64,000 nucleotides of DNA from Marsupella aquatica (taxonomy: Eukaryota > Plantae > Marchantiophyta), in contig OZ316894.1 of NCBI GenBank assembly GCA_973895155.1, positions 15,244,699 through 15,308,698 on the forward strand, read 5' to 3'. The notes beneath the pieces are model-generated. The model searched no databases, was not told the DNA's origin, and saw only the letters and a list, made by a program, of their open reading frames with translations. This document shows positions 1 through 64,000 of this stretch, one piece after another. Numbering within the stretch: the stretch's first letter is position 1; each line of letters starts with the position of its first letter. Made by a program: the position numbers and the translations under genes.

Positions 1-7
1 AATCTAC

Positions 8-577
8 TTGCTGGGCTCTGTTTGGCTGAAGACTTTGGTGGGTATGCTGCCTCTTCCAGACCGTCAGGCCCTATGTAGGGTCCTCCTACGGGTTGCATCG
101 TGCATGGCTACTGCTTGGGCTTACTTGTGTGGATTGGTAACTAGACAGAGTGTAGCTCCATCCGAGATAATGCCTGCAGACCTTGGATGTGTTGTGAATG
201 CTGTGGTGAATGAGGATGCACAGTCGGAAGAGGACATTTACTTTTCAGCAGATGAGTTAGACAAGCACGATGCTGTAGGTGGTTCCTTGTTGCCTGATTT
301 GGCAGATGATATAGTTCTTACACATGTCTGGCCGAGGGTTCTTGTGGTGTCTGGTGCACAAGATATCTGCAAATATAGACTAATTAGTACCCAGTGGAGG
401 GACTTGGTAGCAACATGTGCACCATGGAGGGCACTGCTGCCACTGCTTGTAGGCACGGATCGAAGACCACCATGGCATGAGCAGGGTTTAGACCTTGATG
501 ACTTAATGTACATGCCTGAGTACCTCAGGGCTGAGTGGCATCGACAACAGGATTGGTATCCGTATTTGATGTGGTAG
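8..577 (+). CDS. F-box-like protein, probably 5'-incomplete; apparently inside the CACTA element
   Basis: LLPDLADDIVLTHVWPRV...CKYRLISTQWRDLV fits the plant F-box pattern (LPxLPxDI...C+.R.VS+.WR.L). No CACTA 5' terminus seen between it and the transposase. Confidence 0.45.
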   Translation: MLGSVWLKTLVGMLPLPDRQALCRVLLRVASCMATAWAYLCGLVTRQSVAPSEIMPADLGCVVNAVVNEDAQSEEDIYFSADELDKHDAVGGSLLPDLADDIVLTHVWPRVLVVSGAQDICKYRLISTQWRDLVATCAPWRALLPLLVGTDRRPPWHEQGLDLDDLMYMPEYLRAEWHRQQDWYPYLMW

Positions 578-903
578 TAAGATGAGGACATCTCACACCG
601 GTCTCGCACCTGGCACCTGTGTCTATGACTATACATGATTGGACTCTGATATGGTCATGGATGTACGTGCAGAGGCAGTACATGTGAGGACAGCGGAGGA
701 GTTGACACCCTCAAACATTTAGGAATTTTGTCTCATTCACTTGAGAATAGGTACATGACTCAGGCACCTATATTTTTTGTTTTTTTGTTTTTTTGGAACG
801 TTACGTATTTTGGCAAGTACAGTCGGGGGTGAAATCCTTAACAGGAAGTGTATTTTTCACTTGCATAATAAAATGACAGGGTGCTGAGTGCGTGTGTATA
901 GTG

Positions 904-2768
904 ATGGCTCCAAGGTTGCCTCTTCACAACCCATTTAGGATTAGGCATCATGATTCTAAATTGTGGATGCGTGAACAAGCCCGGGCCGCCCAAGGTAGGA
1001 GTAGGAGGATGAGATGCCCATGCACACAGTGCCAAGGATTCAAGTCGTTGAGTTTGAACACTGTGCACCTTCACCTGCTGCGGCATGAAAGGCACCCTCG
1101 GTGGAGGGTTTGGAATGTACCAGCAGAAGAAGACTCCTCTGATGAAGAGTGGAGAGCTGACTTTGTGGATTCTAATACAGCTAGGCGTAGAGACTACGTA
1201 GAGCAGGACATAGACTGTGCAAAGGATGGTCCTGGGGTCCAACATGAGAACGTGGATGACCAAGATGGAGATGGAGAGGCAGTCACTGAGGACGGTGGGA
1301 TGGATGTCCCAAGAATGGTTCAAGAGATTTTTGAAGACCTTGATGCTTTTTACGACACAGTGGAATCAGAAGAGGACAATGAACCGCAGCCACACATTGG
1401 CGACGGCCAAGCTGAACCTGACTTTGACATTGGGGAAGGTGCAGCAGAGAGGGAGTGGGTGTTTGGGGGCCCAAAACACATCAAAGAAGCTTGCATTCCT
1501 ATCTACGAGGGGTCGAACTGCTCCAAGCTGGGTTTTGTCGTGTTGTTGTTGAACATCTGTGGCAATCACAATGTTCCCAATATATTTGTGATAGAGTTGT
1601 TGACCTTCCTGCGCCGAAATGTGTTACCAGATGGTAATTCAATTCCAAAAACTATGTACGAGGCTAGGAAATTGATGTCTAACCTTGGGCTGAACTATGT
1701 GTCTATTGACGCATGCCCTGATGGGTGTGTTCTCTTTCGCAAAGAGCATGCAGATAAATTGACATGCCCTCATTGTGGTAAGCACAGGTACAAGAATGTA
1801 GGGAAATGTACACACCCTGCCAAGGTTCTTCGTCATTTTCCTCTCATTCCTAGACTACAACGTCTGTTTAGATGCCCTGCCATTTCCAAGCTGATGACAT
1901 GGACTCCTGATAACAAGAGCAGTGATGGCCTGCAGCGTCACATTGGAGATTCCAACCATTGGAAATTTGTTGATGAGAGGTGGCCACAGTTTGCTGCAGA
2001 GAAGCGGAACTTTAGATTTGGTCTATCACTGGATGGAGTAAACCCATTTGGAGACAAAAACAACCGTTATTCATGTTGGCCGGTTACGCTGCTAAATTAC
2101 AACCTTCCCCCATGGATGACTACAAAGAGGTTTTTTGTCATGATGGTGCTGTTAATCCCTAGACCAGCTTCTGTGACCGAGCAATTCATAGATATCATGT
2201 TGGCTCCAGCAGTGGAAGAGTGGAAAACTTTGTGGATAGAAGGGGTGTTAACCCATGATGTTCTGAAGGGGCTTCTTCAACCCAGCCCCTTTAGACTGCA
2301 TGCAATTTGTTTGCTGGATATAGCAGATTACCCAGGCCATGACATCATATCTGGACGAGTGACAAAGGGCTATGTGGGGTGCACACCATGTGGGAAAAAT
2401 GTGACAAGTGAGTGGTCGCATGCCTGCACAGTATGAAATTTCAGGGGCATAGAAGGTATCTGCCTGTTGATCATCCTTACAGGCACACACGGTCTCAAAT
2501 TGCACACTTCAACAACAAAACAGAGCTTCGTGGCCCACCACAGAGGGTCACCAGAGAGCAAGTCCTGAGGTGGGCAGCCAGGAAGGCTGATTGGGACAAG
2601 AGAAGTGCCACTGATCGAGAACCTGAGGATCCAGTGGTGAAACACGGTGTGAAAAGACAGACCTTGATGGACTTGGAGTTGGAGTACTGGAGGGTAATGT
2701 ACTTAGCCTCCAGCCCCTGTATGATTGCAATTTTAGACTGGAGCAATGGTGGATTGACGTACTTTTGA
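904..2768 (+). pseudogene. CACTA TnpD/Tnp2 transposase (Transposase_21-type), frameshifted near 2425 and truncated
   Basis: Motifs RCPCTQC, IDACPDGCVLF, LRHFPLIPRLQRLF, FGLSLDGVNPF, YNLPPW; GHRRYLPVDHPYR continues in another frame. Confidence 0.9.
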
Positions 2769-2841
2769 TTGTGGAGTTCAAGGGGAATTTTCTCAAGACT
2801 CTAGAAGCAGCCGCCATGACAGGAACATTGTTAGAGATGTT

Positions 2842-3219
2842 GTGCCACACTATGGGAAGATAGAGGAGATCTTGGTGGTATCATATGACAACCATTCAAA
2901 GTTGGAGGAATATGTCTTCAAGTGCAAGTGGTTCAAAGTGAACCTTGTTGGTCAAAATTGCATTGTACTTCAAGATGAGAGTGGGTTTACACGGTTGAAG
3001 ACAAGTGCCACTAGTGTTCAAGCATCTCATTGGCAAACATCAGAACCATTTGCTTTTCCATCACACTTGGAGCAATGTTTCTACATTCCATACCCTTTAG
3101 ACACCGAGTGGTCAATTGTCATCACCTGTGTGCCACGTTCTCGTTCCATTGTTTCTAAGAAGCCAGATGTTATTGTATCAGACCTAGATGACCTTGAGGC
3201 CGATGAGGACCAAGTGTGA
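2842..3219 (+). pseudogene. CACTA transposase C-terminal DUF4216-like segment
   Basis: YGKIEEI...FKCKWF...EPFAFPSHLEQCFY...WSIV; the intervening DUF4218-type region is absent. Confidence 0.8.
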
Positions 3220-3684
3220 GGGACATATTTATATGCACTTGGGTCCAACCTAGACATTTGTTCATGTTATATTTGATTTGTTCATGTTTGGTGATATAAA
3301 AAAAAGTATTGTCTATATTTATATTTGCCATTCACTTTTGAATGAGTCATACTCATGACATATGTATTGTACTGTTTTATTGTAATCACTTGTGAATTTT
3401 ACATGCAATTTTCTATCTAACCTTTGTTGCTCAATATAACTTATTTCCTACTTATTCCATAATTTTCATTGTCACCCTCGTGTTTCCCTCCTCCGTGGTA
3501 CGTCTGTCCCTCCTCCTCCCTTCCTCTTTTCTCCTCCCTCCTTCCTCTTCCATTGTACTCCCTCCCTTTTCCATCCTTCATTGTACCTCCCTCCATCCTC
3601 CCTTCCTCTTCCCTCCTGCCCCATCCATATATTGGACCATCCACCCTCTTCATTGTCTCACCTCACAATAATCTTAATTTTTAG

Positions 3685-4181
3685 TTTGCGAACAATTTGC
3701 GAAGCTCACAAAATCTCACCGGACTCGCAATTTCTATGAAGCTTCTCGTTTCTCAATATTTCCATACTATACTATTCGCAAACTTGTGCTGCAAAATCAA
3801 TCACAAATTTCATATTCTCACCGTTTCGCAAATCTTCCATCCTCCGATATTCTTAAACTTGTCAAACAAGTACTATCGCAAAACATTTTCAATCCAACCT
3901 TCTTTCGCAAATATTTACATCAGTTAGTTTTGGAGTCAGCGAGCAATTTTGGCGTCTTCAAAAGGCGCATTTCCATTCGGTGCATTTCGGTAAAAATTGC
4001 AAAATCACTTACTTTGCAACGTATTAGCAATATAATGCGCTTCAAGTATTATCTTTGCAACAGGGATAGAATCGCAAATTGCGATGCGGGTTGATTCGCA
4101 AATTATGCCAAGCCCCGCCCATCGGAAATACAAGAGCGTCGACAAAAATACCTTCGCAAAAGTGTCAAATATGTTATAGTG
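3685..4181. repeat. CACTA subterminal repeats and 3' TIR
   Basis: About ten TCGCAA(A)/TTGCGA motifs in both orientations, followed by TAGTG. Confidence 0.75.
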
Positions 4182-4282
4182 ATCAGCAAAAGAAAGCCCT
4201 AATTACTCCATGCTCCCATCCATAGTCTGTTGTCTGCATCCAACGCACATATATTGTAAGTCATTCAAATTTACAATCATGC

Positions 4283-5177
4283 CCGGATTGTTCCTGACTA
4301 GAGAGATGCAGGTCGGTTGGATAGGTCTCGTGCTCCAGTCTCACTGATGCCAAAAACACTATCAACGGCATCCCCTAGAAAGTACTCTACTTCTCCTTGA
4401 CACGGTCTGACCTCAGCTATATGCCGAACATGACTAGTAGTGAGTTTAGGACATGCATCTTTATGGTGTCCGGTTTTATAACATAAGGCACACCATACAG
4501 AGCTATCTTCCAGTACTACTTTCTTCTTTGGCTTTACCTCTGCTATTATAGCCTTAAGCTGCTCGGTAAGAGCTACGATGTTATCTGGCATTTTAGCCTC
4601 TAGCTTGACTTTCAACTTCCCCCTCCTTCTGCCCTTCTTTTTCCTGGATTTTTCTTCTTCAAAACTAGAAGATGACTCACTCTTGCTACTTCCACTATCC
4701 GAGCTTGAGTTATCACTTCTTGACTTCTTAGAATGTTTCTTTTTCTTATCTTTTTTCTTATGTGGTGATCCTTCCTCCGATGAGGAACTCTCAGACTTGA
4801 GCTGTTTCTTCCGGCTTGTGATATCTGCATTAATGTACAATTGAATATCCCTAATTGCCTCGGCTAAAGTCTCTAGGTTCTCCTTCCTAATTGCAAAACT
4901 CATCTTCTGCGGTAAAGCATTCACCAACCATTGAAGTTGCATACCTTCAGACGCATTGGTCTTTGTACGTCTTACCAGCTTTTGGAAGCATTGCAAGAAC
5001 TTCTTGAAGGATTTGTTCTCCTTGAACCAAAGTCGTCCCAACTTCAGCACTGCTAGCTCTGAGGTTCCAATGGGTCGAAACTCCTTTACAAATAGTGATT
5101 TGAAGGTATGCCAGATGGCTTGATCTTCCACATCCAATGCTTTGTACCAGGGCCTAGCCTCACCCTTGAACAGGCCG
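4283..5177 (-). pseudogene. Ty3/gypsy gag fragment, same family as 19709-30903
   Basis: Protein nearly identical to that of ~24890-25793 (EFRPIGTSELAVLKLGRL, CALCYKTGHHKDAC zinc knuckle). Confidence 0.9.
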
Positions 5178-5187
5178 AGGTTTTTCC

Positions 5188-8100
5188 CCGTGACAGGAAA
5201 CAGTAAACAGGAATTATCATAACAGCAAAAATGGTCAAAGATAACAGGAGTTTTGTGCGCAATGCCGAAAGAAAATTCCCTCTTTAAGGACCAAAATTAC
5301 ACTACAATTTGAACTGAGCAACTGTAATATATGTAACAGATACAATTATTATAGACATAAATCTTTACTAGCGCCAAAGATTTTCTACACATGAAGGCAT
5401 CATTTGATAATAGCTCAAGAATGCTTGCAACAAAAATCATCACAAGAGCAATAGAAGTACATATAAATCCTAACCAAGTAAGTATTTGCAATTCTTGAGT
5501 GTTTGGATCTGGAATGTTATGCTCTCTCAAGCTGATCCCTCATTTAGCGCAAGCCAACTCTAGTGCATCTCCATTGACATCTAAGGATAATCAATGAACT
5601 TGCTCTTCCCCTATAGATGAGACGGGAGATGAGATTGTCTTGCTGATTGAGTCTTCATTCCTTTGCTAAGCGTAGACACTCCATATATGGTGGTCCGCCA
5701 AGAGGATTGTTGTATATAACATTATGACCAAAGAAACTGTTAGTTCATCTATGTATATACCAATATTCACGCTCAAACCTATCGTGCACGACGTCAAAAC
5801 TATATAAAGATTATAAGACAAAAGTTTATTCCCCTTTAGACACCCTAATTATCATGCTCAAACTAACTTGAATTATATTGAATCATACTTTGATTTGGAC
5901 GTCTAGTAGTGAGAAACTATCGATAAAGGAGCACATCATATCAAGGGTTCCATGCATCTTCCAAAGTACTACCGAGAAGATTGTAAATGTGTGGATTGAC
6001 CAAAGGTTAACATCCTCACGTAGAGTGATGTGAGCAAAAAGATATACTCTTGCTATCAAATGCAATACACTCTGGTCATTTGAATGCTCTAACCAATGAT
6101 GAGGAGTTTGACATATTGTAAATTTTGATTAAACCGCCTTAGACCATTAGAGGATGCTATGTTCTTTTTTTCTAGTAACAAGGTCAGTAGCCGTGACATT
6201 AGATAATATTAGTGATAATATAACCATTAAAACATTACAAATGATGATATAATATAGTAGCACCACAAAGTAATATAATAAATTGATAATTAGAGCCATT
6301 GGTTTTGACCAAAATTTATAGCAGCGCCTGGCGCTTATCAAAATATATCCTTCAGGCTATAGTCATTTTTGTTCATACCATAGTAGCACTCAACGCCAAC
6401 AAAGAGTCCTCTTTGGTGAGGTCTCATTTACATAGATATTTCTTTATTACTTGCAAAATTGCATGACCTTCCAAAATATCCTTTGGTGTATTTAACAACA
6501 ATAGCAAACACAAGAGATAAAACGGTAATACTACTAGTGAAATAGGTGGTATATCAGTAAATAATTAAAGCTCACAGACTCAAAAAAATTGTTTTTCTAG
6601 AGGGTTTGGGCCAAAGTCACATTACTAGCTTTTGGCGCTAGTAATGTTCCTTTGTTTTTCTACATTTTTTGCGTAAAATTTCTCTTGTAAATTTCTCAAA
6701 ATGGTGCTATTTTGGAGGGTCCAAGCAAGTGTGACATTACTAGCTCCCGGCGCTAGTAATGTTAATTTATTTTTATAGCCCAATTTTCTAAAAAAATTCT
6801 CATAAATACACTCAATATGATGTTATTTTAAAGGGTCCAAGCGAGTGTGACATTACTAGCTCCCGGCGCTAGTAATGTTAATTTATTTTTATAGCCCAAT
6901 TTTCTAAAAAAAATCTCATAAATACACTCAATATGATGTTATTTTAAAGGGTCCAAGCGAGTGTAACATTACTAGCTCCTGGCGCTAGTAATGTTAATTT
7001 ATTTTTATAGCCCAATTTTCTAAAAAAATTCTCATAAATACACTCAATATGATGTTATTTTAAAGGGTCCAAGCGAGTGTGACATTACTAGCTCCCGGTG
7101 CTAGTAATGTTAATTTATTTTTATAGCCCAATTTTTGTAAAATTTTCTCATAAATACACTCAATATGATGTTATTTTAAAGGGTCCAAGCGAGTGTGATA
7201 TTACTAGCGCCCGGCGCTAGTAATGTTAATTTATTTTTATAGCCCAATTTTTGTAAAATTTTCTCATAAATACACTCAATATGATGTTATTTTAAAGAGT
7301 CCAAGCGAGTGTGACATTACTAGCGCCCGGCGCTAGTAATGTTAATTCATTTTTATAGCCCAATTTTTGTAAAATTTTCTCATAAATACACTCAATATGA
7401 TGTTATTTTAAAGGGTCCAAGCAAGTGTGACATTACTAGCTCCGGGCGCTAGTAATGTTAATTTATTTTTATAGCCTTTTTTGCTTAATTTTTTCCCATA
7501 AAGACACTCAAAATAGTGTCATTTTGGAGGGTCTAGGTGGGTGTGACATTACTAGCTCTTGGCGCTAGTAATATTTTATCATTTTTGTTACTCTTTGCTT
7601 ACTTATCTTTTGTAAACATGCACTCATATAGTGTCATTTTGGAGTGTCTTGGTGACTTGAATATTACTAGCTCTCGGCGCTAGTAACATTTTTAAATGTT
7701 TTATACTAATTTTAGCTCAATTTTTTGTAGAAAAATTCTTAAAATAATATCATTCTTAGAGGGGATCAAGCCAAGTAAGATATTACCAGCACCCGAGGCT
7801 AGTAACATTTGTATCTTTTTTATCTTTTTTATTAAATTTGTTTTATGGATTTATGTTTATTATTTCTTGTAATTAACTCTTGTGCCAAAGTTTCTTTAAA
7901 AAATGATGGATGTTTCTACACATAAATGTGTCATTTGATGATAGCACCTAATACTTTTATCAATCAATACGTCAAATAAATATGATTTACGATAGCGCCT
8001 AGGGCTATTATACATTCTGCACAAGATTTTAGGACTATTGAGATAGCAATTAGGTACTAAATTAGGGATTATATCATATAAATATATTCAATTTGTCTCA

Positions 8101-9081
8101 ATTTCTTTTGCATCTGGAGCTATTATGGGATTTATTTCTAGATTTAATCCAAGAGTTTGATCTTCATGACCTTTAAACACATCAAATTACGCCAATTTGT
8201 ATAGTAGAGTATGACATTACTATCATATTTTCCTTGTTCTATACTAGATATTTTGGGGTTGCTAGAGAGTGTCAAACTCTAATCCTATTGTAGCCTAAAA
8301 CTTTTCTCATTTTCTTAAGCACCTCACCTTCTTATGAGAATAATTTAGAAGTAATTCTAATTTTTTTCATGAAAATAACAACAACCCACATATATAGAAT
8401 CAACAACTTGAAAAATATAAAATATGTATTACTTGATTTAATTAGGAATTAGATAAAAAATATTCCAAATGAGGAGTTTTTTGGCCAAGACTCTGTCCCT
8501 CACGTAAGCACTCTTTCAATAATCTTGATGATGATGTACACTTTAAGTCTCCCCCTTAGAATTTAAAGAGGATCAGATTTGGCCAAATGCAAGAAATACG
8601 CACTTGGTTTATAGGAGAAGTATATTGCATTTTTGTAAGAGTTCAACAAACATAGGAATTTGTTGTATGTTAATTGTAAATCTTGTGACTATGTAAAAAC
8701 TATGATGGTATTTTGACTAGCGTCGGGAGGGGGTGTTAATGATAACCCTTGCCAAAATGCTAAGTATCCACTGACAAAATACAAATTACATACTTTCCAA
8801 TAAACAATGCACATTTTGTTTGCCTAACATGTGATGTAATTTGCTAATTATAACCCTTGCAACTAATATGAAAACGTATCATTGTATTTTGGCTAGCGCT
8901 CGACGCTAGTAAACTTATCCCATTATGACAAAAAGCGATAGCCTGGATCATGAATATCATAGAAAATATATTTTTGGCTCTTGAAAATAATTTTTTTTTT
9001 TTGTTGTGAGCGCAAAAACTCCTGTTATCTTCCTTGATTTTTCCTGTTATGATTTTTCCTATTTACTGTTTCCTGTCACGG
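5188..9081. mobile_element. Non-autonomous TIR DNA transposon (~3.9 kb, ~70-75 bp imperfect TIRs), superfamily uncertain, possibly MULE-like
   Basis: Left CCGTGACAGGAAACAGTAAACAGGAATTATCATAACAG... matches the reverse complement of ~9010-9081. AT-rich interior with no intact ORF; no convincing TSD. Confidence 0.75.
6600..7830. repeat. Tandem array of 11 x ~116-bp units, each with a 29-bp palindrome
   Basis: ACATTACTAGC-N7-GCTAGTAATGT starts at 6619, 6734, 6850, 6966, 7082, 7198, 7314, 7430, 7546, 7661 and 7780 (outer copies degenerate). Confidence 0.95.
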
Positions 9082-9994
9082 AGGTCAGGCCCATCGGTTT
9101 TACGTCATGAAGATTGGTACAATTCCCATTTCAACTAGATTTCAAAGGCACACCTTAGTTATCCATTCAATTCCATTTCCTACAACTAATTCAAACATCA
9201 AAAACTTAGGTTTGATTCATGAAATGTTTAAAATTCCATTGATGTGAGTGGTACAAATCTTCTCCATTAGATTCTTTCTCCTAAGCCCAATTTGGCATGA
9301 GAAAAAGACCCACACTTGGTCAAAAATCAATGTTGAAGAAAAGACAATGAATCATGGTCTTGGGAGTCCAAGGCTCCCTCAAAAGGTTGAGATGCCAAAA
9401 GGTTTAAAAGCCTAAAAACCTTTTCTGATCTAAACTTAAGGTCCTAAAAGGTAAGATAAGTCTAAGACTCTATAAATCTAATTCCTAAAGGTACACTAAA
9501 CTATGTCCCTCTATATCCTACTATATCTAACTCATGGAAAGGCTCAAGAGGTGAGAAAGAGATGCAAAATAGTTTAAGCAACACATGCCAAGATATCCCG
9601 AAGAATCGGTTTAGGATATTTTGAAGTTTCTGCTTTTCATGATTTAAGAAATTCTTCATGTAGCCCTTACAAAAAGCTTTCCAACGAGACCAAAAGCTCC
9701 TCCAACCGACATGGGGCCGATCCACAATCATCCGACAAAGTTGGTGCAAAATCCTCAAACCGAAATCCCACTAAAAGCGATTTTCTCCGGATTTAGCTAA
9801 AAGCTATTTATTTTGGATTTAGCAGGAAGCGATTCTTCAGTCTGAAATCCCAACTTCTTCACTTCTTTCTAAAACTTCCTTTTGAGGCTCAAAATAGGTT
9901 AAGGGGTGATCAGATGCTTCCAAAAACTCTCAAGTAGTGACAAAAAGTTTTAAATTGTACCAGTTTTACTCCATAACTCTTATTTGCCATTCCA

Positions 9995-10178
9995 CACTTG
10001 TTCCTTTGAGGATGGGTCATGGTTTCAGGGGTCCAATGTAATCAATACCCCACTTCTCAAATGGTGCCAGAGGTAGGATAGGGTGTAGTGGATGTCTTGT
10101 GGACGCCCTTGGTCCTCCCGCTCGTTGACAAGGATCACATTGTTTGATAAACTGATAGACATCCTTGTGCAAGGTGGG
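9995..10178 (-). pseudogene. Gypsy integrase fragment
   Basis: Matches ~20855-21038 (CDPCQR...PFEKWGIDYIGP). Confidence 0.85.
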
Positions 10179-10180
10179 TT

Positions 10181-13100
10181 TGGCTCCCTAAACCCAAGAT
10201 ACCCCCCTGCACAAGCTGATTCCCACAAGTTTTGCTCTCGACGAGGCCGGTTTTGTGGCTTAGCGACATGGGACGCTGCTAACTCTACTAACATTTTACA
10301 CACATATACTGGACAGATCCTTCATCGGGTCATGAGATACGTAGTCGGCTTATTCTATGCCTTTCCTTGTTTTCCCTTTGTGGTCTTCCTTTAGGTATGT
10401 TTGGATTCCACCGCCGGAATGATCCCCAACTGGCTTGGGTAAGCCGCTGAGACCTCTCTCAGCTCGACACATCCAACTCTTACTACCTTGCTTACTCCCT
10501 TCTCTTGGTTGATGTGGGCAATCTTCAAACAAGTTAATGCGACACACAAATAGCAAAATGACTCCTTCTGACTGAGTTATACCATGCACTTGCCATACAA
10601 ACAGTACTTCTCATACACAAGATCTGCGAACTAAGCCGTGAGGCCAACTCTATTCATCTCTTAGGCATGAGGAAACATGAATATACACAAGGGTCACAAT
10701 ATAACTAACCGAGAGCTTCTTTTACTACTTGATCCCAGCCCTGCTGATGCACTAAAAACTTGCTAAGAAAGAAGGCCCTGAACTCCCCGCAGCCCAGGTA
10801 CTTATCATGGCAGTGGATCCGCCTAATCTACCTAATTGTAATCTACCTATGTACAGCGAGGCAGGAGCACAAGTGGTGCTTTTACCAGTGGATCCGCAAT
10901 CCCACTAATCTAAGTGTCAGGGCCGCCTCTTGGTCCTGATTCTAATTCTAAACTTGGAGATCTGAGCCCGCCCTGCCCTGCCCACTCACGCCTCCTCCCT
11001 CCACGTCCGCCCTCTTTAAAAGGGGCGGCCCTCCACCACCATCATGGTAGCGGTGGCTGGTCCTCAATGGATGCCCCCAACGCTTCCTCCGCAGCCATTG
11101 CTGTAGGTCCATCCTCTGACAGATTACCTGCCCCGGACCGAGTCAACTCTCCATTGGCCTGACTGGGCCCACCCTCGGCTTTGGTCTTAGCATCGGTCAC
11201 GGCCTCTTATACGGCCTCTAGTGGTGGATCCGGTACCCCGGCTTCATCATTGAGTGTCCTGGCCTCGGCTCTGCCATCCCCGCCTTCTAGGGCAGTTGGA
11301 TCCTCTGCCGTGACCTTGCCTGAGGTTGGTGTCGGGTTTACCTCCTTGGTCATGATGGCTTGAGAAGCTACATTACTCCCTGACCCATAAGGTTTCCGCT
11401 TATTCTTCTTCCCTATTTTGGCAGCTGGTCCTTTCCCCTTGCCACTTATCTCCGGCACGGGTGCAAGTGTTGTGGCTTGTCCTTCGGCCAGTACTACTCT
11501 TGGAAACTTGGTTGCCCCAATTGAACTTGATGAAGCCAAGCACTTAAATACTACGGTTTGTTTCTTTAGCCGCTCCATTTGGTTGTCGGCTCGCCGCTGT
11601 AACTTCTCCATCTTCCTCGTGCTTTCCTCCAACTCCTCCTGCACTTCGTCCAGGTCCTTGCGCGCCTCCTCTAGCTCCTTCTGGGCTTCCTCCAATTCCT
11701 TTTTTAAGGTAGCCCTCTCCTCCTGGGTTGCTCTTAGCTCCTTGTCGAGCTCCGCTACGACCTCAGACTCCATTTTATTCATCTTGGCATAAGTCTGATT
11801 GAGCTGGTCGTCTTTCTCACGCAGGTCGGCCTTGAAGCTGGCCGTCAAGGATGCAAGCTCCTGCTGCAGCACAATAATCCTTTGATAGGATTTCCCTAAC
11901 TCGGCCTCCTTCTGCTCAAGGGCTCCGCGGATATCCTCGAGTTCCCCCTTCAATGCCCTTTCCCTTCTCTGAGTCTCCGCCATGGCCCAATTGTTGGCTG
12001 CTATGTGGGCCTCCTCTGCGTCCCTTAGCTCCCGCTTCCACTTCTCTCTTTCCTTGACCGCAACGGCCAACTCCCCCTGGGTTCGAGTTAGTTTACCCTT
12101 GATAATCTGATTATTAGACTAAGTGGTATCCAATTGCCCCTGCATGATGTCTAGCTCATGCCGCTTAATCCGTAGCTCATCTTGGGCTTTCTTGGCCTCC
12201 TTCAGGTCTTCCACCTCGGCTTCCCTTGCCCTAAGTCAATGGATGACCTCGTCTTTCTTTCTTCTCTCCAAAGCCACTGCTTCTTCTAATCGGAGTTTTT
12301 CCAACATCTCCCTCTGGAAAAAAGGTCCCTGCTCCAACTCCTCCCCAAAGATGCTGAGCGCAAGTTCCCCACACATCTCCTCGTACTCCATGGCTCTGTC
12401 TTTAGCATAGGTGGAGTGAGTAGAAGTCATCTGCATCAACGACCGCGGCCTTTGTTCCCAAGCCGCCTTGCGGATTTCTTCTATCGTGGCTGGAGGGCTG
12501 GTTTGTTTTTTTGCAAGCTGCCTGATGTCCTCTGGCCATTCTCCCCCTTGTAAATCTTTCTCCCTAGCCAGGGCTGCCCTCTCTTCCTCCTTGAGTCGCT
12601 CCTGAAACTCTTGTGCCATCTGTTTTATGTCGTCAAAGCTTGGGGGAGCGACATCTGGCAGGGGGGACTCGGGGCTGTTCTGCTGGGTGGGGTCCCCTCG
12701 AACTACTCTTGGAAGCGTGGGGATGAAACGGCCATAGGTCCTTAATTCCTGGAACATGATGGTCCAACCCATAGCCGGAGTCATCATTGCCGTAGTCCTC
12801 CACCGCCTCCTCCACTGCTTGGACTACCGGTTCCCCTGATGCTCCCCTGGTCTTGTTGTGAACACGGCCTCCTGCCAATCATAGCTAGCAGGTCCTAGTT
12901 CCTCCTCTGGCTTCCAGGCTATCTTCTCCCTCTGTTTCCCCTAAACAGGAGCCTTAGGCTGCCTTCCCTCGGCTATAGGACTCGAGGCTCCTACATACAT
13001 ACAAACCCCCGGCTCGTGTTCCGGCCTCCTTCTTTCCTTGGCTCCGGTAAAGGGGTTTTCCTTCATGAGTCGGCTTAGGCCGACCTCTGAAGGAGTCTCC

Positions 13101-14840
13101 TATACCTGTGCTGTTGCTGTTGCCGTTCTCTTTTCCTTCTCTAGCAATTTCAACAGATTATGCATGACTGGTTGCTGCATCGGCAAGTCCTCCGTCCTCG
13201 GCCTAAACACCTGCTCGATTGTAGGACTGTCGGGCTGGTTTGGTTTCTCTATTGCCGGCCTCTATTCTGGAACCTCCTCTGGTGCCCTTGCTTGCAGTGG
13301 AAGTACCGGGGCAAAGATCTGACTTCGGGCATACCGGCATAACAGCGGCATGTGATAGCCAAGCCGGGACACGCTTCCCATGCCAATCGCCTGCTGTTCC
13401 TCCTTCAAGATCTTCTTCAATTGGGTGAGGAGGTACCCGTTGTAGTCCCGGCTTGGGTCTGGCCTTTCCGCTAGGTAGACCTATGCCTTGCCAATCTCTG
13501 GCCTCGGCAAGTTGCAGTGCATGGTTACCTGCAAGAAATCGATGATCTCTCCTATGTGCGGGTTGGTGCAGCTGTTCCAAAAGAAGCCATTCTTCGTTGA
13601 TGGCCCTGGGAACAATCGGAACTCTTTGTCTGGCAAGGTCTTCCGGGTATCTACTTTGGTCTTATTGCCCATCGGCAAGCCAAACACTTCGGTAATCACC
13701 GGGGGAGTGAGATAGAAATCCTTCCCATACACCCTTGTGGAATTGGTCTCAGGTTCCCATGATCCCATAAATTCTAATAAATCTGAATCCGGCACCTCCG
13801 GCTTCATCCATGGTAATTTCACAAAAGCTTCCAAGCCGGATCCGGCCATGAAGCCCTGGTACTTCCGAGTTCTGCATAGCCGTAAAGCATGCATCCTCTT
13901 CATGTGCAAAGTGTAATTGCACTTCCTTGGGGAGGGTTGCCGCCCAGCCTTTCTAGGTGTCATCTCTTGTCGGAACAACATTGATGGGGTCGACCTCCTC
14001 TTCTTCGGCTTCGTCTTGCCTCCTGCTGCCTTGCTCGACTGGCTTCCTTGGTGCCGCCGACCTTGTTCTCTTCGCAGGGGTGGTCACTTTGTTGGAGTTC
14101 CCTTTCCTCTTCATAGCTGCTGCCGTGGATGTTTCTCCTAGCACGGTTGCCTTCGTCCACCCCTCCGTGCTACCCTTCAACTCCGTGTATGTCGTTGCAA
14201 CGGTTGATGGCTTCTTGGATGCTGACTATTCTGTTCTCACAAAACAGAAGATCGTCAAGTTCGTCGCCAATAGGTGTCCATAGGAATTCAGTTATGATGA
14301 GTTCTCCTCCTAAGAAGGCAGACTTCTGCAGCTCCCACAGTCAAGCGAGCTCCTGCCATTCTCAAGCGGCTCTCTCCAATTCTTCATCCTTGTAGGTCCC
14401 AATATACTCAGTTGCCCGTTCTAACAGGCATCCCCAAAAATCAGCAGCCTGATTGACGTTGCTCATACCCTTCCTTGAATTGATAGTCGGTATTTGCTCC
14501 CTCCCCAAGTGCTTGCCTAAGCAACTGACAGAAGTTGCTTCACGTAGTCGTCTGCTTAGTTCGTGCTTGCAAATGAGCCACCATTCCTTGTGATCGATCC
14601 TCACCCCCCTGCCTGGTCTTCCTTCCCGTTAGTTACCCATAGCCGCCGGTACTTAGCGCGCCCTAACCCTAATCGTGTTCCCTCTTCCGACGCCCTTACT
14701 TCCGGCCTCGACTTGGGTTCCATAGTCACCCTTAATTGTTTATATTTTCCTTGTTTTTGTTACTATACTAATGTGTTTCTAGGGTACACTCTTGATTTTA
14801 CCATTTAAACTGGCCTAGTGATTCCTGGCTAGGCATCACA
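10181..14840 (-). mobile_element. Diverged near-complete copy of the 4.7-kb gypsy LTR
   Basis: Collinear with 26248-30903; same TGTGATGCC start on the minus strand; lacks the last 14 bp. Confidence 0.8.
11207..14466 (-). pseudogene. LTR-embedded accessory ORF, disrupted copy 2
   Basis: Fragments MSNVNQAA, MAGSGLEAFVKLPW...VFGLP, AMEYEEMCGELAL and a long coiled coil, homologous to 27148-30527. Confidence 0.8.
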
Positions 14841-16249
14841 GCACAAAAGGCCTAGGAGCTGCGCATGGGCTATTTGCCACAAATTTTAGGGAGTTTATGA
14901 AAGTAGTCACCAAAGTTCACAGACAAACGTCAAAATTCTGTGGAATCAACTCAAGAGTAAAGAGTAGGTAGGACATAGTAGTTCATATTACGCATAGAAT
15001 TTAGTGAATGTGTTTCATATAGATGGAATTAGCCCCATTGGGAGGGAGGGGTAAAGGGCTATGTGCAACCCTAGAATCATTCCTTTCAGTCTGGCCCAGT
15101 AGCAGAGGAGAGGAGAGGAGAGGAGAAGAGGAGTCGTTTTGGCTTGAAGGCGGACACAATTGGACTATGGCGGAACGCGGAGGGGAGAGGGGAGGCTTTG
15201 GCAGGGGTTGTGGAAGATGGAGAGAGTTTAGGATGGAGAAATGGGTGTCTGTGACGAAGCCATCCTTCATTTGTTAGTTCACAGATATTCTTGATATGAT
15301 TAGTGTAGCTGTCTAGTCAAATATATGTTGGCCAAGGTTGGGATTCAACTTTGTAGTCACTTTAGCGGAAGACGATGTTGTAGTTAGCAAAAAACCCAAC
15401 AATGAAGTCCCATGAAGGGATATCAAATTATATGTACGGCACCACCGTTAGTGTCCCATTTATTATAAAGATGTAATTTCAGTCATTCATTTGAAGGAGT
15501 CCTTTTTTCATTGCCTTTTGTAATTCATCCAATGGAATAGGTTTTGGAAATTTAAAAGTATGCTTTTGAAAACATCAATTTTGGGTTTTGGAAATTTCAG
15601 ATCACCTTTTTGGATTTTTGAAATGAATGTTTTGGAAATTTCATCCTTCAACTTTGGACAAAAGAATCTCTAGAGTTAGTGAAATGTTAGATCAATAGAG
15701 CTTAGCTTAGCGCAGATTCCTCGTCCGACGACTATCTAATCCTTGGGCTCTAGAAGTCCCCCCCCCCTTTAAGCTTCTGACCCAGAGGCCTTCCTCTTGA
15801 GATTTTGTTAACATTCTGAATCATCTATGGGGTGATTAGAGAGGTTGAGTGATTCACAGAATTGGTCTAAGGAGGGCTCCTTTCCAAGCCCATAATAACC
15901 TTGCCCCGACTAGTCCCCATTAAAGTTTAACGGGCCTCCTCCTCATTGCATGTTCGCTATTCAATATTCTTTCCAAGCCCATACCCTGCCCCAACCAGCC
16001 CCCATTAAAGTTGTAATGGGACTCCTCCTCATCGCAGGTTTGGTAATGGTAATGGTAATGTATTATAAGCTCCGGGACCATGAAAGTCAAAGGAGCTACC
16101 ACAAAAAGTAAAGTACAATGCAATCAAAGAAAAGAGCAACCAAAAGAGATTGCTCAGAAGAGGACAACTATGTCCTCAAAGAAACTATGGACCTAGAGAG
16201 CCCTATGGACCTAGAGAGCCCTGAAAGATTTTCCAAACCTATTCTCCTT

Positions 16250-17889
16250 TCCCTATCCACCGCAAAGATATATCTTCCAAGTTGCTGAGGGGGCAGACCA
16301 AACAATGCATACAAATCTTTCACCAAGATTTGAGATGCCATCCTAACCCCCTCATAAAACTTGCAAGCAATGAATACATGATATTCATTCTCTATACTAG
16401 AGCTATCACATAGTTGACAAACCCTCTTTTTCCTGTCAATATCCTTCCATCTCCCTTGTTCTACTTCAAGGTGGTGTGAGCTTAGTCTATACTAAGCAAT
16501 AAGTTGTCTAAGTTGTACTGAGATAGTGCTAGATAAGTATTCTTGTTCTCGATATTTCTTCATGGGGTTCACATCTCTCATGTAGTATTGCTGCCGTGGG
16601 CTAGGTTCATGCCAAAGTTTGTGCAAAGCCTTTTGCTCAAGTTTTGCTCTTAGCTTGGTTGGGTGTGTTGGCCATTCATGTTCAGGAAAATCCCAAGCAT
16701 GGGCCCACCGGCACACATCTGCATACCACCCTTTAGCTGAAGATGAGCGCAAGGCATGAAAAGGAAATCTGTTTTCCTCCAACTCTCTTACACGCATGAT
16801 GTATTTGAGTGTGTGGAAGAGTGCCTCCACCTCCAAAGGAAACAAGCCTGCCTCTGCAAGTGTAAGTGCATATGGGGTTTGTGACTTGATCCCAAGCTCC
16901 ATCTCAAGAAATAGCTTTTGCAGCCCCTCAATCTGTTGCCACCCAGATTTAGACACACCTGCTCCCCAAATTGGTGCTCCATAAAGAATGACTGGTTTCA
17001 CCAAAGCTCCAAAGAGATGTTTCCTTAACCTCCAAGTGTGTAGACCAGCTCTTTTGCATTTGTTCATGAATGCATAAAAAGCTCTGTACCCATTGGCAGC
17101 CCTAGATTTTACACATGAGGCCCAACTCAAGTTTTGAGAGAACTCCACCCCAAGGTATTTGTAGGTCCTCACAAATTCCACCAGATTCCCTTGGAAGTAG
17201 AGCTCTGGATTTTGTCGTGTGCCAATGCCCAAACACTTGGTCTTCTTGAGGTTGACTACCATCCCTGTTGCTTGACAAAACTCCTCCAAGGCATTGAGAT
17301 GTCTTTGCAAAGCTTCTTGAGCATGAGCAAGTAGGACCACATCATCTGCAAATATAAGAAGTTGGAGGACAAACCTACCCAATTGAGTGCCAACTCCACC
17401 ATGCTCCTCCAAAATGTTGTGTAGCTGATCAATGAAGATGCCAAAGAGAGTTGGTGAGAGAGGACAACCTTGGATCACCCCAAGAGTGCTCCAGATTTCT
17501 TCAGAGGTTTCCTTTGAAAGTTTGATGCGCACTTCTTGGTACAATTTAGAAACAGCCAACCTGAGCTCTTCAGGCACTTCCAACTCCACCATCCTATCCC
17601 AAAGCTTGGATCGGGAAACTTTGTCAAAGGCCTTGGAGAAGTCCACAAACAAGCAAAATAATGGTTTATGTGGAGATTTGGCCTTTTCACACAACACCCT
17701 CAAGCAGAGAATGTGATCCATAGTGCTGAATTCTCTCCTAAAACCTGCTTGTGAAGGTGCCCTTTTCATCTCACTCTCCAACCAAGAGCTTAATCTGGCT
17801 TCAAGTAGTCCTCCCAAAACTTTAGCAAAAGTATTGCCTACCATGATGGTTCTGTAGTTGTGCACATCGTCCTTGTTGCCTGCCTTGAA
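16250..17889 (-). pseudogene. LINE ORF2 reverse transcriptase and C-terminal zinc finger (premature stop at 16492)
   Basis: NYRTI, QAGFR, FVDFSKAFD, GVIQGCPLSPTLF, FADD, YKYLG; after the stop, RLSSHHLEVEQGRW...CQLC...ENEYH...C. Confidence 0.9.
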
Positions 17890-18168
17890 TTTCACTTCGA
17901 GTTGGAAGGGAAATTGGCTGTGGTTTAAGCTCAGACTTTGCCAGAGCATTGGACACAGCGAGAATGTATCAGTGGCAAAGTTAGAGCTGCAACCGACATC
18001 GTTTGGTATGCACTTTAGCATGCACGATCTGCTACGTGTCCAGTTTCGGGATTCTGAGCTTGGGGTGAAATTTCACTTCGAGTTGGAAGGGCAATCGGCT
18101 GCGGTTTGAGCTCAAATTTTGGCAGAGTGTTGCAAACAGCGAGAGTGTATCACTGGCAAAGCTTTGTG

Positions 18169-18939
18169 ATGGCAACGGAGGAGATTGCCCATCTCAAGGC
18201 TTTGCTTGAGAAAATCTTAGTTGTGGCTGAAAACTCTGCAATTGAGATTACCACACTCAACAAGGAGGTGACGGAGCTAAAGAATGAGAATGTCAAGCAA
18301 AAGAGGTTGATTAGTGATCTTCGATCTCAAACTCAGGAGAATGGTAAGCAACTCTCATTGCTTGCATCGTGTTTTGGAGACATGGAGAAGAGTATGTGCC
18401 CAGAGAAATCAGTGATACATGAGGCTGTAGGGGAGATTGAGGAGAAGCTCAAAACCTTTGCACAGGCTGCAAAACAATCACATATGGAATTTGTCCAAGC
18501 CAAGGAGGAGGAGCGGAGAGCACTAGAGGAAGAGCACAAGAACCAGCATGCAAGAGTCAGCAACTGCAAAATATCAGGCCTTGTTGAGGAGGAGAAGGAA
18601 GACACCAAGAAGGTAGCAATTTCATTCTTCCAATCTCAGATGAAAGTGCATGACCCTATCATTTTGCAAGCATGTAGGATTGGGAAAAAGAAGGGGGACC
18701 TTCCGCGTCCAATCTTGGTGAAGTTTGCAGCTGAATCCGAGAAAGCTAGAGTGATGGCTAACAAGAGCATGCTTAAAGGGCTAAGGATTTGGTTGGATGA
18801 TGATCTGACTCCCACACAAGTCCAAGCAAGGAAAATTGAGCTTGAGAAGGTGAGGGTAGCCAAAGACCAAGGATTGGTAGCCTACTTGCGCAATGGACAA
18901 GCTGTTGTTACCAATAAGAAGAGAGTTGTTTCTAAATGA
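18169..18939 (+). CDS. LINE ORF1 (coiled coil plus RRM/CTD-type nucleic-acid chaperone)
   Basis: N-terminal heptads, RIGKK..PRPILVKF and IWLDDDLT motifs; directly upstream of the APE domain. Confidence 0.8.
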   Translation: MATEEIAHLKALLEKILVVAENSAIEITTLNKEVTELKNENVKQKRLISDLRSQTQENGKQLSLLASCFGDMEKSMCPEKSVIHEAVGEIEEKLKTFAQAAKQSHMEFVQAKEEERRALEEEHKNQHARVSNCKISGLVEEEKEDTKKVAISFFQSQMKVHDPIILQACRIGKKKGDLPRPILVKFAAESEKARVMANKSMLKGLRIWLDDDLTPTQVQARKIELEKVRVAKDQGLVAYLRNGQAVVTNKKRVVSK

Positions 18940-19495
18940 TGGATTGGGACCTTGAGAGTCATGGCATGGAATGTTTCAGGACTTTCCATAGAAATAGCAA
19001 TTGGAGGGGAACCTTTGTTTGAGAATTTTGACATCTTGCTTTTCACGGAGACTTGGGAATATGAGGGAAATGCTCTACCTAGCATTAAAGGCTTTACTTG
19101 CATACAATCCATCTTCAATGAGAAGAAGACCACACGGGGAAGAGGGTTTGGAGGCATTGCTGTCTACACCAAGAATCAACTTCAACACATCACCTCTATT
19201 GAGCATGAAGATCCCAGCAAGCAGTTCATGGTGGTGAGACTTCATACCAGAGGTACTCCATCATTTCTGATTGTCACCTACTTTGCTCCCCTTAATATGA
19301 ATGTCTATAAGATGGGAATTGTTGATGCACATTATCCATTTCATAGGTTAATCCAAGTCATTCATGATATATCACCACTAGGGGAGACATGGATAGTGGG
19401 GGACTTTAATGCCAGGGTATCTAATGAACAATTTACTGAAAGTGAGGACTTAGGAACTTTACCTTGGTCATCATGTAGTGAAGAGATACCTTGGG
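18940..19495 (+). pseudogene. LINE ORF2 APE endonuclease, truncated
   Basis: LRVMAWNV, DILLFTETW, GGIAVY, VTYFAP, IVGDFNAR. Confidence 0.9.
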
Positions 19496-19679
19496 TGACT
19501 TGGATTAACCTATGAAATGGATAATGTGCATCAGCAATTCCCATCTTATAGACATTCATATTAAGGGGAGCAAAGTAGGTGACAATCAGAAATGATGGAG
19601 TACCTCTGGTATGAAGTCTCACCACCATGAACTGCTTGCTGGGATCTTCATGTTCAATAGAGGTGATGTGTTGAAGTTG
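19177..19679. repeat. 184-bp inverted repeat with 135-bp spacer
   Basis: 19496-19679 is the reverse complement of 19177-19360 with about 2 mismatches. Confidence 0.95.
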
Positions 19680-19708
19680 CATTACCATTACCATTACCAT
19701 TACCATTA

Positions 19709-20009
19709 CCGTAGTCGTCTGCCTACTTTGTGCTCACAAATGAGCCACCATCTCCTGCAAGCGCTCCTTACCCCTCTCCTCTTCCGGTTTTTCCTCCCGT
19801 TGATCCTTCCTAGCCGCCGACGCTTAACGCGCCCTAACCCTAATCGAGTTTTCACCCCCAGCGTCCTTACCCCCGGCCTCGGCCCGGGTTCCATAGTCGC
19901 CCCTAATTGTTTATATTTTCCTTGTTTTGTCCCTATACTAAGGTGTTTCTAGGGTGCACTCCTGCTTTACCCACTTCACTGGCCGAGTGATTCCTGGCTA
20001 GGCATCACA
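19709..20009 (-). repeat. 3' LTR remnant (first ~300 bp)
   Basis: Begins TGTGATGCC after PPT-like AAGTGGGGAGCTA (20010-20022); about 4 differences from 30603-30903; abuts the (CATTAC)5 tail. Confidence 0.9.
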
Positions 20010-23000
20010 TAGCTCCCCACTTAATTGTGAAGCGTCCTTGCGAACAACTTCATCTTCGTCCATATAGTATTTCTTGAGGCGGTCATAATGGATGCGAACT
20101 GGATATACTTCTCCCGTAATGTTGGCCAATTGTACGGATCCATTGGAGAACTTCATGGTTACTCTAAAGGGTCCTAACCAGCGAGTGTAAAGCTTCCCTG
20201 GAAACCTATTATACCTACTGTCTTAAAGTAACACAAGATCACCGGTGTGAATACTAACTACTTTCAACTTTTTATCATACTGCTGCTTCATGATATTCTG
20301 TCTATATTCTACTCTCTCGGCTGAAATCATTCTCGCCTCCTCTAAAGCTTCTAACCTATATTCTCGCTCCCTTAGGCTCTCCTCCGCTGAGGCTCTCTCC
20401 TCAATTGTAACTTGAAATGTCGGTATCTCAAGTTGCATGGGTACTAGGGCTTCTTGTCCAAAGGTTAAGAAGAAGGGTGTATGACCGGTAGTGGATTTAT
20501 AGGCTAGATTGTAAGCAAAAACAGCAGCAAACAATTTACCATCCCAATCGAGTTTGTTCTGAGCTACTGTCTTGTTCAATATCTTTCCTATAATTCCGTT
20601 TGCTCGTTCTGTCAACCCATTTGCCTTTGGATGGTAGGGAGTAGTAGGCCTATGTCTAACTAAATACTGCTCATTTAAACGACTAATTATATCATTCAGA
20701 AAATGGGTTCCTCTATCACTAACTAATTCTAGGGGTGCTCCATACCTGGTGAAGATCTGCTCATACATGAATCTAGCCGTAGTAATTGCATCATCCTTCG
20801 TGGTCGGTCTGGCCTCTACCCATTTAGTTGCATAATCCGTAGCCAGGATTATGTACTTGTTCCGTCGAGGGTGGGTCAGTGGTTTCAGAGGTCCGATGTA
20901 ATCAATACCCCACTTCTCGAATGGTGCCAGAGGTAGAATAGGGTGTAGTGGATGTCTGGTGGACGCCCTTGGTCCTCCCGCTCGCTGACAAGGATCGCAT
21001 TGTTTGATAAATTGATAGACATCCTTGTGTAAGGTGGGCCACCAGTAACCGGCATTTAATATCTTTTTAGACGTGGTTACCGGGGCAAAATGTCCTCCGG
21101 CCTCCTCTCCATGCATGGCCCGTAGGACTCGTTTTACCTCTCCCTTTTCCAAAACACCTTTGTATCGTGCCGTTGATTCCATGCTTGTGCAGTATGCCTT
21201 TAATGCACTGATACTGTCTGACCTTTCGCACAAAGACTGCGGCTTGCTCTCGGCTTAATCCTGGCTGTAATCTGGAAGTGCTGAGAAAATGTAAAATCTC
21301 AGGGTACCATGTATCAGCTATTTCCACAATGAATAGCTCCTCGTCGGGGAATCGATCATCGATGCAATCCGTGGCAGGTTCACCTATGATCCTTGAAAAG
21401 AAGTCGACATTGGCGTGTAACTTTCCCGGCTTGATCCTCAGCTCATAGTCAAACTCCTGTAATAGCAAAATCCATCTTGCTACTCTGCCTGTAAGGTTCG
21501 GCTTATTGACTAGGTACTTCAAACTTTCATGATCGGTATGAAAGATTACCTTGTACCCTAGTAAATAATGCCTAAACTTTTTACAGGAATAAATGACTCC
21601 TAATGCTTCTCTCTCTGTGGTGGAGTAGTTCCGTTCGGCATCGGCAAGCTGACGGCTTGCGAAGTATATGGGATGGTCCCTTCCTTTCTCATCTAACTGA
21701 CTTAGTACTGAGCCGATACAGAAGCCCGAGACATCTACAAAAACATGAAAATCTTTGTTCCAGTCCGGTGCTATCATGACTAGGGCCTCTACCAACATCT
21801 GCTTCAATTCTACCACCGCTGTGACTCGTTCGGGTGTGGGTTCGAAGTCTGCTCCTGCCTTGAGCATGTTGGTTAATGGTAAAGCTAGTTTGGCAAAATC
21901 CTTGGTGAACCGGCGATAGTAACCAATGCATCCCAAGAAGGATCTTACATCCTTTATGTTCTTAGGTTGCACGATATCTAGCCATACTGCTAGCTTACCT
22001 TTGTCAATCTCAATGCCCTTCCTTGATACCTTGTGACCTAGTAGCACCCCCTCGGTTACTGCAAAGAAACATTTATCTAGGTGTAACTTGAGACCTACCT
22101 CTCTACATCTCATGAAGGTTTTCCTGAGGTATTTAGCATGTTTCGATGCCTTCCCAAATACTGCAAAGTCATCAATGAAGATTTCCATAAACTTTCTCAA
22201 GTAATCATGAAAAATGTTTACCATCAATCGTTGGAACATAGCTGGTGCGTTGCAGAGTCCAAACGGCATACGATTGAAGACATAGATCCCCCATTCCGTG
22301 ATGAAGGCCGTCTTGATTTGGTCTTCCTGCCGAATCCTGATTTGGTTATAACCAGAGTACCCATCCATGAATGAATATAGTTCATGACTGGCTACCATGT
22401 CTAGTACCATATCAGTAAATGGTAAAGGAAAATGGTCTTTTAATGTTGCTTCATTCAGCTTCCTGTAATCCTGACAAACCCGGATCTTGGGTTTACCATC
22501 GGGTCCAGCTTTCTTGGGAACTATCACAATTGGAGACACCTAGTCTGAATGCAAGACTGGAGTGATGAATCCAGCTTCCACTAGTTTGTCAATTTCTGTT
22601 TTGACCAGCAGGGAATACTTCGGGTGCATCCTTCGAATTGGTTGTCTGAATGATTTGGCTCCTAACATGAGATCAATTCGATGTTCCCCCAATGTTGGAT
22701 CTACTCCCTTTAGATCTTGGTGACTCCATGCAAACACATCCTGAAATTCAATTAGTAAGTCACTGATCTCCTTCTCCAGCTCAGGTGCTAGGTCTCTCCC
22801 TAAGTTTAGTTCCCTCCCTTCTCCTAAGTCAAGCTTCCGGTATTGCCGTGCTTGGATCATATTAATCTGCTTCTTCAAATTTGGGTCCAGCTCGGCTTCC
22901 AGTCTTTCCAGTCTCATACCTCCATAAATTGGAATCTTGGCTGTACTAGCCGAGTCGGTCCCTTCCTTGGTGTCCATAGATTGTCCCCTTGCCGGTCTAT

Positions 23001-24119
23001 TCGGTTTTAAATTGGTAGTAGGTTTTCCTTCCTGCCTCGGCTCTGGATTCTGTCTGTGCATCTCATCCACCTCTTCCTCCTGAGGGTCAGGCCGCTGTGC
23101 TCTCCCGACTTCTAATAGGGCCTCAATTTGTTCTGCCCTTGTAATCGGCTTGTATGCTGATCCCTTGGTATTTAATTCCTTGCCGATGATCGATGGCGTT
23201 GTGGACCCTGTCGGCTCTGCCACAACGCCTGCAGAAAATCCACTGTCCCTGCTACTGCTCCCCACTTAGCCGTTTCATCCAATTGGTCTACATCCTTTAC
23301 TTCCTCCGGAATTCCAGCTAAAAAGGTGGATTCTATTGTAAAGCAGTCCTCGACCTCTTCGTCTTCTTCTTCCAAGTCACCTTTCATTGGTTCTTGCCAT
23401 AATCCGCTGGGGGGTACCTCTGGTCCAAAGACACTTTCTTCGGTTAGGTCAGTGAGGCATTCTAGCCAACGTACTTCATCGGCTGACTCCAGTCCACTGT
23501 CGTACCCATCGGCTTCCCTTATGCTTTTCCTACGGTCATCCTTAGTGTCCCAGGATACCGTGATAGAGGGGGTCCCGAAAGTGAACTGCTTTTTACCCCA
23601 ATCTTCTATTACCTCGGCTAGGTACAACCATGGCCTGCCAATTAATAGCCAAAACGACGTAGGGTTTACCGGCTTCATTACTACATAGTTAATGCTAAAG
23701 AAGATACCTCCTATCTCTGTCTTGATGCCGGTTAACACTCCCGTGGGAATGACCTGATACCCATTGGCCATGTTCAACACTCTTCCAGTCATCTCTGGTT
23801 TTAGACCCCACCCATTTGCTGTTGAATCAATCATAATACATACCCCTGATCCTCCATCGATGGGTACCTGTAGTAATAATTCTCCTTGAATCATTAATGG
23901 TAATGTCGGGGCTCCTTGATCTTCTTCTATCATTAGTACGTTGGATCTGGTCGCTACCTTGGGTAATCTTGGCTTGCCGAGAATAGCCTTCCTTAATTGC
24001 TTCCGGAAGTACGGGCTATTTTTCAATAGTTGACCAACTGTTGCCGAGACTCTAGACTCTAGTACATCTTTAGCCAGGTCATAGGGAACAATCGGCTTCT
24101 CCTCTGGTGGTGTCTCCAT
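19998..24119 (-). pseudogene. Gypsy pol (protease, RT, RNase H, integrase), disrupted
   Basis: IDGGSG protease; RVCQDYRKLN, DGYSGYNQI, FIDD; NYSTTEREAL; H-H-C-C zinc finger, WGIDYIGP, SDRGTHF, WLGPF. The reading frame ends at a TAG just inside the 3' LTR. Confidence 0.92.
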
Positions 24120-24131
24120 CTTGGATTCGGC

Positions 24132-26164
24132 CTATTTTGCCACGCTAGTCTCTACAGCTGTTGGATCCTCCGAAGCAAACAATGCTTTTGCTCGTTTCAC
24201 ATCCTTGGCTATGGCTTCGGTATTCTCCAGGGTTTCTAATTCTCTAAGTTGTTCCTTAACACTAGCCATAACAGAGGGGTAGAACAACTTAGGATGATCT
24301 CGATTGAAGTCGCTATCTTGTGAAGGATTGGGTTCACTGGTGGGCTCATGGCTTACCTGTATTGCTGGAGCCCTCCCTTCTTCTTCCGTTGATGTTGACG
24401 AAGAGTTGATCTTTTCCTCCGTAACCTTTCCTTTATTTTTGGCCAGCCCATCCCACCTTTCCTTCCTTCTGGTAGATCGAGTAGAGACCCGGTAGCAATC
24501 ATGATCTAAATCCTCTTCTGAGAAGGTTGATAGGGCTTCGGCCTCATCATCAGATGGTACGAACTCTGCCTCGGCATCCTCTTGCCATCCTAGTTCAATG
24601 TGATTGATTTGAACTCCTCCGGGGGTAGTACCTGGCGGTAAGACCTTGACCGGCAAAAGTTTATGATTTGCGGCCAGGCCTGCCAACCAAGTAGGACATT
24701 GGCCTAGCATATGACCTTCCTGTCGGCATCCCATACATAGCTGAGCTGGTTGTCCATCACCCTGTTTGCGTGCATTCGGGCACTCTCTAGCAAAATGGCC
24801 AGGTTGACCACAATTATAGCATGCCGCAAATCTTTGCACATTCAGCCTAGGAGGTACTGACGGGTTCTGAATAATCCGAGGATACATCTCTCCTGGATTG
24901 TTCCTTAACCCTGACCATAGGGATGCAGGTCTGTTGGATAGGTCTTGTGCTCCAGTCTCACTGATGCCGAAAACACTATCAGCGGCATCCCCTAAAAAGT
25001 ACTCTACTTCTCCCTGACACGGTCTGATCTCGGCCACATGCCGAACATGATTAGTATTAAGTTAGGACACGCATCTTTATGGTGTCCGGTTTTATAACAT
25101 AAGGCACACCATATAGAGCTATCCTCCTGTACTGCCTTCTTCTTTGGCTTTACCTCTGCAATTATAGCCTTAAGTTGCTCGGTAAGGGCTACGATGTTAT
25201 CTGGTGGCTTAGCCTCCAGCTTGACTTTCGTCTTCCCTCTCCTTCTGCCCTTCCGTTTCCTAGTTTTTTCTTCTTCAGAACTAGAAGATGACTCACTCTT
25301 GCTACTTCCACTATCCGAGCTTGAGTTATCACTTCTTGACTTCTTAGAATGTTTCTTCTTCTTATCTTTTTTCTTATGGGGTGATCCCTCCTCCGATGAG
25401 GAACTCTCAGACTTAAGCTGTTTCTTCCGGCTTGTGATATCTGCATTAATATATAATTGAATATCCTTAATTGCATCGGCTAAAGTCTCCGGGTTCTCCT
25501 TCCTAATTGCAAAACTCATCTTCTGTGGCAAAGCATTCACCAACCATTGAAGTTGCATACCTTCAGATGCATTGGTCTTTGTACGTCTTACCAGTTTCTG
25601 AAAGCGTTGCAAGAACTTCCTGAAGGATTTGTTCTCCTTGAACCGAAGTCGTCCCAACTTCAGCACTGCTAGTTCTGAAGTTCCAATGGGTCGAAACTCC
25701 TTAACAAAGAGTGTTTTGAAGATATCCCAGATGGCTTGATCTTCCACATCTAATGCTCTGTACCAAGGCCTAGCCTCACCCTTGAACAGGCCGGGAAGAA
25801 TCTGCATCTTGATGGCCGATTCTCCATTTGCTGCAGCGGTTCCCTCGAAATCATCCAACCATTCGTCCGGATCCTCATCTCCTCTCCCATGAAATGCCTT
25901 GTAATGTATGCGCGACCATTGGCTCAGTCTGGTCCCTGGCCTCTCGTCTGGCCGTGCCTCTGGTTCCCCCATGTCGGTTGGAGACTCACTTCTCCTTACC
26001 GACTCTTCTTCTGGTATGTCTTCTTCGACGCCACTTCCAGCTTCGGAGCTACCAGCTCTTTCTGCCCCTCTCAGTCGCTGTGTATCATGCCACCCGGCGA
26101 GCTGCTGCAGTCGAGCTCTCTCCCGTTGAATCACTCTTTCTTCCCTCGGCGTAAGGTCAGTCAT
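24132..26164 (-). pseudogene. Gypsy gag with three CCHC knuckles, frameshift near 25045
   Basis: FHGRGDEDPDEWL, CALCYKTGHHKDAC, CYNCGQPGHFAREC, CMGCRQEGHMLGQC. Confidence 0.9.
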
Positions 26165-26212
26165 TACCTACGCTTCCTTTCTAACTTCATATCTCACGGC
26201 TTAAGAAATGCC

Positions 26213-26229
26213 CCCTCCATCTAGTGCCA
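26213..26229 (-). promoter_or_regulatory. Putative primer-binding site
   Basis: TGGCACTAGATGGAGGG, 4 nt after ...GCACCACA; resembles the TGGCGCTAGAAGGAGGG-type PBS recalled from Tat elements. Confidence 0.7.
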
Positions 26230-26233
26230 AAAA

Positions 26234-29200
26234 TGTGGTGCGTCCCATGGCTCCCTAAACCCAAAAAACCCCCCAGCTCAAGCCGATTCCCGCAGGGTTC
26301 GCGCTTGGCGAGGCCGTTTCCGCGGCTTAGCGGCATGGGACGCTGCTAACCTTCTCCTACTACTATTAACATTTTACACACATATACTGGACAGATCCTT
26401 CATCGGGTCATGAGATACGTAGCCGGCCTAATCTAGGCCTTCCCTCGTCTTCCCCTCCGTTTTGTTAGGTATGTTTGGATTCCGCCGCCGGAATGATCCC
26501 CAATAGGCTTGGTTAAGCCGCTAAGACCTCTCTCAGCTCGACACATCCAACTCTCACTCCCCTGCTTACTTTCCTTCCTTCTGGTTGATGTGGGCACTCT
26601 TCACACAAGTTAATGTGACACACAAATAGCAAAATGACTCATTCTGACTGAGTCATACCATGCACTTGCCATACAAACAGTACATCTCATACACAAGTTC
26701 TGCGAACTAAGCCGTGAGGCCAACTCTATTCAGCTCTTAGGCATGAGGAAACATGAATATACACAAGGGTCACTGTATGACTAACCGAGAGCTTCTCTTA
26801 CTACTTGATCCCAGCCCGGCTGGTGCAAACTAAAAACTTGCTAAAGAAGAGGCCCTGAGCTTCCCGCTGCCCAGGTATTTATCCTGGTAGTGGATCCGCC
26901 TAATTCTTTGCAGCGTAAGCCTAGTCTACCTAACAGTAATCTACCTGCCCGAAACTACCTATGTACAGCAAGGCAGGAGCACAAGTGTTGCTCCTACCAG
27001 TGGAACCACAATCCCACTAAGCTAAGTGTCAGGGCCGCTCCTGGTCCTGATCCTAATCCTAAACTTGGAGATCAGCGCCCGCCCTGCCCACTCACGCCTC
27101 CTCCCTCCACGTCCGCTCTTCCTAAAAGGAACGGCACCCTTGCACCGTCACGACACCGGTGGTGGATCCTCGATGGACGCCCCCAACGCTTCCTCCTCAG
27201 CCACTGCCGTAGGTTCGTTTTCTGACAGATTACCTGCCCTTGACTGAGTCAACTCTCCATCGGCCTGACTGGGTCCACCATTGGCGTCGGCATCGGCTCG
27301 GGAATCATTCACGGCTATGGCCTCAGCCTCGGCTACGGTTTCCCCGACTTGCTCAAGAGGCGGATCTGGGATACCGGCCTCATGATTGAGTAGTTTGGCT
27401 TGGGCCGCACCTTCCCCACCCTTGGTGATAGCGGGATCTATTGCCGTGTTCATGCCGGAGGTTGGTGCTGGGTCTACCTCCTTGGTCACCACGGCCAGTG
27501 GAGTCGTATTACTCCTTGACCTTGAAGGTTTCCGCTTCTTCTTCTTTTCTGGTTCGGCAGCTGGTCCCTTCCCCTTCCCACTTACTTCCGGCACTGGTGC
27601 AGGTGGCGCGGCTTTTTCTTCGGCCAGTACCACTCCTGGTAACTTGGTTTCCCCAATTGGAGTTGGGCCTGATGAAGACAAGCACTTAAATACTGCGGCT
27701 TGTTTCTTCAGCCGCTCTGTTTGGTTGTCGGCCCGCCGCTGGAGGTTCTCCATCTTCCTCGTGATTTCCTCCAACTCCTCCTGGGTCTCATCCAGGTCCT
27801 TGCGCGCCTCCTCTAGTTCCTTCTGGGCTTCCTCCCGTTCTTTCTTCAAGGTAGCCCTCTCCTCCCGGGTTGCTCTTAGCTCCTTGTCGAGCTCTGCAAT
27901 GATGACAGACTCCATCTGATTCATCTTGGCGTAAGTCTGATCGAGCATCTCGTCCTTCTCCCTTAGGTCGGCCTTGAAGCTGGCCGTCAGGGACGCAAGC
28001 TCCTGCTGCAGCGCCATAATCCCTTGATAGGATTTTCCTAACTCGGCCTCCTTTTGCTCAAGGGCTCCGCGGATTTTCTTGAGCTCCCCCTTCAACGCCC
28101 ATTCCTTTCTTTGGGTCTCCGCCATGGCCCGGCTGTTGGCTGTTATGTGGGCCTCCTCTGCATTCCTTAGCTCTCGCTTCCACTTCTCCCTCTCTTTGAT
28201 CGTATCGGCCAACTCTCCCTGCGTCTGAGTCAGTTTATCCTTGATATTCTGATTATCAGCCTGCGCGGTGTCCAACTGCCCCTGCATGATGTTCAGCTCA
28301 TGCCGTTTAATCCGTAGTTCATCTTGTGCTTTCTTGGCCGCCCTTAGATCTTCAATCTCGGCTTCCATCCTCCTAAGCCGCCGAATGACCTCATCCTTCT
28401 TGCTTCTCTCTAAAGCCACCGCTTCTTCTAACTGGTGCTTCTCCAACTGCTCCCTATGGAAAAAGGGTCCTACCTCCAACTCCTCTCCAAAGATGCTGAG
28501 CGCAAGTTCCCCACACATCTCACCATACTCCATGGCTCTATTCTTAGCGTAGGTGGAGTAAGTAGAAGTGATCGGCATCGCCCATCACGGCCTCTGCTCC
28601 CAAGCCGTCTTGCAGATCTCTTCAATCGTGGCTAGAGGTTTGCTTCCTTTTTCGGCTAGCCGCCTGATGTCCTCCGGCCAATCTCCTCCTGGCAAATCCT
28701 TTTCCCTGGCCAGGGCTGCCTTCTCTTCCTGCCTGATTCGCTCCTGAAATTTCTGCGCCGTCTGTTTTATGCCGTCAAAGCTCGGGGGAGCAACATCTGG
28801 TGGGGGAGACTCAGGGCTACTCTGCTGGTTGGGGTCCCCTCGTACTACCCTTGGAAGTGTGGGGACAAACCGGCCACAGGTCCTTACTCCTGGAACGTGA
28901 TGGGCCGACCCATAGCCGGAGTTATCATGGCTGCAGTCTCCACTGCCTCCTCTACTTCTTGGACTTCCGGCTTCTCCCTCTCCTCTTCGTCCGTAGGAGC
29001 TTCAGGCAATTCAGCCTCAGATTCAGAGCTTGAGACTCGCACATACATTCGAACACCTGGCTTGGATTCCGGCCTGATTCTCTCCTTGTTTCTAGCAAAG
29101 GGGTTTTCTTTTGTGAGCCGGTGTAGGCCTACCTCTGGAGTAGTGTCCTGCATTGTTGCCGTTGCCGTTGTTGTTGCCGATGCCGATCTCTTTTCTTTCT

Positions 29201-30903
29201 CCAGTAGTTTCAGCAGACTCTGTATGCCTGGTTGCTGCATCGGCAAGTCCTCCTTCCTTGGCCTAAACACCTGCTCGATCGTAGGGCTACCAGGTGGTTG
29301 AGGCTTCTCTGCTACCGGCCTCGGTGCTGGAGCTTCCTCGGGTGCCCTTACCTACAGGGGAAGTACTCGGGCAAAAGTCTGACCTCTGGCATACCGGCAC
29401 AACAGCGGCATGTGATAGCCAAGCCGCGACACGCTCCCCATGCCGATTACCTGCTGCTCCTCCTTCAAGATTTTCTTCAATTGGTTGAGGAGGTACCCGT
29501 TGTAGTCCCGGCTTGGGTCTGGCCTCTCTGCCAGATAGACTTGTGCCTTGCCGATCTCTGCCCTCGGCAAGTTACAATGCATGGTCACCCGCAAGAAGTC
29601 GATCATCTCTCCTATGTGCGGGTTGGTGCAGGTGTTCCGGAAGAAGCCATTCTTCGTTGATGGCCCGGGGAACGACCGGAACTCCTTGTCAGGCAAGGTC
29701 TTCCTTGTATCAACTTTGGTCTTATTGCCTATCGGCAAGCCAAACACTTCGGCAATCACTTTGGGAGTAAGATAGAAATCATTCCCATATATCCTCGTGC
29801 AATTGGTCTCGGGTTCCCATGACCCCACGAATTCTAATAGGTCTGAATCCGGTACTTCCGGCTTCAGCCATGGTAATCTTACAAAGGCCTCTAAGCCGGA
29901 TCCGGCCATGAAGCCTTGGTACTTCTTGGTCTACATGGCCGTAAAGCATGCATCCTCCTCCCGTGCAAAATGTAGTTGCACCTCCACCGGTAGGGTTGCC
30001 GCCCAGCCCTTCCAGGTGTCATCCCTGGTTGGAATGGCCTTGATGGGATCAACCTCCTCCTCTTCGGCTTCTCCCTGCCTCCTCATCTATTGCTCGGCTG
30101 GCTTCTTTGGTGCCGCCGACCTTGTTCTTTTTGCCGGGGTGGCTTCATCGTTGACGGCTCCCTTCCTCTTCATCTCTGCTGCCGTGGAGGTTTCTCCTAG
30201 CACCGTTGCCTGGGTCCACCTTTCCGTGCTACCCTTCAATTCCCAGTGTATGTCATTGCAGTTCTTGATGGCCTCTCGGATACCGACGACGCTGTCTTTG
30301 CAAAACAGAAGATCGTCGAGCTGATTGGAAGTAGGAGTCCACAAGAACTCGTCCTTGATGAGTTTGCCTCCTAAGAAAGCCGTCTTCTGCAGCTCCCACA
30401 ATCGAGCGAGCTCCTGCCGTTCTCGAGCTGCCCTTTCTGATTCCTCGTCCTCGTAAGTCTTGATGTACTCAGTTGCCCGTTCGAACAGGTATCCCCAGAA
30501 ATGTGCTGCTTGATTGACGTTGCTCATACCCTCCTTAGGTCGATCGTCGGTATCTACTCTCTCCCCGAGTGCTTGCCTAAGCAGCTGTCAGTAGTTGGCC
30601 TCCCGTAGTCGTCTGCCTAGTTTGTGCTCACAAATGAGCCACCATCTCCTGCAAGCGCTCCTTACCCCTCTCCTCTTCCGGTTTTTCCTCCCGTTGATCC
30701 TTCCTAGCCGCCGACGCTTAACGCGCCCTAACCCTAATCGAGTTTTCACCCCCAGCGTCCTTACCCCCGGCCTCGGCCCGGGTTCCATAGTCGCCCCTAA
30801 TTGTTTATATTTTCCTTGTTTTGTCCCTATACTAAGGTGTTTGAAGGGTGCACTCTTGCTTTACCCACTTCACTGGCCGAGTGATTCCTGGCTAGGCATC
30901 ACA
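26234..30903 (-). repeat. Putative 4.67-kb 5' LTR
   Basis: TGTGATGC...GCACCACA termini (8-bp inverted repeat, 1 mismatch) followed by the PBS; second copy at 10181-14840. Confidence 0.72.
27148..30527 (-). pseudogene. ~1100-codon accessory ORF inside the LTR (Athila-ORF/plant-transposon-protein-like domain plus long coiled coil)
   Basis: ORFs 30087-30527, 29352-29909 and 28884-29270 share one frame separated by point stops; frameshift(s) then lead to 27148-28578. Confidence 0.8.
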
Positions 30904-31988
30904 CATCCTGAGGCAGATGGATTGGTAGAGAGAGTTGTACAAATTGTGAAGAGAGGATTGCATAAGTATGGCTTGCAGGTTGGTCATTTGGAAGATTGGG
31001 ATCTCCATCTACCTTGGTTAGCTATGGGCTATCGTTTCACTCAACAAGCATTACTTGCATCATTCTCACCTTATTTCTTGCTCGATGGTAGAGAGCCAAA
31101 TTTGCCAGCGGCTATTCGTTGTGATGTGGCAATTGTTATGGATTTGGATGATCCTGATGTTTAGGTCAAGGTGTATTCAGAGAGGGCACAAGTTTTTGAG
31201 AGAGTCATGCCCATGGCCTTTGACAACCTTGTCGTTGCTCAACATCGTGATACTTTGATGTATGCCACTATTTGTGGAGGAGATATCATGTGAGGATTCG
31301 ACAGTTTGATCCTCGTGATTTTGTTTATTTGCAGCAAATAGCACCAATAACACTTGATGTGACCGCACATCGGACAATCTTACGTGTGCGTAAAGTGTTG
31401 TCTTCTGGTGTCCTAATGTTGGAAGGACAGGATGGTATGGTTTGGAAGGATCATGTGTGCAATTGTGCACCATGTCATCTTTCAAACATTGATGGTACTG
31501 TAGATCCAAGCTTGGCTCAAGTTTATGCCGGCTTGAAGTGTATGTTGTGTGGATCTGCTCAAGGAGCAGCCACTATGTTGATTTGTGATAAGTGTTCTAG
31601 AGGATGGCACATGTCGTGTTTGACACCACCGTTGGAGGTGATTCCTAGTGGATCATGGTTGTGTCCTCAATGTTGGTGAAGCCAACTAGTTACCATTTAT
31701 GTTCTCATGGAAAGTATAGATTGTAGGAAGGTGATCGATGGGGCACCATTGCACCCGGCCTCCTAATCTTCACACTTGAAAATCTGTATACCAACCTTGT
31801 AGAACTTGTGGCTAGTTAGAGTTAGGGGACCTCACTGCTAGCTAGGGGGCGATTGTGGGTTTTGGACATGTGTAGATAGGAGTTCCACTTGTACTCCATT
31901 CTTTTATGTTTGTGATGTTGATTGTGATTATGCTTAGATGTGTGTGACAAGCGATGTATGTTGTGTAGCGATGTGTATGCGCACGACA
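30904..31988 (+). mobile_element. 3' end of PHD-finger gypsy element (integrase C-terminus, PHD, PPT, 135-bp LTR 31854-31988)
   Basis: HPEADGLVER integrase motif; C4HC3 finger at 31539-31673; AGGGGGCGAT then TGTGGG...ACGACA; homologous to 62516-63600. Confidence 0.88.
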
Positions 31989-32000
31989 GAGAGTACGACA

Positions 32001-34415
32001 TCCTAAACTATAATACAAGGTTGCGCCCTTTTATACCGTGGTCATCATTCAAATATAGAGTGTCCAAAAAAAGATTCCAGCAAAAGAAGAAGGAATAAAT
32101 AAAAAATATTAAAGTTTAGTGTGAATGAAAGGGGCACGAACACTCTGCAAAAAGGAAACACTCAAATGAGACAACCAAAATGGGAAATGATTAGTAGATA
32201 AGCCCATGGAAGCACAAGGATCAATGTAGATCCCTCTACTTTCCATCAATGCACAAGTGAGAACAAAAAGTTGTTTTCAATGCAAGTCAAAAATGTATTA
32301 TTTATCTTCCATAGTTTTTGTGATAATTATCAAAAACTACAATACACTATGGCACCAATTTATACCATGGTCGTCTTTCAAAATTGCCAGGCCGTTTTGG
32401 ATAAAAAAACCAAACCGGAAAAAATTGAACTGATAAGACAGAAAAACTCAAGTGGAGACTCAAGCCGTCACTTGGATTGCAGTGCCGCAAAGTCAGCACC
32501 AAGCCGCTGCAAGTCGTGATCCCCCCAGCGACCAGCCCTGCCCAGCTCGCGGCTGCCAATGCTGGCTGGCTGGCTGGCTCTGCCCTCTGCCTCCCATGCC
32601 ACCTTTTGCCTCCCCACCTTGCGGCCCCTCCTCCTGACTCCCTCCTGCCCCTCCCACCTCCCCACCCCACTCTCCCTCCTCGCGCTCCCCCACTCAACCC
32701 TAAAACCCTGTCTCGATGACCCACCCAATCCCCGCCCTCTCCCTCGCCTGGACTTGGTCTTGCCCTTGCCTGGACTCGGTCTTGTGTCTTGGACTCGGAC
32801 TCATGCCTAGACCGAGGCCCGGGTTCCTACTGGGTTTTTCTTGTCCTCGCACATGGAGACTTGACAAAATGCAACAATCCTCTGCCCTAACTCATCTCTA
32901 ATATTATTGGAGTTTTTTTAGTTAACAGTCAACATATTTTACTTGACAACACCTTTTACTAACGATGTCCCATTACTTACCCACATATTTCAATTGGTGT
33001 AACCACATCTTTGACATAATGACATCTTTTACACATGGCATATTTTTACTTAACGACATCTCTGACGCCATGACATATGTTTACTTAACAACATCTTTTA
33101 TGGAACAGTATTTTTGGTGCAAGGCATGGGTATTGAGCTATTAACTTCTATAATACAAGGTTGTGCCTTTTTTGCCATGCTCATCAGTCAAATTTGCAGG
33201 GCACAAAAAATAAGAAATCTGGTAGAACGAAGGAATATAAATAAATAAGTTTTAGTCTAGTATGAATGAAAAAGAGTCACACCAATGTCCAAGTAGGAGG
33301 AATCAAATGGGATAAGTAGACTAAAAAGGGACGTCACTAACACAATGCACAAGGATCAACGAGAAAATATTGTACATACTCAATAAGGTGTAGATACTCC
33401 ATAGAGTGAGATAGTGCATAGTTTAGTGTAATATTGGTAGGAGTTAAATTTCAGATACTATTTCAGTCAATAAGGGATTACATACACTAATCAAATAAAA
33501 TAATAATTCTCCCAATATTTAGGATGATAATTTGTTACATTCCTTTTTTTGTGCCACTTTCACTGCCAAAAAATTAAAAAACTATAAGGTCTAAAGACAT
33601 AGTAAAGATCATGGCACTGACATTGATGGCAAGGTGTCGGGCGAGGGGCATACTTTTACTTCATTACATCTTTTTACTTCACAATATCTTTCACATAACG
33701 AACCATTTGGCACCACATCATCTTTTTAGTCAACGACATCTTTTTATTTATGACATCTCACATAACAACATCTTTGGAAAAACGACTTCTTTTTTGTTAA
33801 CGACAATGTTTTACTTGACAACCACTATTTACTTGATGACAACTTTTTACTTGACGACATGTTTGGCAAAATGACTTCTTTTTTCTTAACGACATCTTTT
33901 ACTTGACAACATCTTTCACATAACTACATCTTTGGCAAAACAACTTCATTGTTCTTAACTACATCGTTTTACTTCACGACATCTTTTACATAACGACATC
34001 TTGGGCGACATAACATCTTTTGTGCACCGCACGGGTATTGAGCTATTTTGTACTTAACAACATTGTTATACTTAACAAAACCTTTGGCATAACGCGTTAC
34101 GACATCATTGGCAACACGACCTCTATTTCTTCCACAACCTCTTGGCCGGCACAACATCTTTTGTTCTCAACGACTTCTTGGCCGACACAACATCTTTTGT
34201 TCTCACCAACATCTTGGGCGACACGACATCTTGGGCGACACGACATCTTGGGCAACACGACATCTTGGGCAACACGACATCTTCTTCTCAACGACGTCTT
34301 GGCCGACACATCATCTTTCTTCTCAACAACCTCTTGGCCGACACTACATCTTTTGTTCTCAACAACATCTTGGCCGTCACGACATCTTTTGTGCAACACA
34401 CGGGTATTGAGCTAG
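32001..34415 (+). mobile_element. Composite non-autonomous Helitron
   Basis: A|TC start at 32001; 5' motif CTATAATACAAGGTTG repeated at 33148; GTGC-N3-(G/A)CACGGGTATTGAGCTA(G/T)-type ends at 33141, 34046 and 34415 (last is CTAG|T). Confidence 0.75.
33650..34390. repeat. Degenerate minisatellite (ACGACATCTT-based, ~15-20 bp units)
   Basis: Many ACGACATCTT/ACAACATCTT copies, best preserved at 34200-34290; related array at ~32925-33110. Confidence 0.85.
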
Positions 34416-36033
34416 TAAAATATAATAAATTGTTTTGTAAATATGATATACACTCTTGGGAGGTTGACTACCAAAATCTTAGGAATCATGCGTGATCCAA
34501 AATAGGTTATTTAAATCATATAAATTATCTAAATTCTTAAAAAGCATAGGAGACAAAAGGGTGTATTATAAACTCACATTTATAGATTGTTATCTAATAT
34601 GTATATTTTATAAAGTACTTAAAATAGATTATTAATATTGAATATAAGGAACATTCTTGATTTTTTTTAATAAATATTTAGATATATTTATAGTAAACTA
34701 GGGTCCCATGTGGTACCCTAAAATATATACTAAGTTAACCTTCTCAGTATACACATATTCATTTGTTATTGTAAATGATAGAATTATATATAACATTGAT
34801 GATTGATGTGAAACACTTGATGTAAAACTAATGTGACAAATGATTTTGGCACAATGGCATCAGTAGTTACAGTAGCTGCCAGCCCAAGGACATTTGAATG
34901 CATTCCTTCAGGTTGCCCCCTCAGCAACTTAGTGGATTTGTCTGAGCAATGGATAGCGAACAGCAGGAAGGTTCCAAACATCTTTGAGGACTTGTTAGGT
35001 CACTAGCTTGATAGGGGACATATCGAATGAGCAATCTTCCATTGATTGCCCATTCCAATATATTGTACTTACACTTTTGTTGTAACTCACTTGAAATTTA
35101 TGGTCCTGGAGCTCATAACATACCATGCCGATAGCTTTGCCACTTTTATACTAATGTAAGTTATATTACGAGCAGTGGGCCGTGCGCACTCACCAATAGA
35201 TTTCTCACAAATATTCTACAAACTCAAGTCTCACCATATAGTATACTAATTATTGTGTGCCAATTTGGAACTGACATTTTGCTTCTAGTTTTGTGGGCCA
35301 ATTTTTTATCCCAGGGATCATTTGCAAAAATGGAATTTCTATTGAGACCTGTGGCATATCTGAGTGTAGTAAAAGATACACAATTTTTTTCTTGTAGTAG
35401 CAACTGATGTGGGTAGTGCACTGGTTAGCACTCACCTGCACTTGAGCCCTTTTTACAGGGTGGACCCTATAAATCAAAAGGGTGCATTTTTGTTGTGTGC
35501 AGATATCAGAAAAATTAGGGGGTTACAAAGCAGGTGAGTAACGTACCTTACCATTCTATTTCTACTCCAATTGTGATGATGTTCTCACTTTAGGGGGATA
35601 TGTCTATTCAAGGAAAAACATGAGGAACATGATGAAAAAAAGGACCTGGCCAGTAGTTTCCCCCTTGGGAATCAACATTTGGGGTTGTAATTTATTTGGG
35701 CACCGCCTGTTTGGTGCAGTAGCATGGCAACAGCAAGGACAACAGGCTTTGTATATTTTAATTTACACTTATTAAAATTTACAGTTTGCAGCATAAGTAG
35801 AAGTTTTGTTGTGCAAATCTAGAGTTATACTAGTGGAACCCCAGGACAAGTCCTTTCCAATTTTTCTGGTCTCTTGTTGGGTCACAACATTGATTTTTGC
35901 CCCAAGCCCAACTGGGTATGTCTGAAGTGTTCATAAACACTCCGTTTCTGTGGTTGGAGTTTTCATAAGTTCATGTTTGGGGCAACATCGGCAAAATAGG
36001 ATACACCCAATGACTGTAAAGAATTGAGAAAAT

Positions 36034-36472
36034 CAGCTTTTTACTATGCTTTCCCCCCAAACTAGCCTAATTTCATAACCTGCCCCCCAAACAAATTAAA
36101 TTGCTAAGTTGCCCCCCATTCCGTAGATCCGTTTAGGCATACCCAGTACATGGTCCCTGGTGCCACATGGCAAGTCGCCACTGGTCCGGGCTAAGCCCTG
36201 CCCCTCTACCCCTTCCCCATCGAGGCACTCCCGTCGCTGGCCCGAACAAAGCCCTCCCGCAAATGACCCGTTTTTGGCCCCTCGCCTGTACTTGTGAGAA
36301 CGCAGCCCATGCTTAGCCTGGACCAGTGGCAACTTGCCATGTGGCACCAGGGACCATGTACTGGGTATGCCTAGACAGATCTAGGGAATGGGGGGCAACT
36401 TAGCAATTTAATTTGTTTGGGGGGCAGGTTATGAAATTCGGCTAGTTTGGGGGACAGGATAGTAAAAAGCTG
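36034..36472. mobile_element. Mutator-like MITE (439 bp, ~160-bp TIRs, 10-bp TSD)
   Basis: CAGCTTTTTACTAT...ATAGTAAAAAGCTG; TTGAGAAAAT at 36024-36033 and 36473-36482. Confidence 0.92.
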
Positions 36473-38448
36473 TTGAGAAAATTTCAAATTGCAACAAAAA
36501 CTACAAAGAATGGGAATGGGAATGACATGTAACCATTACATTTTGGATTGAAGAAAGAAAATAATTCCTTTAAAAACTATGAGCGAAATAAGTGAAATCA
36601 ATCTTTCACACAATCCACTATTATTGAATATATCAGTTTTTAAATTAGAAAATAATATCAACGAACTGGTGCTGGTGGGTGTGGCTGCCAATATCACCCT
36701 CTCCCTCTTTCAGTTTCAATTTCAAGAATTTTTGAGCATTTTGCTGCAAACATTGACTTTTCAATGTATACATTAATTATTTATAAAAATTAAAAAGCTA
36801 GGAAAAATTATTAGAACATGTACTACAGTAGTTTACTCATGAAAACTACATAAGTAACGGGACCACAAAGAAAATTTAAAAAGGGGACCACAAATATATT
36901 ATAAAAATTTCACAGCCAGGGTGTAGTGGACTGGTGCGCCAAACAGCTTCACATTTGTTGTAGTTTCACACTTTGAGTTGCTGTGATTTTGAACTCAATT
37001 GCTGCTTCAGGGAATACCATGGGGCGAACTTTGACAACATCAGCTAGGAAGAAGTCGCAAGGTGTGTGTGCCCGTCAGCAAACTGTCACAACTTGCTCTG
37101 CCTTGTCATACCAGGGCGTACATCCGTCCGTATTGGGATGGAGGCGGATGTACACGGAAATGTCTTGGAGAACCGCTTTCGAACTTTCCTCAAGACCCCT
37201 GGGAGTGTGGGAAAGAAAGGGTGACCCATGGAAAACAAGCCATTCGGTAGTCTTGCGAGGTGAGATCCCCCACCCCTTGGAAAGTGATAGCGTGTTCCAA
37301 TACGTTTGAATGGTGAACCGCTTTCGGGCAAACTTTTTTCTTAGAGCAAAGTTCATTGGACAGTGTAGATCCAGGCCAAGTTTTGTTCTATCTAGGGAAA
37401 TACTAGACAATGAAACGAAACTGTGGAATGCATCCAAAGTCCAAACAGTGAATCATCATTGATTCCCCGCAGGATGCCTCCAAAGTCCAAACAGTGAAAT
37501 CATCTTGATTCCCCGCGAGAATGCATAATTATACAGTATCAGACAAACTAACTTGAGGAACTAATAAAGGGAAGCCACTCCTGGCTAAAAATATATCTCG
37601 GGATGCGGTGATCGCGCGCGAAACGTCGAGTGTGGTGGTAAGCACACAGCGGTTAGCACGAATCATTATTCTTCTCGGTGCGGCGTGTTCCCATCTTGCG
37701 TCGCTGTCGCTCTGTTTGCCATTATCACGTCCCCACCTTCTTACCATTTCGGTCTAAACATTCGCTGCCTGTAGCCAGCAACCCGAAAGAATTCTCACGA
37801 GTTTGGTGAGTCGACTGAGTGATCGAATGTGAAGAGGGAAAGAGGGGCGATTGATAGATTTTGAAAGTTCGCTCCGCTACGAGAAAAGAACCGAAGCACG
37901 TGTGCTATGCACCGGGGTTTATCCATGTTTATCGTCTCGTTCGAGTGCATAAGGTACGTAAATACGATTGACTATTGTCTTGGAGGTGGGTTGTTAAGGA
38001 CTCCTGGTAAGCATGCAGGTATGGGGGAGGGTCAAAGACGCTCAAAATATGTCTTTGTCGTCCTTCTTCCTTCTGCGAGCACAGCAATCTCGTTGGTTGG
38101 ATGGTGCCCCTACAGCAATGCGAGGCAATGCCATATCCGACGGAGGATCTATTGGATCTGGTAGCTACGTTTGCCGTAGTCGTCTGTTTAAGTCTCTTTG
38201 GATCTATGCAGGCATAGCTTCAGTGGGCAAGTGAAAGGTCAGGGTTGGAATGTGAAGGGCTTTGTTGAGGCTGGACAAGGGGAAGGCTCCTTTCTGATGA
38301 AGAGTAGATTAAGCAGAACCGTGAATTTGTCTTCGGTCCAGTGATCCTGACGTCTGTTCTCCTGGTCTTGTGAGAAAAAGCGACAAGCTGACTCGAGTCT
38401 CTTGCTTGCAGGCCGTGCTGCTAGCTGTGGTGCTGATATTCTTCAGGA

Positions 38449-41400
38449 ATGAGGATCGATCATGCTCCAGTTCAATCGTTGCCGCCTAACAACCCTCCGA
38501 ACCGTACTACTGGTGGTGAAGTACAGGGCGTCGGGAGCCACATCATGAGCCCGAAGGAGAGCAACTATCGTCTTTTGCAAGCAGAGAGCGAGGCGTCTCC
38601 GGCCACTAATCGCGATTTGTGCCCAATGCTGATTTCCAAAGTGGATGGATTTGAACGTAAAGGTCAAGCATGGTAAGTGGGTGAATTCCACCTTCCGTTC
38701 TGCTATACGTTTAAGGAGTGCATGGTGTTGGCATTGTTGGTGAGATCCGGCCTTCAGCAGATGTCGTGTCTGTTCTTAGCACGGATCAAAGGTCACATCG
38801 ACGCATAGTGTTTCCTTCCTTTGAACTTACAGACTGTAAGCTCAAAGTTTTCTAAGGCTTCTTCAGCTGCAAATGACATCAAAAACTTCTTCGATGTCAA
38901 CGTATGCGTGTCCAGTCCCGTGTCATTTTGCGAATCGGATGCCAAGAGCTGGATTGGTAAATCTTTGACGGCGGCCTTAACGATTGATTGACGACTTCCA
39001 ATTTCAGTGTTGTTGTTGACTATCATACACCCGAATGCGAGACTTGTCATATCATCTTGTATTTGAATATTCAGGTTTGTTGCTACCGAACTACAAAGCG
39101 ACTTGGTGGTGGAGGTTGGAGAGATGAGTTTTCATTTGCACAAGGTATGGGACACTCAATCCCTAGTTTTAGTAGGCTCGAGCTATGCGGACCGATGTGT
39201 GCTTTCTACCAATGTGCACCGGAGCTGAAGTCCCATACATTTTTGGACGGGCTTTACCTTCGGTGTCAATAAATTCAGGAGACTCCCTTGTTTGTAAACT
39301 GATTATACTTGCCCCTTCTTTCATTGTCATCATCAGTGAGCCTGTTCATGCTAGTGTGGACCAATGCTTAACTTTCGTTGGTTTGTATGGTTCGGGTTAT
39401 CATTCTCTTGCAGTTCCCTCTTTTATCTCGAAGCGGGAAACTAAACCGCCTGGTCTTTGATTCACGTGATACCGAAAGCAGCCACATCAAGCTTGATGAT
39501 ATGCCAGGGGGACCTGAAACATTCGAACTGGCTGCGAAGTTTTGCTACGGGGTGGCAGTGGAGCTCACTTCGGCGAATGTAGCAGCGTTGCGGTGTGCAG
39601 CAGAGTACTTGGAGATGACAGAGGATCTCGACGAAGGCAACCTGGTTTCCAAAACGGAAGCTTTCCTCAGCTTCGTGGTTTTAGCTTCCTGGAAGGACTC
39701 CATCACAGTCCTGCGAGGCTGTGAGAAGTTACTGCCCTGGGCTGATCAGCTACAAATCGTGCGGCGGTGCTGTGAATCGATAGCCTGGAAAGCTTGTACA
39801 GACCCTCGAGGTATTCGTTGGTCATTCACCCAACGGCAGGAGATGAAGAAACCTATTCACGCCAGTCCCCTCTGGAACGGGCCGAAGAACCAGCTGCAGG
39901 GCGGCTCTGCGGTTTCTGATCAAGTTCCTAGCGATTGGTGGCTCGAGGACATATGCGTAGTGTGTGTCCATTTCTTCACGAAAATAATTCAAGCGATCAA
40001 GGCGAAGGGAATGAGACATGACTTGATTGGGTCTGCCATTGTACATTACGCGATCAAATGGTTGCCAGGATTAACAAGGGAATTAGCGGTCATGGGAGTC
40101 AAATACAGCAAGGATCCGGTTTCTGTCGGAGGAAGCCTTCTGGCTGTTGGGGGCCATCCCCCACAGCCATCGACAGCAGTCAATGATAACGAGAATGCTA
40201 CGGCGAACGATTTGGCCTCGGTGCAGATGCGAAATCGAGAGTTGATCGAGGCTCTTGCTACATTGCTTCCTCTCCAAAAGGACGCAGCACCTTGTACATT
40301 TCTCCTGCGTCTCCTGCGCCTGGCGAAGATGGTAGGTGTCAATCCTGTTGTGATAACAGATCTAGAAAAGCGAGCAGGGCTGCAGCTGGACCAGGGCACT
40401 CTGAGCGACCTTCTCATCCCTTCCTTCGATCATACTTGTGAAACTCTGTTCGATGTAGATCTCGTGCAAAGAATGCTGGATTACTTCCTGCTGCAAGAGA
40501 TCATCTCCCCGCCTGGAACCCTCAGCCCTGTAGAATCGGAAAGGGAGAAGTTTGGTCTGAATTCCACAGCCGATAAGGGGCACATAGCGACTCATTCTAC
40601 CTATCCGGCCAAAATGCGGGTCGCGAAGCTCATTGACAATTACTTAGTAGAGGTTGGACGTGATCAAAACCTAACGCTTAACAAATTCCTTATCCTTGCG
40701 GAAGCTCTGCCAGAAAATACCCGAGCTACTGACGATGGACTTTACAAGGCTATCGACACTTACCTCAAGGTACGGACTCGGCTCAGCTTTGTTTCAGCGA
40801 ATGTTATTCATCTGGTTAACTAGTATAATCCATTGTCCTGGTGTTCGGATAGTAGCCATTTTTTGAAGCTTGCCAAAGAGATTATATCTTCATTCCGGAG
40901 ATCTTGTAGGATTTTGGCTTTACGTCGGATGAGCCTGTGATCTATCTCTATTCATATCACAATGTAGCCTGCTAAAATCGTTCGGGCGTCCGTTTCCGTC
41001 AGCTTGGGAGCTTCACTCACTCTATTCTTGCGATCCATGAAGAAGATCCGAGTTCCTTTGCTTTGGTGAAGTGAATTGTATGCTGACAGTATATGGCGTC
41101 CATCCACCCTTCACTCATGCAGGCTCATCCAGAATTAACGGAGAGTGAGCGAAAAAAACTGTGCCGTACTCTGGATTGCCAACGGTTGTCCTTAGATGCT
41201 TGCATGCATGCGGCGCAGAACGAGCGATTGCCTTTAAGAGTGGTAGTTCAAGTCCTCTTTGGTGAGCAGATTAAATTGCGGAACGCAGTAACAGGAACGA
41301 GCAGTCTCTCGAAAGACCAATCCGATCCTTATCCGGCGGAAGATGACCGGATGAGCATCGGTGGAAGCAGCCACGATAGCGCTCTCCATGATCACGATCA

Positions 41401-42289
41401 TGATCAAGAGCACGATCACGAGCATTCGGAGGAGGAAATTAAGGTACTGCGGTCCGATGTCGAGCGAATGAAGGGGAAATTTATTGCTCTCCAGCACGAC
41501 TACACGGCTATTCAGCTGCAACTCGAAAAGCTGACGAAGAATCCGAAGCCCCCCCAGTCTTCGGCTTCAGGATGGAAGAAGATATTTCCTCATCCTAACC
41601 TCCCTCACTCCCATTTTCACGTGCCTCATTTCCTCTCTCATCCCATGGATCTATTTCACCACAAGGATCACAACCACCACGGGAAGGAGTCCGGCACTCG
41701 TCATGGCGTGCAACCCCCCGAGAAGGGACAAGTTCATCCTGACACTCAACAACCATATCACTCGAAGAAGTACGATTCTCGCCACGGTGTGCACAGTTCC
41801 AAAGATCTTGATGAATCTCACCTGAAAAGTCATCCGTCTCAGCACTCCAAGGAGCAACTTTCTTCGCACCTTAAGGACGGCCACCGTAAAAGCCAATACT
41901 CATCGAAGGATTTTAGTCAGGACGCTCAGCAGCACCGTCAACTACCTCCTGGGGATTCCTCTTACAATTCGTTCCATTCCAAGCTCTCCGATCTTTCTCC
42001 ACAGTCCAAGGATGATGACTACCTCCACCCCTCGAAAGATCGTTCTCATCATCCTTTGAATGGCTTTTCTATCGCTGCTGCTGGCCACCATGTCCATTCC
42101 CACCAAGCTCACCCGCGTTTTTCCAAGGATGGTGATTCTTATCATTCTGGTTCTCATGCTGACAGTGGCGAAGATTCCTCGAGGAGTCTGGAAGGGCCAG
42201 CCACTCCTACCCACACAGTAGAGCAACACAAGAAACACTCCAGACCGTTTGCTAGTGCAATCAGGAAATGGAGAAATTCAATCTCCTAA
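38449..42289 (+). CDS. NPH3: BTB/POZ-NPH3 phototropin signalling protein (~938 aa); exons 38449-38672, 39075-39144, 39414-40769, 41123-42289
   Basis: GT-AG introns keep the frame; DGFERKGQAW, FHLHKFPL, PGGPETFELAAKFCYG, DWWLED, DDGLYKAIDTYLKAHP, HAAQNERLPLRVVVQVLF; C-terminal RKWRNSIS as in Arabidopsis NPH3. Probable 5'UTR intron 37806-38411. Confidence 0.92.
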
Positions 42290-44460
42290 ACTTCACACAT
42301 ATATTACTGCGCTGGTTTAGTTACCAGCATGCGTTACGTTGTCTTGCAGGTGCAAATCGGAAGCACGGCCCATGTGAAGAAATTTGCATATTGTACTATC
42401 ATCTCCAATTGCAGATAATGTTGTTAATGTGTAGTCCTCCCTGGTTGTATAGGATAGTAGAGTGTTCTGTTTGTGTGGATGCCAGTGCATAAGCCCACGT
42501 TCTGATTGGATTAATTATGGGTACTTCAGAGGATATCAACCCTTGTGGGGCCCATCGTGAGGTTCTGTCGTTTGCCTGTACAGTTTACGTATGAGCAGAA
42601 TTTGAGATTAGCCTGTGACAATTTGGATGACTGGTAGCGCTCTCAGTAGTTCGGGCATGATGCACGGGAAATATTGGCGTTCATGTACCAAGTACCGTGG
42701 AGGTCGAAATAAGACCCAAGTGATAAGCAATGGTACCAGTTCACCTCAGTGCAGACTTTTGGCCGTTGTCGTTTCTCGTATCCTTAATTGAGGTCTACTG
42801 TATGAGTCGCCGGTGGGTTGAGTATTCAGTCTGCCCTCAATAATTTCATAATTTAAGGGCCTGATATATACATATTCGCTAAATGGGCTTGTGGAATACC
42901 ATAAGGTAATACTATAACTTGGCATTTTTATATACTCCAATTCAATACTTTGCTATTTAAAAGCATATGTCATTGACAGAAATGCCTATTCTGTCAACAC
43001 TCATTTGAACAGTCTCGATCATAAACACTCATTTGAACAGTCTCGATCATATATAGCATGTTCATTTTGGACTTTATTTTTTGTCTTGTAATGATTTGAA
43101 AGTAAATAAAATATGAAAACATAGAAGTGTTGTTATATAAATAAAGTGTCTGCCAAGAAAAGCACACTGACCAAGAAAAGGTACAGTCAAACTATGCTAC
43201 TATGTGTGCACTTAACTCAAGGTGCCTTATGAGTGACACTCCTTTCAATAAAAACCATAAACCTAGTAAATAAAAATATGAGGAGAACTTAAGAGGCTAT
43301 GCATTTTTGTTCTTCAATATCATTTCTCTCACTCATGGTGGTGGAGTTTTTGGTTTCATCTCTAAGAAAAAAACATACTGTGAAAGGGGACTGCCAAATA
43401 AGTTCAAAGCACTCTAGAATACCTAAAACTAAAGGGGTCTAAAAATTAATTAAAAATGTATAGAATACAAAGACTGCCCCTTGATAAGGCAGTTTGAAAT
43501 GAAAATTCATGACACAAAAATCTGAATAAGACAAAATATGATATGTGCATGCATCATATAGTAGCTTCAAAAATTCTGTCAACACTCATTCGAAGTCTCG
43601 ATCATAATGTTTTAATGAAATGAGTTGGGGATTGGAACTGGTCACACAATTCTTTTTGTTGTTGAAAAATTATTATTCTTTATTGGATTGGGTTCCAATA
43701 TGAATTGAGATTGAAATGGTCACACAAATGTCTTCCTGAAAAATTCACACACCTTGTTGAATTGCGACCCATTGATCAACTGTGAACAAAAATTGACACT
43801 TTGAAATCCTGATAGTCGCTTCAAATGCTTTCAGGTACAATTCAATCTTGGATGAATACATTTAATGGAGCGGTTATCATGTCTATTGAGCTAGCTTCTG
43901 TCTATTGGTTCACTAGCCACGCAAAATGTGTGAAGAATTTGGATGAACACGTCGCTCAAAGTGAAAACATGGCCCCTATGATGATGATGACCGACTGGGT
44001 TTGCTCCACTACTTTTCAACAGGTCAAGATGATGTCCATGTGGGCACTAATCAATGTCAAATTGATCCTAACTTGGGTAGAGATGGTCTCAACCTGTAAA
44101 TGTTTGGACAGCCATTGGACCAAAGTGGAGATCCTAGAGTTGACAAGTTTGGATAATTTTCTTGCAAGGGGTTGTTTACAAACAACAGGAAATAGGAAAG
44201 ACCTTGCTCTACATGGTCTTCAGAGTCATCAAAAACAAACGCCTTTGCTAATACAACTGATTCTGGCCATGTCTGAACTTCCACATCCCAAGGGTGACTC
44301 TGCCACCATTTTCTTGTTGTTGACAAATCACTTTTGGGAGACATTTGTAACTTTCTAAGCAACTCTTTTCCTTCTTGAAATCTTTCTTTCAAGGCTGCAA
44401 CCACCAACTCATTAGTTCGCATTTCAAAGTACTCAAAAAGATTAGGTGCATGTTCACCTT

Positions 44461-44746
44461 TGTTAGGAATTGACTCGAGTTCCCGGTTTCTAGTTAGTTA
44501 ACCCTGGATTACATTAGGATAAGATCCGCTTAGATTAGGTCCACACCTCTTGGCCCCCTTGGGGGTATAGGATGGAGGGAGAGCATTCTCTCCCTCATTC
44601 TTCACATATACTTCTCATGAGCTATGAATCCTTTAGGAGTTTCTCCATCGTGGTGTCTTGTTGGTGTAATGTGAGATTGAGTGCTTTAATCTTCCGCATT
44701 GCTATCTTGTCTGGAGCCGATGGTTTGTTACAAGTGATATCAGAGC
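44461..44746 (+). mobile_element. LTR A (44461-44732) with degenerate tRNA-Met PBS; leader resumes at ~49981-50200
   Basis: TGTT...TTACA followed by AGTGATATCAGAGC. Confidence 0.65.
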
Positions 44747-44809
44747 TTCGCGTTCGTAGTTTGGTGGCCTGGGCAGTGGTAAGAGCGTCTGTGTGTTGAA
44801 TCATGGTGG

Positions 44810-47800
44810 TGTTAGATATTGCTCTAGTCTTGTGACTCATGAGCTAACCACAGTTAGTCTAACTCGGGTTAGGACTTAGCTAATGTTAGCGGTACTGCTG
44901 TTGTGTATATAGCCAGGGCTGATGCCAGACCCTGGTGGAACTTAGGCTCATTGTTACGGAGCTAGTTGAGAGATAGGGACAACTTGTGCTGTGGATGCTT
45001 GGTATGGCCGGTCGGCCTAGAGTGCAGTAAAGCTCCCGTGTGTTCCCGTGGACGTAGCCTCATGTGGAGGTGAACCACGTATCTCTCTGTATCGACTATT
45101 GTGCATTGGATGGTTCATGGGCTTGCTATTACGAATATCGTCTATGTTCAACAAGTGGTATCAGAGCATGCCTGGGAGGTGACGAGGTTTTTTCGTGACG
45201 GGTTTTTTCCAGCGTTCAGTGTCGATGGTACATTCGGAGTTTTGTCGCATGAAACTCGAATGTGTGTGGCTGTGCGGATAGGTTAGTGAAAGGGCTTTCT
45301 AATGGTGGTTAGAACTCGCTGATCGGTATCCGTGGTGCGGAGGAATCAAAGTTTGCGTCGTTCAGGGTTTATTCATGTTTGACGGCTTTTCGGGGGAGAG
45401 ACCAGAGTTTGTGTTTTTCAACGGTGTGAGCTGTGCGGTGCGGGAGGGATCGCACATTATAGCTCAAGTTGAAGGTTGAAGCAAGCTGGTCGTTTTGGTA
45501 GCTGGATTGCTGCCGAGTTGTTACCGAGTGCGACGTGACGAGTGAAGGAGGCATTCAGGTTTTTTCACAAGCTATGGAGCTTGTTCACATCTGAACCGGG
45601 TTTCTCTTCGTGACGTACGACTCGGTGGAAGAAACGCAAAGTGCAACGGCTCAACGGTTAGATCGTGGCGAGGCGGTCATTTTGAGCCCGGGATTGGCAC
45701 TTGACGCGGTGTGAAGGCAACGCGGCCGAAGCTTTTATAGTGCTAGAGTTGCAGACGACGCCGGTGTGATTCGGCAACAAATCCCGTCGGTAACTCGTTG
45801 TTTTCTCATTGGAAATGGCGGCCATTTAGGTTTGTAAACGGCCTTTTTTGTGGTTAAATCAGCTTTGTTTTTAAAGGTTACTTTAGACTGTTTTTTTCCT
45901 GTGTATACCCGATTTTTCCTTCCCCCTTTGTACTCCGACTGAGCCCTGTCGGCCCTGCCTTCCTGCTCGCGACAGGGACCTGCCGCCCGTCGCCCCTCCC
46001 TCGTCGTTTTTTCCCCATACGCGGCTGCGTACGCAGCCGCCCGTATTCTCCCCCGGTGTTACGACCTTCGTACCCCCGGCCCATACGGGGTATTTTTGGC
46101 AAATAAGGGGCTTTGCACCCCTTTAGGGCCCATTTTAGCCGTTCTTTTCTTCCCCTTTGTTCTCCTTGTGCCGGGACCTGCCGCCCTCCATTTTAACCGC
46201 TTCGATAGGGGGAACGGCCCCTGTGAGACCTGTCAAATTGTGCAAGAATATTCCCAAAAAACATAGAGCTATTTTTTGGCCGTCCGACAAAGATTCTGTC
46301 CGCTGAACGGTAATTTTTTTGGTTCTTTTTCGGCGAGGACGTTGCCACTGGAGTTAGCAACGCGGTGCACCGATCACATTGCAATTTTGACCACGGTTTG
46401 TACTTCATATTTTTTGGTTATTCCCTGAGGTGGTCAAACGGGGGAGTTTCCCAAGGTTTTACCCACCCCGACCGAAATTTGAATAACTTTTCCGTCAAAT
46501 TTTAATTTTGATTTTGGCTTTCAGTATTGGACTCCTAGCTTCGTGGGCTACGCGGTGGTGTTGAGTTTTGAGTTTTGTGAGAAGTTTCAAAAAAAAATGT
46601 TTTTTTTAATTGTTTCATATGAGTGACTCGGAGGATACTGGAAGAATTGGCGTCGGTGGAGCTTCAGGATTGCGACGGTCAGACGGTGAGTCTGAGGAGG
46701 AGCTGCTACCATTTGAGGAAGAACTAGTGACACCGGTATGATCACCGGTGCGGCGTGCAATGGAGGAAGTTGTGTTACTACCAGAGCTGTCGGTAGTTGG
46801 AAAGAAAAGGGAGATGGCTAGATTTGGAGGAGTGAAGTTTGAGGTGGAGAAGTACGATGGTCATACTGATTACTTGCTGTAGGAGAAGCAAGTGAAGGGT
46901 GTTCTACGGGCCATGGGCTTAGCTCATCTGCTTTCATCGCAAGAGGAGTATGATGGAGAGGAGGAGATTTCTGTGAGACAGTGGAGACAGGAGTAGGTGA
47001 TTACTGTCAATGCAGTGATGCTATATCTCAAGCCGCACATCATCAAGCAGCTGGATGATTATGCGGATTGCGCGTCACTGTTCAAGGCTCTAAGAGAGAA
47101 GTACTACCAGGAAGATGCGTCAGACCGACTGTACAAGAAGTCTCTCTTGATGAGCCTCAGGCTCAAGGAAGGGAGCAAGATGCAGGATCACCTGGATGAA
47201 TTTGATAGTCTAGCGGTGGATCTGTCAAACCTGGGAAAAGGAGTTGAAGATGAGGATAAGGCCTTGCTTTTGCTAAGCTCCTTATCGTCTTCATATCAAG
47301 GCTTGAAACAGGTGCTCTTGTATAGAGATCTGAAGTCCATTTCGTATAATGAGGTGGTGAGCTCATTACTGTCTCATGATGCTCAAAAGAAGTTGGGTCA
47401 ATCACAGAGAGCATCTTCTTCTGGCTCTGCGCTCAATGTGAACAGGGGAAGAGCAGCGCAACGCACGAATGGGCAGAACAGGTTTAGATCTACATCACGG
47501 GGGAGATCTAAATCCAGAGAGAAATCGCAAGAGAAGAAGCCTCTTGCATGTTGGAATTGTGGCAAGCCTGGCCACATGAAAAGGGATTGTTGAGTAAAGG
47601 TCCCTACTGCCTCTGCTAACGCGGCATCAAGCTCGCATGAGGTAGATTTACTCGATGATGATGACATATTGTGATGTCAAGGTTATGCTCTCAACGTAGT
47701 GTCAAATCCAGGTAGTGATGACTGGATTCTAGATAGTGCATGTACTTTTCACATTTGCTCTAGGAGAGATTTTTTCAGTTCTTACACGGTTTCCAACAGG

Positions 47801-49980
47801 TCAGTGTTGATGGGAAATGGAATCCCATGTCAAGTTGTTGGACTTGGATCTGTAAGATTTTAGATGTTTTATGGTGCTGTGAGAACATTGAGGAATGTGA
47901 GACATATTCCTAGCATGATGAAAAATCTCATTTCACTTAGAGTTTTAGAAGCAAATGGCCATCAGTGGAGCTCTGCTAGTGGTGTCCTTCAGGTTTCAAC
48001 TGGTACTAAAGTTGTATTGAAGGGAAAGAGACATAGCAATCTATACGTTTTGGAGGGCAGTGTAGTCTGTGATGAAGCCAATGTAACCTTATCTCATGAG
48101 CAGACGGCCCGACTATGGCACTTCTGTTTGAGCCACATGAGTGAAAAAGGTTTGGCTATTCTTCACAAGAAAGGATTACTTTCTAATTTACAATCTTGTA
48201 AGTTGGAATTTTGTGAGCACTGTGTGCTAGGGAAGTAGCATAGGAAACCCTTTGGAGTTGGAACTCACACCAACAAGGTGGTACTTGAGTATGTACATAG
48301 TGATGTATGGGTCCAGTCCCTACTGCCTCACATTTTGGACGATTATACTATGTCACGTTCATAGACGATTACTCAAGGTATGTGTGGATATACTTTCTAC
48401 ACAATAAGTCTGATGTTTTTGCCACTTTTAAGGAGTGGAAAGCCTAAGTAGAGAATCAGACTAGTAATAAGGTGAGATATCTTCGATCAAATAACAACGG
48501 TGAATACAGTTCCGGGGAATTTAGAACGTATTCTAAGGAGCAGGGGATTACCCGCCATCTCACAATAAGTTATACTCCTCAGTAGGATGGTATTTCTGAG
48601 AGACTCAACCGAACACTATTGGACCGCTCAAGGAGTATATTGAGTCAATCATGCTTACCACATGAGTTTTGGGCTGAAGCTGTCAACACTACAGCTTATT
48701 TGGTAAATTTGTCTCCATCCAGTTCTATTGGATTCAAGATGCCATTTGAAATGAGGTACGGGCATCCAGCAGATTACTCACATCTGAGGATTTTTGGATG
48801 TGATACTTATGTGCTTACACCTTCCCAGCTTCGATCCAAGCTGGAGTCCAAGTCGAAGAAGTGCATTTTCCTTGGCTATCAGAAAGGTGTGAAGGGTTAT
48901 AGGTTATGGGATCTAGTAACCAGTAAACTAATTGTCAGTAGAGATGTGTCCTTTAATGAATCCAGATCATCAAAGGAGGGGGAGAGTTATCAGGACTCCC
49001 ATACTGACAAGGGGAAATCTCCCATCCTGGACCGGGTTGAGGGAGAGATTAGTCATGATGCTCTTCATGACAAGAGAGATGGAGATGCTCCGGGCTTGGA
49101 GCTGGTTCCTGTGATGGAACAAGAGGAGCAGATTGTTGCTGGGGTACCTCAAATTCAACCAGCAGCAGCAATAGATCAGCTTGAGTCATCTACTAGAAGA
49201 AATTCCAGTTGTTCTACTAGAGCTCCTACCAGGTATGGTCAATGGGCAGACTCATCTAAGTTAGATGATATTGACATTGCACCTGATGAAGATGATATGG
49301 CTTTGATCTTAGAAGAAGGAGAGCCTTCTTCGTACAGTGAGGCTTGTGCTTTGGAGCAAAAGCATGAGTGGAATGCAGCAATGCAAAGGGAGTTAAAATC
49401 TTTGAGTGACAACAAGACATGGGAGCTGGTGGAGCTTTCAAGAGGTCAACAAGTGGTGGACAGTAAGTGGATTTACAAGTTTAAGGACAGTCCTTCAGAG
49501 GGTGGAGATAAGATCTACAAGGCAAGGCTTGTTGCCAAAGGAGTCACTCAGGAGAAAGGAGTGGATTACAATGAGGTCTTTTCACTGGTGGCTAAGTATT
49601 CCACAATTCAATCTTGTGTCAGCTTGTTGTGTTTTTTGGTCTGATGATGGATCAGATGGATGTTATTACTGTTTTTCTCTATGGCAACTTGGAAGAGTTG
49701 ATCTTCATGAGATAGTCACTAGGCTTTATGAAGAAGGGCCAAGAGAACTTAGTTTGCAGATTGCTCAAGTCCTTGTATGGATTGAAGCAGTCTCCCAGAC
49801 AGTGGAACAAGCGGTTTGATGATTTCATGTTTGCTCAAGGTTTTACAAGGATGGTGTATGATCCTTGTGTGTATACGAAATCAGTCAAGAATGATGTATT
49901 TGGTTTCATCTCTCTGTGTCGACTATTGTGCGCTGGATGGTTCATGGGCTTGCTGTTACGAATATCGTCTATGTTCAATA
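44810..49980 (+). mobile_element. Ty1/copia element B (Tnt1/Tork-like) with internal 3' deletion
   Basis: LTR 44810-45153, PBS TGGTATCAGAGC at 45156-45167; last ~72 bp of the LTR recur at 49908-49980; flanks GGTGG/GGTGA. Confidence 0.88.
46619..49907 (+). pseudogene. Copia gag-pol, multiple stops, truncated within RT
   Basis: KFEVEKYDG, CWNCGKPGHMKRDC, WILDSACTFH, FWAEAVNT, KGYRLWD, YKARLVAKG, SLYGLKQSPRQW. Confidence 0.9.
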
Positions 49981-50199
49981 GGTGAAAGACTGAATCATTG
50001 TCGATGATTGTGTGACCAGTTCTCTGGCCGTTATGCGTTTATCATTTTGTGTTTGGAAGAGGTGACGGTGGCCCGATTGAAACTTCAAATCATAGTGTTG
50101 GACGTGTCTCTCTCTTTTGAAAGACTGTTGGGAGTAGAGTCCAACAATTACTTGTGCCCATTGGCAGACACTCCATCTCAATGAAAGTTTGGTCATGGA

Positions 50200-53100
50200 A
50201 CAAGAATAGAGGCAAGGACAAATCTAGGTCTTGAGAAAGACCTCAAGAAAAGAAACCAATTACATGCTAGAAATGTAATAAGGTAGGCCACATGAAAAAA
50301 GATTGTCAAATCAAGGTGAATAACCCATTGTCTGCACATGTTGCCACTACTGACGATGATGTAGACATGCTCAACGATGAAATCTTATGAAATCAGGATG
50401 TTGCCCTTTGCACTTCATCACGAGAAGGTGATGATGAATGGATTTTGGATTGTGCATGCACTTATCATATTTCCTATATAAGAGAGTTCTTCAGTTCTTA
50501 CTCGGTATCAAACGGTTCAGTGTTGATGGGGAATGATCACCATTGTCAAATTGTTAGAATTGGATCCGTGAAAATTTGGATGTTTGATGGAGCTGTGCAA
50601 ATAGTGAGAAATGTCAGACACATTCTTGACATGAAAAAGAACTTGATTTCTCTTGGAATGCTGGAAGCGAATGATCATCAGTGGAGTTTTGTTGATGGTG
50701 TACTTCAAGTGTCAATAAGAGGAAAGGTTGTCCTAAAGGGTAAGAGGCACAATAATCTCTATTTGTTGGAGGGCAACGTGATCTGTGAAGAAGCTAGTGT
50801 AACCAGATCTAAAAAAGAAATGACTCAATTATGGCACTACAGATTGTTGCACATGAGCAAAAAAGGTTTGGTGGTACTTTACAAGAAATGACTTCTTTCT
50901 AATTTGGAATCTTCTAAGTTAGATTTTTGTGAGCATTGTGTGCTTGGGAAGCAGCACAGGAGAACCTTTGGCATTGGAACGCACAAATACTAAAGCAATA
51001 CTTGAGTATGTACATAGTGATATGTGGGGTCCAGCCCAACTCCCTCACTTTCTGGAAAATTTTACTATGTCACGGTCATTGACGCTTACTCAAGGTTTGT
51101 GTGGATCACATTTCTACACGCTAAGTTTGAAGATTTTTCCACTTTTAAGAAGTGGGAAGCCCAAATTGAGAATCAGACTGGATGCAAGGTGAGATATCTA
51201 CGGTCAGATAATGGCGGGGAGTACGTTCAAGTGAATTTGAATTGTACTGTGCAGAGCAAGGGATTACTTTCCATCTCAAGATAGTTTATACTCCTCAACA
51301 AAATGATATTTTTGAGCGGCTCAACCAAACACTATTGGAGAGATCGAGGAGTATGTTGAGCCAATCAGGTTTATCATATGAATTTTGGACTGGAGCTATA
51401 AATATGACAACTTATTTGGTTAATCTTTCTCCTTCACGTGCAATCAATTTCAAGATGTCGTTTGAAATAAGGTATGGATGACAAACAAACTATCAGGGTT
51501 TGAGAGTCTTTGGAAGTGATGCATATGCTCTCACACATGAGCAAAATTGATCTAAACTAGATCCAACTTTCAAGAAGTATCTTTTTCTTGGTTATCAAAC
51601 GGGTGTGAAAGGTTATAGTCTATGGGATCCAAAAGCTTGTACATTGCTTGTCAGTAGAGATGTGTCCTTTAATGAATCCAGATCATCAAAGGAGAGAGAA
51701 TGCTTAGGCTTCCCGTACTGACAAAGGTAAATCTTCTATCGCGGACCATGTTGAGGGGAGATTGATCACGAGGATTTTCGTGACATAATTGAAGGAGGTG
51801 CTCCGATAATGAAGCTGATTCCGATGATGGAATAAGGGAAGCAGGTTATTGTTGAAATACCTCAAATTCTACCAAATATGCAAGATTAACCAGAATCATC
51901 CGCTAGAAAATGGAGACGTACTACTCAAGCTCCTACAAGGTATGGACAATGGATAAATTCATCAAGGTTAGACAATGCTGACATTGCACCTGATGATGAT
52001 AGGGCACTGATCTTGGAAGAAGGAGAACCTTCTTCATATCATGAGGCGTGCATTCCAGACAAAAAAGATGAATGAAATGCAACAATGTAGAGGGAGTTGC
52101 AATCTTTAAGTGACAACAAGACATGGGAGCTGGTGAAGTTGCCAAGTGATCAACAAGTGATGGACAGCAAGTGAATTTATAAATTGAAGGACAACTCTTC
52201 AGATGGAGGAGACAAGATATACAAGGCAAGGCTTGTTGCCAAGGGATTCAATCAGGAGAATGGAGTGGATTACAAAGAGGTATTTTCACCGGTTGCCAAG
52301 TATTCCACGATACGGATTTTGTGTTAACTTGTTGTGTTTTTTGATCTGGTGCTAGATCAAATGGATGTAGTTACTACTTTTCTCTATGACATCTTGGATG
52401 AACAAATTTTCATGAGGCAACCACTGGGCTTTGTGAAGAAGGGCCAAGAGAGTTTAGTTTGCAGGTTGCTTAAGTCACTATATGGATTGAAGCAAGCTCC
52501 TCGACAGTGGAACAAGCGGTTTGATGATTTCATGCTCGCACAAGGATTCACTAGGATGGTGTATGACCCTTGTATATATAGAAAATCAGTCAAGAATGGT
52601 GTGTTTGGTTTACTCATTCTCGTGCTTTATGTGGATGACATGTTGATTGAGGCTAAGGATCAATCTGAGGTTGACAAGTTCAAAGCAAAATTGAGTTTTG
52701 AATTTTGAATGAAGAATCTTGGGAAAGCTAAGAGGATCTTAGGTATGGAGATTATGAGGAACTTTGAGACTAGGCAATTGTAGCTGAATCAAGGTAAGTA
52801 TGCTGAAAAGGTACTTGCAAGATTCAACATGGAGAATTGTAAGCCAATAAGTATTTATTTGGTTCCACATTTCAAGTTATCATTGACTTTCTACCCCACG
52901 GATCCAGTGGAAAGAGGCTTGATGACTCAGGTTCCTTATGAGAAGGCAATGGGCAATCTAATGTATTTGATGACGTGTATCAGGCCTGATCTAGCCCTAA
53001 CAATGGGAAAAATGAGTAGATTCATGTCAAATCCAAGGAAAGTACACTAGGAGGTTGTGAAGTGGATTCTCAGGTATCTTAAGGGCACAATAGACTGTGG

Positions 53101-54170
53101 TCTATTGTTTGATAGTAGATCAAACAAAATCAAATCTTTGGTTGGCTATGTAGATTTTGACTACGGAGACTGTCTGGAAACAAGGAGGTCAACAACTGGG
53201 TATGTATTTACTCTTGGAGGTGGATGTATAAGTTGGAGGTTTACCTTGCAGAAGTGTGTATCTTAGTCTACTACAAAAGCAGAGTATGTTGCAGTAGCAG
53301 AAGCAATAAATGAGGCAATTTGGTTGGATAGGTTGGTCACTGAGATGGGATTGGAGCATGGAAAAATGGCTCTTCATTGCGAGCTTCATTGTGATAGTCA
53401 GAGTGCGTTTCACCTAGCTATTAACCAGGTAATGGATAGAAAGGTGAAGCACATTGACATCAGATACCATTTTATTAGGCAAACATTATTTGATAAAATG
53501 TTTGAGCTAGTCAAGATTGATTGAAAGCTCAACCCGACTAATACTTTTACCAAAGTGATTCCTTTGGAGAGTTACTCAAGACACCGTGCTACTTTGCAAG
53601 TTTTGCATTTGCAGCACTAGTAGAGTAACTCTCGAAGTAATTTAACAATATGTAATTTATGTATATGGGTTACTCAATCCTATTATGGCTACGGCTTAAT
53701 TCTAGTTAACCCTTAGTTAATCTTACATGGTTTTTAGGGGGACACCTATGGTTTTAGGTGATTGTCTAGAATTTCCCATTGAGTATCCCATATGGATAGT
53801 AGAAATTGCAGTCCCCAAGACTAGAGTCAAGGGAGAGTTTGTTAAGGATTGCTCATAGTCTTGTGACTCATAGGTTACAACAAATAGTCTAACCATAGTT
53901 AGGGACTTAGCTGAGGTTAGGTTAGTCACGTGTGACCTTGCATATACCAGGGCTAGTGTAAGCCGCTGGGATATAGAGCTTACTCATTGTAACGGAGCAA
54001 CTTGAGCAAGAGAGAGAGCTTGTGTGTTTGACTACTCTGAAGTAAAGTAGGAGTGTTTGTGTGGATGTAGCCTTGGAGAAGAGATGAACCATGTATGGAT
54101 TGTGTCAACTACGTGAGCATGGTATGAGTCATGATCGTATCGTCATGAAGGAAGACATCATAGTTCAACA
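50200..54170 (+). mobile_element. 5'-truncated copia element C (degenerate pol, PPT, 3' LTR 53840-54170)
   Basis: LRSDNGGEY, LYVDDML, RRSTTGYVF, KHIDIRYHFIR; AAGGGAGAG PPT, then TGTT...AACA LTR related to but diverged from LTR B. Confidence 0.88.
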
Positions 54171-54589
54171 CTACTATCCATTAGAGGTCCAAGAGGTATA
54201 TACATATGGTGGTAGTTATGGTAACTATCTCTTCCCTAAACTATAGATGTTAATCTAAACCATTGGTTATAACAAGTTGAACCTTATCGAAAACCCATTC
54301 AATTCAACTTCAGAAGGTTGATGTTTAGAGGACAAAATATTTGAGTAGGATGAGGATGCAATCTTAGCCAATTCCTCCCATTCACCCTGCACCATGTTCT
54401 CCACATCATACACCTTTAATCTCATTGATTGAAGCCCTTTCTTTGAAGGAATTGAATTGTAACTGAGAACACCGATCTCCCTGAAGCGTCCATTTTTTAC
54501 GTAATGCCTCCTACATCCATTTCATCTTTCCTTCTTTGACCTCTTTCAGCCGATGGTGACAGTCTAAGAGTTAAGCAACATTCTGTCAA

Positions 54590-57050
54590 CATTCTCTGGA
54601 TCCAATTCTAGAGCTACTTGTGCCAATGAAAGTAACTTTTTCAGGGACAAGACATGACACTCTGATCATAGCTTGTTGTTTACCCCAAGCACGATCTAGA
54701 TTGGTAGCCCTCTTCAAACATACCTCCAAAACTTTATCTGGAGGAAGCTTTTTACGCATCAGTTTGGTATACTCCGTTATGAATAATTCAGACATTCGCT
54801 GTCGAAAGCTCAAGACAAAAAAATGCGCTGATGAATTCATAATGACCCGTGATGGATAGGATTTGTGAATGCTAGCAATACAACTGATGCTCAGAGGATG
54901 GTGGTCAAACATATATTGTGCTGATATAATCTTAGATATCATTGAGAACTCCAGGCTTGATGACTCTACAGGCGCATAGCATCTATCAAGACATCTGTAA
55001 ATACGTATTGCCTCTGGCAACAAGCTAGTCGAGCGTCTGTTGCACCAGGAAAAACGTAATTGACCATGATATCTTATAATCAGACCACCCCATTCGTCTT
55101 TTAAGGTGATCCCATGCTCTTTTCTCCCTACCAGTGTGGGCGCCCACCAGCTTGATCTTGTAAGTTATCCACCATTAATATTGAAATCACCAGTAATAAT
55201 CCATGCCAAATCATTCCTTACTTCGCAGAAAATTTTCCCCCAAAGGAGTGTTTGATCCCTCTCACCATCCTGCCCCGTAGGAGCATATACATTAAAGACC
55301 CCGAACTCTCCTAACTTAGGATGCTTAAAGGTGCACCACATGCCTTGTCCACTTGGGAGGAAACCAACTTGGCATATAGATGACCTCATCCTGGGAGCCA
55401 CAACCACGAACAGCCCACCTTTACCTGAGTCAGCTTCAGGATCCCAAAAAGCAATGGCTCCATCATTGGCTGGACTGCAAAAGAATTCGGCCTCTTTCCA
55501 AACCTGATATGATAGCATCTTTAATCTCCCTACCCGCAAGTGATGCTCTTAGCCACATAAAATATCTATTCCAGGTGATGACTCCCAAATAAAGTGTCTA
55601 ATTTTGGATATATCCTATCCATCCCACACAATTACTAGACATTATGGGATATGATATGCAACTTCATTGCAAAACAAGGTCTCCCAAGTAATGCCAGCAG
55701 ATAAGAAATTATAGGCTGAGCAGCCATGCCCTGACACCTAAAGTAGGTGTAATATTCTCCAAAGGAATCGGTGTGTTAACAACACCCTATGTCCTAACCG
55801 ACACTATAGTCTCTGCCACCTGACCACCATCTTCGATCATAGGTATCTTAATCAAGTCACGACGGATCTTGTTTGGTGAGTCACAATCAGACCCCAACCC
55901 TGAAACACCACCACGCCTTTTCCTGGGAGAATTTTTGAATTCCAAACTAGGGAGCAACGAAGGTTTAGGGGATCCCAAAGAACTTGGTATCACAATGTCC
56001 TTCTTAGAAACAGGAGCAAAGGGAGCTTTACGACTTTGAAGTGTAAGCGCAATAAGGTTATGCCACTCTTCTAGCCCCGATAGTTGCAAGTGGTCAAGAA
56101 AAGCAACTGAGAATATCTTTCTCCAAAGGAGAACTCGTATCCCCAGATGAAGGGGGAATCACCCCAATTTTAGGCCACGAAATCTTTATCAAAGGCAATC
56201 TCACTAGTTTCGATGATTCCCTTTTTTATCAACCCTAGTGCACTAAAACCTTCAAATTACCTTTCCAAATATCTGAAACAGGAGATCTAGAACGAAGAAC
56301 ACCAACAGATTTGCCTTAACAATCTGTAGTGTTACTAAGTGCTTAAAGCAATCGGATGTTCAGGATCAAATTCCAGATAGGGGAGCATTAACTGCCACCA
56401 ATCTGTCTTCAATCAGAAGAGCCTTGGATTTAGATTTGCAAGATTCGCCTGATCCTTCTTATGTTCAGCCAGTATGAGAGGAGATGACGTGACCAAAGCC
56501 TTAGCTGTCTGATCCGGGTGCACGTGTACTACTGTAACAACAAACAGCGCATTCACTAGAGGCTCCATTATCTCTAGCCTGTGGGAATTTTGTAGATTAT
56601 AAAGATCAACCCACTCTTCTGCTTGACAAATGTTCACAACCCCTTCAAAGCACAGAACTACTTTATCCTAATAGAAATTCTGTTGCAACGATTCGAAAAC
56701 CTCCAGCGGTAGCGTTGCACTAATAAACTCTTGTTGTATGGGTATCCCAGATTCTCTCGCAGAGAAATCTGCCGCCCGCTTGCCTCTGTTGGTCCAATCC
56801 AGAGATGTATCTCCCCGGCTCTCAGCTTTCCACGGACGTCTACAGATATCTTCCCTATTCCACTCCTTAAGATTGTAGTTACTAGATTGCTTACGTGATC
56901 AATTTGGTCTCCCCTCTTCCGCTTCCCGTGTCTTATTGCTTCTGCAATCCATTATAGAATGATCCCCTTCGCATCCGCAATGGAGAATACAAAACAGACT
57001 GCATTCCCTCAGTCCAAAGATAGTCCCGAGCGAGCAACATCTAGTCCATG
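54590..57050 (-). mobile_element. Degenerate L1-like LINE remnant (ORF1 region and APE)
   Basis: FNVYAPT and WIITGDFN in 55165-55539; adjacent SRLDR-like motif; boundaries approximate. Confidence 0.6.
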
Positions 57051-57757
57051 GATACAAGAGATTCAGAAGCACAGGATCACCGCTCCATATTTACATCAGT
57101 AGAAAATGGTGAGTTGTCAACAAAGAACAGAAACCACCACAACACTCCTACATCCGCATTTTTACAAAGAAAACTTTTCTCTAATGGAAACGCTCCACCG
57201 AGCACAGCCCCCACTAAATTCAAAATTTTGAATATGGGGCCAAATGCGCTGCTCCACCAAACACAACCCCCGCCAAATTAAAATTTTTGAATACGGGGCC
57301 AAATGCACCATCAAAAATCACCCAGAATTACACAGCTCAATCTACCATTCCGGTACTTCCCACACAAAGTAAACAAAGTCCTGAAAGCAGGAAAAAATCT
57401 TAATCGTCCAGCTTCGCCAAAATTAGCAGGACCTTGTCCACGCCAGTCCCAGTTAATTTTTCCCGGTCAAATGTCAATTTTCGTCAATTGCAGTGTATTA
57501 AACAAAACTTTTTCGCAGAGTAAATAGACGGATCAATTTGTCTGTTTTCAAATATTTTGCATACGAATCAGGGGATGGTCAGAATTTGAATTGACATGGT
57601 TAAGTTTGTGTGTTTCAATTATGTTGTATTGGAGGAACAATGGGTAGTCAGCATTGAAATTGCGGAGAATTCCTTGTCAAAGGATGGCGGAGAGCTTAAA
57701 GGTTGCGAACGGGCTGCCGACTTTTGGCCTGAAAAGCTTTAGGTCTTTGTTTTGTAG

Positions 57758-57958
57758 GACAGTATTTCAATATTGTGGTGGCCGACAAAACAAACTGCCC
57801 TTGGGGACCTGCCTTTGGACGGCAGGACGCTGGGACATTGTATAGAAACTAGTAGATGACAGTATTCCAATAATGTGGTGACCGACAAAATAAAGTCGGA
57901 TTGGAGATTTGCCTATGGTCGGCAGGACGCTGGGACATTGTATAGAAACTAGTAGATA
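57758..57958. repeat. 2 x 100-bp tandem duplication
   Basis: GACAGTATT...GGCAGGACGCTGGGACATTGTATAGAAACTAGTAGAT occurs twice. Confidence 0.85.
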
Positions 57959-58899
57959 AATGCGTACAGTTCAGAGATATGCGGATTGTGGGTAAGAGTT
58001 TCACTTGCCGCTCAATTTTCACAGTATGATGCATTTCAATTTATCAAAATTGCAGATATGCAGACAAAAATTATAGCATATTGAATTGCGTTCTGGAAAT
58101 TTAATAATGTACAATGCTATGTACAATGAATGATATATCAAACAAAATGAATTTGCTGAACAGTACTACATGTTCTTTTATAAGTGAGCAAATTAGGAAT
58201 TCCTAAATGTCGAGCGTTATTGTACTTCTCTACAAGCCAGCAGATGCGGTGGTGAACACATTATGATATTCGGACATCAACATAAAGAATCTCGTTAGAA
58301 ACCGTCACCTATTGTCACTGTGTTAAACACAATGCCTGGAGATCATGGGTTGTGTCTAGGGGTCGAATGGGATTGATAATATGTGTCGACAACGCACTCT
58401 ATGAGCTCTCACAAATTACCATGAACCCGAGCAAGTTCAAAGAAAGATTCTTCTCCTCTAAGAATTTTAGGCGACGAGCTCCGAAGCCTGAAATGCATGT
58501 GCGGTCGGCATAGTTATTCTGTATCCGGACGAACAACTCTGCCCATGTTGCTTGTAACCGGTGGTTGCTTGTAACCGGACGAACAACTCTGCCTGTGGTT
58601 GATTGTAAGTGGTCGTGGATATCAAGCCTCTCAACGGACTGCATAATTACATAACCCACCTTGCCGTTGATTTGAATGCGGTGGCAGTGGTAGAGGATGG
58701 GAAGACTTAATGGACAGCCTGATTGAGAGTTGCAACTCTTGCATCATGAGCTCTCGCGCGTCCTGCGGCACCATTACTGTGTGCTGCAGCTTCTTGCTGC
58801 ACTCTTCGTTCTGTACAAACAAAATGTCATCCATGAGTGTTGCAATTTTCAATTATCTGTCCGAGAAAATCTGTAGAGCATAGTAGGGAGCAACTTCAG

Positions 58900-59226
58900 A
58901 CGGTATTCTCTAAATTGTACTATATACTTCATGATAGATTCAAATCTCAATCAATTTCATCCAATATGAAGAGCATGGTATTCTACTATATACTTCATGA
59001 TAGATTCAAATCTCAATTAACTTCATCCAATATGAAGAGCATAGTACGGAGCAACTTCAACTTCATCCGAACCAATTCTGAGTGGGGTTAGCGTCTCATT
59101 CAACGTGTGATTCACGATTTGAATTAACTTCATCCAATATGAAGAGCATAGTACGGAGCAACTTCAACTTCATCCGAACCAATTCTGAGTGGGGTTAGCG
59201 TCTCATTCAACGTGTGATTCACGATC
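58900..59226. repeat. Overlapping tandem duplications (~65 bp and ~107 bp period)
   Basis: AATTAACTTCATCCAATATGAAGAGCATAGTACGG...GTGATTCACGAT repeated essentially exactly. Confidence 0.9.
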
Positions 59227-59253
59227 GAAATTGTTATTTTGCAGAGTGGAAAT

Positions 59254-59595
59254 TCATAACAGTTCGCTACCTTTCGCAGCAGCTTTCTTCTGGATTTCGG
59301 CGTCTTTGGCAGCTTTGCGGCGAATTGGATGCAGAGGATGTGTGCAGGAAAATGCCCCATAGCTCACGGAAGCCCCCCACCGGGTAAACTTCTCTGTCAT
59401 CCGTGCACGCGCTACGCCCCATCGCTCACCGCTCTTAGTACTCCATTCTGTCAGTTTGGTGGCGGGCTTCTGTGCCTCATTCTTCGCGAGGGCGCCGGGA
59501 CCGCTGCTTGCTCTTTTCCTCCCAAATCGACGGCCACCGGTTGTTGTGGTAGCTCCGGCCGGGGCCGTGGTGGTTCCTGTGGCGTATGTTGACAT
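59254..59595 (-). CDS. Small basic hydrophilic protein (113 aa), LEA-like candidate
   Basis: GC-rich ORF rich in A/T/G/K/R; upstream TATA box and ABRE cluster. Confidence 0.6.
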   Translation of the reverse strand: MSTYATGTTTAPAGATTTTGGRRFGRKRASSGPGALAKNEAQKPATKLTEWSTKSGERWGVARARMTEKFTRWGASVSYGAFSCTHPLHPIRRKAAKDAEIQKKAAAKGSELL

Positions 59596-59807
59596 TCTTG
59601 ACAGATTCAACTATTCAAGGACACTTTAAAGAATGGATCTACAGATGGGAAACGTCGAAAAGCCTCAGTAATCAGTGACACAGGTTGTGCAAGTCAATCT
59701 GAGAGACAGTGACAGCAATCCGGTTATGCTTCAAATCCAGGATAGAAGAGGTAGAAACGAGTTAAGTGAGCAACTCTGATGATGTTGTCGCCGGCAAGAG
59801 GTGATTG

Positions 59808-60282
59808 ATTTATATTCAGAGCATCGCACTAATAGAAGCTGCACCAGCCTGACAGAGATTAATTGCAACGTGGCATACCCAGAGCATGACACCAATAAAG
59901 GCTGCACCAGCGTGACCGAGATTTGATGAAACGTGGCATACCCAAGAATAACATGCGCCGCAAGAGGTCTTAGTCCAAATTTTGAGGCACTAGCTAGAGT
60001 GCCACGAGTATGTTTCCAAAGAGGAACGACACGAAAAGTAAGCGATTCGACATTATTTATCTTCCAACGATTTGTTGCATGTGACACGTTAACACTGAAG
60101 AATTGATTTTATAAAGAAGTTTCGAACGTGTGTCCCAACGAGAATGAAGCTCCACTCCGGCCAAGGCGATGATTGGAGAATTAGTGGATATGAATGAGAG
60201 CATTTTTCGAGGTCTGACTTCCTTTTACTGTGCTGTTTATGTCTAGTAGGATTTTGCAAGTCGCTATGCATCTGGACGTGGC
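59808..60282 (-). promoter_or_regulatory. Putative ABA-responsive promoter
   Basis: TATAAAT on the minus strand at 59808-59814; ACGTGGC at 59868, 59931 and 60276; GACACGT at 60083. Confidence 0.55.
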
Positions 60283-62515
60283 TTCGTATGAGAGCGGCAC
60301 GCATTCGACCGAAACGGGATGATTGACACGCAAGACCAGCAGGAAAAACTTGTGAGTTCTTTTCTTCCCCATAATGTTGGAGGGCCTATCGCTGAGCTGG
60401 TTCCTACTTTTTCCCTGTTCTTGCTCCGGTACAATCTTATCAAAATTCTACCCCACCTGTTAAGTGGCAGGTTGGTCGTTTTCCTGGGCCAACAAGGAGT
60501 ATCGGGGTCATTGAACGCTTACTTAGTCAACCTCAAATAATGTTTCCAGACCATGAAAATTCATGGCGACCGAATGCACACACAACCAAAACCGTTGTGA
60601 TGTGTAATTTCAGGGAATCAATCAAGGTGCAAGAAGTTTATAATTTTTTTAGGGTTGCATTGGACATGAAATGATGAGACATCTTTACCAGTTCCCTAGG
60701 GTTGGAGAGGGAACTTATTTTGCTAGACTTTCACTAGTCCATATGGACATAGTAAACTTAGCTTCGTAAATAGTTTCAAAATTTCAGATTGCATAATTTA
60801 ATCATAAATACTTTCACTTATTCCATACCGGAAGGAATCCAGGTGTTTTAGACATGAATCACACACATTTTTGGTATTGTTACACTTACCATGCATAGCG
60901 CCACACCCTTGGAATGCTTGTGTGCTCATGTGTTGTTTTTTGGGTATTTAAATGGCAGCCCCTGGTAGGAGGGGGGAGGGGGAGGGAAACTTAGTCAAGT
61001 GTTGTTTGGAGATTAGCATTTAGCAAGAATAGGGAATCAATCTGGAGTAGTGAGGTAAGGAGGTGCTCATTGTCCCGTAAGACAAGAATTGGGTAGACAC
61101 CGGTAGGAGGTTGGGTTGCCCATGCAATGTGTGACGTTGGCCACCAAAAGGTATGAATTTGGTTGATTCCTTAGAATCATTTATTAGAGAAACTTGCACG
61201 GTTTGGTCGGTCCCTATGAGTGAGAGTGGTGATAGCACTCGATCTGCCGAATGCCAGTAGGAGTATGAACATGACAGTCCAAAAGATTTTATCAAAAGCA
61301 CATAACACGGGTATAGTCAGTAGACTTGATAAAAACTACATTTCCAAGAGTGAACAAATCTACTCATCCTTAGTAGGAAATTAATCCAAACAACATCCCT
61401 CTACGTCCCTATCATACGATGCAAACAATTATTAGTAGAAGAAAAGTGGTATGTGTTATGTTAATTGTTTGATAAGTAGGTGAAAAAAAGAATGTTTTTG
61501 TATTCAAAAATATATTTAAAATTTTGTCAAAATAGTATAATAAAAGGTACAAGGGTTTCTCTAATTGGATTTATTTTAAAATTTATTTTCAAAAAAAGTA
61601 TTGGTTTGTTCTCACATTTGTTAGGGGATTAACACTAAGTGTATTCCAAGGGCGTCTGCCCCCGCCATCGAAGAGGGTCCCAGTTGCTCAAGGAACTTGT
61701 TAACACAAGAGGAAGTTGATGTTCTCCATGATAATGGATTGAATGTGGTTTATGCCATCATTCCCGGTAATTCAGTGATCAATCCCGATGATGTAATTGT
61801 GGACTTGAATAGTTACCTTAAGAGGATGGATCTATTGAAGCCTGATGTCAAGCTGTGTCGGCGCAACGGATGCTACGGCAAAGGAGATCAATTGTCATGG
61901 CAAATGCAAATAAACATATTGCAAGTGCAAAATCCAAGTTCATGAGATTCACTTCCATGACAAGAATTGAAGAAGGGAATGCAACCGGCTCAAGAGTGGT
62001 ACTTTCCAACACTCATCACGATTGCAATTAAGTTCACTGCGTATAGATATGTGTGTTCTCAACTTGCTCTTGTCAATATTTCATCACTAGAAGATACTGC
62101 TTCCCTTGCAAACACTTGTATTGGTGCTTTCAAAATATTTTGTGGACGAGATCTGGAGAGCGACCAAGAGATCCACCAGCCAATCTTGACCCTTAGCAAG
62201 GTTCAAAAATTGGTGTTAAATGTATTAGGGTCAGGGTGAATGCACCATATGATATTTAGGGTTAAGGGTTAAGGGCAAAGATGCATTGTAGATGTTCACA
62301 GGGCTCTCAGGATGCGTTGGTAGCATTGCGTTTTAGATATTGTTTAGTGGGCAGATAGATCTTATTTTGTATCCTTTCAAAATAATATATTCCAAATTCC
62401 AAATGATGTTATCAAATCTTGAAGACACTCTTCAAGATTTTGGCCAAACTCCAAGCCAACCTTAGAGGGGCTCTCCAAGATTTTGACCCAATTCCAACCC
62501 AATCTTGGATAGCCT

Positions 62516-64000
62516 TGTCGTGCGCATACACATCGCTATACAACATACATCGCTTGTCACATACATCCAAACATAGTCACACTGCCACATCACAAACACA
62601 AGAGAATGGAATACAAGTGGAACTCATGTCCACACATGTCCAAAACCCACAATCGCCCCCCTAGCTAGGAGTAAGGTCCCCTAACTCTAGCTAGCCATGA
62701 GTTCTACAAGGTTGATATACACCTTTTTAGGTGTGAAGATCAGGAGGCCGGGTGCAAGTGAGCCCCATCGATCACCTACCTGCAATCCATATCTGCCAAG
62801 AGAACACAAATGATAACTAGTCGGCTTCACCGACACTGAGGACACAACCATGATTCACTAGGAATCACCTGCAATGGTGGTGTCAAACATGACATGTGCC
62901 ATCCTCTAGAACACTTATCACAAATCAACATAGTAGCTGCTCCCTGAGCAGATCCACACAACATACATTTCAAGCCAGCACGAACATGTGCCAAGCTTGG
63001 ATATACTGTACCATCAATGTTGGGAAGGTGACATGGTGCACAGTTGCGCTCATGGTCCTTCCAAACCATACCATCGCATCCCTCCAACATTAGGACACCA
63101 GAAGGCAACACTTCACGCACACGTAAGATTGTCCGGTCTGCAGTCACATCAAGTGTCGTGGGTGCTGTCTGCTACAAATAAACATAATCACCAGGATAAA
63201 ATCGTCGAATGCTTGCACAGTAACCTCCTCCACGAATAGTGGCATACCTCAAAATATCACGATGTTGGGCAATGGCAAGGTTATCAAAAGCCATGGGCAT
63301 CACTCTCTGAAATACCCGTGCTCTCTCTGAACACACCTTGACCCAAACATCAGGATCATCCAAGTTCACAACTGGTGCAGCATCACGATGAATAGCTGCT
63401 GGCAAATCTGGCTCTCTACCATAGAGCAAAAAGTAAGGTGAGAAGGATGCAAGTGATGCTTGTCGACTGAAACGGTAGCCCATAGCTAACCAAGGTAGCT
63501 GGAGATCCCAATCTCCCAAATGACCAACCTGCAAGCCATACTTACGCAATCCTCTCTTCACAGTTTGCACAACTCTCTCAGCTAATCCATCTGCCTCAAG
63601 ATGATCACGAGAGGTAGTACGATGATCAATCAGAGCTTGCTCACACAAATTCCACTCCACGGAACTGAGTTCCCTGATCAGTCAATACCTCAGCTGGTGC
63701 TCCAAAATGACTGAGTACACGATCCAAAAATGTAGCAGCAACTCCTCCACTGGCTTTATCTGGCAATGCCACTAGCTCAATCCACTTGGAGAAGTGCTCC
63801 ACCATGACCAAAACATATCGATTATGACGTTGGGTAAGAGGTAATGGACCAGCAAAATCCAAACTCCAACGATATCCCAAACCCATGATCGGCAACGGGT
63901 GCAACTGGGGAGTGGGAGCATTAAATGATGCTCTCACTCTATCACATACCACACACTTAGCTATCAACTGCTGGACATGAGTGTGCATACCACGTCACCA
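62516..64000 (-). mobile_element. PHD-finger gypsy element, copy 2 (integrase core, PHD 62833-62967, LTR 62516-62651)
   Basis: CVVC, WSLDFAGP, TDQGTQF, ADGLAER, C4HC3 finger; same LTR boundaries as copy 1. Confidence 0.9.

Follow-up and report, generated by a model that had tools for sequence, protein, structure and literature searches.

A Gypsy retrotransposon with an accessory gene very probably located inside its LTR and a VANC21-like fold predicted for the gene product

We analyzed a DNA window of 64,000 nucleotides (the whole stretch, to which all positions refer) and found a Gypsy retrotransposon whose 4.67-kb unit is very probably a true LTR with an accessory gene located inside it. 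The ORF is dead in both window copies. With modest confidence, and leaning on a structure model, we favor the reading that its product would be an LTR-borne, sequence-specific DNA-binding anti-silencing factor. Extra ORFs are frequent in plant retrotransposons, and what they do is an open question (PMC7264820, PMC6317226); the surveys consulted do not include a complete gene within the LTR among the layouts. This family offers a testable answer, as it combines a predicted VANC-like DNA-binding domain with a candidate word that varies by family.

The features of the element and its surroundings are listed in Table 1. The Ty3/Gypsy hallmarks were all found: gag, then the RT-RH-INT order, a PBS, a PPT and a TG...CA LTR. 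The protease region had no Pfam match, yet it was similar to the pol of relatives. Neither a chromodomain nor an additional RNase H (aRH) was detected in the pol frames at Pfam E<=0.1. The lack of both agrees with the Athila lineage, and the lack of aRH departs from Tat/Ogre/Retand. The element also departs from Athila, which has its extra ORF in the 3' internal region: here the ORF lies behind the PPT and there is no 3' internal region. In the RT-RH trees the element fell into a clade with Calypogeia sequences and outside the four seed-plant rows, the rows including no REXdb-labelled references. The window element and the relatives L001 and L003 formed one clade (99/96), with L004 apart. The element is a non-chromovirus Gypsy element, likely from a liverwort; the accessible part of PMC13468544 reports a liverwort group without aRH, Tat Z2.

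Table 1. Positions of the features discussed in the window.
Feature	Position	Strand	Remark
5' LTR, 4,670 bp	26234..30903	minus	TGTGATGC start at 30903, GCACCACA end at 26234
PBS TGGCACTAGATGGAGGG	26213..26229	minus	starts at 26229
gag-PR-RT-RH-INT, scattered stops and frameshifts	19998..26164	minus	gag ATG at 26164
GTTCGC box and PPT	20010..20045	minus	within the integrase coding end
3' LTR remnant, 301 bp	19709..20009	minus	cut by a LINE
Candidate promoter of the ORF, TATAAA	30804..30809	minus	kept in both copies, ~280 bp ahead of the start codon of the ORF
Accessory ORF inside the LTR, ~1,126 codons	27148..30527	minus	4 internal stops and one frameshift in copy 1
Conserved N-terminal region, no family	30050..30527	minus	unnamed homologues P0128, P0131, P0133
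Globular domain, predicted VANC21 (DUF1985/PMD-like) fold	29358..29975	minus	structure model
Long coiled-coil-like region	27700..28450	minus	by sequence; Pfam coiled-coil families only sub-threshold
Candidate nuclear localisation signal, KKKKRK	27529..27546	minus	weaker KKNK in copy 2
Purine tract just past the stop of the ORF, perhaps left from a former PPT located downstream	27095..27130	minus	
Second, diverged LTR copy	10181..14840	minus	81-82% identical, without the last 14 bp
Decayed ORF of copy 2	11042..14466	minus	inside the second LTR copy
gag fragment, same family	4293..5177	minus	92% identical to 24910-25793
Insertion site, integrase of another Gypsy family	30904..31988	plus	resumes cleanly at the first base of the LTR

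The sense ORF that the earlier note had reported within the unit was recovered, and the dN/dS check that it had proposed pointed to purifying selection. The start ATG and the final TGA are common to both window copies. The frameshift of copy 1 lies between about 28887 and 28940; copy 2 is broken by 11 stops as well as several indels. The two dN/dS values obtained for the ORF were 0.20 (CI 0.15-0.26) and 0.29 (0.22-0.37); reading in shifted frames gave 0.95-1.57, and the non-coding 3' part gave 0.74-1.00. Lower values were obtained for the domain (0.12) and the N-terminal region (0.16). None of the 15 internal stops is common to the two copies. Given these ratios and the absence of shared stops, the ORF was formerly under purifying selection.

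The earlier note had described the globular domain as Athila-ORF-like. The domain is present, but the label found no support, as Pfam gave no match to Athila ORF-1; DUF1985/PMD/VANC-like is the better description. For the N-terminal half Pfam returned no family at E<=0.1, for the domain it returned none at E<=10, and there was no profile match to PF09331 (DUF1985), DUF287, PF10536 (PMD) or PF03078 (Athila ORF-1). A PDB sequence search gave chance matches only, none of them to VANC21. In the structure comparison, the confident domain model (pLDDT 86) had a single match at Z>=5 among 48,161 chains, VANC21 (9lnk_A; alignment over 194 of 206 residues at rmsd 4.1, second-best Z 2.4), and its Z of 8.1 (8.1-8.2 over runs) is close to the best Z (7-8) that the tool usually gives when a model has no clear match. 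Foldseek also ranked VANC21 first (TM 0.49, next 0.16; E 0.54; 7% identity). An earlier model of the domain (pLDDT 55) matched VANC21 at Z 4.7 and had no Foldseek match in the viral or PDB libraries. In the ESM Atlas, the DUF1985 set made up 16 of the 30 named matches (0.90), and a PMD neighbour followed at 0.89 with a 20% share. A HMMER search found 19 relatives, word-index protein searches with the domain found nothing at 517-1645 aa or 1379-3935 aa, and a metagenome scan with the domain alone confirmed 0 among 304 stretches. The first domain profile matched 4 of 119 loci, with a domain E <0.01 only in L004 and L002. The domain is thus predicted to have a VANC21-like fold, the match being middling, and a common fold alone demonstrates no function. 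According to the accessible part of PMC13547354, the fold family of VANC21 also takes in MAIN/MAIL1.

A short CG-containing word is enriched in the element. The window element has 144 CGGC/GCCG against 82 expected and 59 GCCGA against 23, and 17% of its CGs stand in the GCCG context, compared with 4-6% elsewhere in the window, the word having been chosen after inspection of the data. Synonymous shuffles reached the observed count in 1 of 500 trials for part A of the ORF, 0 of 500 for part B and 8 of 500 for RT-RH; no GCCG enrichment was seen in the gag or integrase frames, where 152 and 287 of 500 shuffles reached it. With codon constraint ignored, CG was kept in both copies at 44 of 62 sites inside the word and at 64 of 150 elsewhere (p 0.0003). 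At the same threshold, an enriched CG word was also found in 12 of 69 other loci and in 3 of 7 other window blocks. The relatives have other words, TCCGG(A) in L001 and L003, AGCGCT in L004 and AAACCG in L002. All enriched words in the five ORF carriers contain CG; these carriers are kin, and L001 and L003 have one word in common. The CpG o/e of the window LTR is only 0.57-0.67. Scans for 7- and 8-mers in the window element alone gave nothing significant, and VANDAL-type tandem motif arrays were not found in the LTR of the window; small tandem arrays are present in L004 and L003. The CG in every enriched word and the slower decay of CGs inside the word point to methylation. From the functions that the earlier note had listed (anti-silencing, movement or packaging), the evidence favors the first.

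The LTR gene product might instead bind element DNA as an ordinary transactivator, for which foamy-virus Tas is the model, or as a Polycomb blocker, and not act against DNA methylation. We regard this as unlikely. Its predicted fold is common to the PMD-C proteins MAIN/MAIL, which counteract Polycomb silencing via DNA motifs (accessible part of 10.1101/2024.09.27.615353), H3K27me3 is tied to transposons in Marchantia (accessible part of 10.1101/827881), and the Atlas places a PMD neighbour close by; the CG in all enriched words of the five carriers and the better preservation of CGs inside the word argue against it. This explanation and the anti-silencing reading differ only in the mark that is countered.

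Less likely still, the protein would act at the stage of RNA or particles (in export, packaging, entry into the nucleus or movement from cell to cell) and the word would reflect mutation bias. The long coiled coil fits such a role, related sense 3' ORFs have been debated as env-like or movement factors (PMC7264820), and the occurrence of an enriched CG word in control loci would suit a bias. However, the one solved structure that matches the fold is that of a DNA-bound protein, the ORF encodes a basic NLS-like motif, and the word is element-specific within the window and differs between families.

The layout was assessed from the ends of the unit. The earlier note had set these at 30903 and 26234, and the termini, the PBS and the gag ATG 70 bp after the CA were confirmed. 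The terminal TGTGATGC and GCACCACA are complementary at 7 of 8 bases, a TIR that pairs 30903 with 26234, and four T separate the LTR end from the PBS on the minus strand. The PBS resembles the 3' end of a plant tRNA-Asn and is probably of the tRNA-Asn type. Nearly all contigs aligned over it differ from the window at base 26225, and the 64-kb window contains no tRNA gene. At the other end of the element, the PPT AAGTGGGGAGCTA (20022-20010, minus strand) is directly followed by the same LTR start at 20009. The integrase frame runs through the PPT and stops at 20000-19998, inside the 3' LTR, as expected from the earlier claims that pol reads into this LTR and leaves no 3' internal region. Comparison of the 3' LTR remnant with 30903-30603 shows 4 differences over 301 bases (98.7% identical), and the remnant ends at a (CATTAC)n LINE tail; the remainder of this LTR was not found in 14841-19708, and the window has no intact 3' LTR. 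The second copy proposed in the earlier note does span almost the same unit and forms a fusion with an integrase fragment (10178-9996). The window thus has three LTR starts, each with a different left flank, and the two long copies begin at the same TG behind unrelated flanks. The left part of the integrase interrupted by the insertion is absent from the window. In all four runs the ORF was deeper in reads than gag-pol (ratios 3.5, 3.4, 4.0 and 2.7), and two contig joints end exactly at 26234. The three starts with three flanks, the single PBS-like site, the depth, the joints and the layout of L001 and L003 support the claim of a gene inside the LTR.

It is improbable that the true LTR comprises no more than the final 0.88 kb (about 27100-26234), with the ORF 3' internal as in L004 and the elements tandem or rearranged. 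Such an arrangement would account for the purine tract after the ORF stop, which in copy 2 has a 13-mer in common with the LTR-proximal PPT of L004, and for the final 0.8 kb being deeper than the ORF in runs X2, X3 and X5 (~2.5x in X3); the joints at 26234 are equally compatible with it. It is opposed by the shared TG start with unrelated flanks, one of them a clean integrase cut, by the position of the full GTTCGC-box PPT signal, where pol ends, by the TIR, by an ORF depth about 3-4x that of gag-pol, and by the TIR of L001, which gives the same layout. An Ogre-like 5' ORF between the PBS and gag, with an LTR of a few hundred bp and a PBS near 30500, for which the earlier note had advised looking, is very improbable even with just 301 bp of the 3' LTR surviving in the window, since the break at 19709 is the LINE tail, of the 3 CA-TGG sites met in a scan of 19700-31000 the one at 26237 alone is tRNA-like and none lies near 30500, the joints stop exactly at 26234, and the ORF is deeper than gag-pol.

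Returning to the gene inside the LTR, the relatives bear on its origin. A perfect 9-bp TIR places the ORF of L001 within its LTR. In L003 the PPT-TG start is as in the window, and the ORF again lies inside the LTR. In the sister lineage L004, the ORF lies between pol and a 1-kb LTR, and the PBS is presumably Asp-type. L002 was counted for neither layout, as its post-pol tract may or may not begin an LTR. L004 keeps the older layout, which suggests how the gene-in-LTR layout arose: the gene would have originated as a 3' internal ORF and entered U3 once plus-strand priming shifted upstream to the PPT at the end of pol, so that the LTR swallowed it. The ORF would be transcribed from the TATA near the 5' end of the LTR, and hence both LTRs and solo LTRs would express it. 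The protein would be nuclear, multimerise via the coiled coil and bind the CG word of the family (GCCG core) spread through the element. Binding would reduce methylation or other silent marks and shield the element copies from host silencing, and lowered methylation at the bound word would let its CGs survive. More tentatively, a bryophyte Gypsy clade may run a VANC-like, sequence-specific anti-silencing system in which every family pairs a CG word of its own with a reader protein of its own, the gene of one branch moved into the LTR by the switch of priming site, and each solo LTR is a complete anti-silencing gene with its targets.

Solo-LTR formation is usually regarded as a means by which hosts get rid of such elements; in this family the accessory gene would survive it. 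Such genes would escape annotation pipelines in which LTRs count as non-coding. Should the binding prove real, the family would constitute a natural set of paired proteins and words for targeted demethylation. If the system proposed above is true, the VANC/PMD arms race would reach retrotransposons and early-diverging land plants.

Among known systems, the retroviral LTR genes MMTV sag, HIV nef and foamy-virus tas/bet lie in or overlap U3. They are far shorter and unrelated in sequence, whereas here 3.4 kb of a 4.7-kb plant LTR are coding. The literature searched, which included few subscription papers, yielded no gene inside a plant retrotransposon LTR and no VANC-like factor in an LTR element; the accessible parts of 10.1101/2021.05.30.446350, PMC12885004, PMC2533021 and PMC12859917 make no mention of LTRs with ORFs in them. 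The known extra ORFs of retrotransposons fall into two classes only, 5' and 3' internal (PMC6317226). Ogre (LTR 1.9-6.5 kb, accessible part of PMC6431247) and Retrosat2/RIRE3 (LTR about 3 kb and an ORF0, accessible part of PMC3485330) likewise combine a very long LTR with an extra ORF that maps upstream of gag. In these accessible descriptions, however, the extra ORFs are internal or upstream of gag-pol and the LTRs are not described as coding; Ogre also has an aRH domain. The sense 3' extra ORFs of Athila (PF03078, env-like) resemble the window ORF in their sense orientation and in following pol in the RNA. The layout of L004 is that of Athila, and 12% of Athila elements have an Asn-type PBS (PMC6317226). 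In contrast, the window ORF lies behind the PPT and is thereby duplicated, lacks PF03078, and belongs to an element whose RT groups with liverwort sequences. PMD (PF10536; Ogre PMD-A and the host proteins MAIN/MAIL1/MAIL2) occurs in the extra ORFs of 57% of Ogre elements (accessible part of PMC6317226) and forms a structural family with DUF1985, as judged by the literature and the Atlas neighbours, although the window domain has no PF10536 match.

VANC21 and other VANC proteins are anti-silencing proteins of the Arabidopsis VANDAL (Mutator-like) DNA transposons (accessible part of PMC5735166; PDB 9LNK, 9LNJ). The window gene differs from them in residing inside the LTR of a Gypsy retrotransposon and not in a Mutator-like DNA transposon, in a domain without a Pfam match to DUF1985 or DUF287, and in words of 4-6 bases with CG that extend across coding DNA as well, whereas the VANC words lie in non-coding tandem repeats. 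Its host is likely a bryophyte, whereas VANC is termed dicot-specific in the accessible part of PMC13547354. What it has in common with VANC21 is the predicted domain fold (Z 8.1-8.2) and a transposon-encoded accessory protein with a coiled coil (predicted for VANC21, same source), and it resembles the VANC systems in family-specific short words enriched in the element.

The gag start and PBS that the earlier note had placed after a 4.7-kb unit, and the passage of pol through the PPT into a second unit start, were all found in the sequence (table). A Pfam profile search gave the Gypsy order of gag, RT, RNase H and integrase, and no chromodomain or extra RNase H was matched in the gag-pol frames of the window element. 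The element is a non-chromovirus Gypsy, Athila-like rather than assigned to Athila. Membership in Tat/Ogre was rejected, as no extra RNase H was matched. No remainder of the 3' LTR was found in 14841-19708. The diverged second copy (copy 2) spans almost the whole unit, as proposed. It is 81-82% identical to the unit, has the same TG at its start and ends 14 bp before the unit's end, where it is joined to an integrase piece.

Positions of features in the window
Feature	Position	Strand	Remark
Unit (copy 1, 5' LTR)	30903-26234	minus	starts TGTGATGC, finishes GCACCACA
ORF in unit	30527-27148	minus	
PBS	26229	minus	follows unit after four T
gag ATG	26164	minus	
PPT	20022-20010	minus	crossed by integrase frame
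Integrase frame stop	20000-19998		within second occurrence of unit's start
3' LTR remnant	20009-19709		297 bases identical to unit's first 301 bp; broken off by LINE tail
Copy 2	14840-10181		
Two LINE pieces	16040-19708		back to back; each outer end carries a (CATTAC)n tail
LINE RT frame	18072-16492	minus	
LINE coiled-coil and endonuclease frame	18058-19515	plus	
Fold-back in LINE pieces	19177-19679		500 bp
NPH3-domain host gene	39372-42289	plus	E 6.5e-71
CACTA-type transposase region	877-3216		Transposase_21, DUF4216
Copia element	44810-54024		gag, zinc knuckle, RVT_2
Copia internal duplication	47710-49906 / 50426-52611		77%
116-bp tandem array	6578-7842		CG-rich core in every unit
Inverted repeat flanking block around 116-bp array	5188-5260 / 9010-9081		73 bp
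Arrays of 17-18-bp units	33654-34414		based on ACGACATC; possibly motif array of another element

Several observations supported the proposal that the unit is an LTR. First, what lies to the left of its start differs between the three occurrences: the PPT, the integrase of another Gypsy and unrelated DNA at 14841. The interrupted integrase continues cleanly from 30904, as evidenced by comparison with that host's second copy (62516-63603). In addition, the unit ends at a tRNA-like PBS. Finally, the ORF was deeper than gag-pol, with median depth ratios, which do not equal copy number, of 3.5, 3.4, 4.0 and 2.7 in contigs from four of the ten listed runs. Among the 12 contig joints listed, of 60, two ran from within the unit to exactly 26234, as expected from nested insertions ending there. 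Two points count against an LTR: in three runs, depth over the last 0.8 kb of the unit exceeded that over the ORF, by 2.5-fold in run X3, and no intact two-LTR copy was seen within the window. A true PBS near 30500, which would argue against an LTR, was dismissed by a scan of 19700-31000, where only one of three CA-TGG sites (26237) is tRNA-like and none lies near 30500. Very probably, the gene is located inside the LTR.

The start ATG and final stop of the ORF are common to both copies. Both ORFs are now dead: copy 1 carries four internal stops and copy 2 carries 11, and the two have no internal stop in common. The proposed dN/dS check favoured a gene: pairwise values were 0.20 (530 codons) and 0.29 (554 codons), and 0.12 in the globular domain (29358-29975), compared with 0.95-1.57 in shifted sense frames and 0.74-1.00 in the 3' non-coding part. 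The short 5' non-coding part gave 0.48-0.76 with wide intervals, and the antisense frame with coinciding third positions gave 0.27-0.33, an expected mirror-frame effect. The low dN/dS and the lack of a common stop indicate that the gene was under selection while the two subfamilies diverged.

Profile searches found no Pfam family for the domain; thus, the label "Athila-ORF-like" is unsupported. Its ESM Atlas neighbours were plant hypothetical proteins, with DUF1985 in 16 of 30 named matches at 0.90 and the plant mobile domain (PMD) at 0.89, which together count as a single line of evidence. A structure model built from 22 sequences (pLDDT 85.7) was compared with 48,161 chains. DNA-bound VANC21, an anti-silencing protein of Arabidopsis VANDAL transposons, was the only one with Z of at least 5 (Z 8.1, rmsd 4.1, 194 aligned; next 2.4). 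VANC21 also ranked first in Foldseek (TM 0.49, E 0.54; re-alignment Z 8.2) and with an earlier, weaker model (Z 4.7). These fold scores are middling, and fold alone does not establish function. The structure prediction suggested earlier yielded a VANC21-like fold. According to the accessible part of PMC5735166, VANC proteins contain DUF1985, bind motifs specific to each family and bring about demethylation. The accessible parts of PMC13547354 and 10.1101/2024.09.27.615353 describe MAIN/PMD and VANC as structural homologues and predict coiled-coil multimerisation of VANC21. Judging from the model, the domain probably has a VANC/PMD-type DNA-binding fold.

An element whose protein recognises a short word would be expected to contain many copies of it. 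Counts exceeded expectation for CGGC/GCCG (144 vs. 82), GCCGA (59 vs. 23) and AAGCCG (28 vs. 7.7), and 17% of the element's CGs stood in GCCG context, compared with 4-6% in other window regions. Few synonymous shuffles reached the count in the ORF parts (1/500 and 0/500), copy 2 (1/500) and RT-RH (8/500); in gag and integrase the enrichment was not upheld (152/500 and 287/500). Among the related ORF carriers, TCCGG was enriched in L001 and L003 (100 vs. 34 and 44 vs. 15 in pol; 0/500 shuffles), AGCGCT in L004 and AAACCG in L002. Enrichment at p<0.001 was found in 5/5 carriers, 12/69 other loci with a length of 3.5 kb or more and 3/7 other window blocks; the Fisher p of 0.0004 (carriers vs. others) is inflated by relatedness and by word choice after looking. 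CGs were kept in both copies at 44/62 sites in the word, 26/58 other CCG sites and 38/92 of the rest (raw counts, codon constraint left in). We lean slightly towards an anti-methylation mechanism for the ORF protein.

The 12 other Gypsy-type loci with a strong CG word were L006, L011, L018 (ACTCGA, 35 vs. 4.9), L024, L028, L031, L040, L055, L065, L069, L087 and L106; some may have similar protein-word systems. The most extreme carrier and best test case is L001 (1-7517), with a CpG o/e of 0.98 and 56 TCCGGA sites per 7.5 kb.

The best named RT relatives came from Calypogeia fissa (61-68%) and Riccia sorocarpa (53-57%), and two of the ten domain relatives looked up were Calypogeia proteins. These matches make a liverwort the likely host. 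A metagenome scan with RT alignment gave 526 confirmed stretches, from which 80 loci were kept, and a genome scan gave 39. Gypsy RT sequences in prokaryote genome bins (L081-L119) are likely eukaryotic contamination. All four closest loci (57-58%) have a sense ORF behind pol. With disjoint profiles, their domain matched that of the window (hhalign E 7e-6 at probability 84, as against 0.1 for the reversed control); a third group was linked to both (99.6 and 97). Directly behind pol, L001 has a PPT and then TGTGGGAGC, and its opposite contig end reads GCTCCCACA ahead of the PBS; given this perfect 9-bp terminal inverted repeat, its ORF, which starts at 6662, falls within the LTR. In L003 the PPT and the start match those of L001, and an intact 606-codon ORF follows. 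L004 is a collapsed circle (terminal overlap 123 bp) ordered as pol, a PPT-like tract without TG, ORF, GTTCGC box, PPT with TGTGATG, 1-kb LTR and PBS. As this order reads, its ORF is internal and not in the LTR. In a careful tree of 23 rows chosen from the 70 of a quick tree, with layout read in four rows only, the window element, Calypogeia, L001 and L003 formed a clade (99/96) sister to L004 and L002 (88/86).

The complete LTR-proximal signal of L004 (GTTCGC box, GGGGAGCTA, TGTGATG) stands at the pol end in the window, and a purine tract lies behind the ORF stop. The tract after the stop of copy 2 shares with the L004 PPT a 13-mer that has a single occurrence in the window and a single one in the 709 kb of loci. 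The simplest path would be a move of plus-strand priming to the upstream tract, by which the entire 3' internal region would become U3. A possible alternative route is that the gene was inserted into an already existing LTR. A TATAAA about 280 bp upstream of the ORF ATG, kept in both copies, is a candidate promoter that could give a subgenomic RNA from either LTR.

The ORF protein likely works like VANC while standing outside the VANC family; such a role for LTR-element ORFs is called open in the accessible part of PMC12844716. We found no plant precedent for such a gene in the literature searched, which lacks most subscription papers. Extra ORFs are treated as internal in a review (PMC7264820), and in the accessible part of Neumann et al. 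(PMC6317226) they are likewise classed solely as 5' or 3' internal, whereas the window ORF very probably lies inside the LTR.
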